Shown here: in pieces, positions 1-64,000 of the stretch
How the letters are laid out: each line of letters opens with the position of its first letter
How positions within the stretch are numbered: position 1 is the stretch's first letter
NCBI GenBank assembly: GCA_964585945.1
Contig: CAZPGB010000019.1
Coordinates: 29,159 to 93,158 of the forward strand
Source of the DNA: an uncultured bacterium
GTDB taxonomy: Bacteria > Eisenbacteria > RBG-16-71-46 > CAIMUX01 > WJJG01
Direction of reading: 5' to 3'
DNA length: 64,000 nt
Translations under genes and position numbers: made by a program
The notes under the pieces: model-generated
What the model saw: only the letters and a program-made list of their open reading frames with translations
Database searches by the model: none
What the model was told of the DNA's origin: nothing

Positions 1-835
1 GCGTGTAGCCCACGATCCATCCCGTGTGGTTGCCGGGCGCCAGTCCGGTCGCATCGGCGGTCACGGTGATATCGTAGCCGCCCGTCGGCGAGGTCACGAC
101 GTCCAGAAGGAGCCACGGGGCCTCGGGGTAGAAGATGACGTCGCACAGCGGATTGAGCCCGCTGGCCCACCCGTGGAACGTCGCCTCGGCGGTGCCCCCG
201 ACGGGCGCGGTCATGCGGATCAGGTCGGTGTCGGCGCGGGCCAGACACCGGTCGGCGAAGTCGCAGGGCACCGAGCAATCCCCGCAGCCCACCGCGGCGC
301 GCGCCTCGACCCCGTAGAGCCACATTGGGTTCCACCCCGCCAGCGTGACCGAGGCATCCGTGAAGACGAAACTGCCGGCCAGGGGCGGCACATCGAGCGT
401 GATGCGAGCAACGGGAAAGAACTCGCTCAGGCTGTAGGCGGAGCCCACGTCGATGGTCAACTCCATACCGTGGGGCGTGAGGCTCCATTCGGGGCTGCCG
501 CAGCAGACATCGATGCTGTGAAAGCTCCAGTCCTCCGACCACTCGATCTCGAAGGTGAATTGCTCGATCGGCTCGCTCATGGTCCCCAAGGGTTGATGGA
601 AGATGCCGAAGTCCACCAGCCCGCTCTCGCCCGCAACCTGCACGATCTGGTCGCAGGATGAGATCGTGGTCGCCGTGCAGAAATCGGGGTCGTGGGACTG
701 GACATGCGTGAAGACGGCCGCATCGGGGAGCGGATTGGCCACCGCGGGGCCGGTCCACAGGATGGGTGCACACGTCAGGATGAGTCCAGCCAGCGCGATT
801 CCTGGTCTTCCCGCGATGAATGGGACGCATCGCAT
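1..835 (-). CDS. Partial CDS (N-terminal part in window; continues past window start): secreted hypothetical protein with N-terminal signal peptide (MRCVPFIAGRPGIALAGLILTCAPILWTGPAVA)
   Basis: Hand translation of the minus strand from ATG at ~835 is open to position 1 with no stops. A GGAAGGAG RBS lies 8 nt upstream. The ORF track omits it because there is no stop in the window. The overlapping + ORF 26..661 is a Gly/Arg-rich antisense shadow. Confidence 0.5.
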   Translation of the reverse strand, partial: MRCVPFIAGRPGIALAGLILTCAPILWTGPAVANPLPDAAVFTHVQSHDPDFCTATTISSCDQIVQVAGESGLVDFGIFHQPLGTMSEPIEQFTFEIEWSEDWSFHSIDVCCGSPEWSLTPHGMELTIDVGSAYSLSEFFPVARITLDVPPLAGSFVFTDASVTLAGWNPMWLYGVEARAAVGCGDCSVPCDFADRCLARADTDLIRMTAPVGGTAEATFHGWASGLNPLCDVIFYPEAPWLLLDVVTSPTGGYDITVTADATGLAPGNHTGWIVGYT

Positions 836-1028
836 GGGTCCGCTCCTTCCGCCGGTCATCGCCAGCAATCTCGGGTTCGTATCTCGCCTCACCGGCCCGG
901 CCGTCGCCGAGGGAAAACCACCGGGACGCCACTCTCGTTTACATTCGTACTATAACATGAACGGGGGGTGGCGGGAAGCGAACACCTGAAGCATCTCGAG
1001 GAAACACCGCAAGCCCGAGAGAGCCGCT

Positions 1029-1811
1029 CTAGGCCGGCCTGCCCACCGGCGCCAGGTAGACGGTGAACTCGTCGGTTCCATCCACGCCCAGGAAGCCATC
1101 CATCGCCTCCTGGTCATAGGCCGCGATGGCGCAGGTGCCGGCGCCGATGGACTGGCAAGCCAGATAGAGGTTCTGGCAGACGTGACCGGCGTCGAGCGCG
1201 ATCACCTTGTGGGCTGCCAGACCGTAGCGCCACTCCATCCGGTACGGAATGGCGGTCCAGATGAAGGTCGCCGCGCAGTGGCCCGCAAACGCTTGGCCGC
1301 GGCACCCGCGGATCAGCTCGTCGGCCAGGCCCGGTCCACCGCGCTCGAAGACCAGCTCGTGGTCGCGGGGCAGATAGCGGTAGACCCCTTCGCCGAGCCC
1401 CTCCACGTGGCGGCAGTAGACGTACGTTTCCAACGCGTGCCGATTGCCGGCCGAGGGCACCGTCCGCAGCACGGCCCCCGGTCCCACGACCTGGCGCACG
1501 CCCTGCGTGGTCCAGAGCAGCAGCGAGAGCTCATCCGGCGAGAGCGGCGCCGTGGTGAAACGGCGCACGCTGCGGCGATCCGCGATCGCCTCGATCAACG
1601 CGAGTCGCCCCAGGTCGCTTGCACGCAGATCACCGGGCGGCGTCAGCGCCGTGCGCCCGGCCCCCGGCTCCGCAGGCTTCTGGATGGGGGGCGCGGGAAC
1701 ACCGCGGCTCTGGTCGGTGGACGTGAAATCGACCCTGTCCCGGATCGTGTCCTTCAACAGGAACCGGAATCGTTTCAGGCTTCCGTCCGGCATCGAGATT
1801 TCAGAGCTCAT
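1029..1811 (-). CDS. SagB-type dehydrogenase / nitroreductase-family protein
   Basis: Motifs RRSVRRF...LSPDELSLLLWTTQGV and the C-terminal CAIAAYDQ...GVDG...FTVYLAPVGRP are typical of the nitroreductase-fold SagB/ThcOx family. Confidence 0.65.
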   Translation of the reverse strand: MSSEISMPDGSLKRFRFLLKDTIRDRVDFTSTDQSRGVPAPPIQKPAEPGAGRTALTPPGDLRASDLGRLALIEAIADRRSVRRFTTAPLSPDELSLLLWTTQGVRQVVGPGAVLRTVPSAGNRHALETYVYCRHVEGLGEGVYRYLPRDHELVFERGGPGLADELIRGCRGQAFAGHCAATFIWTAIPYRMEWRYGLAAHKVIALDAGHVCQNLYLACQSIGAGTCAIAAYDQEAMDGFLGVDGTDEFTVYLAPVGRPA

Positions 1812-1880
1812 TCTCCGCTCCTTCGTTTGCGTCCCCGCATCCCGCGCCGGACGATCCTGCGGCCACGGGCCATTCCGGCG

Positions 1881-4100
1881 CTAGCGCACGATCAGCGTGC
1901 GCGCCGCCTGGGCGCCCGCGCTGTGCACGCGAACGAAATAGACCCCCGCCCCCACCGACCCGACGCCGCGGCCGGTCGCATTCCAAAGGGTCTCATGGAC
2001 ACCCCGGCGGTGCAGCCCGTCGGCGACCACGGCGATCAACCGTCCGGACACGTCATGCACCTCTACGCGCGCCCAACCGTCCGCCGGCACGCGATAGGTG
2101 AGACGGGCGGATGCGCGGACCGGATTGGGCGTGGCGCGCAACGACAGACTCCTGCGGCTCGCAGCGACCACTCCCCCACCCGCAATCCCCGACGTTTGAG
2201 GGTCGATCTCATCCAAGAACCAAGCCGCGTTCTCGGGTGTGATCGCCACGTGTTCCTGGTTCTCGAGCGGGAAGTAGACCGCGTCGAATGGCGTGCGATC
2301 GAGCAGGTTCGGATCGCCCACGATGTCGTAGAACAGGTCGTCGGTGTCCAGCGCGAGAGCGCTGACGGTCGGGATGAACGCGTGATTGTCGTGCAGCGCC
2401 ACGATGTCTCCGTAGGGCGCCTCCACCGAATCCATCTGGGCCATGCTTCCCCGCCAGCCCCCGGGCGCGTTGTCGAACGGCCGGGTGAGCGACACGGTGA
2501 CAGACTGCTCCTCGGCCGGCAGCAGCACGAAGTCGATCAACCCTTCGAAGATCCGCCCGCTCACCTCGTTGGGCACCGCCCAGACGTTGCCGGTGATGTC
2601 GACGAGGAAGCTCTCGTACTCCCACCGGATGATCTGTTCGGTGGGAGCGAACCCCTGATCCTGTTGCGCGCCGCTCCCGTTGGCCACCGCCACCCGTCGC
2701 GGCATCGACGGGTAGGAGTCGAGCGCCGCGAGCTCATCGAGCAACACCTGCCGCAGCGGATCGCTCTGCCCCGTTCCCCCAGGAGGATCGGTGTGGTGGT
2801 AGACCAACATCTGCCGGGCGGCGGGGGAATCCAGCCCGGCCAGCAGCGCCGCGGCCTCCTCGGAGACCTGGGCAAAGAAGGCCACCCAGTACTGGATGCC
2901 CAGCGGGATGTTGGCTCCCTGCTGCGGCGCGTCGAACGAGATGAAGGTGCGCACGGAATGCGCAAGGCCCTGCTGCTCCATGTAGGCCAAGGCGTAGCGG
3001 CCCACGAGCCCGCCCATGCTGGCGCCGACCAGAACGAATTCGCGCTCGGGCGCGATAAGAGAGCGGATCTGCTCGACCAGCTCCACGGTCAGGAACGCAT
3101 TGCGCTGGATGTAGTCGACGCCGTCGGCGAAGTCGAGCACGACCAGATCGTAGCCCCTCGTCCGCAGGGTCTCGAGAAGCTCCTCCCGATTGAGCAAGGC
3201 ATACAACTCGTCCCATCCCATGGAGTTGTCGATGTCGAAACCCTCGAGGATCACCACCGGGTTGGTGAGGGCCGTGTGGAGATCGGAGAGGTAGACGTAG
3301 GCTTCGCCGCCTGCAAGCGCACCCAGGTAGGGAATCGTGGCCTGGACATGCAGCGTGTCGTCAGGCGTGGGCGCATCCAGGCGGCGCACATCGAAGACGA
3401 ACGCTGCGGCCAGGGGCACGCCGCCACGCTCCGAGGCGATGCGCAGCCGGACCGTCTTGAGACCAGCTTCCCCGTAGCGCACGGTGTGAATGCGTCCCCA
3501 GTCCAACGTCACCCAACCGCGTCCATCGGCGAAATCGGCCGCGACATCCGGAAGATCGGGATGGAGGTTGGTGAAGAAGTCCTCGGCCGCCAGGCGGAAG
3601 TCGACCCGGTGGCCGCGATAAGTGTGGGCCCGGAGGGCGGTGGCGGCAACCACGCGCTCGGCTTCCAGCGCGTTGTCGAGATCGCCCGGCCGGGTCCCGG
3701 TTCGCGCGGCCTCTTCCCACAGCTCCGGCGTTACCCGCTCGTAGGCGTAGTCGAGGACGGCCAGCGGGATGATGGATCGGCGCAGCGAGCTTTGCGCGCG
3801 CTTCAGCACAGCGGGCAAGGCCGGCAGACGGGGCGGATCGGGGGGGGCGGCGCGCAGCTCGTGATAGATCTGCCGCCAGTCGCGCTCCGAGGCGGCCGGC
3901 GCGCCCGGAGATCCGTCGAACCTCGCGGCCAGGCCGGAAGGCAGGAGGCGAAGCATGTCGGCCTGGAACCGCTCACGCTGCTCGGCGCCCGGCTCACTAC
4001 CCGGTCCCCGCGCGTGGGATGGACCGATCGCGGCCACCGCCAGAGCCACGGCGCACAGCCATGCCAGACGCCTGCCCGCGGGTCGCATCACTCGAATCAT
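1881..4100 (-). CDS. Secreted alpha/beta-hydrolase (lipase/esterase-like, GASMGG nucleophile elbow) with C-terminal T9SS sorting domain
   Basis: The true start is probably the internal MIRVMRPAGRRLAWLCAVALAVAAIGPSHA signal peptide with a GGGAGGG RBS at ~4100. It carries a GxSxG motif (VLVGASMGGLVGRYA). The C-terminus (RLTYRVPADGWARVEVHDVSGRLIAVV...GVYFVRVHSAGAQAARTLIVR) matches the Por_Secre_tail / FlgD-Ig-like CTD. Confidence 0.75.
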   Translation of the reverse strand: MIRVMRPAGRRLAWLCAVALAVAAIGPSHARGPGSEPGAEQRERFQADMLRLLPSGLAARFDGSPGAPAASERDWRQIYHELRAAPPDPPRLPALPAVLKRAQSSLRRSIIPLAVLDYAYERVTPELWEEAARTGTRPGDLDNALEAERVVAATALRAHTYRGHRVDFRLAAEDFFTNLHPDLPDVAADFADGRGWVTLDWGRIHTVRYGEAGLKTVRLRIASERGGVPLAAAFVFDVRRLDAPTPDDTLHVQATIPYLGALAGGEAYVYLSDLHTALTNPVVILEGFDIDNSMGWDELYALLNREELLETLRTRGYDLVVLDFADGVDYIQRNAFLTVELVEQIRSLIAPEREFVLVGASMGGLVGRYALAYMEQQGLAHSVRTFISFDAPQQGANIPLGIQYWVAFFAQVSEEAAALLAGLDSPAARQMLVYHHTDPPGGTGQSDPLRQVLLDELAALDSYPSMPRRVAVANGSGAQQDQGFAPTEQIIRWEYESFLVDITGNVWAVPNEVSGRIFEGLIDFVLLPAEEQSVTVSLTRPFDNAPGGWRGSMAQMDSVEAPYGDIVALHDNHAFIPTVSALALDTDDLFYDIVGDPNLLDRTPFDAVYFPLENQEHVAITPENAAWFLDEIDPQTSGIAGGGVVAASRRSLSLRATPNPVRASARLTYRVPADGWARVEVHDVSGRLIAVVADGLHRRGVHETLWNATGRGVGSVGAGVYFVRVHSAGAQAARTLIVR

Positions 4101-4329
4101 GGTTCCCTCCCGGGGTGGCGCGATCGAGTCCGCGACAGCCCTCCTCAGCGAATCGGCACCCCCAGCATACCGCGATCGTGGGCACCCGTTCCGTCGAATT
4201 CGGGCCCCGGCGGTGCGCCTCCAGCACCGGAGACGGCGTCTCGGGAACCGGTCACAGTCGCGCGGGTGATGCGTATTCCCTGCAGGAATGGGGGCCGTGG
4301 CCCCGAGACCTCGAACGCAGGAGAGTGTC

Positions 4330-5436
4330 ATGAACGCCAAACACAATAGATGGTTTCTGTTGCGGGCGCTGCCGCTCGCGCTGATCGGCCTGAGCTGGGG
4401 CTGCTCGGTCGAGTCGGTAGATCACTACGCCTATCCGTCGGATGGGGCCGGGTCGCAGGTGGATGTCACCGGGCCCTGGCAGCAGTTCGAAAAGCCCTCC
4501 GATGAGGAGATCCGTGCCCAGCTCGACGACGTGCAGTATCGCGTGACCCAGCACGACGGCACCGAGCCGGCCTTCCAGAATGCCTACTGGGACAACCACG
4601 AGGAAGGCATCTACGTCGACATCCTCTCGGGCGAGCCTCTGTTCAGCTCTCTCGGCAAGTTCGATTCGGGCACCGGCTGGCCCAGCTTCACGCGTCCCCT
4701 CGTGGGCGAGAACGTCGTGGAGCTCGAGGACGGGCACGTGGGTCTGAAACGCACCGAGGTGCGCTCCCGCTACGCGGACTCCCACCTCGGCCACGTCTTC
4801 CCCGACGGCCCACAGCCGACGGGCCTGCGCTATTGCATCAACTCGGCCGCGCTGCGTTTCATTTCCGTGGACCGCTTGGCGGAGGAAGGCTACGGCGCGT
4901 TCGCCGTGCTGTTCGATTCCGCGAACATGGAGGGAGCGATGATGTCGCACGGACGAGAGGTCGCCATCCTGGCCGGAGGCTGCTTCTGGGGCATGGAGGA
5001 CATCCTGCGGGAGATCCCCGGCGTGATCGAGACCGAGGTCGGCTACACGGGCGGTCACGTGGAGAACCCCACCTACCGGGACGTGAGCCGCGGCGACAGC
5101 GGGCACACCGAGGCGATCCGCGTGGTCTTCGACGCGGGCGTCCTGAGCTACGAGGAGCTTCTCGGTTACTTCTTCCGCATGCACGATCCGACGACGCGCA
5201 ACCGGCAGGGCAACGACGTGGGGACGCAGTACCGGTCGGCGATCTTCTACCTCGACGAACGCCAGCGGCAGACCGCCGAGCGCGTCAGGCAGGAGGTGGA
5301 TCGCTCGGGCAAGTGGCCCAGTCCCATCGTCACGGCCATCGTGCCGGCCGTGACCTTCTACCCTGCCGAGGAGTATCACCAGGATTATCTGGAGAAGAAC
5401 CCGGGCGGCTATACCTGCCACTATCTGCGCGACTAG
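4330..5436 (+). CDS. Peptide methionine sulfoxide reductase MsrB-MsrA fusion with N-terminal signal peptide (possible lipoprotein)
   Basis: MsrB motifs: [13 protein letters not shown]...GWPSF...[21 protein letters not shown]...RYCINSAAL. MsrA motifs: [13 protein letters not shown]...[15 protein letters not shown]...[11 protein letters not shown]...QYRSAIFY. The start was chosen at [26 protein letters not shown]. Confidence 0.85.
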
Positions 5437-5546
5437 GAGCGACCTGGCCGACAACGAAGAGGGCGAGCGCTACCGCCGAAGCGGAGGCGCTCGCCCTGTG
5501 CCTTGTCTGCCGGAGCCGCGGCCGTGCGGCCTTCCGGCCACTCGAT

Positions 5547-7592
5547 CTACTGCACGACCACCAACCTGGCGCTGTCGGTTCCGTCGACGGTGGTGAGACG
5601 GGCGTAGTAAACGCCCGCCGCGACCGGCTGACCGGTCGCGTTACGGCCGTCCCAGGCGACGCTGACCTCGCCGGGGGTCACCGACCCGTTCCACAGGCTG
5701 CGCACCAACCGGCCGTTCAGATCGAGCACATCGAAGTGCACGTCCCCACCGGCGGCCCGGTCGGACAGCCGGAGCTGGAACGTCGCCGACTGGCCCGCGG
5801 CCACCCGCAGCGGATTCGACCGCACGGCGCTGATCCGCGAGCTGCTCCTGGCCACCGGCAGCTCGCCAACGCTCTGCCCCTGAAGCTCCGTCAGCCACTG
5901 GATGGCGCGGTCGAGCAGGGTGGCCATGTTGTTCGGATCGGGGTGCGTTTCGATCGAGGTGCAGGGGAAGACGCACGTGATCGAGCGATGCGTGTCGAAC
6001 TCGGCGCGCACCGCGGTGGGCAATCCGATCTCCTGGTAGAAGATGATCTCGGCATCGGCGGTGGGCGTGATCGTGTCGGCCCGGTTGTGGCCAGAGTAGA
6101 TGTACCAGAGCGTGAGGTCCATGCCGTCGCTGATCGGATCGCCGCTCACCCCCACGGCCTGCTCGGCGTCGGTGTTGGTGGTGAACTGGTCGATGCCGAG
6201 ATAGTCGGTGAGGAAGGGGTCGCCCGCCGTCCAGTAGTTGAGGAAGTCCTGGCTGGAGAGGAAGACGCCCGTGCCGTGGTCCATCGCCGCCTGCAGGGCC
6301 TCGGCCTCGCTGGGCGTGACGGGCTCGTAGCCGGCCCAGCCGTTCTCCCAGATGATGACGTCGTAGCCGATCACGTCATCCGGAGCGGGAGAGACGCCCG
6401 ACATCTCACCGTGAACGTCCCAGTGGATGTAGAGATAGCCGTTCGCCTCCAGCCCCTCGATGTAGGGCTGCTCGTTGGGAAACGTCGAGTGGGAGTTGGC
6501 GTCGTCATCCACGAGCAGAATCGCGTAGCTGCCGTTGAAGACCGACACGGTGTTGATCTGGATGCGCTCGGAGACCTGGGACTCGGCCCGCAGCCCCCCC
6601 TCACGGATCTCGCCGGCCCCGTCGGTGTTCACCCGCAGGTAGACCTCCACCGACTCGGTGGGGTCGAGCGGCACGACGCTCGGCGTGGAGTGGTATCCGG
6701 CCTCGCCCTCAACCATGAACTCGGTGGGCCAGCCGAAGGTGTCCTCCAGGCTGACCGTGATCTGATCGCTCTCGTCGCCGATGTTGGTCAGCGTGGCGGT
6801 GAACTCGGCGGTGCCGTTGCCGTCGGGGACCGACGCGACCGCGGCATGGAAGCCGAACTCGAAGTCGAGCACCATGGGGAACTCGGCCGAGTTGTACATC
6901 TCCTTGTCGCCGGTCATCTTCTGCAGGAACCCAAGGCAGTGGATGTTCTCGAGATTCCAGGAGGGGTCCACGGGGAAGTCGAAGGTCACCACCTGGTAGT
7001 CACCGGGGTTGATCAGGGTGACCGCCTCGTGGTACTCCGCCCGCACGATGTGGTCATAGACGTTGCCGATGTGCGCCACGTCATCCTCGAGCACCATCAA
7101 ATACGCGCGGGGGCTGAGCAGGGTCACCGGATCGTCCAGAGTGAAGGTCGCCATCACCGACACCGCGTCCGATCCGGGTACGTAGGAGCCCTCAATCGCG
7201 ACCGGCGCCACGCCGCCGGTTTCGGACAGGCGCATGTTGATGTAGTTGCGGTAGGTGGCGGCAGCACCCGAACAGGAGCTGGCCCCGACGGCCGCGTACT
7301 TGCCGTCGATCCGCACGTGCGGAACACCCGAGACATTGTAGAAGGAGGTCCGTTCCCCCACGGTGGGAATGTTCAGACCGCCCGAAGTATGCCATTCGGC
7401 GACCAGGAGTTGACCGGGAAACTCGCCAAGGACCGTTTCTAGCCCGCACCGGGCATAGGGGCAGTAGCCTCAGCTCGGATACCCGAAACCTTCCGCCAGA
7501 ATGACCCGCGGCACCGACGCTTCCGTCGCCGGCGTCGCCGCCAACGCCAGGACCGCGCCGAGCGCAGCCAGCACAGCAATCCTCGTCCTCAT
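5547..7592 (-). CDS. Secreted thioredoxin-fold protein with in-frame UGA (candidate selenocysteine, S-U-G-Y-C motif), CARDB-like middle domain and C-terminal T9SS sorting domain
   Basis: Signal-peptide ORF 7470..7673 (MRTRIAVLAALGAVLALAATPATEA, GGAAAGGAG RBS) and ORF 5547..7361 are in the same frame, separated only by TGA at 7470..7472. There is no ATG between them, and the 604-aa ORF 'starts' at an internal GTG. Reading through gives RVILAEGFGYPS-U-GYCPY, which aligns to thioredoxin VLVDFWATWCGPC. A GVPHVRIDG cis-Pro loop follows. The middle domain is CARDB-like (FTATLTNIGDESDQITVSL). The CTD is ...HFDVLDLNGRLVRSLWNGS...GVYYARLTTVDG. Confidence 0.55.
7439..7458 (-). other. SECIS-like bulged stem-loop 11 nt downstream of the in-frame UGA
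   Basis: mRNA CUA(U)GCCCG-GUG-CGGGCUAG forms an 8-bp stem with a bulged U and a GUG apical loop. It starts 11 nt after UGA, the same spacing as the E. coli fdhF SECIS. Confidence 0.3.
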
Positions 7593-7837
7593 CTGCAGCT
7601 CCTTTCCGGAGGTCCATCCACCGGCGGAGCGGAGACCCGCTGTTGGAGGGAAGCAGCACGCCCGCACCGCCACGACCCGTTCTCTGATGCCGGTACAATG
7701 GTAGCGAAGCGATGCGCGTCAGGGCAAGGCGGATGCACGCGTTGCGGCGCCGAGCGCGCGCGAGGCGTGGACCACACAACCAGAGCTAGATGCAAATTGT
7801 TGCATCACAGGGTGGACACGTTCGGGTAGGTGCGCGC

Positions 7838-8806
7838 CTAGGCCTCGCGCGGGATACGGTCCGGTTCGGAGATGCCTTGCCGGATCCAACCGGCCGCCAC
7901 GCGGCCGTTGTAGCCCTGTTCGTACCACTTCGACGCCACCGCCTGCTCGATCCCGCGCCATGCATAGGTGGCGGCGCCGAGCGGATCGGGGATGCCCGCG
8001 TCGATCCAGGCCTGCGACTCCTCCGGTCCCATGCCGGCCAGACGCCATCCCGCCGCGTCCGCAGGGGCGAAGCCGCCGCGCTTCCAGGGTACCGCCTCAG
8101 CTTCCGGGATTCCGGCGTCGGCGTAGTCGAACCGGTTGCGCAGCAGGCCGAAGACACTGCGGACGTCGACCGCGCGGCGACCAACGGCGACCGGATCGGT
8201 CAGCGTGAGATCCAGGAGGCCTGCCGCCGCCGCCTCGTCGATCTCACCCTCCATCCGCTGGAACCGTTCGAACAGGGCGTTGGCCTCGGCCGTTTCGCGC
8301 CGGCAATAGAGCAGATGCTGGCGCCAACGGTCGGCGACCTCTTCGCGATCCAGGATCTCCCCGTAGGCTATGAGACCCTGAACGAAGTGCTGCCGGGCGT
8401 AAGCGGCTTCGCAGGAATTGGCCACCCGCAACGCACGACGAACGCCGTCGCGGAGGATGGACTCGACGCTGGAGCTGGCCAGCAACTCCTGCATGAGACC
8501 GTCGAGCCGCTTCTGAGCGACCTCCAACAACCGGCAGGCCTTCGACGCCTCTCCCTCGACGCCTTCCTGATGGAAACGATAGCGCATGAGGGGCTCATGA
8601 CGCTGGAACATGGCCCACCACTCGCTGATCTTGTCGAGCACGTTGGCGGTGTTCTTCATCTTCTCTTCGCGGTCGGAGGCCTGCGAGAGAACCCCGAAGA
8701 CGTTCTCATAGACGTACATGCCCTGATAGGAAGCGCTGAGCGTGTTGATGAAGGCATGGGTGAGGTTGAGGTCGCCCAGAAGCTCCTCGCCAAGCGAATG
8801 TGTCAT
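7838..8806 (-). CDS. Hypothetical protein with C-terminal Trp/Ala/Gly-rich repeats
   Basis: Internal start MTHSLGEELL is preceded by a GAGGGGGG RBS. No recognisable domain. The C-terminus carries ~3 degenerate repeats (AxxWxxxGxxxxAAxW). Confidence 0.45.
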   Translation of the reverse strand: MTHSLGEELLGDLNLTHAFINTLSASYQGMYVYENVFGVLSQASDREEKMKNTANVLDKISEWWAMFQRHEPLMRYRFHQEGVEGEASKACRLLEVAQKRLDGLMQELLASSSVESILRDGVRRALRVANSCEAAYARQHFVQGLIAYGEILDREEVADRWRQHLLYCRRETAEANALFERFQRMEGEIDEAAAAGLLDLTLTDPVAVGRRAVDVRSVFGLLRNRFDYADAGIPEAEAVPWKRGGFAPADAAGWRLAGMGPEESQAWIDAGIPDPLGAATYAWRGIEQAVASKWYEQGYNGRVAAGWIRQGISEPDRIPREA

Positions 8807-8961
8807 GATTCCCCCCTCGGTGCTCGCATTCGGCCAACCGTCTTGAAGGATCGGCCGGTCCGGGGGGTTCCTTTGCCCTCGACGGGGCGCTGCTAGCGAG
8901 GTCCCAGCAAGACCACCGGGCGGGGCGCCTGAGGCGACGCCCCGCCGCACGTCAGCACCGA

Positions 8962-9480
8962 TTACTCACCACCGAGAGTGATCGTCACGTCGAATTCCCA
9001 ATCCCGCTGGAAGTCGGGATTCATCTCCGGCACACCGAAGTAGGTGGCCACCACTTCGAAGTACAGATCCGGCTGGTTGTCGAAGTAGCCGGAGAAGGTG
9101 AGCTCGAACTCCAGTTCCCCAGTCGTCTGATCGTACGAGGAGACGTTGATGGCCGTGATATCGCTGGCCTTCAGCGCCTTCCTCTCCAGCCACGGCCCCT
9201 GCGAGTTGAGCGTCAACCGGCCGTCCACGTAGGTGGTCGTCCACTGGTTGGGACCTGGACCGGGCTCGGTGGACTCGAGCGTGGCCTGGTTGAACATGAA
9301 GCCCTGTCCCGTGGCCATCAGCGTGTTTCCGGGCTGCCCGGGACCTCCGCCCTTGAACATCTCCTTCCAGAAGTGAACCGTGAAGTCCCCCGCCTGAGTG
9401 CTCCACGTCTCGGCGGTCGCGGACACCGCGAACAGCAGCGCAAAGGCACACAACCCAGACACGAGCGCAAACCTCTTCAT
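8962..9480 (-). CDS. Small secreted protein (signal peptide MKRFALVSGLCAFALLFAVSATAET), unknown function
   Basis: Has an AAGGAGG RBS and a clean signal peptide. Local GC and codon usage are coding-like. Confidence 0.6.
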   Translation of the reverse strand: MKRFALVSGLCAFALLFAVSATAETWSTQAGDFTVHFWKEMFKGGGPGQPGNTLMATGQGFMFNQATLESTEPGPGPNQWTTTYVDGRLTLNSQGPWLERKALKASDITAINVSSYDQTTGELEFELTFSGYFDNQPDLYFEVVATYFGVPEMNPDFQRDWEFDVTITLGGE

Positions 9481-9816
9481 GACAAAGCCTCCTTATTCAG
9501 CAGCCCCCGGTCGTGCGGCTGGTGCGGGCGGAGTGTTGCAGATGAGACGATGGCATCGTCGGCCGCGAACACATGAGTCCCGTTCGCACGAGCCTGCGGT
9601 GAGCTCGTTCGCGGCACAGTTGGGTAGGACCAGAGAATCCTAGCCAATGGGGCTTGGCGCTGTCAACGAGCCCATCGCGTCTCTCAAGGCGATGTTGCAT
9701 CCGTAAGCCGACATCGGGCCATCGATCCTTGACCTGCTGCAAAGGCGGGCCCAGCATGCCCGCCAGAGGGATCTTCCCCCCAAGAAGGAGGGTGCGAAGA
9801 GGTTAGGAGGAACCCC

Positions 9817-10515
9817 ATGAAGGAACGACCGCCCCTTCGGCTCCACGAGGAGATCATGCTGCTCTCACTGAAGGACGAGAAGGGCACCATGACGAGCAGC
9901 GAGACGCTCCCCTACATTCTGGGCGCCGCCGCCCTGGCGGAGCTGCTTCTGGAGCAGCGCATCGGCATCGGGGAACCGCGCAAGAAGAAGCTGGTGGAGG
10001 TTCTGAGCGGCAAGCCCACGGGCGATCCTATCTTGGACGAAAGCCTGCAGCGTATTGCCAAGGCCAAACGACGGGCGAGTCTGAAGAATTGGGTAACGCG
10101 GATTGCGCGCTCGAAGCATCTCAAGCACCGCGTCGCCGAAGAGCTCTGCCACAAGAGGATCGTCCGCTCCGAAGAAGACACGGTGCTGCTCATCTTCAAG
10201 CGTCGCCTCTATCCGGAGATCGATTGTAAGCCCGAGCGGGCCATCATCCAGCGTCTGCGGCGGGCCATCTTCACCGACACCCGCACCCTGGACCCCCACA
10301 CGGCAGTACTGGTCGCCCTGGCCCATCAGGCCGGTCTGTTGAAGAACGCCTTCGACAAGGGGGATCTCAAGCGGCGCAAGGCGCGGCTGAAGGAAATCGC
10401 TCGCGGGGAGGTGACCGCCAAGGCGGCCAAAGAGGCAATCGACGCGATGCAGGCGGCGGTCATGGTCGCGGCGATCATGCCGGCCATCGCCGCGTCCAGC
10501 GCGGGCGGACGTTAG
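9817..10515 (+). CDS. GPP34/GOLPH3-family protein (bacterial homolog of Golgi phosphoprotein 3 / Vps74)
   Basis: LHEEIMLLSLKDEKG...AAALAELLLEQRI matches the GPP34 N-terminal signature (L.EE..LL.L.D..G). A strong AGGAGG RBS precedes it. Confidence 0.65.
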   Translation: MKERPPLRLHEEIMLLSLKDEKGTMTSSETLPYILGAAALAELLLEQRIGIGEPRKKKLVEVLSGKPTGDPILDESLQRIAKAKRRASLKNWVTRIARSKHLKHRVAEELCHKRIVRSEEDTVLLIFKRRLYPEIDCKPERAIIQRLRRAIFTDTRTLDPHTAVLVALAHQAGLLKNAFDKGDLKRRKARLKEIARGEVTAKAAKEAIDAMQAAVMVAAIMPAIAASSAGGR

Positions 10516-10570
10516 CTCGTACCGACGTCAGCGTTTCCATGAACCCTGACGCACAAGATGAAGATGAAAG

Positions 10571-10596
10571 GGGGGGGAGGCCCACCGCCTCCCCCC
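10571..10596. terminator. Bidirectional G/C hairpin terminator between convergent GPP34-like and RRM genes
   Basis: GGGGGGAGGC-ccacc-GCCTCCCCCC is a 10-bp perfect stem. It lies 55 nt after the + gene stop and 8 nt after the - gene stop. Confidence 0.5.
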
Positions 10597-10603
10597 TCTA
10601 CGA

Positions 10604-10915
10604 CTACCAGCGGTTGCGCCCGCCGCCGCCGCCGCCGCCGCGGGGACCGCCGCCGCGCGGACGGTTCTCACGAGGCTGGGCCACGTTGACCTTCAGATTG
10701 CGACCCATGAACTCCTTGCCGTCCAGGTTCTCGATCGCCTTCTGGGCCTCCTCGTCCTGGGCCATCTCGACGAAGCCGAAGCCGCGGTGGCGACCGGTCT
10801 CGCGATCGGTGATCACCTTGGCCGAGATCACTTCTCCATGCTGGGAGAAGAGCTCGTGCAGGTCGTCTTCACGCGTGTCGAAGGAGAGGTTGCCGACGTA
10901 CAGGTTCTTGGACAT
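10604..10915 (-). CDS. RRM-type RNA-binding protein with Gly-rich C-terminus
   Basis: RNP2 NLYVGNL, RNP1 RGFGFVEM, and a RGGGPRGGGGGGGRNRW tail. Confidence 0.9.
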   Translation of the reverse strand: MSKNLYVGNLSFDTREDDLHELFSQHGEVISAKVITDRETGRHRGFGFVEMAQDEEAQKAIENLDGKEFMGRNLKVNVAQPRENRPRGGGPRGGGGGGGRNRW

Positions 10916-11540
10916 CTCTGCGTACCTTTCAGTCCGTCACGCCCCGCCGCACCGGTGGCGTGCCCTTACCATTTCAGCCAACCTGAGACCGTACTTGGTG
11001 GGACCCCGGCAGGTCCGCTGGACTCTCATTCCTTCGTCAACCCAGGCATACCCACGCAAGGTGTGGTAAGGGGGAGAAAGGCGTTCGACACAGCAGGACT
11101 TCGGCCTTGCGAACCCAGAGTGCGGATTGGAGCAGGCGTCTGTTCGATCTCCTCCAGAGCCATGTCTCAGGCTTTCACAGGAAGCCCCCGGCGCGGCTGC
11201 GCCGACCGACTTGCCCACAATTCAGCCAGAGAATCGTCTTTGACGCGGGCTTTGTCCAGACTTTTTGTGCGTGTGGGTTGGGATTCGTCCGGGGTTTTGC
11301 ACCCTCCCACCGACGCGGTCCCAGGGGGGGCGAGCACCCTTCCGGGGCGGTATGCTCTTCTGGCGAAATATCTTAGGGGATGATTCCGGAAAAGAGGTGT
11401 GACCGCCCCCCTCAGGACCAGGGGCGGGTCACCGGCCGGCCGCCTTGGGGTGCGCGGCAGAGCCCTGGGGGCGCGGGGGCGAGCCCTGGGCTGGCTCCCC
11501 GCGCCCCGATGCACGCTCTGACGGTCGGCCGCGGGTGGGT

Positions 11541-14500
11541 CTAATGCAGGAGCGTCACCTGCCGCACCTGCATCACCTCCGGCGTGTCCAGGCGCAGGAA
11601 GTAGATACCGCTCGGCAGTCCGCGGCCGGTGGCGTCGAGTCCGTCGAAGCTCACCGGATGGACTCCGGCCTCCTGCTCCTCCCGGACCAGCGTGCGCACC
11701 CGGCGGCCGTTCAGATCGTAGAGCGCCAGATCCACCGCGGTCCGGCTCCCCAGCCGGTAGACGATCCTGGCCTGCGAGGCGATCGGATTGGGACCGTAGG
11801 ACAGAATCGCCGTCGCCAGCCCTCGTGGGACCTCCTGGGACCCGCTGGCCGGTGCTCGCACCACCGTCAGGCTGAAGTCGTCGACGGCCGCCTCCACCAG
11901 GGAGCCGGGCGATTCATCGGCCGCGATGAAGCGAAGCTGCACGCGATCCGAGAAAGCGATGTGCTGCAGCAGATCGAATTCATGGTAGGTCCAGGAATTG
12001 TCGCTCTCCTGCGTGTACTCCAGGTGCTCCCAGTTCTCCCCGTCGCTCGTGACATCCACGGTCCACCAGTCCTGACCCGGGTTGTTGCCCAGGTCGTTGG
12101 TGTACCAGCGCCAGTAGGAAACGGAGGCCTCGGACGCGCTGCTGAGATCGAAGGCCGGCGTCAACAGCGTGGTCCGCCCGTTGTCCACGTCCGCCTCACC
12201 CACCGATCCGCCCTGGCTGCCGTTGGCGGTCACGAAGCAGATCTCGGCCGGGTCGGGGGTGTGATCTAGGTCGGGCTGCACGGGCTGGCCGCCCTCCCAG
12301 GTGCCCAGCGGCTCGGCCCGGGTCCAGTGGCCGGTCGTGGCGTCGTCGCCCAGCGCGCCCAACGTCCAGCCGCGGTCGGTCTCCACATCGTCGAACCAGG
12401 CCCCGACATCGACCGCAAAGGTGAGCTCCGCCGTGAAACCGGCCGCGCCGCTGAGAGAGAGGGTGAAGTCGATCACCGCGGGGTCGGGACAGCTTGGGAG
12501 CAGCTCGACCGCGAAGGAACCGACCAATCCGGGCTGCCCCACGTCGGCCGACACGCACGTGCCCTCGCCGTCGATGATCACCACATCCGGGTGAGCGCAG
12601 GCGATCTCGGCGGTGAGGTCGCGCGCATCGGCGTGCCCGGTGTTCTCGAGCCACACCTGCAGGTAGACCGTCTCGCCCGGGTCGGCGCCCCCGTCACCGT
12701 TGCCGTGCGGAGGGAGGTCGTTCACCAGGAGACCCGTGGGGGCCAGCACCGGCGCCTGGGCGATCAGGTTGAAATGGCTCTCCCAACTGCCCTGCGTGGC
12801 CGCAGCGAGCAGATCGAAGCGCACCACCTGCTGATCGGGGATGTTTCCGGCCACCGCGAGCACATACGGCACGAGGCAGCACTCGATGCCTCCCGCCGGA
12901 ATGTCGAGGAAGATGCGATTCGACTCGTGCACCGTCACGTAAGGATCTTCGGTCGACAAGAGCGCGCTCACGTTGGTCGCATCCTCGACGCCCACGTTCT
13001 CCAGCATGATCGACACGCCCACATCCTCGGCCCAGTCGAGGTGGCCGTCCTGATCGCCGCCTTCGTCGTGAACCTCGGAGTCGTGGTACACCAGGTAGGC
13101 CCCGGCGGGCGGGATGATGGGCGTCTCGGCCTGGAAGACCAGATGGTCGTGGGCAACCACGCGGATCTGCAGCGTCCCCGGCGCCTGGGCGTTGGGGTGA
13201 AGCTGGGCGTGGCCCGTCGCGTCGGTCACGGCGACATCGTAGACCGCGTAGTCGTCGGTGAAGATGACCACCCGCGCGCCCTCCACCGGACCGCCGCCCT
13301 GGGTGAACACGTCCACGTCCATGTCGGGCGCGCCCAGGAAGACCACGTCGGGGTACTCGACCGTGAGCTGGGCGGGCTCGGCGGTCCAGAGCTCCATCGC
13401 CGGGTCGCCGAAGGCGTTGAGCTGGTAGTAGCACCAACGGTTGGCCCCGTAGGTGATGGCCCAGATGTTGTCCATCTTCGAGTCGTCGTTCACGTCGGCC
13501 AGCGCGTAGATCCCCTCGCCGAAAACCGCGTCGAAGAACTGCCGGTCGAAGTACTGCGACGACCCGTTGGTGCTCTGGTGCATGCCCCAGCCATAGCGCG
13601 AGTTCATCACCAGGGCGGCTGCGCCGTGGTCGTCGCTCTGGAACTCTTCGGCAAAGCAGTCGTCGGTGTAGGAGCCGTAGTCGTTGCGGTTGTCCATCGA
13701 GCCGCAGTAGCAGCCCTGGCTGTAGACGATGTTGTACGTGTGGTTGAGACCATCGTTGGTGAAGCTGCCGATGTCCGGATTGTCCATCTTCATGGCGTAG
13801 GTCACGTTGCAGTGGCCCAGATGGTTGACGATGTGCAAGCCGCCGTTCATCAGATCGATGAGCTGATACTTGCTCCAGGTGGCGGTGCGGTCGTAAAGCG
13901 TGTCGACGTTGAAATGGGGTGGGAATCCGACGGTCGTGTAGCCGTGGGCCGAGGAGCCGTCCTTGATCTCATCCTTGTAGTCGCCGCCCCAGGTGGGATC
14001 GCTCCACAGCAGCTCGCCCACCATGAGGGCCTCATCGCACTCCGCCACCACGGGCGCGTCCTGGTAGCGCATGACCTTGGTGATGAAGTGGGTCAATTCC
14101 TCCTCGCTGTCGATGCAGGCCCGGGCGACGCCGACCTCGTGATAGAGATCATCCTCACCCGGCTCACCCCAGCGACTGTCGCCGTCGTCGTTCCAGGTGC
14201 CGTCCAGACAGCCGTAGTACATGTCGGCGGGGATGTCGCTGTCGGTGCTGCCGTAGGGGGTCGTGGAGTAGAGACCGCGGTGGGGTATGCCGTTGTCGTC
14301 GCGAGCGTCGCCGACCAGCAGCACGTAGTCGACATCCCATGTCTGATAGGCATCGATGATGAAGTTGCGGATGTCCTCTTGATCGTCCACGCCGCCGGTG
14401 TAGTTGGACAGGATCCAGGAGCGCGTGAAGAGGCCGGCCTTGTGCCCGCGCTGGGTCTCGAAATCGACCAGCGCGGCCGCCCCGTCGGCCCAGGGATCGC

Positions 14501-15242
14501 CGGCGATGATCAGGTAGCGGTACGCGTCCTCGGGATTGAGATCGCGGCCGCCGCGCACCGCCCGTTCGATCGTTGCGTACGCGGAAACGGCCTCGGGGTT
14601 GTCGACGATCCGCGCCAGACGCGCGCACGTCGCCTCGTCGTGACGGATCATCCGCGCCGTGCGCTGCGCGATCGCATCATCGGACCGTGTGTGCAGGACG
14701 ACCTCGAACGAGACGAAGTAGCTCAACCGGCCTTCAGACGGCAGATAGCGCACCGGGTGCAGGGCCAGGCTGCCGATCGCGTAGCCGCGGAACATCCCCG
14801 TCTGCGAGTCTCCGTGCAGGCGCGGTGGATAGGCCGTGGCGCTGCCGTAGACCGCCGCGTCGGGCTCGCACGGCGCCTGCGGTCCGGTCTCGCTCAATGG
14901 GACCTGCGGCTGCCCGCACGCCACGCGGTAGACGCCCGGAAGAACCACCTCCTCGCCGGGAATCACCTCCACGTGCGAGATCACCTCCCCCGGCGGCAGG
15001 AGCGCTTGCACGCCGGCGCGCGGCAACGCTGGGGCGCCGGGCGCGCCGTAGGTGAGCGCCCCTTCGAGGGTCACGACGTGCCGGCCGCCGTCTTGGGCGA
15101 CGGTGGGGGCATCGTAGACGTAGTGTAGGTGGACCTCCCCGGCCGAGACGGTCGGTGACGTGATCAGACCGGCGATGAGGCCGGCCAGGGTCATCAAAGA
15201 CGCGACGAGGCCTGGCCTCGCCCGGCGGCGGGTAGCGCGCAT
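11541..15242 (-). CDS. Peptidase C25 (gingipain/PorU-like) family secreted protein with MAM-like domain and C-terminal T9SS sorting domain
   Basis: Start at MRATRRRARPGLVASLMTLAGLIAGL with an AGGAGG RBS. C25-like core: YLIIAGD...DYVLLVGDARDDNGIPHRG...YYGCLDG. CTD: VYRLGSRTAVDLALYDLNGRRVRTL...GIYFLRLDTPEVMQVRQVTLLH. It could be a cargo protease or a PorU-like signal peptidase; no porV is adjacent. Confidence 0.65.
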   Translation of the reverse strand: MRATRRRARPGLVASLMTLAGLIAGLITSPTVSAGEVHLHYVYDAPTVAQDGGRHVVTLEGALTYGAPGAPALPRAGVQALLPPGEVISHVEVIPGEEVVLPGVYRVACGQPQVPLSETGPQAPCEPDAAVYGSATAYPPRLHGDSQTGMFRGYAIGSLALHPVRYLPSEGRLSYFVSFEVVLHTRSDDAIAQRTARMIRHDEATCARLARIVDNPEAVSAYATIERAVRGGRDLNPEDAYRYLIIAGDPWADGAAALVDFETQRGHKAGLFTRSWILSNYTGGVDDQEDIRNFIIDAYQTWDVDYVLLVGDARDDNGIPHRGLYSTTPYGSTDSDIPADMYYGCLDGTWNDDGDSRWGEPGEDDLYHEVGVARACIDSEEELTHFITKVMRYQDAPVVAECDEALMVGELLWSDPTWGGDYKDEIKDGSSAHGYTTVGFPPHFNVDTLYDRTATWSKYQLIDLMNGGLHIVNHLGHCNVTYAMKMDNPDIGSFTNDGLNHTYNIVYSQGCYCGSMDNRNDYGSYTDDCFAEEFQSDDHGAAALVMNSRYGWGMHQSTNGSSQYFDRQFFDAVFGEGIYALADVNDDSKMDNIWAITYGANRWCYYQLNAFGDPAMELWTAEPAQLTVEYPDVVFLGAPDMDVDVFTQGGGPVEGARVVIFTDDYAVYDVAVTDATGHAQLHPNAQAPGTLQIRVVAHDHLVFQAETPIIPPAGAYLVYHDSEVHDEGGDQDGHLDWAEDVGVSIMLENVGVEDATNVSALLSTEDPYVTVHESNRIFLDIPAGGIECCLVPYVLAVAGNIPDQQVVRFDLLAAATQGSWESHFNLIAQAPVLAPTGLLVNDLPPHGNGDGGADPGETVYLQVWLENTGHADARDLTAEIACAHPDVVIIDGEGTCVSADVGQPGLVGSFAVELLPSCPDPAVIDFTLSLSGAAGFTAELTFAVDVGAWFDDVETDRGWTLGALGDDATTGHWTRAEPLGTWEGGQPVQPDLDHTPDPAEICFVTANGSQGGSVGEADVDNGRTTLLTPAFDLSSASEASVSYWRWYTNDLGNNPGQDWWTVDVTSDGENWEHLEYTQESDNSWTYHEFDLLQHIAFSDRVQLRFIAADESPGSLVEAAVDDFSLTVVRAPASGSQEVPRGLATAILSYGPNPIASQARIVYRLGSRTAVDLALYDLNGRRVRTLVREEQEAGVHPVSFDGLDATGRGLPSGIYFLRLDTPEVMQVRQVTLLH

Positions 15243-15626
15243 GATGTTCTTCCTCCTTGCGTGGCGATGGGCCGTAGGGTATCGAATGTCCATATTGTAG
15301 CATCTGGCTGCCCAGCCGAGAACGTAGTTTACGCAGGTCCTAATGCCTTCCGTGACAATTCGTTGGGCGCGGATATCCGCTAGCGGCGGGCGCTGAGACG
15401 ACCCGAAACGGCCGGCGGGACCATCTCCCGTCCCCCCGCCGGCTCGACCGCCATCCACGGAAAGGGAAAGGAAATCAGCCCGGCGTGCCGATATCAGCCA
15501 CTGGAAGGACGACCCAGGGAAGGGCCGCCCCGGCAGGACGCCGTCCCGCTTGCCTGCGACACCGCATCATGTGCCCGGACGGGGCCCGCCGAGTCCGCAA
15601 ACCCGGCACACGATGAGGACCCGCAG

Positions 15627-18600
15627 ATGTCTTGCAGAGCTCTTCTTCTCGGCATGTTGACCCTGGCCGCGCTCGCGACGATCGTCACGAGCTGCGACGA
15701 CGACGACCAGGCCTCCCCGGCCCCCTCCTGCGACGTGACGCTCGAGGTGCCCAACGTCGGCGGTACCTGGAAGGTCGGCGAGACCTACCTGATCCGCTGG
15801 TCGAGCAGCGGGCCGTGCGGGTCGATCGTCAGCCTCGAGCTGCTGCGCGAGGGCGAGGTGTGCCTGGTGCTCGCCGACTCGACCGCCGACGACGGCGGGC
15901 TCTTCTGGGAGTGCACCGCCTGCGCCGATGACACGAGCGGGTACCGGGTGCGCGTCACCGACATCGTGACCGGGCGCGCGGATCACAGCGACATGCCCTT
16001 CACGCTGTCGCCCCATCAGGGCCTGTTGATCCACTGGACCGACGAGTCGGCCCCTGGCCCCATGGTGGCCGGCTCTACGACCGACCTGCACTGGGACAAC
16101 ACCGGTCTGGCGGGCGATTCGGTCATGATCGAGCTCCTGTGCGACGGCAGTGTCTGCGACACCCTGGCAGCCGCCGAGCCCAACGATGGGAGCTTCACGT
16201 GGGAGGTGGCAGCCGGCCCCTCGCCGGAAACCGATCTTTCGTTTCGGGTCACGGACCTGATGACCGGCGCCTCGGACGTCACCGACTGGACCTTCCGCGT
16301 CGTGACCGGCGAGGCCTTCGCCGTGACGCAGCCCAACGGCGGTGAGACGTGGCTCACGGGCCAAACGCACGAGATCACCTGGGAGCCGGCCGGCGGCGCG
16401 CAGGATTCGGTGGCCATCGAACTGCTCCACGACGGTGTGGCGTGTCACACGATCAGCTCGGGCGCCCCGGGCGGGGGCACCTTCTTGTGGACCGTGACCG
16501 GCTGCTGGGGCGACTCGTGCGCCTACGCCGTGAGGGTCACCTCCCTCGCCACCGGTCTGGCCGACGCCAGCGACGAGGACTTCTGCATTCTCAGCGCCGA
16601 GCTGGACCTGTCGGCGCCCAACGGCGGCGAGACCTGGTACGAAGGCGAGACCCGCACCATTACCTGGGACGCATCCGGCGCGGTGGGCGACACTCTGCAG
16701 GTCTTCTTGGCCCGGCAGGAGGCGATCTGCGACACGATCACGCTCGAAGCCGCCACGGCCGCCGGCGGCCTCGATTGGACCGTCGCGAGCTGCGCATGCG
16801 GATCGGCGCCCTGCGACTCGTGCGCCTACACGGTGCGGCTCGTCAACCCCTCCACGGGGATCACCGACGAAAGCGCGGCGACCTTCTGCATCCTTCCGCC
16901 GGCGCTGACCGTCACCGCCCCGAACGGCGGGGAGGTGTGGAACGAGGGCGAGCCGCAGACGATCACGTGGGAGCCATCGGGCGCCGCCGGCGATGCGGTG
17001 CGCATCGAGCTGCTGCTGGAGGGCGTCGTGTGCGCCACCCTCGCCGACAGCACCGACAACACGGGCGCCTTCGCCTGGACGGCCGCGCCGTGCGGCGCCG
17101 ACACCAGCGGCTACACGATCCGCGTGACCGATCTGGAGACCGGCGCGCAGGACCAGAGTGACGATGCGTTCCGTATCGCACCCCCGACGCTCACCATCAC
17201 CTCCCCCAACGGGGGTGAGGACTGGATCGAGGGCGGCAACTACGTCATCACCTGGGGCCGGTCGGGCCTGGCGGGCGACAGCGTCACGATCGAGCTGCTC
17301 CACGAGGGCGCCGTCTGCGCGACGATCGCTGCCGAAGCGCCCAACAACCGTAGCTACACCTGGACCGCCGCGCCCTGCGCCGGCGACTCCTGCGCCTACC
17401 GCGTGCGGATCACCGACCCGACCACCGGGGTGGCCGACACGAGCGACGCGGTCTTCTGCGTCCGCTCCTACGTGTTCGCCGTGCTCTCCCCGGCCGACGG
17501 CGATCGCTGGTTCGAGGGCGCCGAGCAGGAGATCTCCTGGACGCGGGCCGGCACGTCGGGCGAGTTCGTGAAGATCGAGCTGCTGCACGAGGGCGCCGTC
17601 TGCGCGACGATCGCCGAGAGCGCCCCCAATACGCGCACCTTCCTCTGGAGCACCGCCCCCTGCGAAGATGACACGTGCGGGTTCCAGATCCGCGTCACCG
17701 ACACGACCACGCAGTCGACCGACGACAGCGAGGGCGCCTTCTGCGTGCCGCCTTCCACGCTGACCGTCACCGCGCCGGTGGGCGGCGATGCGTGGACCGA
17801 AGGCACGATGCAGCAGATCACCTGGACCCAGGAGGGCCTCGCGGGCGAATCGGTCCTGATCGAGCTGCTGCACGAGGGCGCGCCGTGCGACACGATCGCG
17901 ACCGAGGCCCCCAACATCGGCGGCTACGCCTGGACGGTCGCCGCCTGTGAAGCGGACACCTGCGGGTACCAGATCCGCGTGACCGATGCGGCCGCCGGAA
18001 CCAGCGGTCAGAGCGCGGGCGAGCTCTGCATCACCCGTCCCCAGCTCTTCCTCACCATGCCCAACGGCGGGGAAGCCTGGGAGGAGGGCACCGCGTACAC
18101 CATCCTGTGGCAGGTGGTCGGCACGGCCGGTGATGCGGTGGTCATCGAGCTGCTGCACGACGGTGCGGTCTGCGACACGATCGCGGCCGACGCCCCCAAC
18201 ATCGGCGCCTACGCCTGGGTCGCGCGCGGTTGCCAGGCGGAGGCCGACGGCTACCAGGTGCGCATCACCGACCCGGCCACGGGGACGAGCGACACCAGCG
18301 CGGCCACTTTCAGCATCGCTCCCACGCTGCTGATCACCGCACCCAACGGAGGCCAGCAGTGGCGGGAGGGATCGACGCAGACGATCATCTGGGACCATTC
18401 CCACACCTATGGCGACTCGGTGCAGATCCTGCTGCTGCACGATGGGGCGGTCTGCGACACCATCACGGCGGCCACCGCCAACGACGGCGACTTCGATTGG
18501 GCCGTCGCGGGCTGCGGATCCGATAGCTGCGACTACCGCGTGCGGGTGATCGATCCGACGACCGGCGCGCAGGACGAGAGCGACGCCGGCTTCTGCATCC

Positions 18601-20312
18601 TGCCGCCCACCGTCACGGTGCTCGATCCCGACGGCGGCGAGCAGTGGCTGGAGGGCACCGCCTACACCATCACCTGGTCGAGCGAGGGAACCGCCGGCGA
18701 CTCGGTGCGGATCGAGCTGCTGCACGAGGGAACCGCGGTGGACACACTCATCGATGCGACCGTCAACGACGGCAGCTTCGGCTGGACGCCGGCGGAGCAC
18801 GAGGGCAACACCTGCTGCTACCAGGTGCGCATCACCGACCTGACGACCGGCGCCCACGATGACAGCGACAGCTCCTTCAGCATCCTGCGCGACTTCCGCC
18901 TCACCGCGCCCAACGGTGGTGAGAGCTGGTACCGCAACGGCAGCTATGCGATCACGTGGGTCAAGACCGCGTCGGCGGGCGACTCGGCCCTCATCGAGCT
19001 GCTCTGCGATGGGACCATCTGCGACACGATCGCCTCCGCCGTCGCCAATGACGGCAGCCACGACTGGACGGTCAGCGTGCCGGAGGTCGATTCATGCGGC
19101 TTCAAGGTGCAGATCACCGACCTGACGACCGGCGATCAAGATGCTAGCAACGGCTCCTTCTGCGTGGAGACGCCCGTGCTCACGCTGGTCTCCCCCAACG
19201 GCGGCGAGGTCTGGGACGTGGGCAGCGAGGTGGACATCACCTGGTCGACGTCGGCCGGCATCAGCGACTCGGTGATGATCGAGCTACTCGCCGACGGTGC
19301 GGCGTGCGACACGATCGCCGCAGCCGCCCCCAACGACACCAGCTACCCGTGGACGGTCTCAGCCTGCGCGGGCGTCGATAGCTGTGGCTACAGCATCCGC
19401 ATCCGCGACCTGTCGATCGGCGTGGTCGACACCAGCGATGCGCGCTTCTGCATCCTGCCCGGTTCGGTCGCCCTCACCAGCCCGGCGGGCGGCGAGGAGT
19501 GGGTCGCGGGGGCGACCTACACGATCGGGTGGACCCACACCGAGACCGCGGGCGCCAACGTGCGGCTGCTCTTGCTCCGCGACAGCGCGGTGCGCGACAC
19601 GATCGCGGCCAGCACGGCCAACGACGACAGCCTCCGCTGGACCGCCGAGCGGTTCGGCGGCGTGTCGATCGGCTACTGGATCTCGATCACCGACCTGACG
19701 ACCGGCGACGTCGACAGCACCGACGGCGCGATCTGGATCGGCCCGGGTCCCGAGCTCACTTCTCCCAACGGCGGTGAAGCATGGGTCGCGGGCGACGAGC
19801 GCGACGTGACCTGGACCGATCCCGCTCCGGCCGAGCACTCGATCCGGCTGGAGCTACTGCAAGACGGCGTTCTGTGCGACACCCTCACCAACGGCACCGA
19901 CAACGACGGCGCGTTCACCTGGACGGTAACCCGCTGCGGCACCGACACATCTGGGTACGCGATCCGCCTGACCAATACCAACACCGGGGCGGTCGATACC
20001 TGTGACGCCCGCTTCAGCATCTACACCGACCCCACCGTCACCTACCCCAACGGCGGCGAGACCCTCACGGCCGGCTCGGCCTACGACATCACCTGGCTGG
20101 CCGCTACGGGGGCCGGCGGCGAGAACGTACGGATCGAGCTGATGCGCGCCGGCGCCACCTGCGACGTGGTGATCGCCTCGACCGCCAACGACGGGGAGTA
20201 CAACTGGACCTTCGCCCAGTGCGGCGGCGAGAGCAGCAACTACAAGATCTTGATCACCAACCTGACCAGCACGGACGCCGACTCGAGCGACGCGGCGTTC
20301 ACCATCGAGTAG
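15627..20312 (+). CDS. Giant cell-surface lipoprotein of ~16 tandem ~96-aa Cys-containing beta-sandwich repeats (Kre9/KNH1-like, PF10342-like)
   Basis: Lipoprotein-type signal (LTLAALATIVTSC). The repeat consensus is xTxPNGGExWxEGxxxxITW...GDSVxIELLHDGAVCDTIAxxAPNDGSFxWTVxxCxxDxCxYxVRITDxxTGxxDxSDxxFxI, repeated ~16 times. There is no T9SS CTD. Confidence 0.75.
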   Translation: MSCRALLLGMLTLAALATIVTSCDDDDQASPAPSCDVTLEVPNVGGTWKVGETYLIRWSSSGPCGSIVSLELLREGEVCLVLADSTADDGGLFWECTACADDTSGYRVRVTDIVTGRADHSDMPFTLSPHQGLLIHWTDESAPGPMVAGSTTDLHWDNTGLAGDSVMIELLCDGSVCDTLAAAEPNDGSFTWEVAAGPSPETDLSFRVTDLMTGASDVTDWTFRVVTGEAFAVTQPNGGETWLTGQTHEITWEPAGGAQDSVAIELLHDGVACHTISSGAPGGGTFLWTVTGCWGDSCAYAVRVTSLATGLADASDEDFCILSAELDLSAPNGGETWYEGETRTITWDASGAVGDTLQVFLARQEAICDTITLEAATAAGGLDWTVASCACGSAPCDSCAYTVRLVNPSTGITDESAATFCILPPALTVTAPNGGEVWNEGEPQTITWEPSGAAGDAVRIELLLEGVVCATLADSTDNTGAFAWTAAPCGADTSGYTIRVTDLETGAQDQSDDAFRIAPPTLTITSPNGGEDWIEGGNYVITWGRSGLAGDSVTIELLHEGAVCATIAAEAPNNRSYTWTAAPCAGDSCAYRVRITDPTTGVADTSDAVFCVRSYVFAVLSPADGDRWFEGAEQEISWTRAGTSGEFVKIELLHEGAVCATIAESAPNTRTFLWSTAPCEDDTCGFQIRVTDTTTQSTDDSEGAFCVPPSTLTVTAPVGGDAWTEGTMQQITWTQEGLAGESVLIELLHEGAPCDTIATEAPNIGGYAWTVAACEADTCGYQIRVTDAAAGTSGQSAGELCITRPQLFLTMPNGGEAWEEGTAYTILWQVVGTAGDAVVIELLHDGAVCDTIAADAPNIGAYAWVARGCQAEADGYQVRITDPATGTSDTSAATFSIAPTLLITAPNGGQQWREGSTQTIIWDHSHTYGDSVQILLLHDGAVCDTITAATANDGDFDWAVAGCGSDSCDYRVRVIDPTTGAQDESDAGFCILPPTVTVLDPDGGEQWLEGTAYTITWSSEGTAGDSVRIELLHEGTAVDTLIDATVNDGSFGWTPAEHEGNTCCYQVRITDLTTGAHDDSDSSFSILRDFRLTAPNGGESWYRNGSYAITWVKTASAGDSALIELLCDGTICDTIASAVANDGSHDWTVSVPEVDSCGFKVQITDLTTGDQDASNGSFCVETPVLTLVSPNGGEVWDVGSEVDITWSTSAGISDSVMIELLADGAACDTIAAAAPNDTSYPWTVSACAGVDSCGYSIRIRDLSIGVVDTSDARFCILPGSVALTSPAGGEEWVAGATYTIGWTHTETAGANVRLLLLRDSAVRDTIAASTANDDSLRWTAERFGGVSIGYWISITDLTTGDVDSTDGAIWIGPGPELTSPNGGEAWVAGDERDVTWTDPAPAEHSIRLELLQDGVLCDTLTNGTDNDGAFTWTVTRCGTDTSGYAIRLTNTNTGAVDTCDARFSIYTDPTVTYPNGGETLTAGSAYDITWLAATGAGGENVRIELMRAGATCDVVIASTANDGEYNWTFAQCGGESSNYKILITNLTSTDADSSDAAFTIE
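15738..20309 (+). repeat. Tandem coding repeat array, ~288-bp period x ~16
   Basis: Derived from the protein-level repeats. Nucleotide identity between units is partial. Confidence 0.7.
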
Positions 20313-20343
20313 GCGGAGAGGCTGCACAACGGTAGATGTACGT

Positions 20344-20369
20344 CCGGAGTTGCCCCGGGGCAACTCCGG
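20344..20369. terminator. Perfect 13-bp inverted repeat (CCGGAGTTGCCCC/GGGGCAACTCCGG) between convergent genes
   Basis: Seen directly in the sequence, in the 116-bp gap between stops at 20312 (+) and 20429 (-). Confidence 0.45.
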
Positions 20370-20428
20370 GCCGTGACGCGTGCAGGAATCACGCAAGGCG
20401 CGGGCGAGCACAACCGGCGTCGGTTCTC

Positions 20429-22882
20429 CTAGTACCCACCCGTGCGCGCGATCCGGAACCCCACCGTCCCGAGCGCCGCGTCGGCCGGCGCCGAGGCGCG
20501 AGCGGCGCAGCGCAGCGCCTGCGGCGGCGACGCGAAGGACCCTCCGCGCACCAGCTTTTGCGTCCCCGTGGCCGGGCCCGCCGGATCCACCTGATCGGCG
20601 GCGCCCAGATTGTCGGACCACCAGTCGTGGCACCACTCGGCCACGTTGCCGGCCAGATCGAAGAGCGCCTCGCCCGTGGGGCTCGTGGCCGGTGGGTAGG
20701 CGCCCACCGGTGCGGGCTCGCCCAGACAGCCATCGAAGTTGGCCAGGGCGCAGTCCGGGGTCTCCTCGCCCCACGGGTAGGTACTCGCGCCGGCGCGCTG
20801 GGTCACGTACTCCCACTCCGCCTCGGTGGGCAGGCGGTAGCCGGGCGTCGTCGCGGGGCTGCCGCCGGCCAGCTCCCACGACCCGCCCCCGCCGTCGGCG
20901 TCCTGGTAGGAGTGCGGCAATCCCTCCTGGTCGTTGATCCAGTCGCAGAAGGCGGCCGCTCCGAACCAGGTCACCCCCACGACCGGCGCGTCCTCGAAGC
21001 CGGCTTGTACACCGAATCCCTGGCCGCGCCGCACGATTCGGCATCCCTCCACGTTCAGATCCAACAGGATCCTCCCGTCGGCCACAACCATGCCCGCCTC
21101 GAAGCTCACGGCGAGGCGCGCGACCGCGCGCATCAGCATTCCCACATACTGCGCGTGGGTGACCTCGTGCGACCCGATCCAGAACGAGCGGCTGAGCTGG
21201 ACGTGGTGCGGGGGATTCCCGTCGGGGGAGGCATCGCTGCCCATCTCGAACGCTCCGCGCACGGCGGTGGCCAGCGGAACCGTGGTCGGCCGCCCGGTCG
21301 TGAAGCGCCACGTGCGCGAGACGCTCTCGGCTCCTTCGGCGTCGCGGGCAACGATGCGCCAGAGATAGGTGGTGTTGTGTTCCAGCAGGTCCAGCTCGTA
21401 GCCCGTCTCCGTCAAATCCGCGGCCAGCAGGGGCAGCGGCAGCCTGGACCCGAAGTAGAGGTCATAGCGGACATCCGCGCTGCCCTCGGGATCGATGCAC
21501 GGCGACCAGGACAGACGCGGCCAGTTCGATGTGCGCTCCTGCCAGTCCTGCGGGTACGGGTCATCCGGAATCGCGGGGGCCGAGTTGGCCGCGGTCGTGA
21601 AGGTGCGCGTGCCGCTGGTGGCGGCAGCGCCCCACGTGTCGGTCGCCGTCACGAACCAGTGGTAGGTGGTCTCGGGCATGAGCGGCGACTCCGGCTCCCA
21701 CCGCGAGCCGCTCAAACCGGACGCCTGGACAGAGGGCGGGTCCTGGGGGCCCAGGTGGAGCGTGTAGACCACGTCGTCGTCCTCGGGGTCGGTGGGGCCC
21801 GACCACTGCAGGAGCGGCAGGCGCGATGCGTCCGCATCGCCGTCCTCGGGTAGTTGCAGCAGCGGCGCCACCGGCGGGCGGTTGCTCAGGTCGATCGACG
21901 CGCTGCAAGACGCGCGATGTCCCACCCAATCGTAGACGGTCAGCATGACCGTGTAGATGCCCGGCTCCGCATAGGCGTGGTCCCCCGACGAGACCCCGCG
22001 CCAGGCCTTGGTGGTCTCGTCGCCCCAGCTCCAGGCAAAGATCAGATCGTCCTTGGTGCAGACGCCTTCGCCGTCGGTGGTCTGGGAGGCGTCCACGTGC
22101 ACCGAGCGGTTGCGCGGATCGAGCTGGAAGACGAACGTGGGCAACGGATCGGTCAGATCGACGACGACCTCGCCGCTGACCACCTCCGAGATCTCCTCTC
22201 CCTGCCTCACCTGACAGGCGAGCACGTGGGCGCCGCTGGCCCCGATCGCGACGTGGAAGGAGCGTGCGATGGGCTGCCAGTCGGCCGTCTCCGGATCCGC
22301 GTCCACGGCCACGCGCATCTCCGAGGCGTGGGTGGCGAGCAGCTCGACGCCCACCTGGGCCTCCCCACTGACCGGCTCGCCACCGTTGACCGTGAGCAGC
22401 GGCTCGGCTGGAGTCGTCACCGTCACCCAGGGGGAGACGGCCGCGCCGGCGCCTTCGCCATCGAAACAGCGGATCCGGTACTCGTAGCGCGCGTCGCTCT
22501 GAACGTCGCGATCAATATGGACATCGTGCCCGGCCCCTAGGCGTTCGCTCACCGCGTAGATCTGTCCCGTGTCCGCCGCCCGGCGCTGGATCTCGATCGC
22601 GCTGTAGCGGTCCTTCTCCGGCCAGGTCCACGCGAGGGTCGCCCCCCGGCCGTCGGTGGCGGCCTGCAGTCCGAACAGCTCGGCCGCGATCTGCGGCAGC
22701 TCTTCCTGCGGAGCGTTGCCGCCCGCTGAGGTTGGGGTGTCGCGTTCGCACCCGCTGCCGGCGACGAGCCCCGCGAGAACCGCCACCACGACCAGTGCGC
22801 CGCGATGGCGCCGCACGGCCCGGCCAAGGGCGGTTGGAAAACCGGGATTGAAGCTTGGCCCGGGATTCGGTTCGAACGGCAT
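20429..22882 (-). CDS. Secreted multidomain protein (FN3/PKD-like) with C-terminal formylglycine-generating-enzyme (FGE-sulfatase/SUMF1-like) domain
   Basis: The start is probably MPFEPNPG...ALVVVAVLAGLVAGSGC (signal/lipobox). A PKD-like motif is present (GIYTVMLTVYDWVGH). FGE-domain motifs: GYRLPTEAEWEY...YPWGEE...GNVAEWCHDWW...LVRGGSFASPP..LRCAARA. Confidence 0.7.
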   Translation of the reverse strand: MPFEPNPGPSFNPGFPTALGRAVRRHRGALVVVAVLAGLVAGSGCERDTPTSAGGNAPQEELPQIAAELFGLQAATDGRGATLAWTWPEKDRYSAIEIQRRAADTGQIYAVSERLGAGHDVHIDRDVQSDARYEYRIRCFDGEGAGAAVSPWVTVTTPAEPLLTVNGGEPVSGEAQVGVELLATHASEMRVAVDADPETADWQPIARSFHVAIGASGAHVLACQVRQGEEISEVVSGEVVVDLTDPLPTFVFQLDPRNRSVHVDASQTTDGEGVCTKDDLIFAWSWGDETTKAWRGVSSGDHAYAEPGIYTVMLTVYDWVGHRASCSASIDLSNRPPVAPLLQLPEDGDADASRLPLLQWSGPTDPEDDDVVYTLHLGPQDPPSVQASGLSGSRWEPESPLMPETTYHWFVTATDTWGAAATSGTRTFTTAANSAPAIPDDPYPQDWQERTSNWPRLSWSPCIDPEGSADVRYDLYFGSRLPLPLLAADLTETGYELDLLEHNTTYLWRIVARDAEGAESVSRTWRFTTGRPTTVPLATAVRGAFEMGSDASPDGNPPHHVQLSRSFWIGSHEVTHAQYVGMLMRAVARLAVSFEAGMVVADGRILLDLNVEGCRIVRRGQGFGVQAGFEDAPVVGVTWFGAAAFCDWINDQEGLPHSYQDADGGGGSWELAGGSPATTPGYRLPTEAEWEYVTQRAGASTYPWGEETPDCALANFDGCLGEPAPVGAYPPATSPTGEALFDLAGNVAEWCHDWWSDNLGAADQVDPAGPATGTQKLVRGGSFASPPQALRCAARASAPADAALGTVGFRIARTGGY

Positions 22883-23131
22883 GATCCTGTCCTCCCATCG
22901 GCCGCTGGAATCCGGAGGAGTCGCGCTCCACGTGGCCTGCGTATGCATCGGCAGATTCCCGGCCGACGTTGAGATCTGCACACCGCGCTCATCCCCTCCA
23001 AGGTGTCACATTTCAATCAGTTGCAGCATTTCAACCACCGCGGACATCTGGGAGGCGCCACGAGCTTGGACTGGTTTCGCGCCGCCGCCGCGCGTATCCT
23101 GCCGTCACGTGAGGAGGAGAAGGAGGCATCG

Positions 23132-24781
23132 ATGGGCTTCGAGCTTGTAGGTCGCGCCGAGGGCAAGATCGTTCGCATTCCGCTCGCCGAGGGCGTCAAC
23201 CGGATCAACCGCAGCCGGCTGAAGGAGCTGGACCTGAGGGCGCCATCGGTCTCGCGCGAGCACGCACAGATCGAGATCAACGGCGCCGAGGCGACCATCC
23301 GCGACCTGGGCAGCAGCAACGGCACGCTGGTCGATGGCCAGCTCGTGCTTGAGCCCCAACCCCTCACACCCGGCGCCGCGATCCGGTTCGGCGACGTGGA
23401 GCTGGTTTTCCAGGACTCCAACGCTCCGATCGCCGACGCCGCGCGGCGCGAGAGCATGCTGGCCCGTCCCGACGAGGTGAGCGCAACCGCCGTGCTCAGC
23501 TTCGACGAGGTGCGCGCCGCACTGGACAAGCCGGCCGCCGGCGATCAGGCGCTCATCCAGACCCTGAGCGAGGCGGGCGAGATCCTGGTGCGTCCCCGCT
23601 CGCTCGAAGAGACGCTCGATGCCTTGATGGACCTGGTCGAGCGCGTGATCACCGCGCGGCGCATCCTGCTGCTGCTCAACGAGGAGGGCGAGGAGGAGCC
23701 GCAGCTACGAGCCGCCCGTCCGGCCACGCACACCGAAGACCGCCTGATCCTCAGCCGCACGCTGGTCAACACGGTGCTGCAGGACCGCAAGGCCCTGCTG
23801 CTGGCCGACACGATGGCCGACGACCGGTTCAAGGACCAACAGAGCATCGTGCAACTCAACCTGCGCTCGGCCATGGTGGCGCCGCTGTTTGACAACACGC
23901 AGGTGATCGGACTGCTCTATTCCGACTCCGATGATCCGCGCACGCTCTTCGATCGCGACAAGCTGCGGGTCTTCTCCCTGCTCGCCAACCTGATCGCGGT
24001 CAAGATCACCAACACCCGTCTGCAGGAGGTGGAGCGGGAGAAGGAGCGCATGACCCAACAGCTCGAGGTGGCGGCCATGCTGCAGAAGCGCTTGCTGCCC
24101 GACGCGCTGCCGGAGGTATCCGGCTACGAGCTGCTGGCGCGCCAACTGCCCTGCTTCGAGGTGGCCGGCGACCTCTACGACGTGTCGCTGCTCGACGACG
24201 GACGTCTGGTGCTGGCCTTGGGCGACGTGACCGGCAAGGGTATCGGCGCCTCGCTTCTGATGGCCAACGTGATGGCCAGCCTGCGCGTGCTCTACCAGGA
24301 GCCGCCCGACCTGGGCGTGTGGATCGATCGCATCCACCGCCAGATCCTGCAATCCTCCGACGAGCTGCACTCGGTGACGCTCTTCCTGGGGCTGCTCGAT
24401 CCGCACACGCATCGGCTGGAGTACGTCAGCGCGGGCCACGATCCGGTGCTCGTGATTCCCGCTGCGGGCGAGGCGCTGCAGCTCGCGGCCACCGGGCTGC
24501 CGGCGGGCATGATCCGCGGGATGACCTACGAAGTGGCCTCCGTCGACCTGGCCCCCGGGACCCTGGTCGCGATCTACTCCGACGGGATCCGCGAAGCGAT
24601 GCAGGACGAGGAGGACGTGGAGACGATGTTCGGGCTCGAGCGGATGGAAGCCGGGCTGCGCAGCCGGGCCGCCGGATCGCTGGCGGAGATGGCCGATGGG
24701 CTGCTCGGCGAGCTCAACGATCACGTGGGCCGGACGACGCACGACGACGACGTCTCGCTCCTGTTGGTGCGCCGGCGATAG
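23132..24781 (+). CDS. FHA - GAF - PP2C/SpoIIE-type serine/threonine phosphatase
   Basis: Strong RBS GGAGGAGAAGGAGG before MGFELVGRAE. FHA motifs: VSREHAQI...LGSSNGTLVDGQLV. PP2C/SpoIIE motifs: GDLYDV...ALGDVTGKGIGASLLMA...LDPHTHRLEYVSAGHDP...IYSDGIREA. Confidence 0.8.
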   Translation: MGFELVGRAEGKIVRIPLAEGVNRINRSRLKELDLRAPSVSREHAQIEINGAEATIRDLGSSNGTLVDGQLVLEPQPLTPGAAIRFGDVELVFQDSNAPIADAARRESMLARPDEVSATAVLSFDEVRAALDKPAAGDQALIQTLSEAGEILVRPRSLEETLDALMDLVERVITARRILLLLNEEGEEEPQLRAARPATHTEDRLILSRTLVNTVLQDRKALLLADTMADDRFKDQQSIVQLNLRSAMVAPLFDNTQVIGLLYSDSDDPRTLFDRDKLRVFSLLANLIAVKITNTRLQEVEREKERMTQQLEVAAMLQKRLLPDALPEVSGYELLARQLPCFEVAGDLYDVSLLDDGRLVLALGDVTGKGIGASLLMANVMASLRVLYQEPPDLGVWIDRIHRQILQSSDELHSVTLFLGLLDPHTHRLEYVSAGHDPVLVIPAAGEALQLAATGLPAGMIRGMTYEVASVDLAPGTLVAIYSDGIREAMQDEEDVETMFGLERMEAGLRSRAAGSLAEMADGLLGELNDHVGRTTHDDDVSLLLVRRR

Positions 24782-24874
24782 CATCGACCAGCAGAAGGCG
24801 GCGGGCCCGTCTGGAACCCGCCGCCCTGGTGAGCTTCGCTCGGATAGGCGCGCGGTAACGCGCCCCGCGTCCAC

Positions 24875-25909
24875 CTAGATCTCGATCTCCTCGGTCCAAC
24901 CGTACTTGTCTTCGGCTTCCCCGTACTGAAGCGCCGTCAGCGCGTTGTACAACTCCGTGCAATGGGGACCCGGCTTCCCGTCGGGCAGGTAGACGATCTC
25001 CTTGCCGCGGAACTGGATCGCCTCAATCGGCGTGATGACCGCCGCCGTGCCGCACGCGCCGGCCTCCACGAAGTCGCCCAGCTCCTCGGCCTGCACGATG
25101 CGCTCCTCCACCGTATACCCCATGTCGGCCGCAAGCGTGCGCAGCGACATGTTGGTGATCGACCGCAGAATGGCGGGCGACTTGGGGGTCACGTAGCGCT
25201 TGTCTTTCGTGATGCCGAAGAAGTTGGCGGCGCCCAGCTCCTCGATGAAGTTGTGTTCCTTGGCGTCCAGATAGAGCGCCTCGCCGTAGCCCTTGGATCG
25301 GGCCTCCATCGTCCCGCGCATGCCGGCCGCGTAGTTGCCGCCCGCCTTGGCCGAGCCCATCCCCATCGGGGCGGCCCGGTCGCGGGTCTCATCGACGATG
25401 AGCTTAGTGGGCGTGAAGCCCGACTTGAAGTAGGGTCCCACGGGGATGGTGAGAACGAGGAAGGTGTACTCGTCGGCGGGCCGCACGCCGATCCGCGCCC
25501 CGGTGCCGATCACCAGGGGTCGCACGTAGAGCGCGGCGCCGGTGCCGTACGGAGGGACGAACCGCTTGTTCGCCCGCACCACGCGCCGCACGGCGCTCTT
25601 GAAGAGCTCGATCGAGGGGGCCTCCATCATCATCATGTGGGAAGAGTGCTGCATGCGCTTGGCGTTCTCGTCCACGCGGAAGCTGAGGACGCGCCCATCC
25701 TTGGCCTCGTAGACCTTGAGCCCCTCGAACGCGGCCTGTCCGTAGTGCAGGCAGGTGGCCGCGATGTGCACGGGCATCGTCTCTTCGCTGCTCTCGGTGC
25801 CTTCGTCCCACCGGCCGTCGCGCCAGACATAGCGAACGTTGATGCCCGCTTTGGTGTACGCGAACGGAAGGCTCTTCCAGTCGAGATCGGCCCGCTCGGT
25901 GATCGGCAT
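24875..25909 (-). CDS. ilvE: Branched-chain amino acid aminotransferase (fold-type IV PLP enzyme)
   Basis: Full-length match to type-II BCAT, including ...AAFEGLKVY...GGNYAAGM...EELGAANFF... Confidence 0.9.
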   Translation of the reverse strand: MPITERADLDWKSLPFAYTKAGINVRYVWRDGRWDEGTESSEETMPVHIAATCLHYGQAAFEGLKVYEAKDGRVLSFRVDENAKRMQHSSHMMMMEAPSIELFKSAVRRVVRANKRFVPPYGTGAALYVRPLVIGTGARIGVRPADEYTFLVLTIPVGPYFKSGFTPTKLIVDETRDRAAPMGMGSAKAGGNYAAGMRGTMEARSKGYGEALYLDAKEHNFIEELGAANFFGITKDKRYVTPKSPAILRSITNMSLRTLAADMGYTVEERIVQAEELGDFVEAGACGTAAVITPIEAIQFRGKEIVYLPDGKPGPHCTELYNALTALQYGEAEDKYGWTEEIEI

Positions 25910-26054
25910 GCTCGTGACCCTCCCTATCTAGGCTAAATGCGTGACTTCAAAGAGCATGACAGCATAGCACCGGCCGAATCGACCTGCCACCCCAAAAGAG
26001 GGATCGTCCAACCGACGATGGGACAAGGGATGAGCGGGCAAACGCACCGGACGT

Positions 26055-28475
26055 GTGGGTGGCTGTGCTAAAATGGGTGGCATGGAACCGCACCCCTGGC
26101 CGTGGCAACCGATCCGTCCGCTCGTCCGAGCCCCTCGGCGCTTTCAGGAGACCATCTGCGGGGCGGCTCTGGGGCTGTCTCTGCTCGCGCTCCCGAGTGG
26201 CGCCGAGACGTACCTGGTCAATCCCCAGGGGACCGGAGACTTCCCGACGATCCAGGCCGCGGTGGACGGCGCCGCGCCCGGCGACACGATCGCGCTGGCC
26301 GACGGCGTCTTCACCGGAGAGGGCAACCGCGACATCGATCCGGCGGGCAAGCCGTTGACCATCCAGAGTCTGAGCAACGATCCTCAGGTATGCGTGCTCG
26401 CCTGCGACGGCTCGGCGCGCGGCGTTTGCTTCATCACCGCCGAAGGGCCCGACACGTCCATCCGCGGACTGACGATTCGCGAAGGCTTCGCGCCCGACGG
26501 CGGGGGCGCCGTGCTGTGCCGGGGCTCCTCGCCCACGATCGAGAACTGCGTCTTCGATCGCGATTCGACCCTCAGCTACGGGGGCGCGGTGTTCTGCGAC
26601 GCCGGGGCCGCCCCCACGATCAGCGGCTGCACGTTCCTCCGCTGCCGCGCCGAGGCCACCGGCGGTGCGCTTGACGCCTACCAATCCTCGCCGACCATCA
26701 CGTCGTGCACGTTCTACGCCAACGGCGCCGCGATCGAAGGGGGCGCACTGAGCTGTCGCTCCTCGTCGCTGTCGCTCACCCGGTCGATCCTCGCCTTCAG
26801 CACCGAGGGCGAAGGGCTGGCCGTATCGGGCACGGGCACGTGGAGCATCGGGTGCTGCAACCTCTACGCCAACGCCCACGGCGACTGGATCGGGTCGCTC
26901 GCGCCGCTGCGGGGCCAGGACGGGAACATCTCCCTGCCGCCTCTCTTCTGCGACCCTCTCGGCGGCGATCTGCGCATCGGCGACGCCTCAGCCTGCGCGC
27001 CCGAACACTCCGGCGGCTGCGGTCTGATCGGCGCCCAGGAAGTCGGTTGCGCAGCGACCGTCTACCGCGTCAACGCTCAGGGCACCGGCGACTTCCCCAC
27101 CATCGGCGCGGCCGTGCAGGTCGCGCCCGAAGGCGCGTTGATCGAGCTGGAGGACGGAACCTACACCGGCAACGGCAACCGCGACATCTTCCTCCAGGGG
27201 CGGCGGGTGATCCTCCGCTCGCGCAGCGGCGATCCCCATCGGTGCATCCTGGACTGTGAGGGCAGCGAAACCGCTCAGCATCGCGGTTTCTACTTCCAGC
27301 GCGGGGAGACGCGCGAGACCGTCCTGGAGGGGATCACGGTGCGGGGCGGCTACTACTACTCGGGGGCCGGGATCCGCTGCAACTTCAGCAGCTCGCCCAC
27401 GATCAAGAACTGCCGCCTCGTCGACTGCGGCTCCCCACACGCCGGCGGCGGCCTTCACTGTACAACCTCCGATCCGGCCGTTCTGGGCTGCGCGCTCGAC
27501 AACAACTGGTCCGACTACGGGGGCGGCGTGATCAGCTTCTTCGGCGCCCGCCCCACGCTGACCGACTGCGTGATCTCCAACAACTGGGCGCTCAGCCGGG
27601 CCGGCGGCGCAAGCTCCTCCGAGTGCGCGCCCACCTACATCCGCTGCACCTTCAGCGGCAACAGCGCCCCCGTGGCCGGCGGCGTCTTCAGCACCGACGA
27701 CGAGGTCCGCTTCCGCGACTGCCTGTTCGTCGGCAACGAGGCGAGCCAGGGCGGCGGTGCGCTCTACTGCCGGGACGCGCTCCTCTGCTCGGTCACGGGC
27801 TCCACGTTCAGCGGCAATGGTGCCGCCGACGGCAGCGGTCTCTACTGCGAGAACTCGACGCCCGGTTTGATGCGCACGATCCTCGCCTTCGGGACGCAGG
27901 GCGCGGCGGTCCACTGCGCGGGCGGCCAGCCCATCCTGCTCTGCTGCGACGTCTACGGCAACGCGGGCGGCGATTGGGTGGGGTGCATCGCCGAGCAGTA
28001 CGGCGTGGAGGGCAACATCAGCGCCGACCCGCTCTTCTGTGACGATCTGAACCCGCTGCTCCCCTACTTGCTGCAGGGCGCCTCGCCTTGCGCGGCGGAG
28101 AACAATCCGAGCTGTGGTCAGATCGGCGCCTTTCCGATCGGGTGCGCAGCTCCCCAGGATGTCCCCCACGGCGGCCTTCCTTCGTGGCGGGAGCCCCACC
28201 TGTCGATTGCACCCAACCCCATGACCGCTACGGCCGCGCTCATCTGCCGCATCTACGCGGGTGCGGGCGCTCGGCAACCGGTACGCGTGGAGATCGTGGA
28301 TGCGAGCGGCCGGCTCGTGCGGCGGCTGCTGAACGCCGAGCTACCGGGCGGTTGCCACCGCGTGACGTGGGACGGGTGCGACCGGGCCGGCCGTCCCGCG
28401 CCTGCCGGCGCCTACTTCGGCCGGCTGATCGCGGGAGGCCGCGAGACCCAACGACGCCTCTTGGTCGTGCGCTGA
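26055..28475 (+). CDS. Secreted tandem right-handed beta-helix protein with C-terminal T9SS sorting domain
   Basis: Signal peptide present. The module GTGDFPTIQAAVDGAAPGDTIALADGVFTGEGNRDID is duplicated as GTGDFPTIGAAVQVAPEGALIELEDGTYTGNGNRDIF. Many GGA(L/I)xC beta-helix rungs follow. CTD: VRVEIVDASGRLVRRLLNAELPGGCHRVTWDG...GAYFGRL. Confidence 0.7.
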   Translation: MGGCAKMGGMEPHPWPWQPIRPLVRAPRRFQETICGAALGLSLLALPSGAETYLVNPQGTGDFPTIQAAVDGAAPGDTIALADGVFTGEGNRDIDPAGKPLTIQSLSNDPQVCVLACDGSARGVCFITAEGPDTSIRGLTIREGFAPDGGGAVLCRGSSPTIENCVFDRDSTLSYGGAVFCDAGAAPTISGCTFLRCRAEATGGALDAYQSSPTITSCTFYANGAAIEGGALSCRSSSLSLTRSILAFSTEGEGLAVSGTGTWSIGCCNLYANAHGDWIGSLAPLRGQDGNISLPPLFCDPLGGDLRIGDASACAPEHSGGCGLIGAQEVGCAATVYRVNAQGTGDFPTIGAAVQVAPEGALIELEDGTYTGNGNRDIFLQGRRVILRSRSGDPHRCILDCEGSETAQHRGFYFQRGETRETVLEGITVRGGYYYSGAGIRCNFSSSPTIKNCRLVDCGSPHAGGGLHCTTSDPAVLGCALDNNWSDYGGGVISFFGARPTLTDCVISNNWALSRAGGASSSECAPTYIRCTFSGNSAPVAGGVFSTDDEVRFRDCLFVGNEASQGGGALYCRDALLCSVTGSTFSGNGAADGSGLYCENSTPGLMRTILAFGTQGAAVHCAGGQPILLCCDVYGNAGGDWVGCIAEQYGVEGNISADPLFCDDLNPLLPYLLQGASPCAAENNPSCGQIGAFPIGCAAPQDVPHGGLPSWREPHLSIAPNPMTATAALICRIYAGAGARQPVRVEIVDASGRLVRRLLNAELPGGCHRVTWDGCDRAGRPAPAGAYFGRLIAGGRETQRRLLVVR

Positions 28476-28478
28476 CGC

Positions 28479-30398
28479 CTAGCGCAGCCGGAAGGCCAGC
28501 ACCGCCAGCGGCGGCAACGTCACGTTCAGCGATTGACGAAACCCGTGCATGCCCACCGGCCGCGCTCCCGCGCCACCCAGGTTCCCCTGGCCGCTTCCCC
28601 CGTAGAGCGGCGCATCGCTGTTGAGCGCCTCTTCCCAGTAGCCGTCGGCGGGCACGCCCAGCCGGTAGTTGGGACGCACGATCGGCGTGAAGTTGCAGAC
28701 AAAGACCAGCGGACGCGACGCGTCGTCCCCGCGCCGCAGAAACGCCAGCACGCTCTGCTCGGAGTCGTTGCAGTCGATCCACTGGAATCCGCTCGGCTCG
28801 ACATCCCGGCGATGAAGCGCCGACTCACCGCGCAGAAACGTGTTCAGGTCGCGCACCCACCGTTGGAGCTGGGCATGGCGATCGTCCTGCAGCAGATGCC
28901 AATCGAGACTGCGGCTGTGATTCCACTCCGACCACTGCCCGAATTCATTGCCCATGAAGAGTAGCTTCTTTCCTGGGTGAGCGAACATGTAGCCGTAGAG
29001 CAGGCGCAGGTTGGCGAAGCGCTGCCAGTCGTCGCCCGGCATCTTGCCGATCATCGAGCCCTTTCCGTGCACGACCTCGTCGTGCGAGAAGGGCAGGATG
29101 AAGTTCTCGTGGAATGCGTACAGCAGGCTGAAGGTGAGCCGGCTGTGGTGGAACCTGCGGTGGATCGGGTCCCTGGATATGTAGTCCAGCGTGTCGTGCA
29201 TCCATCCCATGTTCCACTTCATGTTGAAGCCAAGCCCACCCAGATGCGTCGGACGCGAGACGATGGGCCACGCGGTCGACTCCTCGGCGATCATCATCAC
29301 GTCCGGATGGCACTCGAAAACCAGCTCGTTGAGACGCTTCAGGAACGCAATCGCCTCGAGGTTCTCGCGTCCGCCATAGCGGTTGGGAATCCACTCCCCC
29401 TCTTGGCGGGAGTAGTCCAGATAGAGCATCGAGGCGACGGCATCCACGCGCAGACCGTCGATGTGATACTCCTCCATCCAGAACAGCGCGTTGCTAAGCA
29501 GGAAGTTGGCCACCTCGTTGCGACCGTAGTTGAAGACGAACGTCCCCCAGTCGGGTTGCTCGCGCTGGCGCGGGTCGGCGTGCTCGTAGAGGTGGGTGCC
29601 GTCGAAGAAGCCCAGCCCATGGGCGTCGCGCGGGAAGTGGGCCGGCACCCAGTCGAGGATCACCCCGATGCCCGCCTGGTGGAGCGTGTCGACCAGGTAG
29701 CGGAAGTCGTCGGGCGACCCGAACCTGCTGGTGGGCGCGTAGTATCCGATGCACTGGTAGCCCCATGAGCTGTCCAGCGGATGCTCGGAGACCGGCATCA
29801 GCTCGACGTGGGTGAAGCCCATCTCGCGGACGTAGTCGGCGAGCTGGTGGGCGGTCTCGCGATACGTGAGCCAGCGGTCGCCCTCCTCCGGCTTCCGCCG
29901 CCAGGAGGCCAGATGCACCTCGTAGATCGAGATCGGCCGCTCAAGACCGTTGCGCTCTGCGCGCGTGCGCATCCACGCTTGATCGCCCCAGCGGTAGCAG
30001 CCCAGATCCCAGACCACCGAGGCGGTCTGCGGTCTGAGCTCGCTGGCGAAGCCGTAGGGGTCGGCTTTGTCGAAGACGGCCTCGTGGTCGCGTCCGGTGA
30101 TGAGGTACTTGTAACGGGCGCCCACCGCGGCGTCGGGCACGAAGGTCTCCCACACGCCGCTGTCGCCGCGGCTGCGCATCGGGTGCGCGGTCCGGTCCCA
30201 GTCGTTGAAGTCGCCGATCACCGCCACGGAGCGCGCGTTGGGCGCCCAGACGGTGAACCAGACGCCGGCCTTCCCGCCCACCTCTCCCGGGTGCGCGCCC
30301 AGCTTCTTCCAGGCTTGGTAGTGCTGACCTTCCATCAACAGATGAAGGTCGTAGTCCGTCAAGAAGGTTTTGGTGTTGGATTGCGCGTCGGTTGTCAT
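28479..30398 (-). CDS. glgB: 1,4-alpha-glucan branching enzyme
   Basis: Start at [27 protein letters not shown] with a GAGGA RBS. Full-length GH13 GlgB similarity. Confidence 0.9.
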
Positions 30399-30454
30399 GG
30401 TGTGTCCTCGAGCGATCATGTACTGGGCGCCGTCCTCGCGATGCGGAGCGGCGC

Positions 30455-33817
<3,363 letters not shown>

Positions 33818-33818
33818 C

Positions 33819-35816
33819 TCACATGAAGTAGTCGAAGTCGCGCTCGCTGCGCACGCGCCGCCGCAAGCGGAAGATCTGGGCGGGATTCATCTGCGGGTCG
33901 AGCCGAACGTAGTTGCGGGATCCTTCCCAGAGGTATCTTCCGTCGCCGATCAGATCGTGCACCTGGAAGCTCTCGGCGGGCCCCACCCCGAACTCGTTGG
34001 TCGGCACTTCCAGCCAGGTGTCGTGCGTGTGGTGAGGATCCACGTTGACCGCGACCAGGATGATGTTGGCGAAGTCGGCAGTGTGCTTGCTGAAGAAGAG
34101 AATCTGATCGTTGTCAGTCGCATGGAAGCGCAGCGAATCGTTGGCGTGCAGCGCCGGGTTCTGCCGCCGGATCTCGTTGATCCGCCGGATCAGGGGCCGA
34201 ATGCTCTGCGGCCCGGGATGGCGCCGGCTGCGGATCTCGTACTTCTCGGAGTGGGCATAGTCTTCGGTGCCCGGCAACGCCTCGTTCTCGCAGTCTTCGA
34301 AACCGCTGTGGATGCCGTAGGACGGTCCCAGCGTGGCGGCCAACACCAGACGCGCCTCGAAGGCCGGCCGTCCTCCGTACTGGAGGTATTCGGGCAAGAT
34401 GTCAGGCGTGTTGGTGAAGAAGTTGGGCCGGAAGAAATCGCGCACCGGCGGACGGGTCAGCTCGGTGAGGTAGTCGCGCAGCTCGCGGGCCGTGTTGCGC
34501 CAGGTGAAGTAGGTGTAGGACTGGTCGAAGCCCACCTTGGCGAGGGCGTACATCATCTTGGGCCAGGTGAATGCCTCGGCGAGGAAGATCGTCTCGGGAT
34601 GCTTGGCCTTCACCTCGCGGATCATCCACTCCCAGAAGCGCAGGGGCTTGGTGTGCGGGTTGTCGACGCGGAAGATGCGCACGCCGCGCTCGCACCAGAA
34701 GAGCGTCACGCGCAACAGCTCGTTCCAGAGGTTGCGCCAGTCGGCGCACTCGAAATCCAGCGGATAGATGTCCTGGTACTTCTTGGGCGGATTCTCCGCG
34801 TACTTGATCGTGCCGTCGGGGCGCTGCCGGAACCAGTCGGGATGCTCGCGGGCGTAGGGATGATCGGGCGAGCACTGGAACGCCAGGTCGAGCGCGATCT
34901 CGAGGCCCGCCTCTTCGGCCGCTCGTCGGAAGCGGTCGAAGTCCTTCAGCGTGCCCAGCTCCGGATGCACCGCGGTGTGTCCGCCCGCGCGCGACCCGAT
35001 CGCCCACGGGCTGCCGGGACTGCCGGCAGGCGCCGGCCAGGTGTTGTTCGGCCCCTTGCGATGCGTCTCGCCGATCGGGTGGATCGGCGGCAGATACAGC
35101 ACGTCGAACCCCAGGTGCGCAATCTCGGGCAGGAGCTGAGCCGCCTCCTCGAAGGTGCCGCTGCGCGACGGGTCGGGCGTCGCCGAGCGGGGGAACATCT
35201 CGTACCAGGCGCCGAAGCGGGCGCGCTCACGCGCGACGTCGATCTCCAACACCGCAGGGTGGGCGGTTTCCTGTCGCCGGTCCGGGTGGCGGGCCATCAC
35301 CGCGGCCAGGTCGGCGCCCAGTCCGCCCTCGATCCGCTCGGCCGCCTCGCGCTCGCCTCCATCGAGGATCGCCGCCCGGGCCTCGAGCCAGGCGCGATCC
35401 TCGCCCGATGCGCGCGCGGCCGCCTCCCGCACCAGACGGCCGCCCTCGAGCAGCTCGCTCGAGACCTCTTGATCGGCGGCCACCTTCTTGCTCAGCTCGC
35501 TGCGCCACGAGCTGAACGCGTCGATCCATGCAGCCACGGTGAACTGATACCCGCGGATGCGGTCGGGCTCGATCCGGAAGGTCGCCTCCCAACGGTCGTT
35601 CAGCAGCCGGCGCATCGGCGTCTCCAACCACCGCCGCCCCCCATTGGGCCGGTAGCGCGCCACCGCCGCCAGATGGTCGTGACCGTCCACAAAGATGTCA
35701 GCTGTCACGACGACGGTCTCACCAACCGTTCGCTTCACCGGGAAGCGGCCGCCCTCCACGCTCGGCTGGACGTTCTCGATCCAGACACGCCGGACCAGCT
35801 CATCGCGCAAGCACAA
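33819..35816 (-). CDS. glgE: Alpha-1,4-glucan:maltose-1-phosphate maltosyltransferase
   Basis: Full-length GlgE similarity (IENVQPSVEGGRFPVKR...RVDNPHTKP...). Confidence 0.9.
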   Translation of the reverse strand: MCLRDELVRRVWIENVQPSVEGGRFPVKRTVGETVVVTADIFVDGHDHLAAVARYRPNGGRRWLETPMRRLLNDRWEATFRIEPDRIRGYQFTVAAWIDAFSSWRSELSKKVAADQEVSSELLEGGRLVREAAARASGEDRAWLEARAAILDGGEREAAERIEGGLGADLAAVMARHPDRRQETAHPAVLEIDVARERARFGAWYEMFPRSATPDPSRSGTFEEAAQLLPEIAHLGFDVLYLPPIHPIGETHRKGPNNTWPAPAGSPGSPWAIGSRAGGHTAVHPELGTLKDFDRFRRAAEEAGLEIALDLAFQCSPDHPYAREHPDWFRQRPDGTIKYAENPPKKYQDIYPLDFECADWRNLWNELLRVTLFWCERGVRIFRVDNPHTKPLRFWEWMIREVKAKHPETIFLAEAFTWPKMMYALAKVGFDQSYTYFTWRNTARELRDYLTELTRPPVRDFFRPNFFTNTPDILPEYLQYGGRPAFEARLVLAATLGPSYGIHSGFEDCENEALPGTEDYAHSEKYEIRSRRHPGPQSIRPLIRRINEIRRQNPALHANDSLRFHATDNDQILFFSKHTADFANIILVAVNVDPHHTHDTWLEVPTNEFGVGPAESFQVHDLIGDGRYLWEGSRNYVRLDPQMNPAQIFRLRRRVRSERDFDYFM

Positions 35817-36996
35817 CCTCCTTGTAGACCTCCAGCGTTCGATCCGCCACGCGCCCCCAGGCGAATTCCGCCTCGGCCCGCCGGCGACCGCAGGCGCCCA
35901 TCGTTCGTCGTTCGTCCTCGTTGCGCAGCAGCCGGTTGACCGCCGCCGCGAGGTCGTGGGCGAAGCGCTCGGGATCCCGGGGTTCCGGGTCCTCGGCCGA
36001 GACCGGCTCGAAGGATACGAGCAGCCCCGTCTCTCCCGGAACGACGATGTCCGGAATGCCGCCCACCGCGCTGGCGACCACCGGAACGCCGCAGGCCATC
36101 GCCTCCAGATTGATCAGCCCGAACGGCTCGTAGACCGAAGGACAGCAGAAGACGGCGCTGTGGCTGTAGAGCGCCACCGCCTCCTCGCGCGACAGATGCT
36201 CGCGGATCCAGACCACCCCGGACCGGCGTTCGCGCAGCCGGGCGATCGCCGCCTCGGTGTCGCGCGCGATCTCGGGAGAGTCGGGAGACGCCGCACAGAC
36301 AACGATTTGGGTCCCATTGTCGAACTGCTCGGCGGCGCGCAGGAAGTGCTCGATCCCCTTTTGCCGGCTCATGCGACCCAGGAACAGCACATAGGGGGAT
36401 TCCCCAGAGATGGCATGGCGCCCGAGCAACCCGGTGTTCGAGGTCGGACGGTAGACCTGCGTGTCGACGCCGTTGGGCACAACGTGCACCCGCTGCTCAG
36501 GCACCGGGAAGAGCGAGAGGATCCGATCCCGCTCGTTGCCCGACACCGCGATGACCGCATCGGCCATCGTGAGCAGGGTTCGCTCCAGCCAGAGCGACAC
36601 GTCGTAGCCGCGGCCGAGCTGCTCCCGCTTCCACGGCCGCAGCGGCTCCAGTGAATGCACTGTGGCGACGAGCGGCACGCCGTAGGCCAGCTTGGCCAGG
36701 ATGCCGCCCCAGGCGCTGTACCAGGTGTGGCAGTGCACCACATCAGCCTCGATCGGCTCGGCGTTGAAGGACACGCCCGTCTCGATCGCCATCAGGGCCA
36801 GACGCGCCTTGTCCGGATTGGCCGCCAGCCGCGCGTCGCCGAACGGATAGCCGCGCACCTGAAGGCGCTCGCCGCGCTGCTCCTGGTCGCCGAAGCACTT
36901 CACCTCGACCCGCGCGCGCTTGGCCATCTCGCGCGCCAGATGCTCTAGGTGCACGCCCGCGCCGCCGTAGACGTGCGGCGGGTATTCGCGCGCCAT
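35800..36996 (-). CDS. GT4 glycosyltransferase, GlgA/GlgM-like (alpha-glucan or maltose-1-phosphate synthase)
   Basis: Start at MAREYPPHVYGGAGVHLEHL. GT4 motifs: EPFGLINLEAMACGVPVVASAVGG. It sits between glgX and glgE, as in actinobacterial GlgE loci. Confidence 0.75.
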   Translation of the reverse strand: MAREYPPHVYGGAGVHLEHLAREMAKRARVEVKCFGDQEQRGERLQVRGYPFGDARLAANPDKARLALMAIETGVSFNAEPIEADVVHCHTWYSAWGGILAKLAYGVPLVATVHSLEPLRPWKREQLGRGYDVSLWLERTLLTMADAVIAVSGNERDRILSLFPVPEQRVHVVPNGVDTQVYRPTSNTGLLGRHAISGESPYVLFLGRMSRQKGIEHFLRAAEQFDNGTQIVVCAASPDSPEIARDTEAAIARLRERRSGVVWIREHLSREEAVALYSHSAVFCCPSVYEPFGLINLEAMACGVPVVASAVGGIPDIVVPGETGLLVSFEPVSAEDPEPRDPERFAHDLAAAVNRLLRNEDERRTMGACGRRRAEAEFAWGRVADRTLEVYKEVVLAR

Positions 36997-37085
36997 GTAG
37001 ACGACCCGCAAGAAGGGTCCCTCTGTCACAGCCGACCTCCCTTTTCTCGCCTCGGCCCGGCACGGCCGGGGCGGGTTCTTTCGAT

Positions 37086-39227
<2,142 letters not shown>

Positions 39228-39428
39228 CGTGAACCTCCGATCTGCCTTGGCGTTTCCGGCTCCAGGCGTGGCCGCCGCGCGTCCTAGCCGGAGTCCGCGC
39301 GGCAACACAGGGTGCCACGGTCACATATCCCGCTTGCCGAACGGTCCCACGCTACAACCCGAGGCCCGCTTCAAGCGAGCGCGTTCTGCGATCGACCTGC
39401 GCCGGATTCGGTGAAGAGCCCACCGCCA

Positions 39429-40028
39429 TCACTTCCCCTTCCGCCGCGGAAACAGCCGTCGCAATCCCGTGCCGCCCATCGTGACGCCCACGGGCAGGGG
39501 CGCAGTATCACTGGCGTAGCGCACATCCTCGATGGTGTAGAACGCGCGGGGGTTCCAGCGGCGGATCACGTCCAACACCCGCCGCAGGTGCCGGCGCCGG
39601 ATGACGGTGAAGAGGACCTCCACCGGTCCGCGGGCGCCTTCACCGTGTACTTGCGTGACGCGGTAGCCCGCCTTGGTCAGGAAGCGGCGCAGGCGCGTGG
39701 AATCGGTGCTGATCATCACCCGCACCATCGCCAGCCCCATGGCCAGACGGCCTTCCAGAAAGAGCCCCACGAAATTGCCCGCCGCGAAGCCGGCCGCATA
39801 GGCCAGGTAGCAGGCCGGGTTGCTCAGGTTCTTCATGATCTGCCCGATGGCCAGAAGCCAGATGATGATCTCCACGAACCCCAACACCGGCGCCATGACG
39901 CGCATGCCCCGGTTGAGCAGAATCAGCCGCAGCGTTCCCAAGGAGACGTCGGCGATGCGCGCGAGGAAAATCAGCACCGGTAGCAGCCCATACTGGAACC
40001 AGGCCGAGTCGGCCGTCAGCCCGAACAT
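39429..40028 (-). CDS. Small membrane protein with DUF2179-type C-terminal domain (YitT-related)
   Basis: Three predicted TM helices, then GYRVTQVHGEGARGPVEVLFTVIRRRHLRRVLDVIRRWNPRAFYTIEDVR. It lies 12 nt downstream of the HEAT-PPIase gene. Confidence 0.5.
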   Translation of the reverse strand: MFGLTADSAWFQYGLLPVLIFLARIADVSLGTLRLILLNRGMRVMAPVLGFVEIIIWLLAIGQIMKNLSNPACYLAYAAGFAAGNFVGLFLEGRLAMGLAMVRVMISTDSTRLRRFLTKAGYRVTQVHGEGARGPVEVLFTVIRRRHLRRVLDVIRRWNPRAFYTIEDVRYASDTAPLPVGVTMGGTGLRRLFPRRKGK

Positions 40029-40040
40029 GGAAGTCCCTCT

Positions 40041-42317
40041 CTAACGTGGTTGCCCGCCGTCGCGCACGATGCGTACGCGCTCAATCGGATCCCCCTGTAC
40101 AATCGCGCCCAGTGCGTCCCATCCGTCGATCAGCCGCCCGAAAATCGTGTAGCGGCCGTCCAGATGCGGTTGATCCGACAGCGCCAGGAAGAACTGGCTT
40201 CCACCGGTGTCCTTGCCCGCGTGCGCCATGCCCAGCGTGCCCGGCTCGTAGTGAAGCGGGTTGTACTCGCACCGAATCGCATAGCCCGGGCCGCCCCAGC
40301 CGTCGCCGCGGGGGCAGCCGTCCTGGACGACGAAGTCGGGCACCACGCGGTGCCAACGGCCGTCGTCGTAGAAGCCGTTGCCCGAGAGACGCGCGAAGTT
40401 GGCCACCGTGAGCGGCGCATCCGCGCCGTACAACGCGATGCGCAGCGTGCCGGCCGCGGTCTCTAGGATGGCCTCGCGGCTCGCGCGCGCATTGCGCAGC
40501 AGGCGGGCGTAGTCCTGCGCCGTCCGCCCGGTGTCTTGAGGACGCGGGCGCAGCCCCCGGGCCGCCGGGGCCCACGCATCATCGGACGAGGCCGCTTCCT
40601 GCAGCGCGCTCCGAGCCGCCGTGCGGACGCGGCGATCCTCATCGTGGAGCGCGATGGCGTAGAGCCGCCTCGCAGCCTCGATGCGGTGATCGGACTCGAG
40701 GAGATCGGCCCACAGTCCCACCAGCGAGCCGCGCACGTCGGCGGACGGATCGCGCGCCAGTGGCTCCAGGTGACCGGCCAGGATCGCCATCTGACGCTCG
40801 GAGAGCGGCGACGCGCCCGGCTGCCCCAGCACCTGCCGGACGCCTTCGACCACCAGGAGCCGCAGGACCTCATCGCCGCTCTCAGAGAAGCTCGCCATCT
40901 CCAGCAGCAACGACTCCAGATCGATACCGTCCGCCGCGCGCAGCGACATCCAGACGATCACGACCGCTTTGGCCACGCGCGGGTCATCATCGAGGCATCG
41001 GCGCGTGAGCTGGCGCAGGAGGCGGCGCTCGGGAGCTTCCCTGTCCGCCGGTGTGGGGGCATCCTCCCCGCTCGCCATGCTATCGGCAGCGACCGCTTCC
41101 CCGATCGCCGCCAGCTCGGCAGCGGCGGCGAAGCGCACCGACCAGTCGCGGTCCTCCAGTGCGCGGGCAACCAAGTGCAGGGCCTGCTGGATGAGATCGC
41201 CGTCGCGGCAGGCCCCGATCGCCACCTCGTAGGCCACGGCCCGCTCCCACGCCAAGGGCGCATCGAACCGGTCGCCGATCAGCTCGAACAGCCGGGGCGG
41301 CTCGTGCACCGCGCCCAGCGCGCGCAGCAGCTCCACCTGCACGTGAGGGTGCGGATCACAGAAGGCCAGTCGGGAGGTCTCCTGCTCGGGGCGGCCCACC
41401 AGCAACCCGCCCAGGCTGCGGACCGCCTCCACGCGCGCCCGGGGATCGGGATCGCTGAGCGCTGCGGCCAGCGCATCCCGCGCCGGCTGCGCCAACGAGG
41501 CCAGCGGCTCCTCGGGGTCGGGCGTGTCGGACGGATCCGGCGACGCCAGGGCGCGCAGACCCCGCAGCGCCTGCAGGCGCACACGCAGGTCCGCGTCGCC
41601 GCACAGCTCCAGCAGCCGACCCAGGATGGCGGCGAGCTGCTGCTGTGAGAGCGCGGCGCCGCCCGGAATGGGCGTTCGTCCCGACGCGCGCGCGCCCGCC
41701 ATGCGCATCAACGCGTAGGCGGCGCGCCAGCGGGTCTCGACGTCGCGGTCCGTGCTGAGCTTCAGCACCGCGTCGACGTGCAGCGGGCGCGTGCCCTTCC
41801 AGACCGCCAATAGCGCCGCCTGCCGGACGCCGGCATCGGCGTCCTCTAGCGCGGACGCCATCGCCGCCGGGTGCGGGTCGGGCCCGCAGCGGCCCAACGC
41901 CTCCACCGCGGCGGCGCGCACCTCGGCGCTCTCCTCGGATCCCGCGGCCAGAAGCGCCGCCACGCCGGCCCCGGCCGCCTCGCTCTGCACCAGGCCGAGC
42001 GCGAAGGCTGCCATGGCCCGGACTTCGGCTGAGGGGTCGCGGCGCAAGAGGTCGGACAGCATGGCGCGGGCCGTGGCCGCCTGGGCGTCGTCCTCGCCCG
42101 TCGTGGGCCCGGCGATCCTTCCCGCCGCCAGCGCGGCCCGCGCGCGCACTTCGGGCGCAGGGTCGGCCAGGAACGGCCGCAGCCGGTGCACCGACTCGCG
42201 CCGGTCCTCCAGCCTCAGGATGCGCGCTTCGGTATCGATCGACATCGACGCACCGCATGCCGGCGTGAAGGCCGCCGCGCAGCAGGCTATGACCATCAGC
42301 GTGAATTGCACTCTCAC
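40041..42317 (-). CDS. HEAT-repeat (PBS-lyase-like) protein fused to C-terminal cyclophilin-type peptidyl-prolyl isomerase; N-terminal signal/lipoprotein-like
   Basis: GTG start overlaps the kinase stop (ACGTGAGAGTG), with a GGGAGGTG RBS. Several xEVRxxAAxALG HEAT motifs are present. The cyclophilin core is FARLSGNGFYDDGRWHRVVPDFVVQDGCPRGDGWGGPGY...GMAHAGKDTGGSQFFL...LDGRYTIFG. The upstream 560 aa of the 1323-aa track ORF is a wrong-frame artefact over the kinase gene. Confidence 0.75.
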   Translation of the reverse strand: MRVQFTLMVIACCAAAFTPACGASMSIDTEARILRLEDRRESVHRLRPFLADPAPEVRARAALAAGRIAGPTTGEDDAQAATARAMLSDLLRRDPSAEVRAMAAFALGLVQSEAAGAGVAALLAAGSEESAEVRAAAVEALGRCGPDPHPAAMASALEDADAGVRQAALLAVWKGTRPLHVDAVLKLSTDRDVETRWRAAYALMRMAGARASGRTPIPGGAALSQQQLAAILGRLLELCGDADLRVRLQALRGLRALASPDPSDTPDPEEPLASLAQPARDALAAALSDPDPRARVEAVRSLGGLLVGRPEQETSRLAFCDPHPHVQVELLRALGAVHEPPRLFELIGDRFDAPLAWERAVAYEVAIGACRDGDLIQQALHLVARALEDRDWSVRFAAAAELAAIGEAVAADSMASGEDAPTPADREAPERRLLRQLTRRCLDDDPRVAKAVVIVWMSLRAADGIDLESLLLEMASFSESGDEVLRLLVVEGVRQVLGQPGASPLSERQMAILAGHLEPLARDPSADVRGSLVGLWADLLESDHRIEAARRLYAIALHDEDRRVRTAARSALQEAASSDDAWAPAARGLRPRPQDTGRTAQDYARLLRNARASREAILETAAGTLRIALYGADAPLTVANFARLSGNGFYDDGRWHRVVPDFVVQDGCPRGDGWGGPGYAIRCEYNPLHYEPGTLGMAHAGKDTGGSQFFLALSDQPHLDGRYTIFGRLIDGWDALGAIVQGDPIERVRIVRDGGQPR

Positions 42318-43957
42318 GTCAACACCTCCCGCGGCATCGCCGCAACCGGCTCGGTTGTGACCGGTGCGGGGAAATGCGTGTCCCACCACTGCCTGGCCCG
42401 CGCGGTCGTCCAGGGCTCGGCCAGGTGGATCTCGTCCAGCATCTGCATCAGCGCGTCCATCGACGGCGGTCGCCGCTCGGGGTCCTTCTCCAGACATGCC
42501 AGGATGACATCGTCCACGCGAGCGGGAATCGGCAGCTCGGTGCGCCGCGACGGCGGATCGGGGGCATCCTTGGCGTGCATCACCATCGCTTGCATCGGCG
42601 TTTCGGCCTCGAAGACGGTCTGGCCGGTCAGCAGCCAGTAGGCCACGCACCCCAGCGCGTACGTGTCGACGCGCGCATCGACGGACCGGTTGCCCACCAC
42701 CACCTCGGGCGCCATGAACGCCGGGGTGCCGAGGGTCTGCCCCTCCTGGGTGATGGTGGCCTCCTCCATCGAGAGATCGGGGCTGGGCTTGACCAGGCCG
42801 AAGTCGAGCACCTTGATGAAGTCGAGGTCGCGACCCAGCCGGCAGGTGTAGATGTTGGCCGGCTTGATGTCGCGGTGGATCAAGCCCTGCTCGTGCGCGT
42901 CGGCCAGCGAGTGGCAGACCTGCCGCAGCAGGTGCACCACCCGCGCGGCCGGCAACGGTCCGAAGCGGCGGACGAGCTGATCCAGGTTCAGCCCGTCGAG
43001 CAGCTCCATCACGTAGTAGAACACGCCGTCGGCCGCCACCCCGAAGTCGTAGAGGTCGATCGTGTGCGGCGATCCCAGGGCCGCCGTCGCCTGCGCCTCG
43101 CGCTCGAAGCGGCGCAGCACCGTCTGGGGTTCCTCGCTGCGGCGGCTGAGCACCTCGGGGCGAATCAGCTTGACGGCGGCCGGGCGGGCCAGCATGCGGT
43201 GCTTCGCCTTCCACACCTCGCCCATGCCGCCCTTGCCCAGCAGCTCGGTGAGCCGATAGCTGCCCAGTTCGCGCGCCCGCCGCATCTCGCGCCCCAGGTG
43301 GTGGACGATGAAGGCGGGAATGGTGGCCATGTCGGCAACGATGAAGACCGGCACATACAGATTGAGAAACGTCAACCAGCTTCCCTGACTCAGACCCGAC
43401 CATACGATCACCAGATAGGCCAACGGGCCCGTGGCCGCGGTGGCGCAGGCCACGAGGAAGGTCTTCCGCGGCGTGGCCGGGACCAGCAAGGGAAACAGCA
43501 GCAGCAGCACGCAGACCCAGGAGATGCCTACGTTGGGCATGCCGTAGAGCGTCCCGTCCACGAATCGCATGGGCTCTTGGACCACCAGGTGATAGAGCCC
43601 TTCCAGAAAAGAGATCAGCAGGGCCATGATGAACTGGTAGAGGAAGCCGAGCTTGACGACCGCGCGGTCGGAGAGCCGCCTGCTGCGGGTGGCGGCGAAC
43701 ATCAGCACCGAGAGCAGCGTGGAGACGCCGTGGAACGCCACCTCCTCGGCGTGCAGGGGCAGGCCGACCCCGAGGGAGAGACCGATGTTGAGCCCGCCGC
43801 CGGCCACACCAAACGCCAGGCCCAGCAGAAGCGCCGCCAAACCCATCCGCTTGCGGGCGAAGTCGGGCAGCCCGTCGGACCAGCCGGGGGTGTGCAGGGA
43901 ATGCTTCGAGAGCAGGATCTCTCCCAGCTTGCTTCGTACGCGCGATTCGGTCGCCAT
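42314..43957 (-). CDS. Membrane-embedded serine/threonine protein kinase (N-terminal 5-6 TM region, C-terminal Hanks kinase)
   Basis: Kinase motifs: GKGGMGEVWKA...VKLI, HRDIKPANI, DFG, GTPAFMAPE. Confidence 0.85.
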   Translation of the reverse strand: MATESRVRSKLGEILLSKHSLHTPGWSDGLPDFARKRMGLAALLLGLAFGVAGGGLNIGLSLGVGLPLHAEEVAFHGVSTLLSVLMFAATRSRRLSDRAVVKLGFLYQFIMALLISFLEGLYHLVVQEPMRFVDGTLYGMPNVGISWVCVLLLLFPLLVPATPRKTFLVACATAATGPLAYLVIVWSGLSQGSWLTFLNLYVPVFIVADMATIPAFIVHHLGREMRRARELGSYRLTELLGKGGMGEVWKAKHRMLARPAAVKLIRPEVLSRRSEEPQTVLRRFEREAQATAALGSPHTIDLYDFGVAADGVFYYVMELLDGLNLDQLVRRFGPLPAARVVHLLRQVCHSLADAHEQGLIHRDIKPANIYTCRLGRDLDFIKVLDFGLVKPSPDLSMEEATITQEGQTLGTPAFMAPEVVVGNRSVDARVDTYALGCVAYWLLTGQTVFEAETPMQAMVMHAKDAPDPPSRRTELPIPARVDDVILACLEKDPERRPPSMDALMQMLDEIHLAEPWTTARARQWWDTHFPAPVTTEPVAAMPREVLT

Positions 43958-44106
43958 GATCACCAAACCTCCGCCGTCGGCGCTCATGGCGCCGGGCTCC
44001 CGGGAGCAGCAACGCGAGAAACTCTACGCGTCGGCGGGGACGAAATCCAGGACAGGGATGGAAACGCTTCTCGAGCGTGGTGTCGGGAGCGGGCGGGTTG
44101 CGGCGG

Positions 44107-45900
44107 CTACTTCAGCCGCAGCAGCCGCAGCGCCGGGCCGTCGGATGGGCCACCGATCCGGACCAGGTAGAGACCGCCCGGCACCGGGCGTCCCCGGTCG
44201 TCGGTGCCGTCCCACTCGACGCTGCGCGGGCCCGTCCGGGCGTCCAGCACCAATCGCCGCACGCGGCGACCGGCGGCATCGGTGATGCGCACGACCGGAG
44301 GATCGTCTGCGGCCGCCGGCCGCGGCCCCGTGAAGGTCAGCCGGGTGCGGCCGGCGAAGGGATTGGGTCGCGCGGCCAGCAGGACGTCCGGCTCAAACAG
44401 GTCCGCCCGCTCCTCCGCGATGTCGCTGCTGCCCTGGAAGAGGAAGAGCGCGTTGTAGAGGCTGAGCCGCCCGCCCGAGACGGTCTTGCCCTCCAGGCTG
44501 GGCAATAGGTCGACCCCGTCCAGGATCGCCTGCTTGACCTGAAGCACGACCGCGTCCGGGTCTTGCCGGTAATCGGTCAGCCAGGGCGTGGTCGCCGCGG
44601 CCGCCATCAGCGCGACGCTGCCGGCGACATGGGGCGAGGCCTGCGAGGTGCCGGTGCGGGTTTCGTAGTCGTTGCCGACGTCGGTCGACAGCACGTAGTC
44701 GCCCGGCGCGCCCAGGTCGATCGTCGTCGGTCCCCAGGCCGAGCGGTACTGGATGACGTTGCCGATCGTGGTGCAGGTCACCGTGATCAGGTAGTCGCTC
44801 GGACAGGCGGTCGGCATGTCGCCCTCGAGGTCGATATTCCAGTTGTGATTGGCCGTCGCCGCCGTGCTCAGCACCCCCTCCTCGCCGAGGGCATCGTACA
44901 TCGCGCACCAGAGCGGATACGCGGCCGGGTCGCCGCGGTCGATGCCAAAGGAGCTATTGGCTACCACGACGAAGGCGCCCTCGGTGCCGGAGCTCGCGTT
45001 GTAGCGGGCGCGCATCTCGAGCACGTAGCCGTAGGCCTCGCAGACCACCGCCTCGCTCTCGGCCGACCCGACCACGGGCAGCACGTATCCTTCCCAGTTG
45101 ACGCCGCTGATGCCGACGCCGTTGTCGCCGATCGCCGCCGCGATGCCGGTCACGTGCGCGCCGTGGGAGGCGTCGGGGATCGTGCCGTCGTGGGCGATCG
45201 CGTTCCACCCGTGGTAGTCATCGACGTAGCCGTTGCCGTCGTCGTCCTGGCCGTTGTTCGGGACCTCGCGCCAGTTCTTCCAGAAACGCAGGTCCTCGTG
45301 CGTGAGGCAGGAGCCGTCGTCGACAATGGCGATCACGACCGTGTCGCCCAGCGCGGTCACGCCCCCCGTGTGACGCTCCCACGCCTCGGGCGCATCGATG
45401 TCGGAGTCGGGCACGCCGCCCTGACCGCCCTGGTAGTCGAGCGCCCACTGATCGGGAAAGAGCGGGTCGTTCGGGTAGAGCGAGCGGTTCTGGACGTAGT
45501 GGTTGCGCTGGGCCAGACGCACCGCCGGATGGGCCCGCACGCGTCCGAGCAGCGCCGGCTCGGCGTCGGCATCGGCCGCGTGACGGAAGAGCCAGATGCC
45601 CATGCGCCGCGACAGGAGCCGCGCCGCCTCGAGCCCCTCGGCCGCGAACGCATCCTCCAGAGCACCCACCTCGGCGGTCGGCTCGGCCGGGGCGGGTTGC
45701 GCCGCGAAGGGCAGGCTGGGATCGGGCGCGAGCTGGATCAGCATCTCGCCGGGAACGTAGGGGGCCTCCGCCGCCGGTGGTCCTGGAACGGCCAGGATCG
45801 CCGCGCACCCAACGGCCGCCGCGAGACGGCCGGCACCCATCTTGGAAGCTCGGCGCCGGGGCGGCATCCTCTTCGAACCACGTTGCACCATCATCCGCAT
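44107..45900 (-). CDS. Subtilisin-like serine protease (S8) with C-terminal T9SS sorting domain
   Basis: Signal peptide present. Catalytic Asp (VAIVDDG), His (HGAHVTGIAAA) and Ser (GTSQASPHVAGSVALM). CTD: TRLTFTGPRP...VVRITDAAGRRVRRLVLDARTGPRSVEWDG...GLYLVRI. Confidence 0.85.
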   Translation of the reverse strand: MRMMVQRGSKRMPPRRRASKMGAGRLAAAVGCAAILAVPGPPAAEAPYVPGEMLIQLAPDPSLPFAAQPAPAEPTAEVGALEDAFAAEGLEAARLLSRRMGIWLFRHAADADAEPALLGRVRAHPAVRLAQRNHYVQNRSLYPNDPLFPDQWALDYQGGQGGVPDSDIDAPEAWERHTGGVTALGDTVVIAIVDDGSCLTHEDLRFWKNWREVPNNGQDDDGNGYVDDYHGWNAIAHDGTIPDASHGAHVTGIAAAIGDNGVGISGVNWEGYVLPVVGSAESEAVVCEAYGYVLEMRARYNASSGTEGAFVVVANSSFGIDRGDPAAYPLWCAMYDALGEEGVLSTAATANHNWNIDLEGDMPTACPSDYLITVTCTTIGNVIQYRSAWGPTTIDLGAPGDYVLSTDVGNDYETRTGTSQASPHVAGSVALMAAAATTPWLTDYRQDPDAVVLQVKQAILDGVDLLPSLEGKTVSGGRLSLYNALFLFQGSSDIAEERADLFEPDVLLAARPNPFAGRTRLTFTGPRPAAADDPPVVRITDAAGRRVRRLVLDARTGPRSVEWDGTDDRGRPVPGGLYLVRIGGPSDGPALRLLRLK

Positions 45901-46001
45901 CTCCCGCCGGCGGCGGTTGTGATGCGCCGGCGCTCGTCCTCACCTATCGGCCAGCGCCCGACCGATCTCGCTCGTCTCGTCGCTGGCTCGCGTCTCCCGC
46001 G

Positions 46002-46865
46002 CTACGCCTCGGCCCAGAGCCGGACGAAGAGCTCGATCGATCCGGGGGCGTATCCGGCGAAGTGGTTGTTGAAGTAGGCGTAGACGCTGTCTTGACGCTC
46101 CAGCATCCGCCGCCCCAGCGCCACCCAGTCGCGCGTCTGGGCGCTGCGATCGACCAGCAGCTCGCCCCACTGCTTCTCGCGCCGGCCCGCTTCCTGCGCC
46201 TCGCGCACCAGCTTGTCCATCTGGCGGTGGTTGCCGAGGAAGCGGATGTAGCTGAACGGGCCGGTCACCGGATCGGGGCCGGCGAAGAGTCTGCCGGGGC
46301 CCGGCATGGTGTAGTAGGCCGTGAAGGCCAGGGTCGCCCCGTGCGCGCGCAGCAGGTCGAAGAGCGGCTCGGCCAGCCACTTGGCGTTGCGGACCTCGAC
46401 CACGAACGAATCACCGGCCGGGAGCTGCGGCAGGAAGCGTCCCAGGCGATCCAGGAACGACGCGCCGGTCTCGTACTCGTGCGGGTCCTTGCCCTTGGCC
46501 ACGTACGGAAACTGCAGCAGCAAGGGGCCGCGCTTCTCTCCCAGGGGCTCCAGGCGGCGCAAGAAGGCGTTCATCTCCGCGCTGCAGTTCTCGAGCGCCA
46601 ACTCGTGGGTGATCTTCTTGGGCACCTTCAGGCTGAAGATGAAGTCTTGCGGCACCTTTTGCGCCCAGCCCTCGACCGTGCGCTTCGACGGCATCGCGTA
46701 CCAGGTGGCGTCGATCTCCACCGTGGGGAAGGTCCGCGCGTAGTGCGCCAGAAACTCCCCCGGCTCCATCCCGGCCGGGTAGAAGCTGCCCCGCCAATCC
46801 GAGGAGCTGAAGGATGATGTGCCGACGCGCAGCCCCGGCGGCAGCGCCGAGAGATCCAAGTCCAT
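46002..46865 (-). CDS. DUF72 (YecE/UPF0759) family protein
   Basis: Start at MDLDLSALPPGLRVGTSSFSSSDW. DUF72 signature: GTSxxSxxxW...FYP...EIDxTxY. Confidence 0.7.
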   Translation of the reverse strand: MDLDLSALPPGLRVGTSSFSSSDWRGSFYPAGMEPGEFLAHYARTFPTVEIDATWYAMPSKRTVEGWAQKVPQDFIFSLKVPKKITHELALENCSAEMNAFLRRLEPLGEKRGPLLLQFPYVAKGKDPHEYETGASFLDRLGRFLPQLPAGDSFVVEVRNAKWLAEPLFDLLRAHGATLAFTAYYTMPGPGRLFAGPDPVTGPFSYIRFLGNHRQMDKLVREAQEAGRREKQWGELLVDRSAQTRDWVALGRRMLERQDSVYAYFNNHFAGYAPGSIELFVRLWAEA

Positions 46866-46920
46866 GATCCACACCCTCGCATCCCCGCGAAACCTCCCGC
46901 GGGGTGTGACTGTAGCCACA

Positions 46921-46966
46921 AGGGCCAGCGACCCTGATCGGCCAGGGCCAGTGACCCTGATCGGCC
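46921..46966. repeat. 23-bp direct tandem repeat x2 (AGGGCCAG[C/T]GACCCTGATCGGCC) in a divergent promoter region
   Basis: Seen directly, between the DUF72 start (46865, -) and the O-methyltransferase start (47122, +). Confidence 0.6.
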
Positions 46967-47121
46967 AGCTACGCCGATCACGTCGTGTGCGCCGTTACCC
47001 GGCCGGGCGTCCGGCGGTTCCTATCCGAGAGAGCGAGAGATCGCCTGTCCACCGGCGACCGTCCGGGATGGCCTTTCCGCCCGCGACCGGGCGGCATCTG
47101 TGTGAAAGGAGAAGCACCATC

Positions 47122-47820
47122 ATGTCGGGACACACCCTCGCGATGACCGATACGCTCCGTGAGTATCTCAACCGCGCCTGGCTGCGGGAACCCCCCATCC
47201 TGAGCCGGTTGCGCGAGGAGACCGCCGCCCTCGGGTCGGCGGCCAGCATGCAGATCGCCCCCGAGCAAGGCCAGTTGATGGCGTTGATCTTGGAGCTGAT
47301 CGGCGCCGAGCGGGTGCTGGAGATCGGCGCCTTCACGGGGTACAGCGCCCTGTCCATGGCCCGGGCGCTGCCGGAGCACGGACGGCTGATCACCTGCGAC
47401 GTCAGCGACGACTACACGCGCATCGCCCGGCGTTACTGGAAGGAGGCCGGGGTGGCCGATCGCATCGAGCTGCGCTTGGCTCCAGCCCGCGAGACGCTCA
47501 ATCAGCTCCTGGCACAGGGCGAGGCGGAGACCTTCGACGCCTGCTTCATCGACGCCGACAAGGAGAGCTACGAGGAATACTACGAGCTGGCCCTGCGTCT
47601 GGTGCGCCCGGGCGGACTGATCATGCTCGACAATGTCTTCTGGAGCGGCAGGGTGGCCGACCCCGAGGTTGACGACGACACCACCGCGGCGCTGCGCCGC
47701 ACCAACGCGCGGCTCCATGGCGACGAGCGGGTGACGCTGGCCGTCGTGCCGATCGCCGACGGCCTCACGCTGGCGCGGAAGCGCCCCGGGTCCGCACAGG
47801 GCGGGCCGGCACGAAGCTGA
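47122..47820 (+). CDS. Class I SAM-dependent O-methyltransferase (family 3, caffeoyl-CoA OMT-like)
   Basis: AAAGGAGAAG RBS. Motifs: VLEIGAFTGYSALSMA...ITCDVS...FDACFIDADKESYEEYYELALRLVRPGGLIMLDNVFWSG. Confidence 0.85.
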   Translation: MSGHTLAMTDTLREYLNRAWLREPPILSRLREETAALGSAASMQIAPEQGQLMALILELIGAERVLEIGAFTGYSALSMARALPEHGRLITCDVSDDYTRIARRYWKEAGVADRIELRLAPARETLNQLLAQGEAETFDACFIDADKESYEEYYELALRLVRPGGLIMLDNVFWSGRVADPEVDDDTTAALRRTNARLHGDERVTLAVVPIADGLTLARKRPGSAQGGPARS

Positions 47821-48868
47821 CATTCATCCGCGGGCCGGCCAGGGCCCGGAGCGTCGCCGCGGATGGCCAGGCGCCGTTCAAGCCATCGGCCGACCTGGGG
47901 CCACGCACCTGCACGATGCTGTCGGGCTCCAGCTCTCGCAGGCGACGGCGCAGCCGCTCGATCGCGGGCGACCCGTCTCGATCCACCGGCATCGACACGA
48001 TGTGCATCGGGCGGCTGTGCAACGGGTGCATGCGCACCTCGTCCAAACGTCCGCCGTTGCCGGCACCGCGCACGAAGCGCAGCGTGAGGACGCCCTTGGT
48101 CTCCCCCCGCTCCGCGAAGGACGTCCTCTGCGTGGAGCCCGCAAAACAGACCGGCGCCGCCAGGGGACGCCCGCGCCGATCGGAGCGCAGCACCTGCCCG
48201 CGGTGCAGATGCCCCGCCAGCACCGCCGCGAACCCGGCCGGCAGGCTCGCGGCCGGTACAACGTCGGGGGCATTGCCGAAACGGTATCCGTGGAGTCCCA
48301 CGGCGGCGCCCTCGATGAGCTGGTGCATGCAGAGCAGGCGCACGTCGGCCGGGATGTCGAGGGCGCCCGTCGCGCGCACCAGTCGGCCGAAGTGCCGGCG
48401 CAGGTCGAGCCGACTGTAGGGAAAGCCGCCCACGGCCACAGCCTGTCCGCGGATCGTGAGGCGGATCGTCCGCGGATGGTCGCAGACGTGCACGCCCGGC
48501 CGGTTCCACAGCAGCGGATAGGGCATAGCCGAGCGCTCGTGGTTGCCCGGAACGATGATGATCGGCACACGGCGCGCCACGGCTCCGAGACGGTCGATGA
48601 CACCGGCCGCCAAACCGATCGGGACCCGGCTGCGATAGAAGAGGTCCCCGCCGTGCACGATCAGATCGACCCGCGCGCGGACGGCGATGTCGAAGGCCCG
48701 CTCCAAGCTCTCGGTGAACTCCACGCCCCGACGCCGGCGTGCAATCCTCGCGCAGCGGGGGGTGTCGAACCCGAGATGGGTGTCCGAGAGAAAGAGCACC
48801 CGCACGGACGCGTCCGGCCCCACCGGTGACGACGCCCCACCGCACACCGACACGCATCGCGGCGCCAT
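47765..48868 (-). CDS. Calcineurin-like metallophosphoesterase (SbcD/Mre11-like DNA-repair exonuclease family)
   Basis: Motifs: VLFLSDTHLG, DLIVHGGDLF, IIVPGNHE. The gene follows the DnaQ/GIY-YIG gene with no gap (a tight coupling arrangement). Confidence 0.65.
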   Translation of the reverse strand: MAPRCVSVCGGASSPVGPDASVRVLFLSDTHLGFDTPRCARIARRRRGVEFTESLERAFDIAVRARVDLIVHGGDLFYRSRVPIGLAAGVIDRLGAVARRVPIIIVPGNHERSAMPYPLLWNRPGVHVCDHPRTIRLTIRGQAVAVGGFPYSRLDLRRHFGRLVRATGALDIPADVRLLCMHQLIEGAAVGLHGYRFGNAPDVVPAASLPAGFAAVLAGHLHRGQVLRSDRRGRPLAAPVCFAGSTQRTSFAERGETKGVLTLRFVRGAGNGGRLDEVRMHPLHSRPMHIVSMPVDRDGSPAIERLRRRLRELEPDSIVQVRGPRSADGLNGAWPSAATLRALAGPRMNVSFVPARPVRTRGASAPA

Positions 48869-48870
48869 GC

Positions 48871-50712
48871 TCAACACCTCGCCAGGAGCGAGCGCAAGGC
48901 GTCGCCGTGAAGCCGCAGGCCGGGGCTCAGAAGAAGCTCCACCTCACGGCCTTGGCTGGTGAGACGGCGCATCTCGGTCATCAGAACGCGCAGCCGGTTG
49001 TAGGTGAGCCGGTCGAAGGCCGCCAGCCGATCCAGGCGCGATGGGAAGCCTTCCCGTAGCGCATCGCTTCCCCTACCCTCGAGAGCATCGACCTCTGCGA
49101 TCGCGCCCCCTCGAATCGACAGGGTCCGCGGCGCGTCCTGCCCCTCCGGCGCGTCCGGCGCGTCCGGCGCCTCCGGCGGCGGATTCCACCGGAGCACCGA
49201 CTCGCTCAGCAGCGCCAGCAGGCGTGCCCGGCTGCGAAGCCGCGCCGCGTGCACCAGGAGGTGTTCGAGACCGTCGGCCACCTCGGCGGGCTCCAGCGGG
49301 GCGATCTCCGCCGCCGCCTCCTCGTCGGCCGGTCCCTCTTCGAGCCGCGGATCGACGCTCTCCGCCTCCGTCGCGCCGCTGGAAACCGCACGCGCCGCTT
49401 CGAGCTGCTCGGTTACGCGGGCCGTCAGCAGGACCGCGCCTGCCTGCATGAGAAAGGGCGCGTCCCACCGCCCCGCGGTCAGATCGCGGTGACGTTCGCG
49501 CAGCAGGTCGCACCCGTGGCGCAACGCCTGGGTCTCCAAGCGTCGCGGATCGAGCATGAGTTGCCGCGCGGTCCCGGGAAGATCGCTGAGCCGGCGCCGC
49601 GGGGCGCGCAGCAGATCGGCCAGCACGCGGACGGCCGCGAGTGTTTCGCGGCCGGGCAACGGCCCCAGGGAGTGCCGCTCATCGGGAGATTCGCGCCAGC
49701 TCGTCAGATCACGGCTGCAGAACCAGACCCCCTGGCCTTGGTCCCGCAGGGCGCGGTTGTAGGGCGGATCGAAACGGTGGATCTGTTCCACCTCGAGCAG
49801 AGCGGCCTCCAGGGCGCTTCGGGTGCAGGATGCTTGCACGTCGTGGGCGCGGGTGACCAGCTCGAGCAGCTTCTCCTCGCACCGCCGTTTGCGGTAGTAG
49901 CTGTTCACCCGCTTGCGCAGCGAGGTGGCCTTGCCCACGTAGAGCACCTCGCTCGACCGGCTCAGGAACCGGTACACACCCGGCTGGTCAGGCAGCCCGA
50001 GCCGCGTCTCCCGGGCGAGGGGGTATCGCCAGCGGGTCGCGCGCGCCGGGGGCTTCCCCGCCAGCAGCGGCAGCAGCTCATCGAGCATGCGGATGCCGCG
50101 CTCGCGCTCGAGCTGCGCGACCAGGCGCGCCCAGAGACCCGCCTGCGCCGCCACGTGGTCTGCGGCCCGCTTCAGCTCCGGCACCGGAAGGTCGAAGTAG
50201 CCGGCGAGCGCGCGCAGACCGCGCCGGGGAAGGTCCGGAAAGAGCCGGCGGGCGATCTCGTGCGTGCAGAGCCATTGCAGTGGAAAGCGTCTCCGCGGGT
50301 CGCACTCCGCATGGAGGTGGCGGAGGAACTGGTCCTCGAAGCGGGCGAAGTGGGCGACCGCCGCCACCGGGCGACCCCGGCCGGTGGCGGCTCGGCGCAA
50401 GAGCCGCCACGCGCTCCCCCGGGCGACCGCCGCGCCCAAATCCGCGTCGCGCAGTCCGGTCAGCCGGGTGATCGCGCGCGGGATCCCGGCTCCCGGCGGC
50501 AGGGCCACCAGATGGCTCTCGATCGCGGGCCGGTTCCGGCTCCAGGAGGCCGCGCTCGTGCGGGTCCAGCCGATCTCGAGGAGGTGCCCGCGCTGGGGAT
50601 TGGCGCCGGTCGTCTGGCAGTCGACGACCAGAACCGGTGCGTGCCTCAGGTTGCCATCCACGACGTCCTCCGCCCAGCGCGAGCCCCTCGCTGGTGCAGG
50701 ATGACTGAACAT
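48871..50712 (-). CDS. DnaQ-like 3'-5' exonuclease domain fused to GIY-YIG nuclease domain (Rv2191-like architecture)
   Basis: Start at MFSHPAPARGSRW. DEDD exonuclease motif: VLVVDCQTTGANPQRGHLLEIGW. GIY-YIG motif: QPGVYRFLSRSSEVLYVGKATSLRKRVNSYY. Confidence 0.7.
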   Translation of the reverse strand: MFSHPAPARGSRWAEDVVDGNLRHAPVLVVDCQTTGANPQRGHLLEIGWTRTSAASWSRNRPAIESHLVALPPGAGIPRAITRLTGLRDADLGAAVARGSAWRLLRRAATGRGRPVAAVAHFARFEDQFLRHLHAECDPRRRFPLQWLCTHEIARRLFPDLPRRGLRALAGYFDLPVPELKRAADHVAAQAGLWARLVAQLERERGIRMLDELLPLLAGKPPARATRWRYPLARETRLGLPDQPGVYRFLSRSSEVLYVGKATSLRKRVNSYYRKRRCEEKLLELVTRAHDVQASCTRSALEAALLEVEQIHRFDPPYNRALRDQGQGVWFCSRDLTSWRESPDERHSLGPLPGRETLAAVRVLADLLRAPRRRLSDLPGTARQLMLDPRRLETQALRHGCDLLRERHRDLTAGRWDAPFLMQAGAVLLTARVTEQLEAARAVSSGATEAESVDPRLEEGPADEEAAAEIAPLEPAEVADGLEHLLVHAARLRSRARLLALLSESVLRWNPPPEAPDAPDAPEGQDAPRTLSIRGGAIAEVDALEGRGSDALREGFPSRLDRLAAFDRLTYNRLRVLMTEMRRLTSQGREVELLLSPGLRLHGDALRSLLARC

Positions 50713-50719
50713 TTGTTCA
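50704..50719. promoter_or_regulatory. Candidate LexA (Cheo-type) SOS box, CTGAACA-TT-TGTTCAG, overlapping the start codon of the exonuclease/GIY-YIG gene
   Basis: Perfect 7+2+7 palindrome containing GAAC-N4-GTTC. The ATG (50712..50710, minus) lies inside it. Confidence 0.4.
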
Positions 50720-50758
50720 GTGTCAAGAAGGCGGTGGGCGTCGCGCTGTCGTCGCCGG

Positions 50759-51634
50759 CTACAGCCAGAGCGGCTCCAGGCCCGGCCCCGAGGCGTCGAG
50801 TCTTCCGGAATCACGCAGGGCGTCGAGCTCGGCCACCAGCCGCTCCTGATCCCGTGGAAACCGGCCGGCCAGGGGCACGACATTGGACACATGATTGGCC
50901 CGGAAGAGTGTGCGGTGCAGGTCCAGGTGCGACACCAGCTCGCGGAGCTCCTGTACGGCCTCCAGCTCCGTGAGTTGCTGAAATGAGCCGCCCGCGATGG
51001 CGTGCATGAGCGGCGTCCCGGGAACCGGGATGTAGCGAAGCGCCGCCAGGAAAGCCGGCTGCATGCCGTTGACCGCTTCGGCGGTGGCGACCGCGTGCAC
51101 GCGCGACCGTTGGCGACCGGCCAGGCCGGTCAGCACCATCACCGACATGCGCAATCCCGCGGCCTGGGCGCGCTGGGCGGCGAAGATCATCTCCGAGGCG
51201 CGATCGCACTTTCCCACGCGCGACAATGTTTCCTGGTCCCCGCTCTCGAGCCCCATGTAGAGGGTGTGCAAGCGTGCAGCGCGCAGACGGCGGAGCTGCG
51301 CGTCGGACTTGGACAGGATGGAACGACCGTTGGCGTAGAGGCTCACGCGGGCCAGGCGAGGCAGCCGGGCGGCGAGACGATCCAGGATGCGGCCCAGCCG
51401 TTCGTAGGAGAAGGCCATCACGTCACCGTCGGCCAGAAAGACACGCGCAGCGGCCGGATCGCTCATGGCGGCCTGGTCGATGGCTCGATCGATCTCCTCG
51501 GACGTGTGGGCCCGATAGCGGACCGACTTGTACATGCCGCAGAAGGTGCACCCGTTATGCGGGCACCCATCGGCAACGCGCAGGATGAGGCTGTCGGCCT
51601 CCGATGGGGGGCGGAACATGGGCAACTCTTGCAT
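50759..51634 (-). CDS. Radical SAM domain protein (Cys motif CPHNGCTFC, Cx4Cx2C spacing)
   Basis: Cys-rich motif at residues ~23-31, followed by Gly-rich SAM-binding and TIM-barrel-like segments. Function unknown. Confidence 0.6.
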   Translation of the reverse strand: MQELPMFRPPSEADSLILRVADGCPHNGCTFCGMYKSVRYRAHTSEEIDRAIDQAAMSDPAAARVFLADGDVMAFSYERLGRILDRLAARLPRLARVSLYANGRSILSKSDAQLRRLRAARLHTLYMGLESGDQETLSRVGKCDRASEMIFAAQRAQAAGLRMSVMVLTGLAGRQRSRVHAVATAEAVNGMQPAFLAALRYIPVPGTPLMHAIAGGSFQQLTELEAVQELRELVSHLDLHRTLFRANHVSNVVPLAGRFPRDQERLVAELDALRDSGRLDASGPGLEPLWL

Positions 51635-51731
51635 CCGGGGGACCTCCAGCCCTTCCGTGACATCCGAGCCGCGCCCACACCGGCCGTGGCCGGAGCGCTC
51701 GGCACTGAAGTCGGCGCGGTCGAGTGCGTGA

Positions 51732-53192
51732 TTAGGCGTAGGGTAGCGCGTCGCGGGAGGGTGCGGTAGCGGTAGTGTCCGGCGGATCTTCAGCAGCGAA
51801 CTCTCGTGCCAGGTCCTGATCGTCCGCCAGACTCAGGTAGAAGGTCGATCCCTTTCCGGGCGCCGAGTCGACCCAGATGCGGCCCCCGTGGGTCTCGGCG
51901 ATGCGGCGCACGATCGCCAATCCGACGCCGCTGCCGGAAGCCTGCTCCCGGCTTGCACGGGCCCGGTAGAACATCTGGAAGATGCGCTCGTGCTCCTCGG
52001 CGGGCAGCCCGGCCCCGTTGTCCCGCACGTAGAACCGGCCCCGTTGCGGTTCCCAGCCCACCTCCACCCAGCCGGCCCGCCCCGCGGGCATGTACTTGAT
52101 CGCGTTGTCAATCAGGTTGGTGAAAAGCTGGCCCAGCCGCAACCGGTCGCCGCGCACGCTGGGCAGCCGACCCGCGATGCCCAGCCGGATCCCCCGGGCC
52201 GCCGCCGCGGGCTCCAGGTCGGCCAGCACCTCGCGCACGAGGGCATTCAGCTCCACCCGTTCCCGCAGCTCGTCTCGGCGACCCACGCGCGACAGCTCCA
52301 ACAGATCTCCGAGGAGGGCCTCCATCTGACGGGCATTGTGGACAATCCGCTCCAGGTGCCTCTTCTCACGCGCCTGAAGCCGCTCGCGCGCCTGATCCTC
52401 AAGGAGCTGGGCGAACCCGGCCACCGCGATGATCGGGGCCTTCAGGTCGTGCGACACCATGTAGAAGAACTCCTCGAGCTCCTTCTGCTTGGCCTGCAGC
52501 GATCGGTAGGCGCTCTCCAGGCGCCGCGAGTAGCGGCGCACTTCCTGTTCGTGGGTCTTGTGGTCGGTGATGTCGTAGGAGAGCTCCAGACGCACCGTCC
52601 GACCGTCCGGCCAGAGGATCGGACGGTTGACCATCTGGAACCACCGCTCGCCCCCACGGGCGGACACCTCCCATTCCTGGGTCGATTCGTCCGCGCGCTT
52701 CGGATGGGTGCACGGACAGTGTTCGCAGGGACTGCGGCGACCGTGAATCGCTTCAAAGCACCTCCGCCCCTGCAGGGGCCCCAGTGACGATTCGGCCGGG
52801 GCGTTGGCGAAGAGGATCTGGTGGGTGGTCGGATCGATGACGTAGGCCGGCTCGCCTAAGCTGTCGAGCACAGTCCGTAGCTGTTCCACCTCATGCTCCA
52901 GGTGCTGCTCGTGGCGCCGCAGTTCCAGGAACAGAGGCTTGACGAGGGCCAGCCCCAGGCAGAGCAGCAGCGAGGTGGCCAGCGCGATGATCTCGCTGAC
53001 AGGGTCGAGCGCGGATGGGCTTCCCGCCGCGAGCATCTGCTGCAGATGCACGCCGCGGCGGACGGCCATGAGCGACACGCCCAGGGCGATGAGCAGCCAG
53101 GCGGCCTGGTGGCGGGTCAGCCGCAGGAGGCGCAGGCTGAGCCCCACCGCCAGTCCCTGCAACAGCACCGACAGCGCAACGACGACCCACAT
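51732..53192 (-). CDS. Sensor histidine kinase (TM helices + PAS-like region + HisKA + HATPase_c)
   Basis: H-box: MVSHDLKAPI. N-box: LIDNAIKYM. G-boxes: DNGAGLP...GSGVGLAIV. Confidence 0.8.
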   Translation of the reverse strand: MWVVVALSVLLQGLAVGLSLRLLRLTRHQAAWLLIALGVSLMAVRRGVHLQQMLAAGSPSALDPVSEIIALATSLLLCLGLALVKPLFLELRRHEQHLEHEVEQLRTVLDSLGEPAYVIDPTTHQILFANAPAESSLGPLQGRRCFEAIHGRRSPCEHCPCTHPKRADESTQEWEVSARGGERWFQMVNRPILWPDGRTVRLELSYDITDHKTHEQEVRRYSRRLESAYRSLQAKQKELEEFFYMVSHDLKAPIIAVAGFAQLLEDQARERLQAREKRHLERIVHNARQMEALLGDLLELSRVGRRDELRERVELNALVREVLADLEPAAAARGIRLGIAGRLPSVRGDRLRLGQLFTNLIDNAIKYMPAGRAGWVEVGWEPQRGRFYVRDNGAGLPAEEHERIFQMFYRARASREQASGSGVGLAIVRRIAETHGGRIWVDSAPGKGSTFYLSLADDQDLAREFAAEDPPDTTATAPSRDALPYA

Positions 53193-53552
53193 GATCCTTG
53201 CTCTTCCCAGACTGGGACGTCCGCCGGAGGCCTTGCCGCCCGGCTTCCGACCCCCTGCGAACGCTTCAATGGACCTCTGCTGGACCTATCGGCAGGCCCG
53301 CGACCGCGATTGCGCAGTTGTTGTCGGCGGGGCGCCGCGGCCGCTACGCTCCGACCCTGGGCGGACGGGGCCCAGCAAACGACAACGGGACGGGAACTCG
53401 GACGTGCCCCAGACGTTCAAATTCGCGAGTACCTGTGATGGTAGTCCCAAGATCTTTTCCAGCCGCGAGTTGGGCGGCGGGAAGCGCCGCGCCGGACGAC
53501 GGTTGACCGCCAGGTGCCGTCGCGGCGGGGTGGGAGCCGACGGAGGTGGAAT

Positions 53553-55184
53553 GTGGATGAGGCGATCTTCACGCTCTCGACGCCGGAGAACGAGCCGGTG
53601 CGGGAGTACGCACCCGGCAGTTCCGAGCGGACGGAGCTGAAGGCCAAGCTCGAGGAGCTCGCGGGAGAGCAGATCGAGATCCCCCTGATCATCGGCGGCA
53701 AGGAGGTCCGCACGGGCCGCACGGCTCAGTGCGTCATGCCGCACGACCACGGACACGTGTTGGCCACCTACCACCTGGCGGGTCCGAACGAGGTCGACCA
53801 GGCGATCGCGGCGGCGCGGGCGGCCTGGTACGAGTGGCCCAAGCTTCCTTGGCCCGAGCGCGTCTCGGTCTTCCTGAAGGCGGCCGAGCTCCTCAGCGGA
53901 CCCCGCCGGGCCGAGGTGAACGCGGCCACCATGCTGGGCATCAGCAAGAACGTCCAGCAGGCCGAAATCGACTCGGCCTGCGAGCTGATCGATTTCTTCC
54001 GCTTCAACGCCCACTTCATGGATGGGATCTACTCGCATCAGCCCGAGTCCTCGCTCGGAATCTGGGACCGCCTGGAATGGCGTCCGCTGGAGGGCTTCGT
54101 CTTCGCGGCGACGCCGTTCAACTTCACGTCCATCGCCGGCAACCTGCCATCCGCCCCGGCCATGATGGGCAACACGGTCATCTGGAAGCCCGCCTCCAGC
54201 GCGGTCTACTCCGCGTACTACGTCATGCGTCTGCTGATCGAGGCGGGCTTGCCCCCAGGCGTGATCAACTTCCTGCCGGGACCCGGCCGCGTGGTGGGCG
54301 AACCGGTCCTCAACCATCCGGAGCTGGCCGGCATCCACTTCACCGGTTCCACCGACACCTTCCGCGGCATGTGGCGGACGGTGGGGGCCAACATCGCCGC
54401 CTACCACTCCTACCCGCGCATCGTCGGCGAGACGGGCGGCAAGGACTTCGTCTTCGCCCATCCTTCGGCCGACGTGCAGTCGCTCGTGGTGGCGCTGGTG
54501 CGCGGGGCCTTCGAGTACCAAGGCCAGAAGTGCTCCGCGGCCAGCCGCGCCTACATTCCCGAGAGCCTCTGGCCCGAGGTGGAAGGGCGCCTGGTCGCGG
54601 CGGTCGAGGCGATTCGGCAGGGCGATCCGCGAGACTTCCGCAATCTGATGTGCGCGGTCATCGACCAGCAGGCCTACGAGAACATCACCGGCTACATCCG
54701 GCTTGCGCAGGACTCGCCCGACGTCGAGATCCTGTCGGGCGGGGTGGGTGACAGCTCGCAAGGGTACTTCATCCCCCCCACCCTGGTGCACACGCGCGAT
54801 CCCCGCCACACGCTGATGGCAGAGGAGATCTTCGGACCCGTCCTGACGGTCTACCGGTACCCGGACCAGGCCTACGAGGAAACCCTGGAGCTGTGCGACA
54901 AGACCTCGCCCTACGCGCTGACCGGTGCGGTCTTCGCGCGCGACCGCTACGCGATCATGACGGCGCATCGCAAGCTCCGCTACGCGGCCGGCAACTTCTA
55001 CGTCAACGACAAGCCGACCGGTGCCGTGGTGGGCATGCAGCCTTTCGGCGGCGCGCGCGCCAGCGGCACGAACGACAAGTCCGGGTCGATGCTCAATCTG
55101 CTGCGGTGGGTCAACCCGCGCACCATCAAAGAGACCTTCGTGCCGCCCACCAAGGTCGACTATCCTCACATGGGCGCCGAGTAG
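53553..55184 (+). CDS. pruA: 1-pyrroline-5-carboxylate (glutamate-gamma-semialdehyde) dehydrogenase, single-domain ALDH4-type
   Basis: GTG start with a GGAGGT RBS. ALDH motifs: FTGSTDTFRGM...GETGGKDF...EYQGQKCSAASR (catalytic Cys). The N-terminus LSTPENEPVREYAPGS is typical of RocA/PruA. Confidence 0.8.
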   Translation: MDEAIFTLSTPENEPVREYAPGSSERTELKAKLEELAGEQIEIPLIIGGKEVRTGRTAQCVMPHDHGHVLATYHLAGPNEVDQAIAAARAAWYEWPKLPWPERVSVFLKAAELLSGPRRAEVNAATMLGISKNVQQAEIDSACELIDFFRFNAHFMDGIYSHQPESSLGIWDRLEWRPLEGFVFAATPFNFTSIAGNLPSAPAMMGNTVIWKPASSAVYSAYYVMRLLIEAGLPPGVINFLPGPGRVVGEPVLNHPELAGIHFTGSTDTFRGMWRTVGANIAAYHSYPRIVGETGGKDFVFAHPSADVQSLVVALVRGAFEYQGQKCSAASRAYIPESLWPEVEGRLVAAVEAIRQGDPRDFRNLMCAVIDQQAYENITGYIRLAQDSPDVEILSGGVGDSSQGYFIPPTLVHTRDPRHTLMAEEIFGPVLTVYRYPDQAYEETLELCDKTSPYALTGAVFARDRYAIMTAHRKLRYAAGNFYVNDKPTGAVVGMQPFGGARASGTNDKSGSMLNLLRWVNPRTIKETFVPPTKVDYPHMGAE

Positions 55185-55240
55185 TCCCGCCCGGCGGGCC
55201 TCCTCGGTAAGGACCTGTGCTGGAAACCTGCGGGGCGACC

Positions 55241-56203
55241 ATGCGGCAGCCGGAAGGCGTGATCTTTGATCTGCAGCGCTACGCCATTCATGACGGGCCG
55301 GGCATTCGCACGACCATCTACTTCAAGGGCTGTCCGCTGGTCTGCGACTGGTGCCACAACCCAGAGGGCCAGGACCCGGATGCTCAGCTCCTGATCGATC
55401 CCTCGCGTTGCATCCGGTGCGGCGCGTGCGCGCAGGTCTGCCCCGAGGGCCTGGCGGCGCCCGCCCCAGGGGGTGTCGGGGACGAGGCCGCGGCGTCCGA
55501 TGGCGCCGCGGCGGACGGGCGCGGGGATGAGCCGACCGCCGGGCGGTGTCGCCGGTGCGGCCGGTGTGCCGAGGCGTGTCCGGCCCAGGCCCGGCGCATG
55601 GCCGGACGGTGGGTATCAGCGGAGCGTCTGGTGGACGAGATCGAGCGCGATCGGCCCTTCTTCGAGAGCTCGGGCGGCGGCGTGACCTTCTCGGGCGGCG
55701 AGCCCTTGTTGCAGGCGACGTTCCTGCTGGCGACCCTCGCCGAATGCCGCCGTCGCGGTCTTCATCGCGTAGTCGACACCTGCGGATACGCCCCGCCCGC
55801 GACGCTGTCGGCCGTCGCCGAGGAGACCGATCTGTTCCTCTTCGACCTGAAGACCATCGACCCGCAGCGCCATCGCGCGCACACCGGCGTTGCGCTGGAA
55901 CCGATCCTCGCGAACCTGCGCCTGCTGGACGATCGCGGGGCGGTGGTCTGGATCCGGACCCCCTTGATCGCGGGTTTCAATGATACCCCCGAACAGATCG
56001 AAGCGATGGGTCGCCTGGTCGCCTCGCTGAACCAGGTGCGGCGCATCCACCTGCTGCCGTATCATCGCGGCGCCGAGGCCAAGCTCGCGCGTCTGGGGCG
56101 GGCGCCTGGGCCCACGCCCTACGCCACGCCGCATTTGGAAGAGCTGGAAGGGGCCCGCCGCCGTCTGGAGCGTCTCGGCCTGGAGGCGATCGCGGGAGGA
56201 TAG
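55241..56203 (+). CDS. Glycyl-radical-enzyme activating enzyme (radical SAM with two auxiliary ferredoxin-like 4Fe-4S motifs)
   Basis: Radical-SAM motif CPLVCDWCHN. Auxiliary clusters: CIRCGACAQVCP and CRRCGRCAEACP. GGEPLL is present. Confidence 0.85.
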   Translation: MRQPEGVIFDLQRYAIHDGPGIRTTIYFKGCPLVCDWCHNPEGQDPDAQLLIDPSRCIRCGACAQVCPEGLAAPAPGGVGDEAAASDGAAADGRGDEPTAGRCRRCGRCAEACPAQARRMAGRWVSAERLVDEIERDRPFFESSGGGVTFSGGEPLLQATFLLATLAECRRRGLHRVVDTCGYAPPATLSAVAEETDLFLFDLKTIDPQRHRAHTGVALEPILANLRLLDDRGAVVWIRTPLIAGFNDTPEQIEAMGRLVASLNQVRRIHLLPYHRGAEAKLARLGRAPGPTPYATPHLEELEGARRRLERLGLEAIAGG

Positions 56204-56280
56204 CTCCGCGGTGCGGCCGCATGAGCCGGCCGACCGCGCGAGCGCCGAAGGGCGGGTTGGTAGAAAGGAAGTCCCGAGCC

Positions 56281-58641
56281 ATGACCGAACGGGTTCGTCG
56301 ACTGCGCCAGCAGAGCCTGGCCGCGCTGCCGTCGCTCAGCGCCGAGCGGGCGCGCATCGTGACGCGCTTCTACCGCGAGCAGAGCGGGAAGCACTCGGTC
56401 CCCGTGCTGCGCGCCCTTGCGTTCGAGCGCATCTGTGCGGAGAAGACGATTCATCTGGGTGCCGGGGAGCTGATCGTCGGCGAGCGGGGTCCGGCGCCCA
56501 AGGCGGTGCCCACCTTCCCGGAGCTGACCTGCCACAGCCTCGAGGACCTGCGTTTGCTCGACACGCGGCCCAAGACGCGCTATGCGGTCGCTCAAGACGT
56601 GTTTCGCGTCTACGAAGAGGAGATCATCCCCTACTGGCAGGGCCGCAGCCTCCGCGACCGCATCTTCGCCGCGATAACCCCCCAGTGGCAACGCGCGTAC
56701 GAGGCGGGCATCTTCACCGAGTTCATGGAACAGCGGGCGCCCGGACACACGGTGGCCGACGGGAAGATCTACGCCCACGGGCTGCTCGACTTCAAGGCGC
56801 GGATCGACGAGGCGCAGGGCGCGCTCGACTTCGCCCGCGACCCGCGCGCCTATTCGCGGGCCGAGCAGCTCCGCGCCATGGCCATCGCCGCCGACGCCCT
56901 GATCGCCTTCGCCCGGCGGCACGCCGAGCGCGCCCGGGAGCTGGCGGCCGCAGAAGCCGACCCGGAGCGCCGGGCCGAGCTCGAGCGGATCACCGAGATC
57001 TGCACCCACGTGCCGGCGCACGCGCCGCGCGACTTCCACGAGGCGCTCCAGGCCTACTGGTTCTGCCACCTGGCGGTGATCACCGAGCTCAATGGGTGGG
57101 ACGCGTTCAGCCCCGGGCACCTCGACCAGCACCTGGAGCCTTTCTATCGGCAAGGGCTCGCCGACGGCACGCTCTCGCGCGAACGGGCCCGCGAGCTGCT
57201 GAGCTGTTTGTTCATCAAGTTCAACAACCATCCCGCCCCTCCCAAGGTGGGCGTCACCGCGGCCGAGAGCGGCACCTACACCGACTTCGCCAACATCAAC
57301 CTGGCTGGCCTGAAGCGCGACGGCAGTGACGCTGCCGGCGAGGTGTCCTACCTGCTGCTGGAGGTGATCGACGAGCTCCATCTGCTGCAGCCCAGCCAGA
57401 ACGTGCAGATCTCGCGCCGGACCCCCGACCGGTTCCTCCACGAGGCCCTGCGCGTGATCCGCAAGGGCTACGGGTTTCCTTCGGTCTTCAACGCCGACAC
57501 GGTGGTGGCCCAGATGCTGCGCCAGGGCAAGCGGATCGAGGACGCGCGCGAGGGCGGCACCAGCGGCTGCGTGGAGACCGGGGCCTTCGGTAAGGAGGCC
57601 TACATTCTGACCGGCTACTTCAACCTGCCCAAGGTGCTGGAGCTGACGCTGCACAACGGCCGTGATCCCCGCACCGGCCTGCAGCTCGGGCCCAACACCG
57701 GTGATGCGGCGGGCCTGGCGACGTTCGATCATCTGATCCAGGCATGGCAGCGCCAGGTGGAACACTTCGTGGAGATCAAGGTCCGCGGCAATCAGGTGAT
57801 CGAGCGGCTCTACGCCGAGCAGATGCCCGCCCCGTTCCTCTCGCTGATCACCGATGACTGCATCGCCACCGGACGTGACTACAACGACGGCGGCGCCCGC
57901 TACAACACGACCTACATCCAGGGTGTCGGCATCGGCACGCTGACCGACAGCCTGGCGGCCCTGCGCACACACGTGTATCGGAGAGAAACCCTCGGCATGG
58001 CGGAGCTCCTGGCCGCCCTGGCGGAGGACTTCAGCGGCCACGATCCGCTCCTCAACCTGCTGCGGCACCGCACCCCCAAGTGGGGCAACGACGACGACGA
58101 GGCCGACGATCTGATGCGGACCGCCTTCGAAGTCTTCTTCAACGCCGTCGAGGGACGGCCCAACACCAAGGGCGGCCACTATCACATCAACATGCTGCCC
58201 ACCACGTGTCACATCTACTTCGGCTCGGTCACGGGCGCCACGCCCGACGGTCGCCGGGCGGAAGCACCGTTGTCCGAAGGCATCTCGCCGGTGCAGGGCA
58301 TGGACCGCAAGGGTCCGACCGCCGTCTTCCTGTCGGCCGCCAAGATGGACCACGTCAAGACGGGCGGCACGTTGCTCAACATGAAGTTCGTGCCGCAGGT
58401 GCTCGGCGGCGAGGACGGGCTGGCCAAGCTGGCGGCCCTGGTGCGCACCTACTTCCGCCTGGGCGGCCACCATGTCCAGTTCAACGTGGTGCGCGCCGAG
58501 ACGCTGCGGGCCGCCCAGTCCGATCCCGACGCGCACCGTGACCTGATCGTGCGCGTGGCCGGATACAGCGACTACTTCTGCGATCTGTCCGAGGCGCTGC
58601 AGAACGAGATCATCGCGCGCACCGAGCAGCAGCTCTCCTGA
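56281..58641 (+). CDS. Glycyl radical enzyme of the dehydratase/lyase (Cys-x-Glu) class; substrate unknown (HypD / CutC / glycerol-dehydratase-like)
   Basis: AAAGGAAG RBS. Thiyl-loop motif GGTSGCVETGAFGKE (C-x-E). C-terminal glycine-radical motif RVAGYSDYFCDL. Confidence 0.8.
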   Translation: MTERVRRLRQQSLAALPSLSAERARIVTRFYREQSGKHSVPVLRALAFERICAEKTIHLGAGELIVGERGPAPKAVPTFPELTCHSLEDLRLLDTRPKTRYAVAQDVFRVYEEEIIPYWQGRSLRDRIFAAITPQWQRAYEAGIFTEFMEQRAPGHTVADGKIYAHGLLDFKARIDEAQGALDFARDPRAYSRAEQLRAMAIAADALIAFARRHAERARELAAAEADPERRAELERITEICTHVPAHAPRDFHEALQAYWFCHLAVITELNGWDAFSPGHLDQHLEPFYRQGLADGTLSRERARELLSCLFIKFNNHPAPPKVGVTAAESGTYTDFANINLAGLKRDGSDAAGEVSYLLLEVIDELHLLQPSQNVQISRRTPDRFLHEALRVIRKGYGFPSVFNADTVVAQMLRQGKRIEDAREGGTSGCVETGAFGKEAYILTGYFNLPKVLELTLHNGRDPRTGLQLGPNTGDAAGLATFDHLIQAWQRQVEHFVEIKVRGNQVIERLYAEQMPAPFLSLITDDCIATGRDYNDGGARYNTTYIQGVGIGTLTDSLAALRTHVYRRETLGMAELLAALAEDFSGHDPLLNLLRHRTPKWGNDDDEADDLMRTAFEVFFNAVEGRPNTKGGHYHINMLPTTCHIYFGSVTGATPDGRRAEAPLSEGISPVQGMDRKGPTAVFLSAAKMDHVKTGGTLLNMKFVPQVLGGEDGLAKLAALVRTYFRLGGHHVQFNVVRAETLRAAQSDPDAHRDLIVRVAGYSDYFCDLSEALQNEIIARTEQQLS

Positions 58642-58678
58642 ACATCCGATCCGCGACGGACGACCGGCGGCACCGGGG

Positions 58679-60391
58679 CTAGCCGTCCATGTAGGGGCCA
58701 GCCTGGAGGACGGTGCGCGGCAAGCGGGGCGCGAAGCGCCGCAGGTTCGCATCCAACCGCGCCGCTTCGCCGGGCCCGACCGCGTAGAGGGTCACCGTAT
58801 CGCCGCCGGTCACCACGTTGTGCTGGATGCGCCACTGGCCCAGCGGTTGCCACCCGCCTGGGATTCGGAGCCAGTTGTCGTAGACGATCGCGATTTGCAC
58901 ACCCTCGTCCTGCAGAAGCCGCTCGAGCGCGCGGGCGTGGTAGGACCGCGTCCGCCGCAGCGTGGCCACCTCGCGGTGCGCGAGACCGACCAGGTCGACG
59001 CAGTGGATGTCGGCCAGGTAGTTGACCGCCCCGATGTCGTTCACCGCCACCACTGCGCCCGGGTAGTAGTCGCGGAGGAACCGGCCCATCTGGATCTGCT
59101 GCTCGTAGATGTTGGCCATGGCGCGCGGCGCCTCCAGCGTGGCGCGCACGGCGCGGTCGCCCAGACCCGCCGCGGCCAGGACGATCGCCAGCAGCAGCGC
59201 CCAGCGACCGGGCGGGCGCAGTTGGGCGGCCACATCGCCCGTCTCCCCCCCGCGTGACAGCTCCAGCCAGCCCACCGCCAGGGTGAGCAGTCCCAGGCCG
59301 ACCAGATAGGCCTCGTAGCGATAGAACCAGCCGACATCGGCCAGGGCGACGTGCAGCAGGGTGGCACCCACGAAGAGGACGGTCAGGTCGGCGCCGGCGC
59401 GGGGTTGCTCCGCCTGCGGCTTCGCCCGCAGCAATCGCACCCGCAGCAGCAGGGCGGCGATCAAGAGCAGGAGCAGGTGCGGATTGTTGAGCAGCCGGCG
59501 CAGGACAATGAGCCCAGTGAGGGTCTTGACGGCCTGCCCGGCGCTCTCGGTAGGTAGATTGGCCTTCAGCAACATCGAGTTGGGGAAGAAGAGCCAGCCC
59601 TGGGAGACCGAGATCCAGCCGTACAGGACGACGGGCAGCGCCGCGGCCAGAACGAGGAGCGCTCCCTCGAGCAGACCGCGGCGCCGGATCAGCCACAGCG
59701 CCGCGATCAGGATCAGAAACAGGCTCTCGTAGCGGACCGCGACCATGGCGACGGTGATGAGCAACAGCGCGACTGGAATACCGCGGGCCGAGGACTTCAG
59801 ACGCCCCATCCAGGATTGCGCGAAGAGCAGCACCAGCCACAGGTGGAGCATGTGCTCCTGACCCGTTGCGATCAGCGCCGAGAACGGGACCAGCAGGATC
59901 ACCACGGCCAGCGCCGCCGCGATCAGGGCGGCGCGGCCGGCGCCCGAGCTTCGGTCGCTCTCGCCGCCGGCCACGCGCGCCAGCAGGCGCGCGCAGGTCC
60001 ACAGGACGCCGACGGCGAAGATCAGGTTGAGCACCAGTGGCACGGCGTCCCGCGGCCCGGTGACGAGGAAGACCCCGCTCAGCAGCAGCGTCCAGAGCGG
60101 CGAGGAGGAGGACGAAGAGAATTCATGGCGCGTGACGCCCCACACGCCGTGTTCCACGACGTTCTTTGCCATTGCCAGGTGGACATAGGAGTCGTCGAGC
60201 GCGTAGGTGAGCTGGCCCTCGGTCAGCGCCAGCCCGCGCAAGAGGACGAAGCCCGCCACCAGCGCCAGCAGGGCCAGGCCGATCACCATCGGCCGGAAGG
60301 TGGATGGGTCCGACGCCGCCGGGGCCGGCCGCGCATCACCTGCGCCGTTGCGGTCCCGCGACCGGCGCGTCCTGTCGCCGCGCTTCTTCAT
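58679..60391 (-). CDS. Polytopic integral membrane protein, function unknown (start may be the internal MVIGLALLALVAG at ~60289)
   Basis: About 12 predicted TM helices plus a C-terminal soluble domain. No confident family assignment. Confidence 0.45.
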   Translation of the reverse strand: MKKRGDRTRRSRDRNGAGDARPAPAASDPSTFRPMVIGLALLALVAGFVLLRGLALTEGQLTYALDDSYVHLAMAKNVVEHGVWGVTRHEFSSSSSSPLWTLLLSGVFLVTGPRDAVPLVLNLIFAVGVLWTCARLLARVAGGESDRSSGAGRAALIAAALAVVILLVPFSALIATGQEHMLHLWLVLLFAQSWMGRLKSSARGIPVALLLITVAMVAVRYESLFLILIAALWLIRRRGLLEGALLVLAAALPVVLYGWISVSQGWLFFPNSMLLKANLPTESAGQAVKTLTGLIVLRRLLNNPHLLLLLIAALLLRVRLLRAKPQAEQPRAGADLTVLFVGATLLHVALADVGWFYRYEAYLVGLGLLTLAVGWLELSRGGETGDVAAQLRPPGRWALLLAIVLAAAGLGDRAVRATLEAPRAMANIYEQQIQMGRFLRDYYPGAVVAVNDIGAVNYLADIHCVDLVGLAHREVATLRRTRSYHARALERLLQDEGVQIAIVYDNWLRIPGGWQPLGQWRIQHNVVTGGDTVTLYAVGPGEAARLDANLRRFAPRLPRTVLQAGPYMDG

Positions 60392-60422
60392 GTGGGGTGC
60401 ATCCTAAGCCCGTGGCACGGGC

Positions 60423-60929
60423 CTACTCAAGCCGCCCGTCGGCCGGTCCCAGCGCCTTGACAAACCGCGTGGCGGGCAGGTCGAGGTCGGGAAAGCGGCA
60501 GACCGATTCTCCGGCCTCCTCGAAGTTCATGCGGCGATAGAAGCCCCCGTTGGTGCGGGGGATGATGGTGTCGACCCACAACGTGTCGACCTCGGGCCAC
60601 GCTTCGCCAAGCCAGAGCTCGGCGTGCCGCAGGCACGCTCGGCCGAGGCCCTGTCCGATGTGCGCCAGATCGATATAGATGAGCCCGATCTCCGCGACGC
60701 GCGGTTCGTGGCGCTGGAGGGTGATGAACCCCACAGTCCGGCCTTCCCGCTCGACCACGAAGAACGCCCCCTCGCGGGCCATGCGCCGGTAGTCTTCGTC
60801 CGCGAAGGCAGCGACGCCTGCCGCCACACCCCGCGGACCCAGCTCCTCCAGGAAGAGCTTCTCGAAGGCTTCGATGCGGATCCGCCGGCAGACCGGGGCG
60901 TCGGATTCGCGAAACGCTCGAATGTGCAC
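60423..60929 (-). CDS. GNAT-family N-acetyltransferase
   Basis: Acetyl-CoA-binding motif IQGQGLGRACL-like: HIGQGLGRACLRHAE. Confidence 0.85.
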   Translation of the reverse strand: MHIRAFRESDAPVCRRIRIEAFEKLFLEELGPRGVAAGVAAFADEDYRRMAREGAFFVVEREGRTVGFITLQRHEPRVAEIGLIYIDLAHIGQGLGRACLRHAELWLGEAWPEVDTLWVDTIIPRTNGGFYRRMNFEEAGESVCRFPDLDLPATRFVKALGPADGRLE

Positions 60930-60969
60930 GCCCTACCCCCTGATGGCGTCGACTGCCTTGATCTCTAAA

Positions 60970-61090
60970 ACCAGCCAATTTCCGGATATGAAACGTATTG
61001 GCTGTATAAATCGCTCGACTTTTCTTTATTGACATCGGAGAATACATCCAATTTGGCCGATATTGGCTTAGAGTCTCACTATTGGCAGTC
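60970..61090. promoter_or_regulatory. AT-richer divergent promoter region with five ATTGGC/GCCAAT motif copies and a TTGACA hexamer; candidate MocR operator
   Basis: GCCAAT at 60974, ATTGGC at 60997, CCAATTTGGCC at 61049, ATTGGC at 61062 and 61081. TTGACA at 61029. Confidence 0.35.
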
Positions 61091-61108
61091 ATTGGGAGGG
61101 CCAAGCTC

Positions 61109-62626
61109 ATGAAGCCGTCCGATCTCGGTCTGCGGATCGATCGCTCCGCGAGCCTGCCGATCTACCGGCAGATCGTACGTCAAATCCGCGAACAGGTTCG
61201 CGAGGGGCGGTTGCGGGCCGGCGAGTTGCTGCCCCCCGAGCGTCAGTTGGCCGATGCGCTGGGCGTCAACCGCACGACGGTGCTCAACGCCTACGCCGCA
61301 CTGAAGCGCCAGGGGCTGGTCTCGGCCCACGTGGGGCGTGGGACCCTCGTCCTGCCCATGCCCGGCGCGGCGGGCGCGCAAGGATCGGCCCTGCATTGGG
61401 GCCAGCTCTTCAGCGAGGCATCGGCCCGCGATCCGAACCCGGTCATCCGCGACCTGCTCGAGATCTCCGAGCGCGAGGGGATCATCTCGCTGTCGATCGG
61501 GTTGCCCTGTCCGCGTCTTCTGCCGCTCGAGCTGTACGAAGGGGTCACCGCCGCGGTGGCGCGCGAGATCGGCGCGCCCGCCCTGCTGCACGGACCGACC
61601 GAGGGCATCACCCCACTGCGCGAAGGCCTGGCCGCGTGGCTCGGCCGGCGCGGCGTGGACTGCACGGCGTCGAACGTGCTGGTCCTTTCGGGATCGCAGC
61701 AGGGCCTCGACCTGGTGGCGCGCGCGTTTCTGGATCCGGGCGACGCGGTGATCGTGGAGGAGCCCTCCTACTTCGGCGCCATGCAGACGTTCCGATCGGC
61801 TCAGGCCCGGCTGGTCGGGGTGCCCTGCGACGAGGACGGCCTGAGGACCGATCTGCTGGCCCAACTGCTCGAGCGGCAGCGACCCAAGTTGATCTACACG
61901 CTGCCGACGTTTCAGAACCCCTCGGGCCGGGTCATGTCGCTCGAACGACGCCGGGAGCTGCTGGCGCTCGCCGCACGCCACCGGGTGCCGATTCTGGAGG
62001 ACGATCCCTACGGCGAGCTGCGCTACGACGGGGAGTCGTTGCCCAGCCTCAAGGCCCTGGACGAACAGGGGACGGTGCTCTACTTGAGCACTATGTCGAA
62101 GATGCTCTTTCCCGGTCTGCGCGTGGGGTGGCTCGTCGCGCCGCCGGAGGTCGTCCAACGATTGACGCTGGTGAAGCAGACGGTCGACCTGCAGTGCAAC
62201 ACTCCCGGGCAATGGGTCCTCGAGAGGTTCTTGAGCGCGGGCCATCTCGACGAGCACGTGGAGACGCTGCGGCGGGCCTACACGCGCAAGCGTGACGTGA
62301 TGCATGAAGTGCTGACTCGGGAAGCGCCCGAGGGCACGCAGTGGCGCAAGCCTCAGGGCGGCTTCTACGTCTGGTGCCGGCTTCCCGAGGACGTGGAACG
62401 ATCACGTCTGATCGCCCTCGCCGCCGAACAGGGGGTCTCCTTCCTCCCCGGGTGGATCTGTTACGTCCACGACCCGGGAGCGTCGGACCTGCGACTGAAC
62501 TTCACCTACGCCACGGAGGATGAGATCGCACAAGGCGTGCAGCGACTGATGCAGTCGGCGCGCGCAAGCCGGGGTGCGGGGCGGGCGCGATCGCTCAGCG
62601 CCATCGGCACGCCGCCGATTGTGTGA
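61109..62626 (+). CDS. MocR/GabR-family transcriptional regulator (GntR-type wHTH + fold-type I aminotransferase-like domain)
   Basis: GGGAGGG RBS. HTH segment: LPPERQLADALGVNRTTVLNAYAALKRQGLV. The aminotransferase domain includes the SKMLFPGLRVGW PLP-lysine region. Confidence 0.85.
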   Translation: MKPSDLGLRIDRSASLPIYRQIVRQIREQVREGRLRAGELLPPERQLADALGVNRTTVLNAYAALKRQGLVSAHVGRGTLVLPMPGAAGAQGSALHWGQLFSEASARDPNPVIRDLLEISEREGIISLSIGLPCPRLLPLELYEGVTAAVAREIGAPALLHGPTEGITPLREGLAAWLGRRGVDCTASNVLVLSGSQQGLDLVARAFLDPGDAVIVEEPSYFGAMQTFRSAQARLVGVPCDEDGLRTDLLAQLLERQRPKLIYTLPTFQNPSGRVMSLERRRELLALAARHRVPILEDDPYGELRYDGESLPSLKALDEQGTVLYLSTMSKMLFPGLRVGWLVAPPEVVQRLTLVKQTVDLQCNTPGQWVLERFLSAGHLDEHVETLRRAYTRKRDVMHEVLTREAPEGTQWRKPQGGFYVWCRLPEDVERSRLIALAAEQGVSFLPGWICYVHDPGASDLRLNFTYATEDEIAQGVQRLMQSARASRGAGRARSLSAIGTPPIV

Positions 62627-62681
62627 CGCGTTCCGGTCGACCTGGCCGAGAGACGATTCACCGCGTGATGGAGGAAGCGAC

Positions 62682-63884
62682 ATGGCTACGCAACTCGCCC
62701 GCCGCATGGAGCAGATGAAGGCTTCGGAGATCCGAGAGATTCTAAAGCTCACGGCCAAGCCCGAGGTGATCTCCTTCGCCGGCGGCTTGCCGGCCGCGGA
62801 GCTGATGCCCGTGGAGGAGATGGTCGCCGTTTGCCGCGAGGCACTCGAACAAGACGGGCGCCGCGCGCTGCAGTACTCCACCACCGAGGGTCATCCGGGC
62901 CTGCGGGCGGCCATCGCCGCCCGGATGAATCGGCAAGCGGGGAGCCGTCTCGAAGCGGAGCACGTCCTCATCACCACCGGATCGCAGCAAGGCCTCGACC
63001 TGACGGGCAAGCTCTTCCTGGACGAAGGGGACGTCGTGCTCTGCGAGAGCCCCACCTACCTGGGCGCCATCAATGCCTTCCGTGTCTATGGACCCACGTT
63101 CGTCGAGGTGCCCACCGATGACGACGGGATGATCCTTCCGGAGCTCGAACGCCTGCTGCAACAGCACGCTCGCATCAAGTTCATCTATGTCGTGCCCGAC
63201 TTCCAGAACCCATCGGGTCGAACCTGGTCGCTGCGGCGGCGACGTGCTTTCATGGACCTGGTCTCCTACTACGAGGTGCCGGTCATCGAGGACCGGCCCT
63301 ACTCCGAGCTCTACTTCGAGGGTGAGCCCCTGTCCTCGCTGCAGTCCCTGGACCGATCGGGGTTGGTGATCTCTCTGGGCACCTTCTCGAAGATCCTGTG
63401 CCCCGGGCTGCGCGTGGCCTGGCTGGTCGCGACGCCCGAGCTCTTGCGACGCTATGTGCTGGTCAAGCAGAGCACCGACCTGCACACCGCGACCTTGGCC
63501 CAGGAGCAGGTGCACCTGTATCTGGCGCGATACGAACTGGAGGGGCGGCTGGAGACGATGAGAGCCGTCTACCGAGAGCGACGCGACGGCATGCTGGCCG
63601 CCATCGAGCGCGCCTTCCCCCCCGGCGTACGCTACACGCGTCCCGGCGGGGGCCTGTTCCTGTGGGTGGAGCTGCCCGAGCGGCTATGCGCGCGTGCTCT
63701 TCTGCAGCGGGCTCTCGCCCGCGACGTCGCCTTCGTGCCCGGGGGCTCCTTCTTTCCCAACGGCGGTCACGAGAACACGCTGCGTCTCAGCTTCTCGACC
63801 ATGACGCCCGACCGGATCGCAACGGGCATCGAGCGCCTGGGCGAGACCCTTCTTGACGCCCTCACGGAACCCGCGGCTTCGTGA
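62682..63884 (+). CDS. PLP-dependent aminotransferase, MocR-subfamily paralog lacking the HTH domain (2-aminoadipate/aromatic aminotransferase-like)
   Basis: GGAGGAAG RBS. Starts MATQLARRMEQMKASEIREILK. The PLP-lysine region is SKILCPGLRVAW. About 40% identical to the regulator's effector domain (by eye). Confidence 0.8.
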   Translation: MATQLARRMEQMKASEIREILKLTAKPEVISFAGGLPAAELMPVEEMVAVCREALEQDGRRALQYSTTEGHPGLRAAIAARMNRQAGSRLEAEHVLITTGSQQGLDLTGKLFLDEGDVVLCESPTYLGAINAFRVYGPTFVEVPTDDDGMILPELERLLQQHARIKFIYVVPDFQNPSGRTWSLRRRRAFMDLVSYYEVPVIEDRPYSELYFEGEPLSSLQSLDRSGLVISLGTFSKILCPGLRVAWLVATPELLRRYVLVKQSTDLHTATLAQEQVHLYLARYELEGRLETMRAVYRERRDGMLAAIERAFPPGVRYTRPGGGLFLWVELPERLCARALLQRALARDVAFVPGGSFFPNGGHENTLRLSFSTMTPDRIATGIERLGETLLDALTEPAAS

Positions 63885-64000
63885 AGCCCGGCGCGCCGAC
63901 CAGCGCAATCCCCACCGCAATTCCTCGTCGCCGGGCAGCCGAATCGCTGCAACGGCTCGACATCCCTGGTAGGATGGACCATCGGTGATCCAGGTGGTTC

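What the first reader, a model, noticed from the sequence alone, without database searches (positions are those of the whole stretch)
5547..7673. Candidate T9SS-secreted selenocysteine thioredoxin-fold protein (UGA at the first Cys of a WCGPC-like motif, SUGYC)
- **What the sequence shows:** ORF 7470..7673 carries a strong RBS, an ATG and a textbook signal peptide. It ends at a TGA that is in the same frame as the 604-aa ORF 5547..7361. There is no stop and no ATG in between; the downstream ORF only 'starts' at an internal GTG.
- **Motif alignment:** Read-through gives ...PRVILAEGFGYPS-U-GYCPYARCG. This aligns residue-for-residue with the thioredoxin active-site strand and helix (VLVDFWATWCGPC), with Sec replacing the N-terminal Cys to give UxxC. 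The conserved cis-Pro loop (GVPHVRIDG) follows at the expected distance.
- **SECIS-like structure:** A bulged hairpin with a GUG apical loop begins 11 nt after the UGA, matching bacterial SECIS spacing.
- **TGA is an ordinary stop elsewhere:** glgE ends ATGTGAgATG and the kinase ends in TGA, so genome-wide UGA recoding is unlikely.
- **Why it matters:** The rest of the protein has a CARDB-like domain and a T9SS C-terminal sorting domain. The implied product is a selenoprotein exported to the cell surface, an arrangement I am not aware of having been described.
Basis: partly seen in the sequence, partly recalled or inferred. Interest (0 to 1): 0.85.

Follow-up and report, generated by a model that had tools for sequence, protein, structure and literature searches.

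The report
Surface-targeted thioredoxin-fold selenoprotein gene, split by annotation
The in-frame TGA is almost certainly a real selenocysteine codon in one 681-residue secreted thioredoxin-fold protein, a diverged relative of a selenoprotein family predicted in 2008 and of a known Porphyromonas surface thioredoxin, so it is a solid but only moderately novel find.

Summary
On the minus strand, an ATG at 7592 with a ribosome-binding site and signal peptide runs through a single TGA (7472..7470) to a TAG at 5547.

Evidence that the TGA encodes selenocysteine:
- An unbiased DNA-pattern census of related genes gave TGA at this codon in 46 of 50 sites, and TGC or TGT in the other 4.
- Full-length relatives carry WCxxCP, with the first Cys aligned to the TGA.
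- A hairpin (GCC CGG UGC GGG C, loop GUG, 20 nt after the UGA) meets every criterion of the published bacterial SECIS model.
- The hairpin is held at synonymous sites: wobble identity is 0.93 inside it and 0.41 outside. One pair shows compensatory changes (C-G in 39 sequences, G-C in 4).
- TGA is an ordinary stop in other genes of the window.

The best family match is NCBIfam NF045500, "Omp28-related selenoprotein" (the GOS_C family of 2008), but at 54 bits against a cut-off of 200. I read this as a distinct, almost always Sec-containing clade found in Candidatus Eisenbacteria and Latescibacterota. Public records hold it as truncated ORFs.

Not tested: the Sec machinery, actual selenium incorporation, secretion and function.

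The parts
5547..7592 (-). Complete selenoprotein coding sequence: 681 codons including Sec41, with stop TAG at 5549..5547
   Evidence: Translation has a single in-frame TGA. High GC3 (0.90) in this frame. Amino-acid conservation continues across the TGA in all relatives.
7599..7607 (-). Ribosome-binding site GGAAAGGAG, 6 nt upstream of the ATG at 7592..7590
   Evidence: Read directly from the sequence.
7518..7592 (-). Sec-translocon signal peptide (residues 1-25, MRTRIAVLAALGAVLALAATPATEA, predicted cleavage before SVPRV)
   Evidence: By inspection. Every homolog has an equivalent 37-41-aa leader ORF ending at the TGA.
7470..7472 (-). Sec-encoding UGA (residue 41), first position of the UxxC redox motif (U41-G-Y-C44, 7461..7472)
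   Evidence: Aligned with the first Cys of WCxxCP in Cys homologs. TGA at this codon in 46 of 50 family sites.
7439..7458 (-). SECIS hairpin: lower stem 15-17/32-34, bulged U18, upper stem 19-23/27-31 (7442..7454), apical loop G24 U25 G26
   Evidence: Folding. Pair counts and compensatory pair 21-29. Wobble-site conservation. Meets the published bacterial SECIS criteria.
7215..7517 (-). Thioredoxin-like domain (residues about 26-126): strand 1, UxxC at the N-terminus of helix 1, invariant Pro loop GVPHV
   Evidence: AlphaFold models. HBP35 match. Weak TIGR00411 and Thioredoxin_3 hits.
6879..7202 (-). Omp28-like beta-sandwich (residues about 131-238)
6534..6863 (-).
   Evidence: Model secondary structure. 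No Pfam hit. Distant homologs carry DUF11 or CARDB.
5889..6521 (-). Class I glutamine-amidotransferase-like / ThuA-like alpha/beta domain (residues about 358-568)
5550..5837 (-). C-terminal Ig-like sorting-type domain (residues about 586-681; FlgD_ig at 598-669)
   Evidence: Pfam FlgD_ig E 7.7e-11. TIGR04183 at 15.7 bits is below the cut-off of 23. Homologs pass it or are named T9SS type A.

Best explanation
Window 7592..5547 (minus strand) is one gene for a 681-residue selenoprotein.

**How the UGA is read (inferred).** UGA at codon 41 is read as selenocysteine because the mRNA just downstream folds into a bacterial SECIS hairpin. By the established bacterial mechanism, this hairpin recruits SelB carrying Sec-tRNA(Sec).

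**What the product looks like.**
- An N-terminal signal peptide.
- A thioredoxin-like domain with a UxxC centre at the start of helix 1.
- An Omp28/HBP35-type beta-sandwich.
- An Ig-like domain.
- A GATase1/ThuA-like domain.
- A C-terminal Ig-like domain of the kind that directs type IX secretion and surface attachment.

**What it most likely does.** It is probably a selenol/thiol redox protein displayed on the cell surface, a Sec counterpart of P. gingivalis HBP35.

**Shown here:** the reading frame, the Sec/Cys alignment, conservation of the TGA, the RNA-level constraint, the fold and the domain order.

**Inferred only:** SelB dependence, selenium incorporation, T9SS export, and the redox activity with its substrate.
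For: **Reading frame and alignment**
- One in-frame TGA sits in an otherwise open, high-GC3 frame behind a ribosome-binding site, ATG and signal peptide.
- Cys homologs (P0003, P0019, P0020 and others) have ...AEDFxATWCxxCPxARCALE aligned residue for residue with ...AEGFGYPSUGYCPYARCGLE.

**Conservation of the TGA**
- All 9 homolog genes fetched through truncated database proteins, plus 2 from species-representative genomes, have TGA at the same codon.
- The census pattern allowed TGA, TGC or TGT. It gave 46 TGA, 3 TGC and 1 TGT among 50 HMM-confirmed family sites.
- Of the best 150 cluster representatives, 25 are full length with CxxC, 2 are full length without the first Cys, and about 123 start after the site, as expected for miscalled Sec genes.

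**SECIS hairpin**
- In 44 distinct Sec-form RNAs the upper stem is paired in 43-44 of 44.
- Pair 21-29 is C-G in 39, G-C in 4 and mismatched in 1.
- The loop G24 (Arg wobble) is G in 44 of 44 Sec forms and C in 4 of 4 Cys forms.
- Wobble identity is 0.93 inside the hairpin and 0.41 outside.
- The hairpin uses codons that are not preferred in this window: GGG is 22% of Gly codons and CGG is 32% of Arg codons.
- It meets the published criteria: loop 3-9 nt, stem 4-16 bp, G among the first two loop positions, spacing 16-37 nt, MFE at most -7.5 kcal/mol. Here the values are a 3-nt loop, 5+3 bp, G first, 20 nt and -10.2 kcal/mol.

**Fold**
- Model confidence is high: pLDDT 89.6 for the Cys homolog and 92.9 for the window protein.
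- HBP35 has Cys-dependent thioredoxin activity and is a T9SS cargo.

**Family and secretion**
- The best family hit is NF045500, Omp28-related selenoprotein.
- Neighbouring genes in the window and homologs carry T9SS type A sorting domains above the cut-off.
Against: - No selA, selB, selD or tRNA-Sec was found in the 64-kb window or in any of the 129 fetched loci. The rest of the genome could not be searched.
- No Rfam family matches the hairpin.
- The MFE z-scores of 60-80-nt stretches are not better than shuffles, so the support is comparative rather than thermodynamic.
- The hairpin bases encode the conserved A-R-C-G/A motif. Three of four Cys forms keep a similar stem with a CUG loop, so part of the stem could be a by-product of coding.
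- NF045500 is matched far below its cut-off (54 against 200 bits). TIGR04183, Pfam Omp28 and the thioredoxin models are all below threshold.
- No electron donor for a surface-exposed redox protein is evident.
Confidence: 0.88

Rival explanations
1. The TGA is a true stop. A 40-residue leader peptide is made, and the main protein starts independently downstream, at the GTG at 7361 as in the public annotation.
For: This is how gene callers treat it. NCBI holds a 604-aa product (P0272), and nearly all relatives are stored as truncated proteins. TGA is a normal stop elsewhere in the window.
Against: - The downstream product would lack a signal peptide, strand 1 and the active site of its own fold.
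- The 36 codons between the TGA and the GTG are conserved as protein, including the C of UxxC and the ARC motif.
- No ATG or ribosome-binding site precedes the GTG.
- Called starts differ among homologs, while the TGA position never does.
Confidence: 0.03
2. The UGA is decoded, but not as Sec. It could be near-cognate read-through (Trp, Cys or Arg) or a lineage-wide reassignment of UGA.
For: Sec machinery was not found in the sequence available.
Against: - UGA ends many well-supported genes in the window, so there is no reassignment.
- The codon aligns with Cys, not with Trp or Gly.
- A structured element with an invariant loop G-U at a fixed distance fits SelB recruitment, not leaky termination.
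- A Sec form and a Cys form sit side by side in one genome (L012).
Confidence: 0.06
3. The gene is a pseudogene, or the TGA is an assembly or sequencing error of a TGC/TGT Cys codon.
For: A single-base change from TGC or TGT would produce it. The closest homolog contig (L001) does carry an apparent frameshift in its leader.
Against: The same TGA is present in 46 related genes from many independent assemblies, including up to five paralogs in one locus. The same organism's sequence recurs in two further runs.
Confidence: 0.01

Closest known systems
Hypothetical protein GOS_C, which is NCBIfam NF045500 'Omp28-related selenoprotein' (Zhang & Gladyshev 2008, PMC2398784; listed in the 2026 review PMC13188914)
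   Same: [quoted passage not shown] It has many Cys homologs and a SECIS just after the UGA. It is the best family hit for the window protein and for all relatives tested.
   Different: - The window protein scores 54 bits against a cut-off of 200, and relatives score 40-90 bits, so it lies outside the curated family.
- Only profile positions 39-265 of 377 are matched.
- GOS_C had about four times more Cys than Sec sequences (74 Sec, 312 Cys). This clade is about 90% Sec.
- The extra Ig-like, GATase1-like and FlgD_ig-type domains were not described for GOS_C. I could not check that directly.
HBP35 of Porphyromonas gingivalis (PDB 5Y1A)
   Different: - HBP35 has CxxC, not UxxC.
- Sequence identity is only 13-15%, and there is no sequence-level hit.
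- HBP35 lacks the Ig-like and GATase1-like domains.
- Hemin binding could not be tested here.
Omp28 family / 'Omp28-related outer membrane protein' of Bacteroidota (Pfam PF11551, NCBIfam NF033782)
   Different: The window protein is below the Pfam cut-off (19.8 against 34.9 bits) and gives no NF033782 hit at E up to 1; Cys relatives score 19-41 bits against its cut-off of 150. It has Sec instead of Cys. It comes from a high-GC lineage related to Ca. Eisenbacteria and Latescibacterota.
E. coli fdhF-type bacterial SECIS (from my own knowledge of that element: bulged U17, loop G23 U24)
   Same: A hairpin inside the coding sequence just 3' of the UGA, with a bulged U 6 nt before a loop G-U. The window has U18 and G24 U25, which is the same geometry shifted by 1 nt.
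   Different: The loop has 3 nt (GUG) instead of 4. The stem sequence is unrelated. The lower stem is only partly conserved across the family. Binding to SelB is untested.

Membership tests
Bacterial SECIS-dependent selenoprotein gene | In-frame UGA inside a conserved ORF, aligned with Cys in homologs | tested here: met
   U41 aligns with the first Cys of WCxxCP.
Bacterial SECIS-dependent selenoprotein gene | UGA conserved at the same codon in orthologs and paralogs | tested here: met
   46 TGA, 3 TGC and 1 TGT among 50 family sites.
Bacterial SECIS-dependent selenoprotein gene | Bacterial SECIS model: loop 3-9 nt, upper stem 4-16 bp, G in the first two loop positions, 16-37 nt from the UGA, MFE at most -7.5 kcal/mol (PMC13188914) | tested here: met
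   Loop GUG, 5 bp plus 3 bp, spacing 20 nt, -10.2 kcal/mol. Covariation and wobble constraint.
Bacterial SECIS-dependent selenoprotein gene | selA, selB, selC and selD present in the genome | not testable with these tools
   None in the window or in the fetched loci.
Bacterial SECIS-dependent selenoprotein gene | Selenium actually incorporated | not testable with these tools
   Needs 75Se labelling or mass spectrometry.
NCBIfam NF045500 Omp28-related selenoprotein (GOS_C) | HMM score at or above the curated cut-off of 200 bits | tested here: not met
   54.4 bits, E 1.3e-14, profile positions 39-265 of 377. Relatives score 40-90 bits.
NCBIfam NF045500 Omp28-related selenoprotein (GOS_C) | Trx-like fold with a UxxC motif (PMC2398784) | tested here: met
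   U-G-Y-C. Fold from the models.
Thioredoxin-fold oxidoreductase | Strand 1, loop, C/UxxC at the N-terminus of helix 1; Pro loop before strand 3 | tested here: met
   In the model of Cys homolog P0019, strand 32-38, C42-x-x-C45 and helix 45-58. A Pro is invariant in the alignments. The cis conformation itself was not checked.
Thioredoxin-fold oxidoreductase | Pfam or TIGRFAM thioredoxin model above its cut-off | tested here: not met
   Thioredoxin_3 10.4 bits (cut-off 24.8). TIGR00411 18.9 bits (cut-off 92.75).
Omp28 family (PF11551) | Pfam gathering score of 34.9 bits | tested here: not met
   [not shown]
HBP35-like T9SS thioredoxin cargo | Same fold for the thioredoxin domain plus sandwich | tested here: met
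   [not shown]
HBP35-like T9SS thioredoxin cargo | Thioredoxin (insulin-reduction) activity and hemin binding | not testable with these tools
   Known for HBP35 only.
T9SS type A cargo | N-terminal signal peptide | tested here: met
   By inspection of residues 1-25. Conserved in homologs.
T9SS type A cargo | C-terminal sorting domain: TIGR04183 at or above 23 bits | tested here: not met
   15.7 bits. FlgD_ig passes at 42.3 bits against 27. Homologs P0020, P0110, P0129 and P0150 pass TIGR04183. P0275 is named T9SS type A by NCBI.
T9SS type A cargo | T9SS machinery in the genome | tested here: inconclusive
   Two window neighbours carry TIGR04183 domains above the cut-off. The PorU-like and GldK-like hits are far below their cut-offs.

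The most novel reading that the evidence does not exclude
This clade would be the first recognised selenoprotein cargo of the type IX secretion system. It would be a cell-surface UxxC selenoenzyme family that is almost always Sec rather than Cys. It is expanded into tandem arrays, with up to five Sec genes in 13 kb, in Candidatus Eisenbacteria, Latescibacterota and relatives. It is invisible in public annotation because every member is called as a truncated ORF. If so, these bacteria spend selenium on extracellular redox chemistry with no obvious electron donor.
Probability: 0.45. Interest if true: 0.62.

Novelty: new variant of a known kind. Interest (0 to 1): 0.5.

Why it matters
**Annotation.** The gene, and well over a hundred related protein clusters, are stored in public databases as N-terminally truncated proteins. 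These lack their signal peptide and active site. NCBI's own selenoprotein model does not reach them, so a new model for this clade would repair many records.

**Biology.** A family that keeps Sec in about 90% of members and multiplies in tandem argues that selenium gives a real advantage at the cell surface. A nearly invariant 13-nt SECIS core across proteins only 35-60% identical gives an unusually clean natural data set on what a SelB-binding hairpin needs.

**Limits.** The kind of protein was already predicted (GOS_C, a Trx-fold UxxC family). Its Cys counterpart on the T9SS route (HBP35) is characterised. The advance is therefore incremental, not categorical.

Tried and rejected
- Rfam at gathering threshold on the whole window and at E up to 10 on 7380..7500 found no family.
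- MFE z-scores of the 60-80 nt after the UGA were not significant. I relied on comparative evidence instead.
I used the single protein, then my own degenerate DNA pattern.
- The first word-indexed protein search found only one homolog. The exhaustive representative search was needed.
I modelled the 640 residues after the TGA and a full-length Cys homolog instead.
- A family profile against PDB sequences gave nothing meaningful. The link to HBP35 is at the fold level only.
- I looked for tRNA-Sec in the window and 37 of the fetched loci, and for SelD (E. coli sequence recalled from memory, tblastn) in the window and all 129 loci. Neither was found.
- A scan for other in-frame-TGA genes in the window gave one hit, at 19136..19138. 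It lies antisense to a large gene and I rejected it as an artefact.
- A search for a protein named 'Omp28-related selenoprotein', for direct comparison, returned only Cys-type Bacteroidota proteins.
- Literature searches for Omp28 plus selenoprotein, and for selenoprotein plus type IX secretion, found nothing relevant.
- I considered that the adjacent MsrB/MsrA lipoprotein is a functional partner. The adjacency is not seen in the called-gene tables of the eight homolog loci that have them, so I did not adopt it.
Full report
**1.

On the minus strand, GGAAAGGAG (7607..7599) is followed after 6 nt by ATG at 7592..7590. A typical signal peptide follows (MRTRIAVLAALGAVLALAATPATEA). There is one in-frame TGA at 7472..7470, and the frame then stays open to TAG at 5549..5547, giving 681 codons.

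GC3 of the frame after the TGA is 0.90, typical of real genes in this 67-70% GC window. Many of those genes end in TGA, so UGA is not reassigned.

**2. The TGA is conserved and pairs with Cys**

The nearest database protein, P0001 (61% identical), starts after the site. Its contig has TGA at the aligned codon, with protein conservation continuing upstream.

An exhaustive search with the 209 residues after the TGA found 344 cluster representatives at E up to 1e-3. Of the best 150:
- 25 are full length with a signal peptide and CxxC;
- 2 are full length but lack the first Cys;
- about 123 begin after the site.

In the full-length Cys forms...AEDFxATWCxxCPxARCALE aligns residue for residue with ...AEGFGYPSUGYCPYARCGLE.

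I fetched DNA for eight truncated homologs. Every one, plus a tandem paralog, has a 37-41-codon leader ORF ending in TGA at that codon. Two relatives from species-representative genomes (L009 and L010, 'uncultured bacterium' MAGs) do as well.

I then wrote a degenerate DNA pattern for [E/D]-x6-[TGA/TGC/TGT]-x2-C-x2-A-R-C-[G/A]-[L/V]-[E/D]. All wobble bases were left free. The pattern hits the window once, against 0.00 expected. In the metagenome collection and the loci already held, 50 sites were confirmed as family members with a profile HMM: 46 TGA, 3 TGC and 1 TGT.

Relatives form tandem arrays:
- L010 has five TGA genes in 13 kb.
- L009, L007, L049 and L062 have two each.
- L012 has a TGA gene next to a TGC gene.

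**3. The hairpin is under RNA-level selection**

Numbering the U of UGA as 1, the window RNA pairs C15-G34, U16-A33 and A17-U32. U18 is bulged. G19-C31 to G23-C27 form the upper stem, and the loop is G24 U25 G26.

Across 44 distinct Sec-form RNAs:
- Each upper-stem pair forms in 43-44 of 44.
- Pair 21-29 is C-G in 39, G-C in 4 and mismatched in 1. This is a compensatory change between an Ala wobble base and the second base of a Gly/Ala codon.
- The loop G24 (Arg wobble) is G in 44 of 44. It is C in all four Cys forms.
- 88.6% of cells are paired, against 19-47% for slid controls.

Mean pairwise identity at wobble sites is 0.93 inside the hairpin and 0.41 outside. The hairpin codons GGG and CGG make up only 22% and 32% of Gly and Arg codons in this window.

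The element satisfies all four constraints of the published bacterial SECIS model (PMC13188914).

Caveats:
- Folding energies of longer stretches are not better than shuffles.
- Rfam has no match.
- The stem encodes the conserved A-R-C-G/A motif.
- Three of four Cys forms keep a similar stem with a CUG loop. This may be a relic, but four sequences are too few to say.

**4. What the protein is**

Family searches:
- Pfam gives only FlgD_ig at the C-terminus (E 7.7e-11) and a sub-threshold Omp28 hit.
- The best NCBIfam hit is NF045500, 'Omp28-related selenoprotein', at E 1.3e-14 but 54 bits against a cut-off of 200. Relatives score 40-90 bits.

AlphaFold models were confident: pLDDT 89.6 for a Cys homolog (P0019) and 92.9 for the window residues after the TGA. 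They show this order of domains:
- a thioredoxin-like domain, with CxxC at the N-terminus of helix 1 in the Cys homolog;
- a beta-sandwich;
- an Ig-like sandwich;
- an alpha/beta domain;
- a C-terminal Ig-like domain.

Fold searches:
- There is no sequence-level hit to any solved structure.

**5. Secretion route**

The signal peptide is clear. The C-terminal domain is below the TIGR04183 cut-off (15.7 against 23 bits). However:
- homologous C-terminal domains in relatives pass it;
- NCBI names one homolog (MBD3162667.1 / MBD3302738.1) 'T9SS type A sorting domain-containing protein' from Candidatus Eisenbacteria and Latescibacterota;
- two neighbouring genes in the window pass it.

T9SS export is therefore likely but inferred.

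**6. Comparison with what is known**

- Zhang and Gladyshev (2008, PMC2398784) predicted 'hypothetical protein GOS_C' from ocean metagenomes. It has a Trx-like fold, a UxxC motif, 74 Sec and 312 Cys sequences, and no known function.
- The 2026 review PMC13188914 equates GOS_C with NF045500.
- HBP35 has thioredoxin activity that is lost when its two Cys are mutated. It binds hemin, and it reaches the surface through the Por/T9SS system with A-LPS attachment.
- Extracellularly exposed bacterial selenoproteins (SaoB, SaoC) have been proposed.
- I found no paper linking selenoproteins with type IX secretion, or Omp28 with selenoproteins.

So the mechanism and the fold are of a known kind. The differences are:
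- failure of the curated family cut-off;
- the multi-domain architecture;
- the near-exclusive use of Sec;
- the tandem expansion;
- the lineage.

**7. What remains open**

- No Sec machinery could be found in the sequence accessible to me.
- No other candidate selenoprotein gene is in the window.
- Selenium incorporation, export, redox activity and the electron source are all untested.
- The window's gene is present in NCBI as a 604-residue unnamed product on a 102,946-nt contig. The same organism appears in SRR7048224 and SRR7048225.

**8. Verdict**

It is best filed as a new variant within the Omp28/HBP35-like thioredoxin-fold family, whose Sec forms were already predicted. Interest is moderate (0.5).

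Noticed in passing
window 4288..5436 (+): A bifunctional MsrB/MsrA methionine sulfoxide reductase (377 bits to NF004042) has a lipoprotein-type leader (..LSWGC). It lies convergent to the selenoprotein gene, and the two stop codons are about 110 nt apart. An exported Msr next to a surface thioredoxin-like protein recalls the Trx-MsrA-MsrB fusion protein PilB of Neisseria, a comparison I make from memory. The adjacency is absent from the eight homolog loci with called-gene tables.
   Followed up: partly
L010 7779..21200; L009 7709 and 10049; L007 2965 and 5383; L062; L049; L012 944 and 3130: Relatives occur as tandem arrays of Sec-containing paralogs. L010 has five TGA genes in 13 kb, four of the long form and one of the short form. 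In L012 a Sec gene and a Cys gene sit side by side. The window itself has only one copy.
   Followed up: partly
L012 3130, L013 495, L028, L109: Three of the four Cys-form genes keep a hairpin at the same place (GCG CGC UGC GCG C), but with loop CUG instead of GUG. This may be a decaying SECIS after a Sec-to-Cys change, or a side effect of the A-R-C-A codons.
   Followed up: partly
[not shown]
   Followed up: partly
window 15627..20312 (+): A 1561-residue protein is made of about twenty repeats of roughly 75-80 residues (PNGGE.W..G....I.W...G..GD.V.IELL..G..C.TIA...N.G...W....C..D.C.Y.VR.TD..TG). It has no NCBIfam hit.
   Followed up: no
window 1881..4106 (-), 11541..15248 (-), 26076..28475 (+), 44107..45900 (-): Several large secreted proteins carry the same kind of C-terminal Ig-like domain. 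They are a lipase/PGAP1-like protein, a protein with partial similarity to the T9SS sortase PorU (annotated Peptidase_C25 in relatives' loci), a polymorphic-outer-membrane-protein-repeat protein and a subtilisin-like protein. Two of them pass TIGR04183.
   Followed up: partly
window 28479..39320 (-): By reading the translations, not by a family search, this looks like a glycogen/trehalose gene cluster: glgB-like, treS-pep2 fusion-like, glgE-like, glycogen synthase-like and glgX-like. Several of these genes end in TGA.
   Followed up: no
window 55217..58641 (+): A radical-SAM activase followed by a glycyl-radical-enzyme-like protein of about 800 residues, judged by reading the translations only.
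   Followed up: no
L001 336..430: In the closest homolog's short-read contig, the signal-peptide ORF is one base out of frame with the rest of the gene. This is probably an assembly error in a C/G run.
   Followed up: no
window 19136..19138 (-): This is the only other TGA flanked by high-GC3 open frames. It lies antisense to the large repeat-protein gene and is most likely a composition artefact.
   Followed up: partly

What the first reader, a model, noticed from the sequence alone, without database searches (positions are those of the whole stretch)
47765..50719. SOS-box-like palindrome over the start codon of a DnaQ-exonuclease/GIY-YIG + SbcD-like phosphoesterase operon
CTGAACATTTGTTCAG is a perfect 7-2-7 palindrome containing GAAC-N4-GTTC. 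It matches the Cheo-type LexA box core and covers the ATG of a two-nuclease operon whose genes are tightly coupled (no gap). This is a typical DNA-damage-inducible arrangement, and the Rv2191-like exonuclease-GIY-YIG fusion is itself poorly characterised.
Basis: partly seen in the sequence, partly recalled or inferred. Interest (0 to 1): 0.6.

Follow-up and report, generated by a model that had tools for sequence, protein, structure and literature searches.

The report
Conserved SOS-type operator before two nucleases
A perfect palindrome sits inside the promoter of a two-gene DNA-nuclease operon and is conserved in distant relatives, so it is most likely an ordinary DNA-damage (LexA-type) repressor site in an uncultured bacterial lineage, and it does not mark the gene's start codon.

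Summary
The palindrome is real: CTGAACATTTGTTCAG at 50705-50720, extending to 8-2-8 at 50704-50721. Within the window it is not statistically unusual. Its position and conservation are what make it significant.

- **Position.** It directly abuts a perfect TTGACA -35 hexamer and lies about 45 nt upstream of the likely GTG start at 50661. The ATG inside it is not a conserved start codon.
- **Conservation.** TTGACACTGAACAAATGTTCAG is identical upstream of orthologues that share only 49-51% protein identity. Near-variants with the ACAWATGT core occur in four more relatives. The flanking DNA is unalignable.
- **Link to LexA elsewhere.** The same 16-mer, in the same -35/box/-10 layout, precedes recA in an Elusimicrobiota contig and a lexA-Y-family polymerase operon in another lineage. 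Myxococcota orthologues of the nuclease carry the published M. xanthus-type LexA box.
- **Untested point.** I could not obtain lexA or recA promoters from the window's own, Eisenbacteria-like lineage, so LexA binding there is inferred.
- **The operon.** It encodes a Cho-like GIY-YIG nuclease fused to an epsilon-like domain, followed by an Mre11/SbcD-like phosphoesterase. The epsilon-like domain has an incomplete catalytic set (an invariant D-x-Q).

Verdict: a new member of a known kind, of moderate interest.

The parts
50721..50726 (-). Perfect -35-like hexamer TTGACA, directly abutting the palindrome. Its last A is the first base of the 8-2-8 palindrome.
   Evidence: Sequence. TTGACA sits 0-2 nt 5' of the box in 6 of 7 close relatives. 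The same layout occurs in the recA and lexA promoters of L112, L192 and L212.
50704..50721 (.). Operator-like palindrome ACTGAACA-AA-TGTTCAGT (8-2-8). The core 16-mer CTGAACAAATGTTCAG is at 50705-50720. Proposed binding site of a LexA-type repressor dimer.
   Evidence: Searches show its presence. Searches show conservation: the ACAWWTGT core occurs once per locus, always at this position. Searches find the same 16-mer next to recA, lexA, a Pol III alpha-type gene, DUF222 and nth genes in metagenomes.
50698..50703 (-). Candidate -10 hexamer CATCCT, 17 nt after the -35. It is weak: only A2 and T6 match TATAAT.
   Evidence: Inferred from spacing. The tool's sigma-70 scan does not call a promoter here. 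Relatives have CATGGT, CAGTCT, TCTACT, TAATCT or TATGAT at the equivalent place.
50666..50671 (-). Shine-Dalgarno-like GGAGGA, 4 nt before the GTG start.
   Evidence: Sequence. It fits the gene start chosen by the gene caller.
48871..50661 (-). Gene 1, 596 aa. It has an N-terminal epsilon/DnaQ-like fold with an incomplete DEDDh set (D14-x-Q16, E109, H169). This is followed by an intact UvrC/Cho-type GIY-YIG domain (residues ~223-310) and a ~280-aa C-terminal region with no known family.
   Evidence: Pfam and NCBIfam; PDB profile hits to UvrC GIY-YIG at 4e-24; AlphaFold model with pLDDT 89 and Foldseek hits to PolC exo, DinG exo, RNase T and UvrC; catalytic columns.
47765..48868 (-). Gene 2, 367 aa. 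An Mre11/SbcD-like calcineurin-type phosphoesterase with the DxH, GD and GNHE motifs present. It starts 2 nt after the stop of gene 1.
   Evidence: Pfam Metallophos 48.9 bits; weak NCBIfam Mre11/SbcD hits; PDB hits to T. maritima SbcD/Mre11 at 2e-10 over residues 22-287. An orthologue lies directly downstream in 31 of 80 genome loci and in most close relatives.

Best explanation
The palindrome is the operator of a damage-responsive repressor, most likely LexA or a LexA-like S24 repressor. It is built into the spacer of the promoter of a two-nuclease operon.

**Proposed mechanism**
1. A repressor dimer bound to CTGAAC-AAAT-GTTCAG, immediately downstream of the TTGACA -35 hexamer, would block RNA polymerase.
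2. After DNA damage, RecA-stimulated self-cleavage of the repressor would free the promoter.
3. The cell would then make a Cho-like GIY-YIG incision nuclease, carrying an epsilon-like domain that is probably catalytically impaired, together with an Mre11/SbcD-like phosphoesterase. The phosphoesterase could supply end-processing or 3'-5' resection.

**Shown:** the site, its promoter position, its conservation, the domain content of both genes, and the use of the same sequence at recA and lexA promoters in other lineages.

**Inferred:** that the binding protein in this lineage is LexA, that the operon is damage-inducible, and the division of labour between the two nucleases.
For: 1. TTGACACTGAACAAATGTTCAG is identical upstream of orthologues from three genomes with 49-51% protein identity, amid unalignable flanks.
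2. Four further relatives at 42-46% identity have near-variants at the same place. L208 has GTGAACAAATGTTCAG; L209, L005 and L207 carry the ACATATGT core. The ACAWWTGT core occurs exactly once in each of the seven loci (about 180 kb in total), always at this promoter.
3. In a scan of metagenome contigs, the exact 16-mer lies in a TTGACA-box-TATAGT promoter about 100 nt upstream of recA (L112). It also lies in a TTGACA-box-TATCAT promoter 25 nt upstream of a lexA-Y-family polymerase operon (L192). It further abuts a Pol III alpha-type gene (L119), a DUF222 gene (L126) and an endonuclease III gene (L117).
4. A lexA orthologue at 71% identity (L212) keeps TTGACA-A-CTGAACATATGTTCAG-TATGCT.
5. CTGWAC-N4-GTWCAG occurs perfectly upstream of the same nuclease gene in three Myxococcota/deltaproteobacterial loci. 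That is 3 sites in 22 kb of upstream DNA against 0 in 772 kb of background. It resembles the published M. xanthus SOS box CTRHAMRYBYGTTCAGS.
6. GAAC-N4-GTTC is the established LexA motif of Gram-positive bacteria. A GIY-YIG exonuclease homologous to the Pol III proofreading subunit is reported as a predicted SOS regulon member in Bacteroidetes.
7. No conserved local regulator gene accompanies the operon in relatives, which favours a global regulator.
Against: - No lexA, recA or other SOS gene of this lineage could be examined. The window, the adjoining 5.6 kb and about 120 kb from relatives contain no SOS gene and no second site.
- The recA example is Elusimicrobiota and the lexA examples are from unidentified lineages, so motif use here is extrapolated.
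- One very GC-rich lexA (L216) and a PVC-like lexA (L210) lack this palindrome, which shows that the motif is lineage-specific.
- 74 of the 80 more distant orthologue loci show no GAAC/GTAC-type box.
- The -10 hexamer here is weak and the promoter scanner calls nothing.
- Within-window statistics are unremarkable.
Confidence: 0.65

Rival explanations
1. The palindrome is the operator of a different transcription factor that is unrelated to the SOS response and controls only this operon.
For: Only one site is seen per locus in about 180 kb of lineage DNA. LexA motif use in this lineage is untested. The operator drifts between relatives (class 1 against the ACATATGT class 2), as could happen with a dedicated regulator. 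The half-sites also loosely resemble an ARG box (TGAAT-W4-ATTCA; from my own knowledge).
Against: No regulator gene is conserved next to the operon. The identical 16-mer in the same promoter layout precedes recA and lexA elsewhere. Myxococcota orthologues carry the known LexA box type. The regulated genes are DNA-repair nucleases.
Confidence: 0.2
2. The conserved block is only a promoter element (a -35 hexamer plus a constrained spacer) or an RNA hairpin, with no repressor bound. The palindromic symmetry is incidental.
For: TTGACA is conserved together with the box. Palindromes of this size are common in the window. A 7-bp hairpin with a 4-nt loop can form in RNA.
Against: Promoter spacers are not normally conserved base for base across 50%-identity orthologues. 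Dyad symmetry is kept in class-1 sites, and the core is palindromic in all seven. The RNA fold is not significant (z = -1.7), has no U-tract, and would not be transcribed if TTGACA is the -35 hexamer. Variants show no compensatory pairing.
Confidence: 0.1
3. One reading: the palindrome overlaps the true start codon and acts on translation initiation, or on a leaderless mRNA.
For: The ATG at 50710-50712 is in frame with the ORF in the window, L084, L208 and L209. One gene caller used it in L084.
Against: The ATG is out of frame in L086 and L207 and is followed by an in-frame stop in L005. It has no ribosome-binding site. It lies only 8 nt after the -35 hexamer, so it would not be in a transcript from this promoter. 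The extra 17 residues are not conserved. GTG 50661 has a GGAGGA site and was chosen by the gene caller.
Confidence: 0.03

Closest known systems
Cheo box / Gram-positive LexA operator GAAC-N4-GTTC (B. subtilis, M. tuberculosis)
   Same: The core is a perfect GAAC-AAAT-GTTC with an A/T-rich centre. It lies in the promoter of DNA-repair genes.
   Different: The flanks are CTG...CAG rather than C/TCGAAC...GTTCGA. The host is a Gram-negative-type, Eisenbacteria-like uncultured lineage in which no LexA motif has been described. Binding is untested.
Myxococcus xanthus SOS box CTRHAMRYBYGTTCAGS (Campoy et al. 2003, as quoted in PMC9705874)
   Same: It shares the CTG-A-C...GTTCAG frame and 16-17 bp length. 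Myxococcota orthologues of this very gene carry CTGTAC-N4-GTTCAG.
   Different: The window's site is fully symmetric (CTGAAC, not CTGTAC). It departs from the degenerate consensus at 3 of 17 positions: two in the centre and the last base.
E. coli cho (ydjQ), the LexA-regulated GIY-YIG 3'-incision nuclease, and the 'Cho+Exo' / 'Cho-like+Exo' subfamilies (PMC1564403)
   Same: It has a UvrC/Cho-type GIY-YIG domain with an N-terminal epsilon-like domain. The published model is incision followed by 3'-5' digestion. SOS control is known for E. coli cho (own knowledge) and predicted for a Bacteroidetes GIY-YIG exonuclease.
   Different: There is no Cys-rich module, no detectable UvrB-binding domain and no Cho C-terminal domain. 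The ~280-aa C-terminal region matches no family. Exo motif I is D-x-Q in 211 of 240 members, with no D-x-E found. It scores far below the Rv2191-type NCBIfam cut-off. It is often paired with an Mre11-like gene.
SbcD/Mre11 nucleases, and the LexA-regulated B. subtilis yhaO (SbcD-like; from my own knowledge, not checked here)
   Same: It has the calcineurin-type phosphoesterase fold with the nuclease motifs, and matches T. maritima SbcD/Mre11 over about 265 residues.
   Different: No SbcC/Rad50 partner is present in the operon. Scores are below the SbcD family cut-off (32.2 against 77.65). It is coupled instead to a GIY-YIG protein.
Balneolaeota LexA motif TTACACATATTTTWTACATA (PMC7739468)
   Same: The half-site TACAYATA resembles the class-2 variants (TACATATGTGTA) found at this promoter in Eisenbacteria-named and allied relatives.
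   Different: That motif is a direct repeat, not an inverted repeat. The resemblance is by eye only. The window's class-1 site differs from it.

Membership tests
LexA operator (SOS box) | Dyad-symmetric site of about 14-20 bp overlapping or adjoining the core promoter of the regulated gene | tested here: met
   An 8-2-8 palindrome fills the 17-nt spacer after TTGACA. The -10 hexamer is weak.
LexA operator (SOS box) | The same motif upstream of lexA and/or recA in the same genome or lineage | not testable with these tools
   There is no lexA or recA in the window, the 5.6-kb extension or the relatives' flanks. The motif is found at recA and lexA only in other lineages.
LexA operator (SOS box) | Conservation of the site upstream of orthologues (phylogenetic footprint) | tested here: met
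   An identical 22-mer occurs in 3 genomes and variants in 4 more, each unique in its locus.
LexA operator (SOS box) | Specific binding by LexA and derepression after DNA damage | not testable with these tools
   This needs EMSA or footprinting and expression data.
Cheo-box type motif (GAAC-N4-GTTC) | Match to GAAC-N4-GTTC | tested here: met
   Perfect match at 50707-50718.
M. xanthus-type box CTRHAMRYBYGTTCAGS | Match to the 17-nt degenerate consensus | tested here: not met
   14 of 17 positions fit. Positions 8, 9 and 17 do not (by inspection against the consensus quoted).
DEDDh (DnaQ/epsilon) 3'-5' exonucleases | Catalytic D-x-E (Exo I), D (Exo II), and H-x4-D (Exo III) | tested here: not met
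   The fold is present. Exo I is D-x-Q, Exo II is FE instead of FD, and the Exo III Asp is absent. D-x-Q is found in 211 of 240 members, with none D-x-E.
GIY-YIG nucleases (UvrC/Cho branch) | GIY and YIG motifs plus conserved Arg, Glu and Asn | tested here: met
   G228, Y230, Y241, G243, E290 and N302 are invariant and R251 is conserved in at least 90% of sequences. The profile hits UvrC GIY-YIG in the PDB at 4e-24. The single-sequence Pfam score is just below the cut-off (21.4 against 22.6).
Rv2191-type DEDD exonuclease/GIY-YIG protein (NCBIfam PRK07883 models) | Score above the curated equivalog cut-off | tested here: not met
   The best score is 161.6 bits against a cut-off of 495, and the match covers residues 5-352 only.
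SbcD/Mre11 nuclease | Metallophosphoesterase motifs, family-level score, and an SbcC/Rad50 partner | tested here: inconclusive
   Pfam Metallophos is passed (48.9 against 21.5) and PDB Mre11/SbcD hits reach 2e-10. TIGR00619 scores 32.2 against 77.65. No SbcC-like gene is adjacent.
Anti-phage defence system | Match of the operon's proteins to PADLOC models | tested here: not met
   Only the generic DEDDh domain model and PDC-S48 match the exo domain. Gene 2 and the radical SAM gene have no hit.

The most novel reading that the evidence does not exclude
The operon may represent an uncharacterised, phylum-spanning two-nuclease repair module that is damage-inducible in several lineages. It would be a third Cho-like subfamily, with about 635 cluster representatives at 50% identity. 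Its epsilon-like domain would be a conserved pseudo-exonuclease (invariant D-x-Q) acting as a 3'-end or clamp-binding module. An Mre11-like partner would carry out the resection that the classical 'Cho+Exo' model assigns to the fused exonuclease.
Probability: 0.25. Interest if true: 0.55.

Novelty: new member of a known kind. Interest (0 to 1): 0.35.

Why it matters
If confirmed, this site would give the first LexA-type operator and the first SOS regulon member for an uncultured Eisenbacteria-like lineage. The motif, CTGAAC-N4-GTTCAG, links the Gram-positive, myxobacterial and E. coli-type LexA boxes.

It would also add evidence that Cho-like GIY-YIG/epsilon fusion nucleases are recurrent SOS targets across phyla.

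The family-wide loss of the exonuclease catalytic Glu and the frequent pairing with an Mre11-like gene suggest a testable variation on the 'incise then resect' repair model.

None of this overturns current understanding. It extends a well-known regulatory pattern.

Tried and rejected
1. **lexA or recA in the window.** Pfam annotation of all large ORFs found no SOS gene.
2. **More sites.** Scans of the window and of relatives' flanks found none with 1 mismatch or fewer.
3. **Strict GAAC-N4-GTTC upstream of 80 orthologues.** None was found. Known motifs of Bdellovibrio, cyanobacteria and Firmicutes were also absent in the loci from those groups.
4. **Naming the source organism.** Cluster look-ups returned no names. 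The lineage is inferred as Eisenbacteria-like from the best genome hit, an NCBI-named homologue, and the abundance of FlgD_ig-tagged proteins.
5. **Reaching the lineage's lexA.**
   - The LexA homologue search with L192 returned mostly unnamed lineages.
   - A GC-rich candidate, P0207, proved PVC-like and has CTGAAC half-sites but not this palindrome.
   - P0211 (L216) has no box.
   - The RecA of L112 proved to be Elusimicrobiota.
6. **Extending the contig.** This gave 5.6 kb with nothing relevant.
7. **Terminator or RNA-structure reading.** Rejected, because there is no U-tract and the fold z-score is -1.7.
8. **Defence-system reading.** Rejected.
10. **Literature on Rv2191 and LexA.** Nothing informative was found.


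Full report
**Observation.** On the + strand the window reads CTGAACATTTGTTCAG at 50705-50720. On the gene's (minus) strand this is CTGAACAAATGTTCAG, a perfect palindrome containing GAAC-N4-GTTC. It extends by one pair to ACTGAACA-AA-TGTTCAGT at 50704-50721.

By within-window statistics the site is not remarkable:
- GAAC-N4-GTTC occurs twice against 0.68 expected, and 16 of 100 shuffles reach 2. The second copy, at 9106-9117, lies inside an ORF.
- Degenerate matches are not enriched: 17 found against 18.7 expected.
- Perfect palindromes with arms of 8 or more are as frequent as in simulated sequence: 13 against 14. About 0.55 A/T-rich ones are expected per window.

**Genes.** Both genes are on the minus strand.
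- Gene 1 is called as 596 aa, starting at GTG 50661 behind a GGAGGA site.
- Gene 2 is called as 367 aa, starting at ATG 48868, 2 nt after the stop of gene 1.
- The upstream radical SAM gene (50759-51634) ends 38 nt before the palindrome. It is not conserved next to the operon in relatives.

**The ATG inside the palindrome is not the start codon.**
- It is 17 codons upstream of the called start, has no ribosome-binding site, and lies 8 nt after a TTGACA hexamer.
- The extra residues are not conserved.
- In relatives the equivalent ATG is out of frame (L086, L207) or hits a stop after four codons (L005).
- The ATG is simply part of the operator core ACAWATGT.

**Conservation is the decisive evidence that the site is functional.**
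- Orthologues with 51% and 49% protein identity (L084 and L086) have exactly TTGACACTGAACAAATGTTCAG upstream, in otherwise unalignable intergenic DNA.
- A 46% relative (L208) has TTGACA-A-GTGAACAAATGTTCAG-TCTACT.
- Three others carry a variant at the same position after the -35 hexamer: TTGACAGGGATACATATGTGTAG-TAATCT (L209), TTGACAGGGGTACATATGTTTAGTG-TATGAT (L005) and TTGTTTTACCCCACATATGTGTAG-TATGAT (L207). The protein encoded by L207 is named Candidatus Eisenbacteria by NCBI.
- The ACAWWTGT core occurs exactly once in each of these seven loci, always there.
- No regulator gene is conserved beside the operon.

**Is it a LexA box?** There are four lines of indirect support.
1. GAAC-N4-GTTC is the established Gram-positive LexA motif.
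2. I scanned metagenome contigs for the exact 16-mer. Among the rest:
   - the box lies in TTGACA-A-box-TATAGT about 100 nt upstream of recA in L112;
   - it lies in TTGACA-AA-box-TATCAT 25 nt upstream of lexA in L192, which is followed by a Y-family polymerase gene;
   - it directly abuts a PHP/Pol III alpha-type gene (L119, probably dnaE2, inferred), a DUF222 gene (L126) and an endonuclease III gene (L117);
   - a lexA orthologue at 71% identity keeps TTGACA-A-CTGAACATATGTTCAG-TATGCT.
   
   This promoter layout is the same as in the window.
3. Among 80 orthologue loci from GTDB species genomes, CTGWAC-N4-GTWCAG occurs perfectly three times in 22 kb of upstream sequence and never in 772 kb of background. 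All three are Myxococcota or deltaproteobacterial MAGs, and a one-mismatch site occurs in a fourth. The 12-nt core is about 12-fold enriched upstream. These sites resemble the published M. xanthus SOS box CTRHAMRYBYGTTCAGS.
4. A GIY-YIG exonuclease homologous to the Pol III proofreading subunit is reported as a predicted SOS regulon member in Bacteroidetes.

**What remains untested.** I could not obtain lexA or recA promoters from the window's own lineage.
- The window has no SOS gene. The 5.6 kb reachable beyond its right edge has none either, and no second site.
- The recA example is Elusimicrobiota.
- Two other lexA promoters that I inspected lack the palindrome.
- Most distant orthologues show no such box.
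- The -10 hexamer (CATCCT) is weak, and the scanner calls no promoter.

I therefore put the LexA-type operator reading at about 0.65. A dedicated non-SOS regulator gets about 0.2. A bare promoter element or hairpin gets about 0.1; the RNA fold has z = -1.7 and no U-tract.

**The proteins.**
- *Gene 1, overall.* The model is confident (pLDDT 89, pTM 0.85). Its N-terminal domain matches the PolC, DinG and RNase T exonuclease folds, and its middle domain matches UvrC GIY-YIG.
- *Gene 1, GIY-YIG domain.* The catalytic residues are invariant.
- *Gene 1, exonuclease set.* It is incomplete. Motif I is D-x-Q, motif II is FE, and the motif III Asp is missing. D-x-Q is found in 211 of 240 family members and D-x-E in none.
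- *Gene 1, C-terminal region.* The last ~280 residues match nothing known.
- *Gene 1, family.* There are about 635 representatives at 50% identity with E of 1e-30 or better. The family is related to, but is not a member of, the Rv2191-type NCBIfam models: 161.6 bits against a cut-off of 495. It also differs from the 'Cho+Exo' and 'Cho-like+Exo' subfamilies described in the literature.
- *Gene 2.* It is an Mre11/SbcD-like phosphoesterase. An orthologue lies directly downstream in 31 of 80 genome loci across several phyla.
- *Not a defence system.* PADLOC gives no system-level match.

**Verdict.** The finding is a real, conserved, promoter-embedded operator of the LexA-box class in front of a repair-nuclease operon. 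It is a new member of a known kind, and LexA binding in this lineage is still to be shown.

Noticed in passing
window 48871-50661 (residues 14-16, 104-109, 169-174 of the 596-aa protein): The epsilon-like domain has an invariant D-x-Q (DCQTTG) in place of the catalytic D-x-E. It also has FE in place of FD and no Exo III Asp. 211 of 240 family members have D-x-Q and none has D-x-E, which suggests a conserved pseudo-exonuclease or altered chemistry.
   Followed up: partly
L009 5811, L011 5271, L024 552, L026 5804, L027 918, L036 4147, L054 5785: Desulfobacterales orthologues share a different conserved palindrome, ATTCAA(C/G)(C/T)ATTGAAT(A/T)ATTA, 120-190 nt upstream of the same gene. It may be that lineage's own operator.
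   Followed up: partly
L209 9947-9963, L005 5934-5950, L207 9957-9974: Class-2 operator variants (TACATATGTGTAG type) have half-sites that resemble the EMSA-validated Balneolaeota LexA repeat TTACACATATTTTWTACATA. The comparison was by eye only.
   Followed up: partly
L210 9845-9945: A lexA gene lies divergent from an S24-like/IMS/DnaE2 (imuA-imuB-dnaE2-type) cassette in a sulfatase-rich, PVC-like contig. The intergenic region has three CTGAAC half-sites. These include a direct repeat ACTGAACATTATACTGAACAG and TTGACA-N10-TGTTCAG-TATATT.
   Followed up: partly
L099 13278-13310, L196 1621-1650, L093 704-737, L183 869-905: Tandem or overlapping copies of the box occur, for example CTGAACAAATGTTCAGAACAGATGTTCAG in GC-rich contigs and ACTGAACAAATGTTCAGTACTGAACACATGTTCAGT in low-GC contigs. 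The adjacent genes were not identified.
   Followed up: no
about 25 loci (e.g. L092 549, L105 636, L141 1584): In rumen and gut metagenomes the same 16-mer is embedded in a repeated element, GTGAAAGT-box-GGGGTTTAGTGAATATTTGG. In human-gut contigs it also forms the loop of long hairpins.
   Followed up: no
window 20344-20369: A perfect 26-bp GC-rich palindrome, CCGGAGTTGCCCCGGGGCAACTCCGG, lies between convergent ORFs 15384-20312 (+) and 20429-23005 (-). It is probably a bidirectional terminator hairpin.
   Followed up: no
window 9106-9117: The only other GAAC-N4-GTTC in the window (GAACTCCAGTTC) lies inside an ORF (8962-9492, minus strand) and has a G/C-rich centre. It is most likely chance.
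   Followed up: yes
window 47765-47820: The 3' end of the phosphoesterase gene overlaps the 3' end of the convergent O-methyltransferase gene (46819-47820, +) by 56 bp.
   Followed up: no
window 5547-7469, 11541-15566, 26034-28475, 44107-45900; 30455-39320; 55211-58641: Many secreted proteins carry C-terminal FlgD_ig domains, including S8 and C25 peptidases. The window also holds a TreS-Mak/GlgE/GlgB alpha-glucan cluster and a glycyl-radical enzyme with its activase. This fits an anaerobic Eisenbacteria-like organism.
   Followed up: no

What the first reader, a model, noticed from the sequence alone, without database searches (positions are those of the whole stretch)
53553..58641. pruA - GRE-activase - glycyl radical enzyme operon: candidate anaerobic (hydroxy)proline-to-glutamate route
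Three tightly spaced co-directional genes encode P5C dehydrogenase, a GRE activating enzyme and a C-x-E-class glycyl radical eliminase. The only GRE known to produce P5C is trans-4-hydroxy-L-proline dehydratase (HypD), which is normally paired with P5C reductase. Pairing instead with P5C dehydrogenase would make glutamate, an oxidative variant that I am not aware of having been described. The MocR-type regulator pair 2.5 kb downstream could sense an amino-acid effector. Alternatively the GRE may be a CutC/IslA/glycerol-dehydratase type that is unrelated to pruA.
Basis: inference. Interest (0 to 1): 0.65.

Follow-up and report, generated by a model that had tools for sequence, protein, structure and literature searches.

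The report
Hydroxyproline-to-glutamate operon (pruA, activase, hypD)
Three adjacent genes encode a bona fide anaerobic hydroxyproline dehydratase, its activating enzyme and a P5C dehydrogenase, most likely converting hydroxyproline to glutamate; this gene pairing was already noted in print in 2018, so it is a well-supported but modestly novel example.

Summary

The enzyme is trans-4-hydroxy-L-proline dehydratase (HypD). It passes the NCBIfam HypD equivalog cut-off (1249.7 vs 1100). It scores 998 bits to solved HypD against 524 for the next enzyme. All 15 active-site residues checked are kept. PruA passes the P5C dehydrogenase equivalog.

The pairing is uncommon but not chance. Among 158 distinct related hypD loci, a P5C dehydrogenase lies nearby in four independent cases. 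These involve three non-orthologous enzyme types (PruA, RocA, PutA), three of them directly adjacent. No ProC homologue was detected in any locus.

The best reading is Hyp -> P5C -> glutamate with NADH formed, HypD supplying the P5C that proline dehydrogenase usually supplies.

Huang et al. [quoted passage not shown] The MocR genes are not linked to hypD in any relative. I found no experimental test of the route.

The parts
53193..53552 (.). Intergenic region (360 bp) between the divergent histidine kinase gene and pruA. It presumably holds the operon promoter and regulatory sites, which are not identified.
   Evidence: No sigma-70-like promoter hit and no Rfam match. Only short patches are conserved with the syntenic relative L082, e.g. 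TGGTAG(T/C)C(C/G)CAAG near 53438, plus the Shine-Dalgarno AGGTG.
53553..55184 (+). pruA: monofunctional L-glutamate gamma-semialdehyde / P5C dehydrogenase, 543 aa.
   Evidence: TIGR01236 equivalog, 791 bits against a cut-off of 613.6. Best solved relatives are M. tuberculosis PruA 4IDM (623 bits) and human/mouse ALDH4A1 (about 575 bits). Catalytic Cys327 (GQKCSA) and Glu293 (ETGGK) are present. GTG start with GGAGG Shine-Dalgarno.
55217..56203 (+). Glycyl-radical enzyme activating enzyme (radical SAM), 328 aa, or 320 aa from the ATG at 55241.
   Evidence: TIGR02494, 312 bits against a cut-off of 174. The best specific model is the HypD activase NF043069 at 296 bits, below its cut-off of 425. 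It has the CX3CX2C motif at residue 39 and two CX2CX2CX3C ferredoxin-like motifs at residues 65 and 111. An activase sits directly upstream of hypD in 123 of 148 related loci.
56281..58641 (+). hypD: trans-4-hydroxy-L-proline dehydratase (glycyl radical enzyme), 786 aa. The longest ORF starts at 56221.
   Evidence: NF043068 equivalog, 1249.7 bits against a cut-off of 1100. It scores 998 bits to C. difficile HypD 6VXC/6VXE in an ungapped alignment of 789 aa at 52.7% identity, against 524 bits for glycerol dehydratase. All 15 active-site residues checked are conserved.
51732..53192 (-). Orphan sensor histidine kinase, divergent from pruA. It is a possible regulator, but the link is not established.
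   Evidence: HisKA and HATPase_c domains, with a sub-threshold PAS domain. It is conserved in the same position only in the syntenic relative L082/L084, at 56% identity. That could be plain synteny.

Best explanation

Proposed mechanism:
1. The radical-SAM activase installs the glycyl radical on Gly761 of HypD (786-aa numbering).
2. HypD dehydrates Hyp to (S)-delta1-pyrroline-5-carboxylate (P5C).
3. P5C equilibrates with glutamate gamma-semialdehyde.
4. PruA oxidises the semialdehyde with NAD+ to glutamate.

The net reaction is Hyp + NAD+ + H2O -> Glu + NADH + H+. HypD therefore takes the place that proline dehydrogenase usually holds as the P5C supplier for PruA. This gives a route that needs neither O2 nor quinone and lets Hyp serve as a carbon, nitrogen and reductant source.

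Shown here: the identities of the three enzymes, their operon-like spacing, and the recurrence of the pairing in other lineages. Inferred: co-transcription, metabolite flow and physiological role.
For: Enzyme identities:
- HypD passes its NCBIfam equivalog cut-off.
- HypD matches the solved HypD structure far better than any other GRE. That includes the other hydroxyproline-related GREs named in a 2026 review: 8ID1 447 bits, 8IOF 427 bits, 7VUA 387 bits.
- HypD keeps F152, R156, H160, W277, D278, K326, S334, D339, F340, C434, V435, E436, Y450, T645 and G765. Backman et al. 2020 showed by structure and mutagenesis that many of these are required (PMC7077986).
- PruA passes the P5CDH equivalog and has the catalytic Cys and Glu.

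Operon structure:
- The gaps are 32 and 77 nt with no terminator-like site.
- No proline dehydrogenase or ProC homologue was detected in the 64-kb window.

Recurrence, among 158 distinct related hypD loci with 1.81 Mb of flanks:
- L082/L084: an orthologous PruA at 80% identity in a syntenic relative.
- L049: a RocA-type TIGR01237 enzyme in the same order P5CDH-AE-HypD, in a Bacillota MAG.
- L070/L134: a PutA-like bifunctional enzyme directly downstream of hypD, in a Verrucomicrobiota MAG.
- L021: a TIGR01236 enzyme 6.5 kb downstream in Desulfosporosinus, in a cluster with proline-racemase/hydroxyproline-epimerase-family and ornithine-cyclodeaminase-family genes.
- My rough estimate of the chance expectation is 0.3-1 such genes. 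Poisson P(>=4) is then 0.0003-0.019.

Literature: Huang et al. 2018 inferred the same route from gene context.
Against: - The pairing is rare: 4 of 158 related loci. Most hypD loci have no conserved neighbour other than the activase.
- The next-closest relative, L081 (HypD 75% identical), has neither pruA nor an activase beside hypD.
- In the syntenic relative L082 an opposite-strand gene sits between the activase and hypD, so strict co-transcription is not conserved.
- No Hyp transporter, peptidase or dedicated regulator lies in the unit.
- The activase does not reach the HypD-activase equivalog cut-off.
- No promoter was identified.
- Only 64 kb of the genome is visible, so a ProC, a proline dehydrogenase or a second P5CDH elsewhere cannot be excluded.
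- There are no expression or enzyme data.
Confidence: 0.75

Rival explanations
1. The linkage is incidental. PruA serves ordinary proline or arginine catabolism, fed by a proline dehydrogenase encoded elsewhere. The P5C made by HypD is mainly reduced to proline by a ProC encoded elsewhere, for biosynthesis or Stickland-type reduction.
For: - pruA is absent from 154 of 158 related hypD loci, so HypD clearly functions without a neighbouring P5CDH.
- The closest syntenic relative shares the flanking genes as well, so that conservation may be plain synteny.
- L081 lacks the link altogether.
Against: - The spacing is tight and co-directional, with no terminator-like site.
- No proline dehydrogenase or ProC homologue was detected in the window.
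- P5CDH of three non-orthologous types has been recruited next to hypD in different phyla, three times directly adjacent. This exceeds my rough chance estimate.
- The two roles are not exclusive: PruA could serve both proline and Hyp catabolism.
Confidence: 0.17
2. The GRE is not a hydroxyproline dehydratase but another C-x-E eliminase (choline, isethionate, glycerol/propanediol, or an N-methyl- or D-hydroxyproline enzyme), and is unrelated to pruA.
For: It shares the general eliminase features (C-x-E loop, PFL-like fold) and scores 380-525 bits to the other solved eliminases listed.
Against: - It exceeds the curated HypD equivalog cut-off and stays far below every other equivalog cut-off.
- It scores 998 bits to HypD against at most 524 to any other solved GRE.
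- All HypD-specific residues are present, including D278 and D339, which are strictly conserved in HypD and not in other eliminases, and S334, where other eliminases have Phe.
Confidence: 0.03
3. The downstream MocR-type genes sense hydroxyproline or a related amino acid and regulate the operon.
For: MocR-family proteins bind amino-acid or PLP-related effectors (general knowledge). The genes lie 2.4 kb downstream of hypD.
Against: - Two opposite-strand genes, a membrane protein and a GNAT acetyltransferase, separate them from hypD.
- The first passes the PdxR (pyridoxine biosynthesis regulator) equivalog, 365 bits against a cut-off of 320. The second has no HTH.
- There is no MocR homologue in the syntenic relative. 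Only 2 of 163 hypD loci have one, each about 7 kb away.
Confidence: 0.05

Closest known systems
Clostridioides difficile HypD / HypD-AE / ProC (P5C reductase): reductive, Stickland-linked hydroxyproline pathway (Levin 2017, cited from memory; Huang 2018 PMC6219649; Backman 2020 PMC7077986)
   Same: The same GRE family, with every active-site residue checked conserved, 52.7% identity without gaps, and the same activase-upstream-of-hypD arrangement.
   Different: The partner enzyme is an NAD+-dependent P5C dehydrogenase rather than P5C reductase, so the predicted product is glutamate rather than proline. No ProC homologue was detected in the window or in 163 related loci.
hypD with a neighbouring 'putative dehydrogenase' in Oscillibacter valericigenes (Huang et al. 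2018, PMC6219649)
   Same: The same inferred logic: P5C made by HypD is oxidised to L-glutamate.
   Different: That case is a one-sentence inference from gene context in a Firmicute. I could not fetch that locus to compare the dehydrogenase type or gene order. Here the dehydrogenase is shown to be a TIGR01236 PruA sitting first in a three-gene string, in a 69% GC uncultured bacterium.
Monofunctional PruA with proline dehydrogenase (e.g. M. tuberculosis pruA-pruB; B. subtilis putB-putC), and bifunctional PutA
   Same: The same second step, P5C / glutamate semialdehyde to glutamate. The window's PruA is closest to M. tuberculosis PruA 4IDM.
   Different: P5C is supplied here by an oxygen-sensitive radical dehydratase acting on Hyp, not by a flavin- and quinone-dependent proline dehydrogenase. 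No PRODH homologue was detected in the window. The usual pruA-PRODH linkage is stated from general knowledge.
Aerobic bacterial hydroxyproline pathway (Hyp epimerase, D-Hyp dehydrogenase, Pyr4H2C deaminase, KGSA dehydrogenase) and the mammalian PRODH2 / ALDH4A1 route
   Same: Both use hydroxyproline as a carbon and nitrogen source. The mammalian route also uses an ALDH4A1-type enzyme homologous to this PruA (pathway from PMC6219649 and general knowledge).
   Different: Those routes are thought to need O2 and end in 2-oxoglutarate or 4-hydroxyglutamate. This one removes the hydroxyl group first, by radical dehydration, and ends in glutamate.

Membership tests
Trans-4-hydroxy-L-proline dehydratase HypD (glycyl radical enzyme) | Scores above the curated NCBIfam equivalog cut-off (NF043068) and below the cut-offs of all other GRE equivalogs | tested here: met
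   1249.7 bits against a cut-off of 1100. The next equivalogs are all below their cut-offs: HpsG 535/1000, PRK09983 formate C-acetyltransferase 481/1109, CutC 470/1050.
Trans-4-hydroxy-L-proline dehydratase HypD (glycyl radical enzyme) | Glycyl radical motif RVxG and Cys loop C-x-E | tested here: met
   RVAGYSD aligns G781 (806-aa numbering) with CdHypD G765. GCVE aligns with C434-V435-E436.
Trans-4-hydroxy-L-proline dehydratase HypD (glycyl radical enzyme) | HypD-specific catalytic and substrate-binding residues: H160, D278, D339, S334, F340, Y450, T645, F152, W277, R156, K326 | tested here: met
   All are identical in an ungapped alignment to 6VXC. Their roles are taken from PMC7077986.
Trans-4-hydroxy-L-proline dehydratase HypD (glycyl radical enzyme) | Closest solved structure is HypD, by a clear margin over other eliminases | tested here: met
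   998 bits to 6VXC/6VXE, against 524 (glycerol dehydratase), 468 (CutC), 447 (8ID1), 427 (8IOF), 387 (7VUA, HplG) and 379 (IslA).
Trans-4-hydroxy-L-proline dehydratase HypD (glycyl radical enzyme) | Dehydrates Hyp to P5C in vitro after activation | not testable with these tools
   Needs anaerobic enzymology.
GRE activating enzyme (radical SAM) | CX3CX2C radical-SAM cluster motif, ferredoxin-like auxiliary cluster motifs, and the TIGR02494 subfamily cut-off | tested here: met
   CPLVCDWC at residue 39; CIRCGACAQVC at 65 and CRRCGRCAEAC at 111. TIGR02494 scores 312 bits against a cut-off of 174.
HypD-specific activase equivalog (NF043069) | Score above the curated cut-off of 425 bits | tested here: not met
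   296 bits. It is still the best specific activase model (CutD 262, HpsH 255). The Desulfosporosinus activase beside hypD also falls short, at 303 bits. The specific assignment therefore rests on adjacency to hypD, not on this model.
P5C / L-glutamate gamma-semialdehyde dehydrogenase, PruA/ALDH4A1 type (TIGR01236) | Equivalog cut-off, catalytic Cys and Glu, and best solved relatives all being P5CDH | tested here: met
   791 bits against a cut-off of 613.6. Cys327 and Glu293 are present. The top 16 PDB matches are all P5CDH or PutA.
Reductive HypD-ProC (Stickland) hydroxyproline module | P5C reductase gene (proC) next to hypD | tested here: not met
   tblastn with E. coli ProC finds nothing in the window (E<=1e-3) or in 163 related loci (E<=1e-5). 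A single query may miss very divergent ProC.
Oxidative HypD-P5CDH module (inferred by Huang et al. 2018) | A verified hypD clustered and co-oriented with a verified P5C dehydrogenase gene | tested here: met
   Independent instances are L049, L070/L134, L021 and L082.
Oxidative HypD-P5CDH module (inferred by Huang et al. 2018) | Hyp-dependent glutamate formation, or growth on Hyp | not testable with these tools
   I found no experimental report in the library.
MocR-type regulator of the operon | GntR-type HTH plus aminotransferase-like domain, and conserved linkage to the regulated genes | tested here: not met
   The first protein has both domains but scores as a PdxR equivalog. The second lacks the HTH. 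No linkage to hypD is seen in relatives.

The most novel reading that the evidence does not exclude
In several uncultured anaerobic lineages, HypD has replaced proline dehydrogenase as the P5C-generating partner of P5C dehydrogenase. This module was assembled at least four separate times from three non-orthologous dehydrogenase types (PruA, RocA, PutA). It would be a distinct, O2- and quinone-independent, NADH-yielding route from collagen- or plant-derived hydroxyproline to glutamate. In environmental hypD clades it would be the main dedicated fate of P5C, rather than the textbook reduction to proline.
Probability: 0.6. Interest if true: 0.4.

Novelty: new member of a known kind. Interest (0 to 1): 0.3.

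Why it matters
HypD is among the most abundant glycyl radical enzymes in gut and sediment metagenomes. According to Huang et al. 2018, the fate of its product P5C remains unclear in most anaerobes that encode it. This operon and its convergent counterparts give concrete, clonable gene sets for testing the proposed oxidative branch, Hyp to glutamate plus NADH. That branch would let anaerobes use hydroxyproline from collagen or plant cell-wall glycoproteins as a carbon, nitrogen and reductant source rather than as a Stickland electron acceptor. It refines a known pathway and is not a new kind of system.

Tried and rejected
- Exact look-up of the window's HypD, both the 806-aa form and the 786-aa P0001, returned no contig. 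The rest of the source genome could not be examined. The protein is known only from one 102,946-nt NCBI contig, and the organism's taxonomy stays undetermined.
- All-against-all clustering of neighbour ORFs in 80 species loci gave no conserved partner except the activase.
- Pfam censuses of the two genes upstream (126 ORFs) and downstream (124 ORFs) of AE-hypD gave no recurrent family. The most frequent were ABC_tran in 6 and EamA in 5.
- A riboswitch or RNA element upstream of or within the operon: no Rfam hit at E<=1.
- A sigma-70 promoter in the pruA upstream region: none found.
- Alignment of the hisK-pruA intergenic regions of the window and L082 shows only short conserved patches. I could not match them to a known promoter type.
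- The 570-aa membrane protein downstream as a possible Hyp transporter: no Pfam, NCBIfam or PDB match. It is convergent to hypD, so it is not counted as part of the system.
- Literature searches for an experimental demonstration of HypD plus P5C dehydrogenase found none. Hits on 'putA' were the word 'putative'.
- L069 has an aldehyde dehydrogenase near hypD, but its best matches are lactaldehyde and sulfoacetaldehyde dehydrogenase models rather than P5CDH, so it was not counted.


Full report
**1. What is in the sequence**

The window is about 69% GC. ORFs with the codon-position GC pattern of real genes (GC3 0.84-0.91) form a + strand string:
- 53514/53553-55184
- 55217-56203
- 56221/56281-58641

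Start sites, judged from ribosome-binding sequences:
- pruA most likely starts at the GTG at 53553, 7 nt after GGAGG. This gives 543 aa, the same length as the orthologue in L082.
- The activase starts at the GTG at 55217 (AAGGA upstream) or the ATG at 55241.
- The GRE starts at the ATG at 56281 (AAAGGAAG upstream). The resulting 786-aa protein is 100% identical to the 786-aa database protein P0001.

The gaps are 32 and 77 nt. No terminator-like site lies between the genes. A histidine kinase gene (51732-53192) is divergent upstream. A membrane-protein gene (58679-60391) is convergent downstream.

**2. Identity of the three proteins**

*The GRE is HypD.*
- It scores 1249.7 bits on the NCBIfam HypD equivalog NF043068 (cut-off 1100). 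It stays far below the cut-offs of the other GRE equivalog models listed, including CutC, HpsG/HpfG, indoleacetate decarboxylase and 4-hydroxyphenylacetate decarboxylase.
- Against all PDB sequences it gives 998 bits to C. difficile HypD (6VXC/6VXE), in an ungapped 789-residue alignment at 52.7% identity.
- Other solved GREs score much lower: 524 for glycerol dehydratase, 468 for CutC, and 447, 427 and 387 for 8ID1, 8IOF and 7VUA. A 2026 review identifies these three as HpyG, HpzG and HplG, which act on other hydroxyproline derivatives.
- All 15 residues I mapped are identical: F152, R156, H160, W277, D278, K326, S334, D339, F340, C434, V435, E436, Y450, T645 and G765.
- Backman et al. 2020 showed that H160, D278, D339, E436, S334 and F340 are essential. 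They also report that D278 and D339 are conserved in HypD but not in other eliminases.

*The activase.* It has the CX3CX2C motif and two ferredoxin-type motifs and passes TIGR02494. It does not reach the narrow HypD-activase equivalog cut-off (296 against 425).

*PruA.* It passes TIGR01236 (791 against 613.6). It is closest to M. tuberculosis PruA (623 bits) and mammalian ALDH4A1. It has the catalytic Cys327 and Glu293.

**3. Is the pruA-hypD linkage more than chance?**

I collected 163 hypD loci:
- 80 GTDB species representatives
- 80 metagenome contigs
- 3 from exact look-ups of the closest relatives

These reduce to 158 distinct loci with 1.81 Mb of flanking DNA. HypD identity to the window's protein is 62-76%.

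*What is conserved.* The activase lies directly upstream of hypD in 123 of the 148 loci that have enough upstream sequence. Nothing else is broadly conserved, as shown by ORF clustering and by Pfam censuses of the two nearest genes on each side.

*Where a verified P5C dehydrogenase lies nearby.* There are four independent cases:
1. L082/L084. This is a syntenic relative with HypD 74% and PruA 80% identical. The histidine kinase, the radical-SAM gene and the downstream membrane protein are also syntenic.
2. L049, a Bacillota MAG. It carries a RocA-type enzyme (TIGR01237, 720 bits against a cut-off of 660) that is only 34% identical to the window's PruA. The gene order is the same, P5CDH-AE-HypD, with 84- and 35-nt gaps.
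3. L070/L134, Verrucomicrobiota. A PutA-like proline dehydrogenase/P5CDH fusion lies directly downstream of hypD.
4. L021, Desulfosporosinus sp. FKB. A TIGR01236 enzyme lies 6.5 kb downstream. The cluster also holds a second GRE, a proline-racemase/hydroxyproline-epimerase-family gene, an ornithine-cyclodeaminase-family gene and sarcosine-oxidase-like genes.

*Chance estimate.* This is my own rough estimate. With one or two P5CDH genes per 4-5 Mb genome, chance predicts about 0.3-1 such gene in 1.81 Mb. Poisson P(>=4) is then 0.0003-0.019. Three of the four cases are directly adjacent and co-oriented, and three non-orthologous enzyme types are involved. That pattern argues for convergent functional recruitment.

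*ProC and proline dehydrogenase.* E. coli ProC detects no homologue in any of the 163 loci or in the window. The window also has no proline dehydrogenase homologue.

*Caveats.*
- The sample covers only the HypD clade nearest the window.
- ProC was searched with a single query.
- L081, the next-closest relative, has neither pruA nor an activase beside hypD.
- In L082 a 328-aa opposite-strand gene splits the activase from hypD.

**4. Mechanism**

The best-supported reading is a two-step route: Hyp is dehydrated to P5C by HypD, and P5C (as glutamate semialdehyde) is oxidised to glutamate by PruA. NAD+ is reduced in the second step.
- The enzyme identities and gene arrangement are shown.
- Co-transcription, flux and physiological role are inferred.
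- HypD occupies the position that proline dehydrogenase normally holds next to monofunctional pruA genes (general knowledge, e.g. M. tuberculosis pruA-pruB).
- The window also encodes secreted peptidases, a C25 and an S8-like enzyme (S8 by synteny with L082). This fits a proteolytic lifestyle but proves nothing about Hyp supply.

**5. Comparison with the literature**

Huang et al. 2018 (PMC6219649) make three relevant statements:
[quoted passage not shown] - The fate of Hyp remains unclear in most hypD-encoding anaerobes.

Later papers treat only the HypD-ProC route experimentally. I found no experimental test of the oxidative branch. The idea is therefore published as an inference, not demonstrated.

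What this analysis adds:
- A rigorously typed example.
- Evidence that the pairing arose repeatedly, with different P5CDH families.
- The observation that, within this environmental clade, P5CDH rather than ProC is the only P5C-consuming neighbour detected.

**6. The MocR genes**

- 61082-62626 is a complete GntR-HTH plus aminotransferase-fold protein. It passes the PdxR equivalog (365 against 320).
- 62574-63884 is a 41%-identical paralogue without the HTH. It overlaps the first gene by 53 nt.
- A membrane protein gene and a GNAT acetyltransferase gene, both on the opposite strand, separate them from hypD.
- They are absent from the syntenic relative and from 161 of 163 loci.

There is no support for a role in this operon.

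**7. Verdict**

This is a real and correctly recognised three-gene unit. The GRE is HypD, and the Hyp-to-glutamate interpretation is the most likely one (confidence about 0.75). Novelty is limited: it is a new, well-documented member of a pairing already noted in 2018. Interest is 0.3.

Noticed in passing
window 61082-62626 and 62574-63884: Two paralogous MocR-like genes (41% identical) overlap by 53 nt. The first is full length and passes the PdxR equivalog. The second has only the aminotransferase-fold domain and no GntR HTH. Whether the second is an enzyme, a truncated regulator or a partner of the first is unknown.
   Followed up: partly
window 58679-60391 (-): A 570-aa polytopic membrane protein with no Pfam, NCBIfam or PDB match. 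It is convergent to hypD, and the same position is conserved in L081, L082/L084 and L083, the close relatives fetched by exact look-up, at 56-59% identity. This includes L081, which lacks pruA and the activase. It may be lineage synteny only.
   Followed up: partly
window 50759-53192 (-): An orphan histidine kinase (HisKA, HATPase_c, weak PAS) followed by a 291-aa radical-SAM protein, divergent from pruA. The pair is conserved in L082/L084. No response regulator is adjacent.
   Followed up: partly
window 47765-50892 (-): An Mre11/SbcD-like phosphoesterase and a 673-aa DEDD exonuclease with a UvrC-type (GIY-YIG) N-terminal segment. They lie between the DUF72 gene and the radical-SAM gene, which are adjacent in the syntenic relative L082. 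This looks like an insertion relative to L082.
   Followed up: no
window 55217-56203, activase residues about 79-108: An Ala/Gly/Asp-rich low-complexity insert lies between the two ferredoxin-like cluster motifs. The corresponding stretch is much shorter in L070, and L082 carries a differently placed insert.
   Followed up: partly
window 5547-7361, 11541-15458, 26055-28475, 44107-45900: Several large predicted secreted proteins end in a FlgD_ig-like C-terminal domain. They include a peptidase C25 (gingipain family) and a subtilisin-like protease, which suggests a shared sorting or anchoring signal in a proteolytic organism.
   Followed up: no
window 28479-39308 (-): A glycogen / alpha-glucan gene cluster of GlgE-pathway type: GlgB-like branching enzyme, a 1120-aa alpha-amylase-family protein with a maltokinase N-terminal cap domain (possibly a TreS-maltokinase fusion), GlgE-like maltosyltransferase, a GT4 glycosyltransferase and an isoamylase-like enzyme.
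   Followed up: no
window 15627-20312 (+): A 1561-aa protein with at least 8 Kre9/KNH-like Ig repeats plus Big_7 domains. It has unusual codon-position composition for this window (GC2 0.56, GC3 0.92).
   Followed up: no
L021 (Desulfosporosinus sp. FKB) 400-20500: A large apparent hydroxyproline-related gene cluster. It holds a second, non-HypD GRE (no equivalog cut-off reached; it passes only the generic PFL2/glycerol-dehydratase subfamily model, and its best equivalog score is CutC 704 against a cut-off of 1050), two activases, HypD, a proline-racemase/Hyp-epimerase-family gene, an ornithine-cyclodeaminase-family gene, sarcosine-oxidase-like subunits and PruA. The second GRE may act on another hydroxyproline isomer.
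   Followed up: partly
L082 6819-7805 (-): A 328-aa lipoprotein-like gene with no family match (GC3 0.82) is inserted on the opposite strand between the activase and hypD in the syntenic relative. It has no counterpart in the window.
   Followed up: partly
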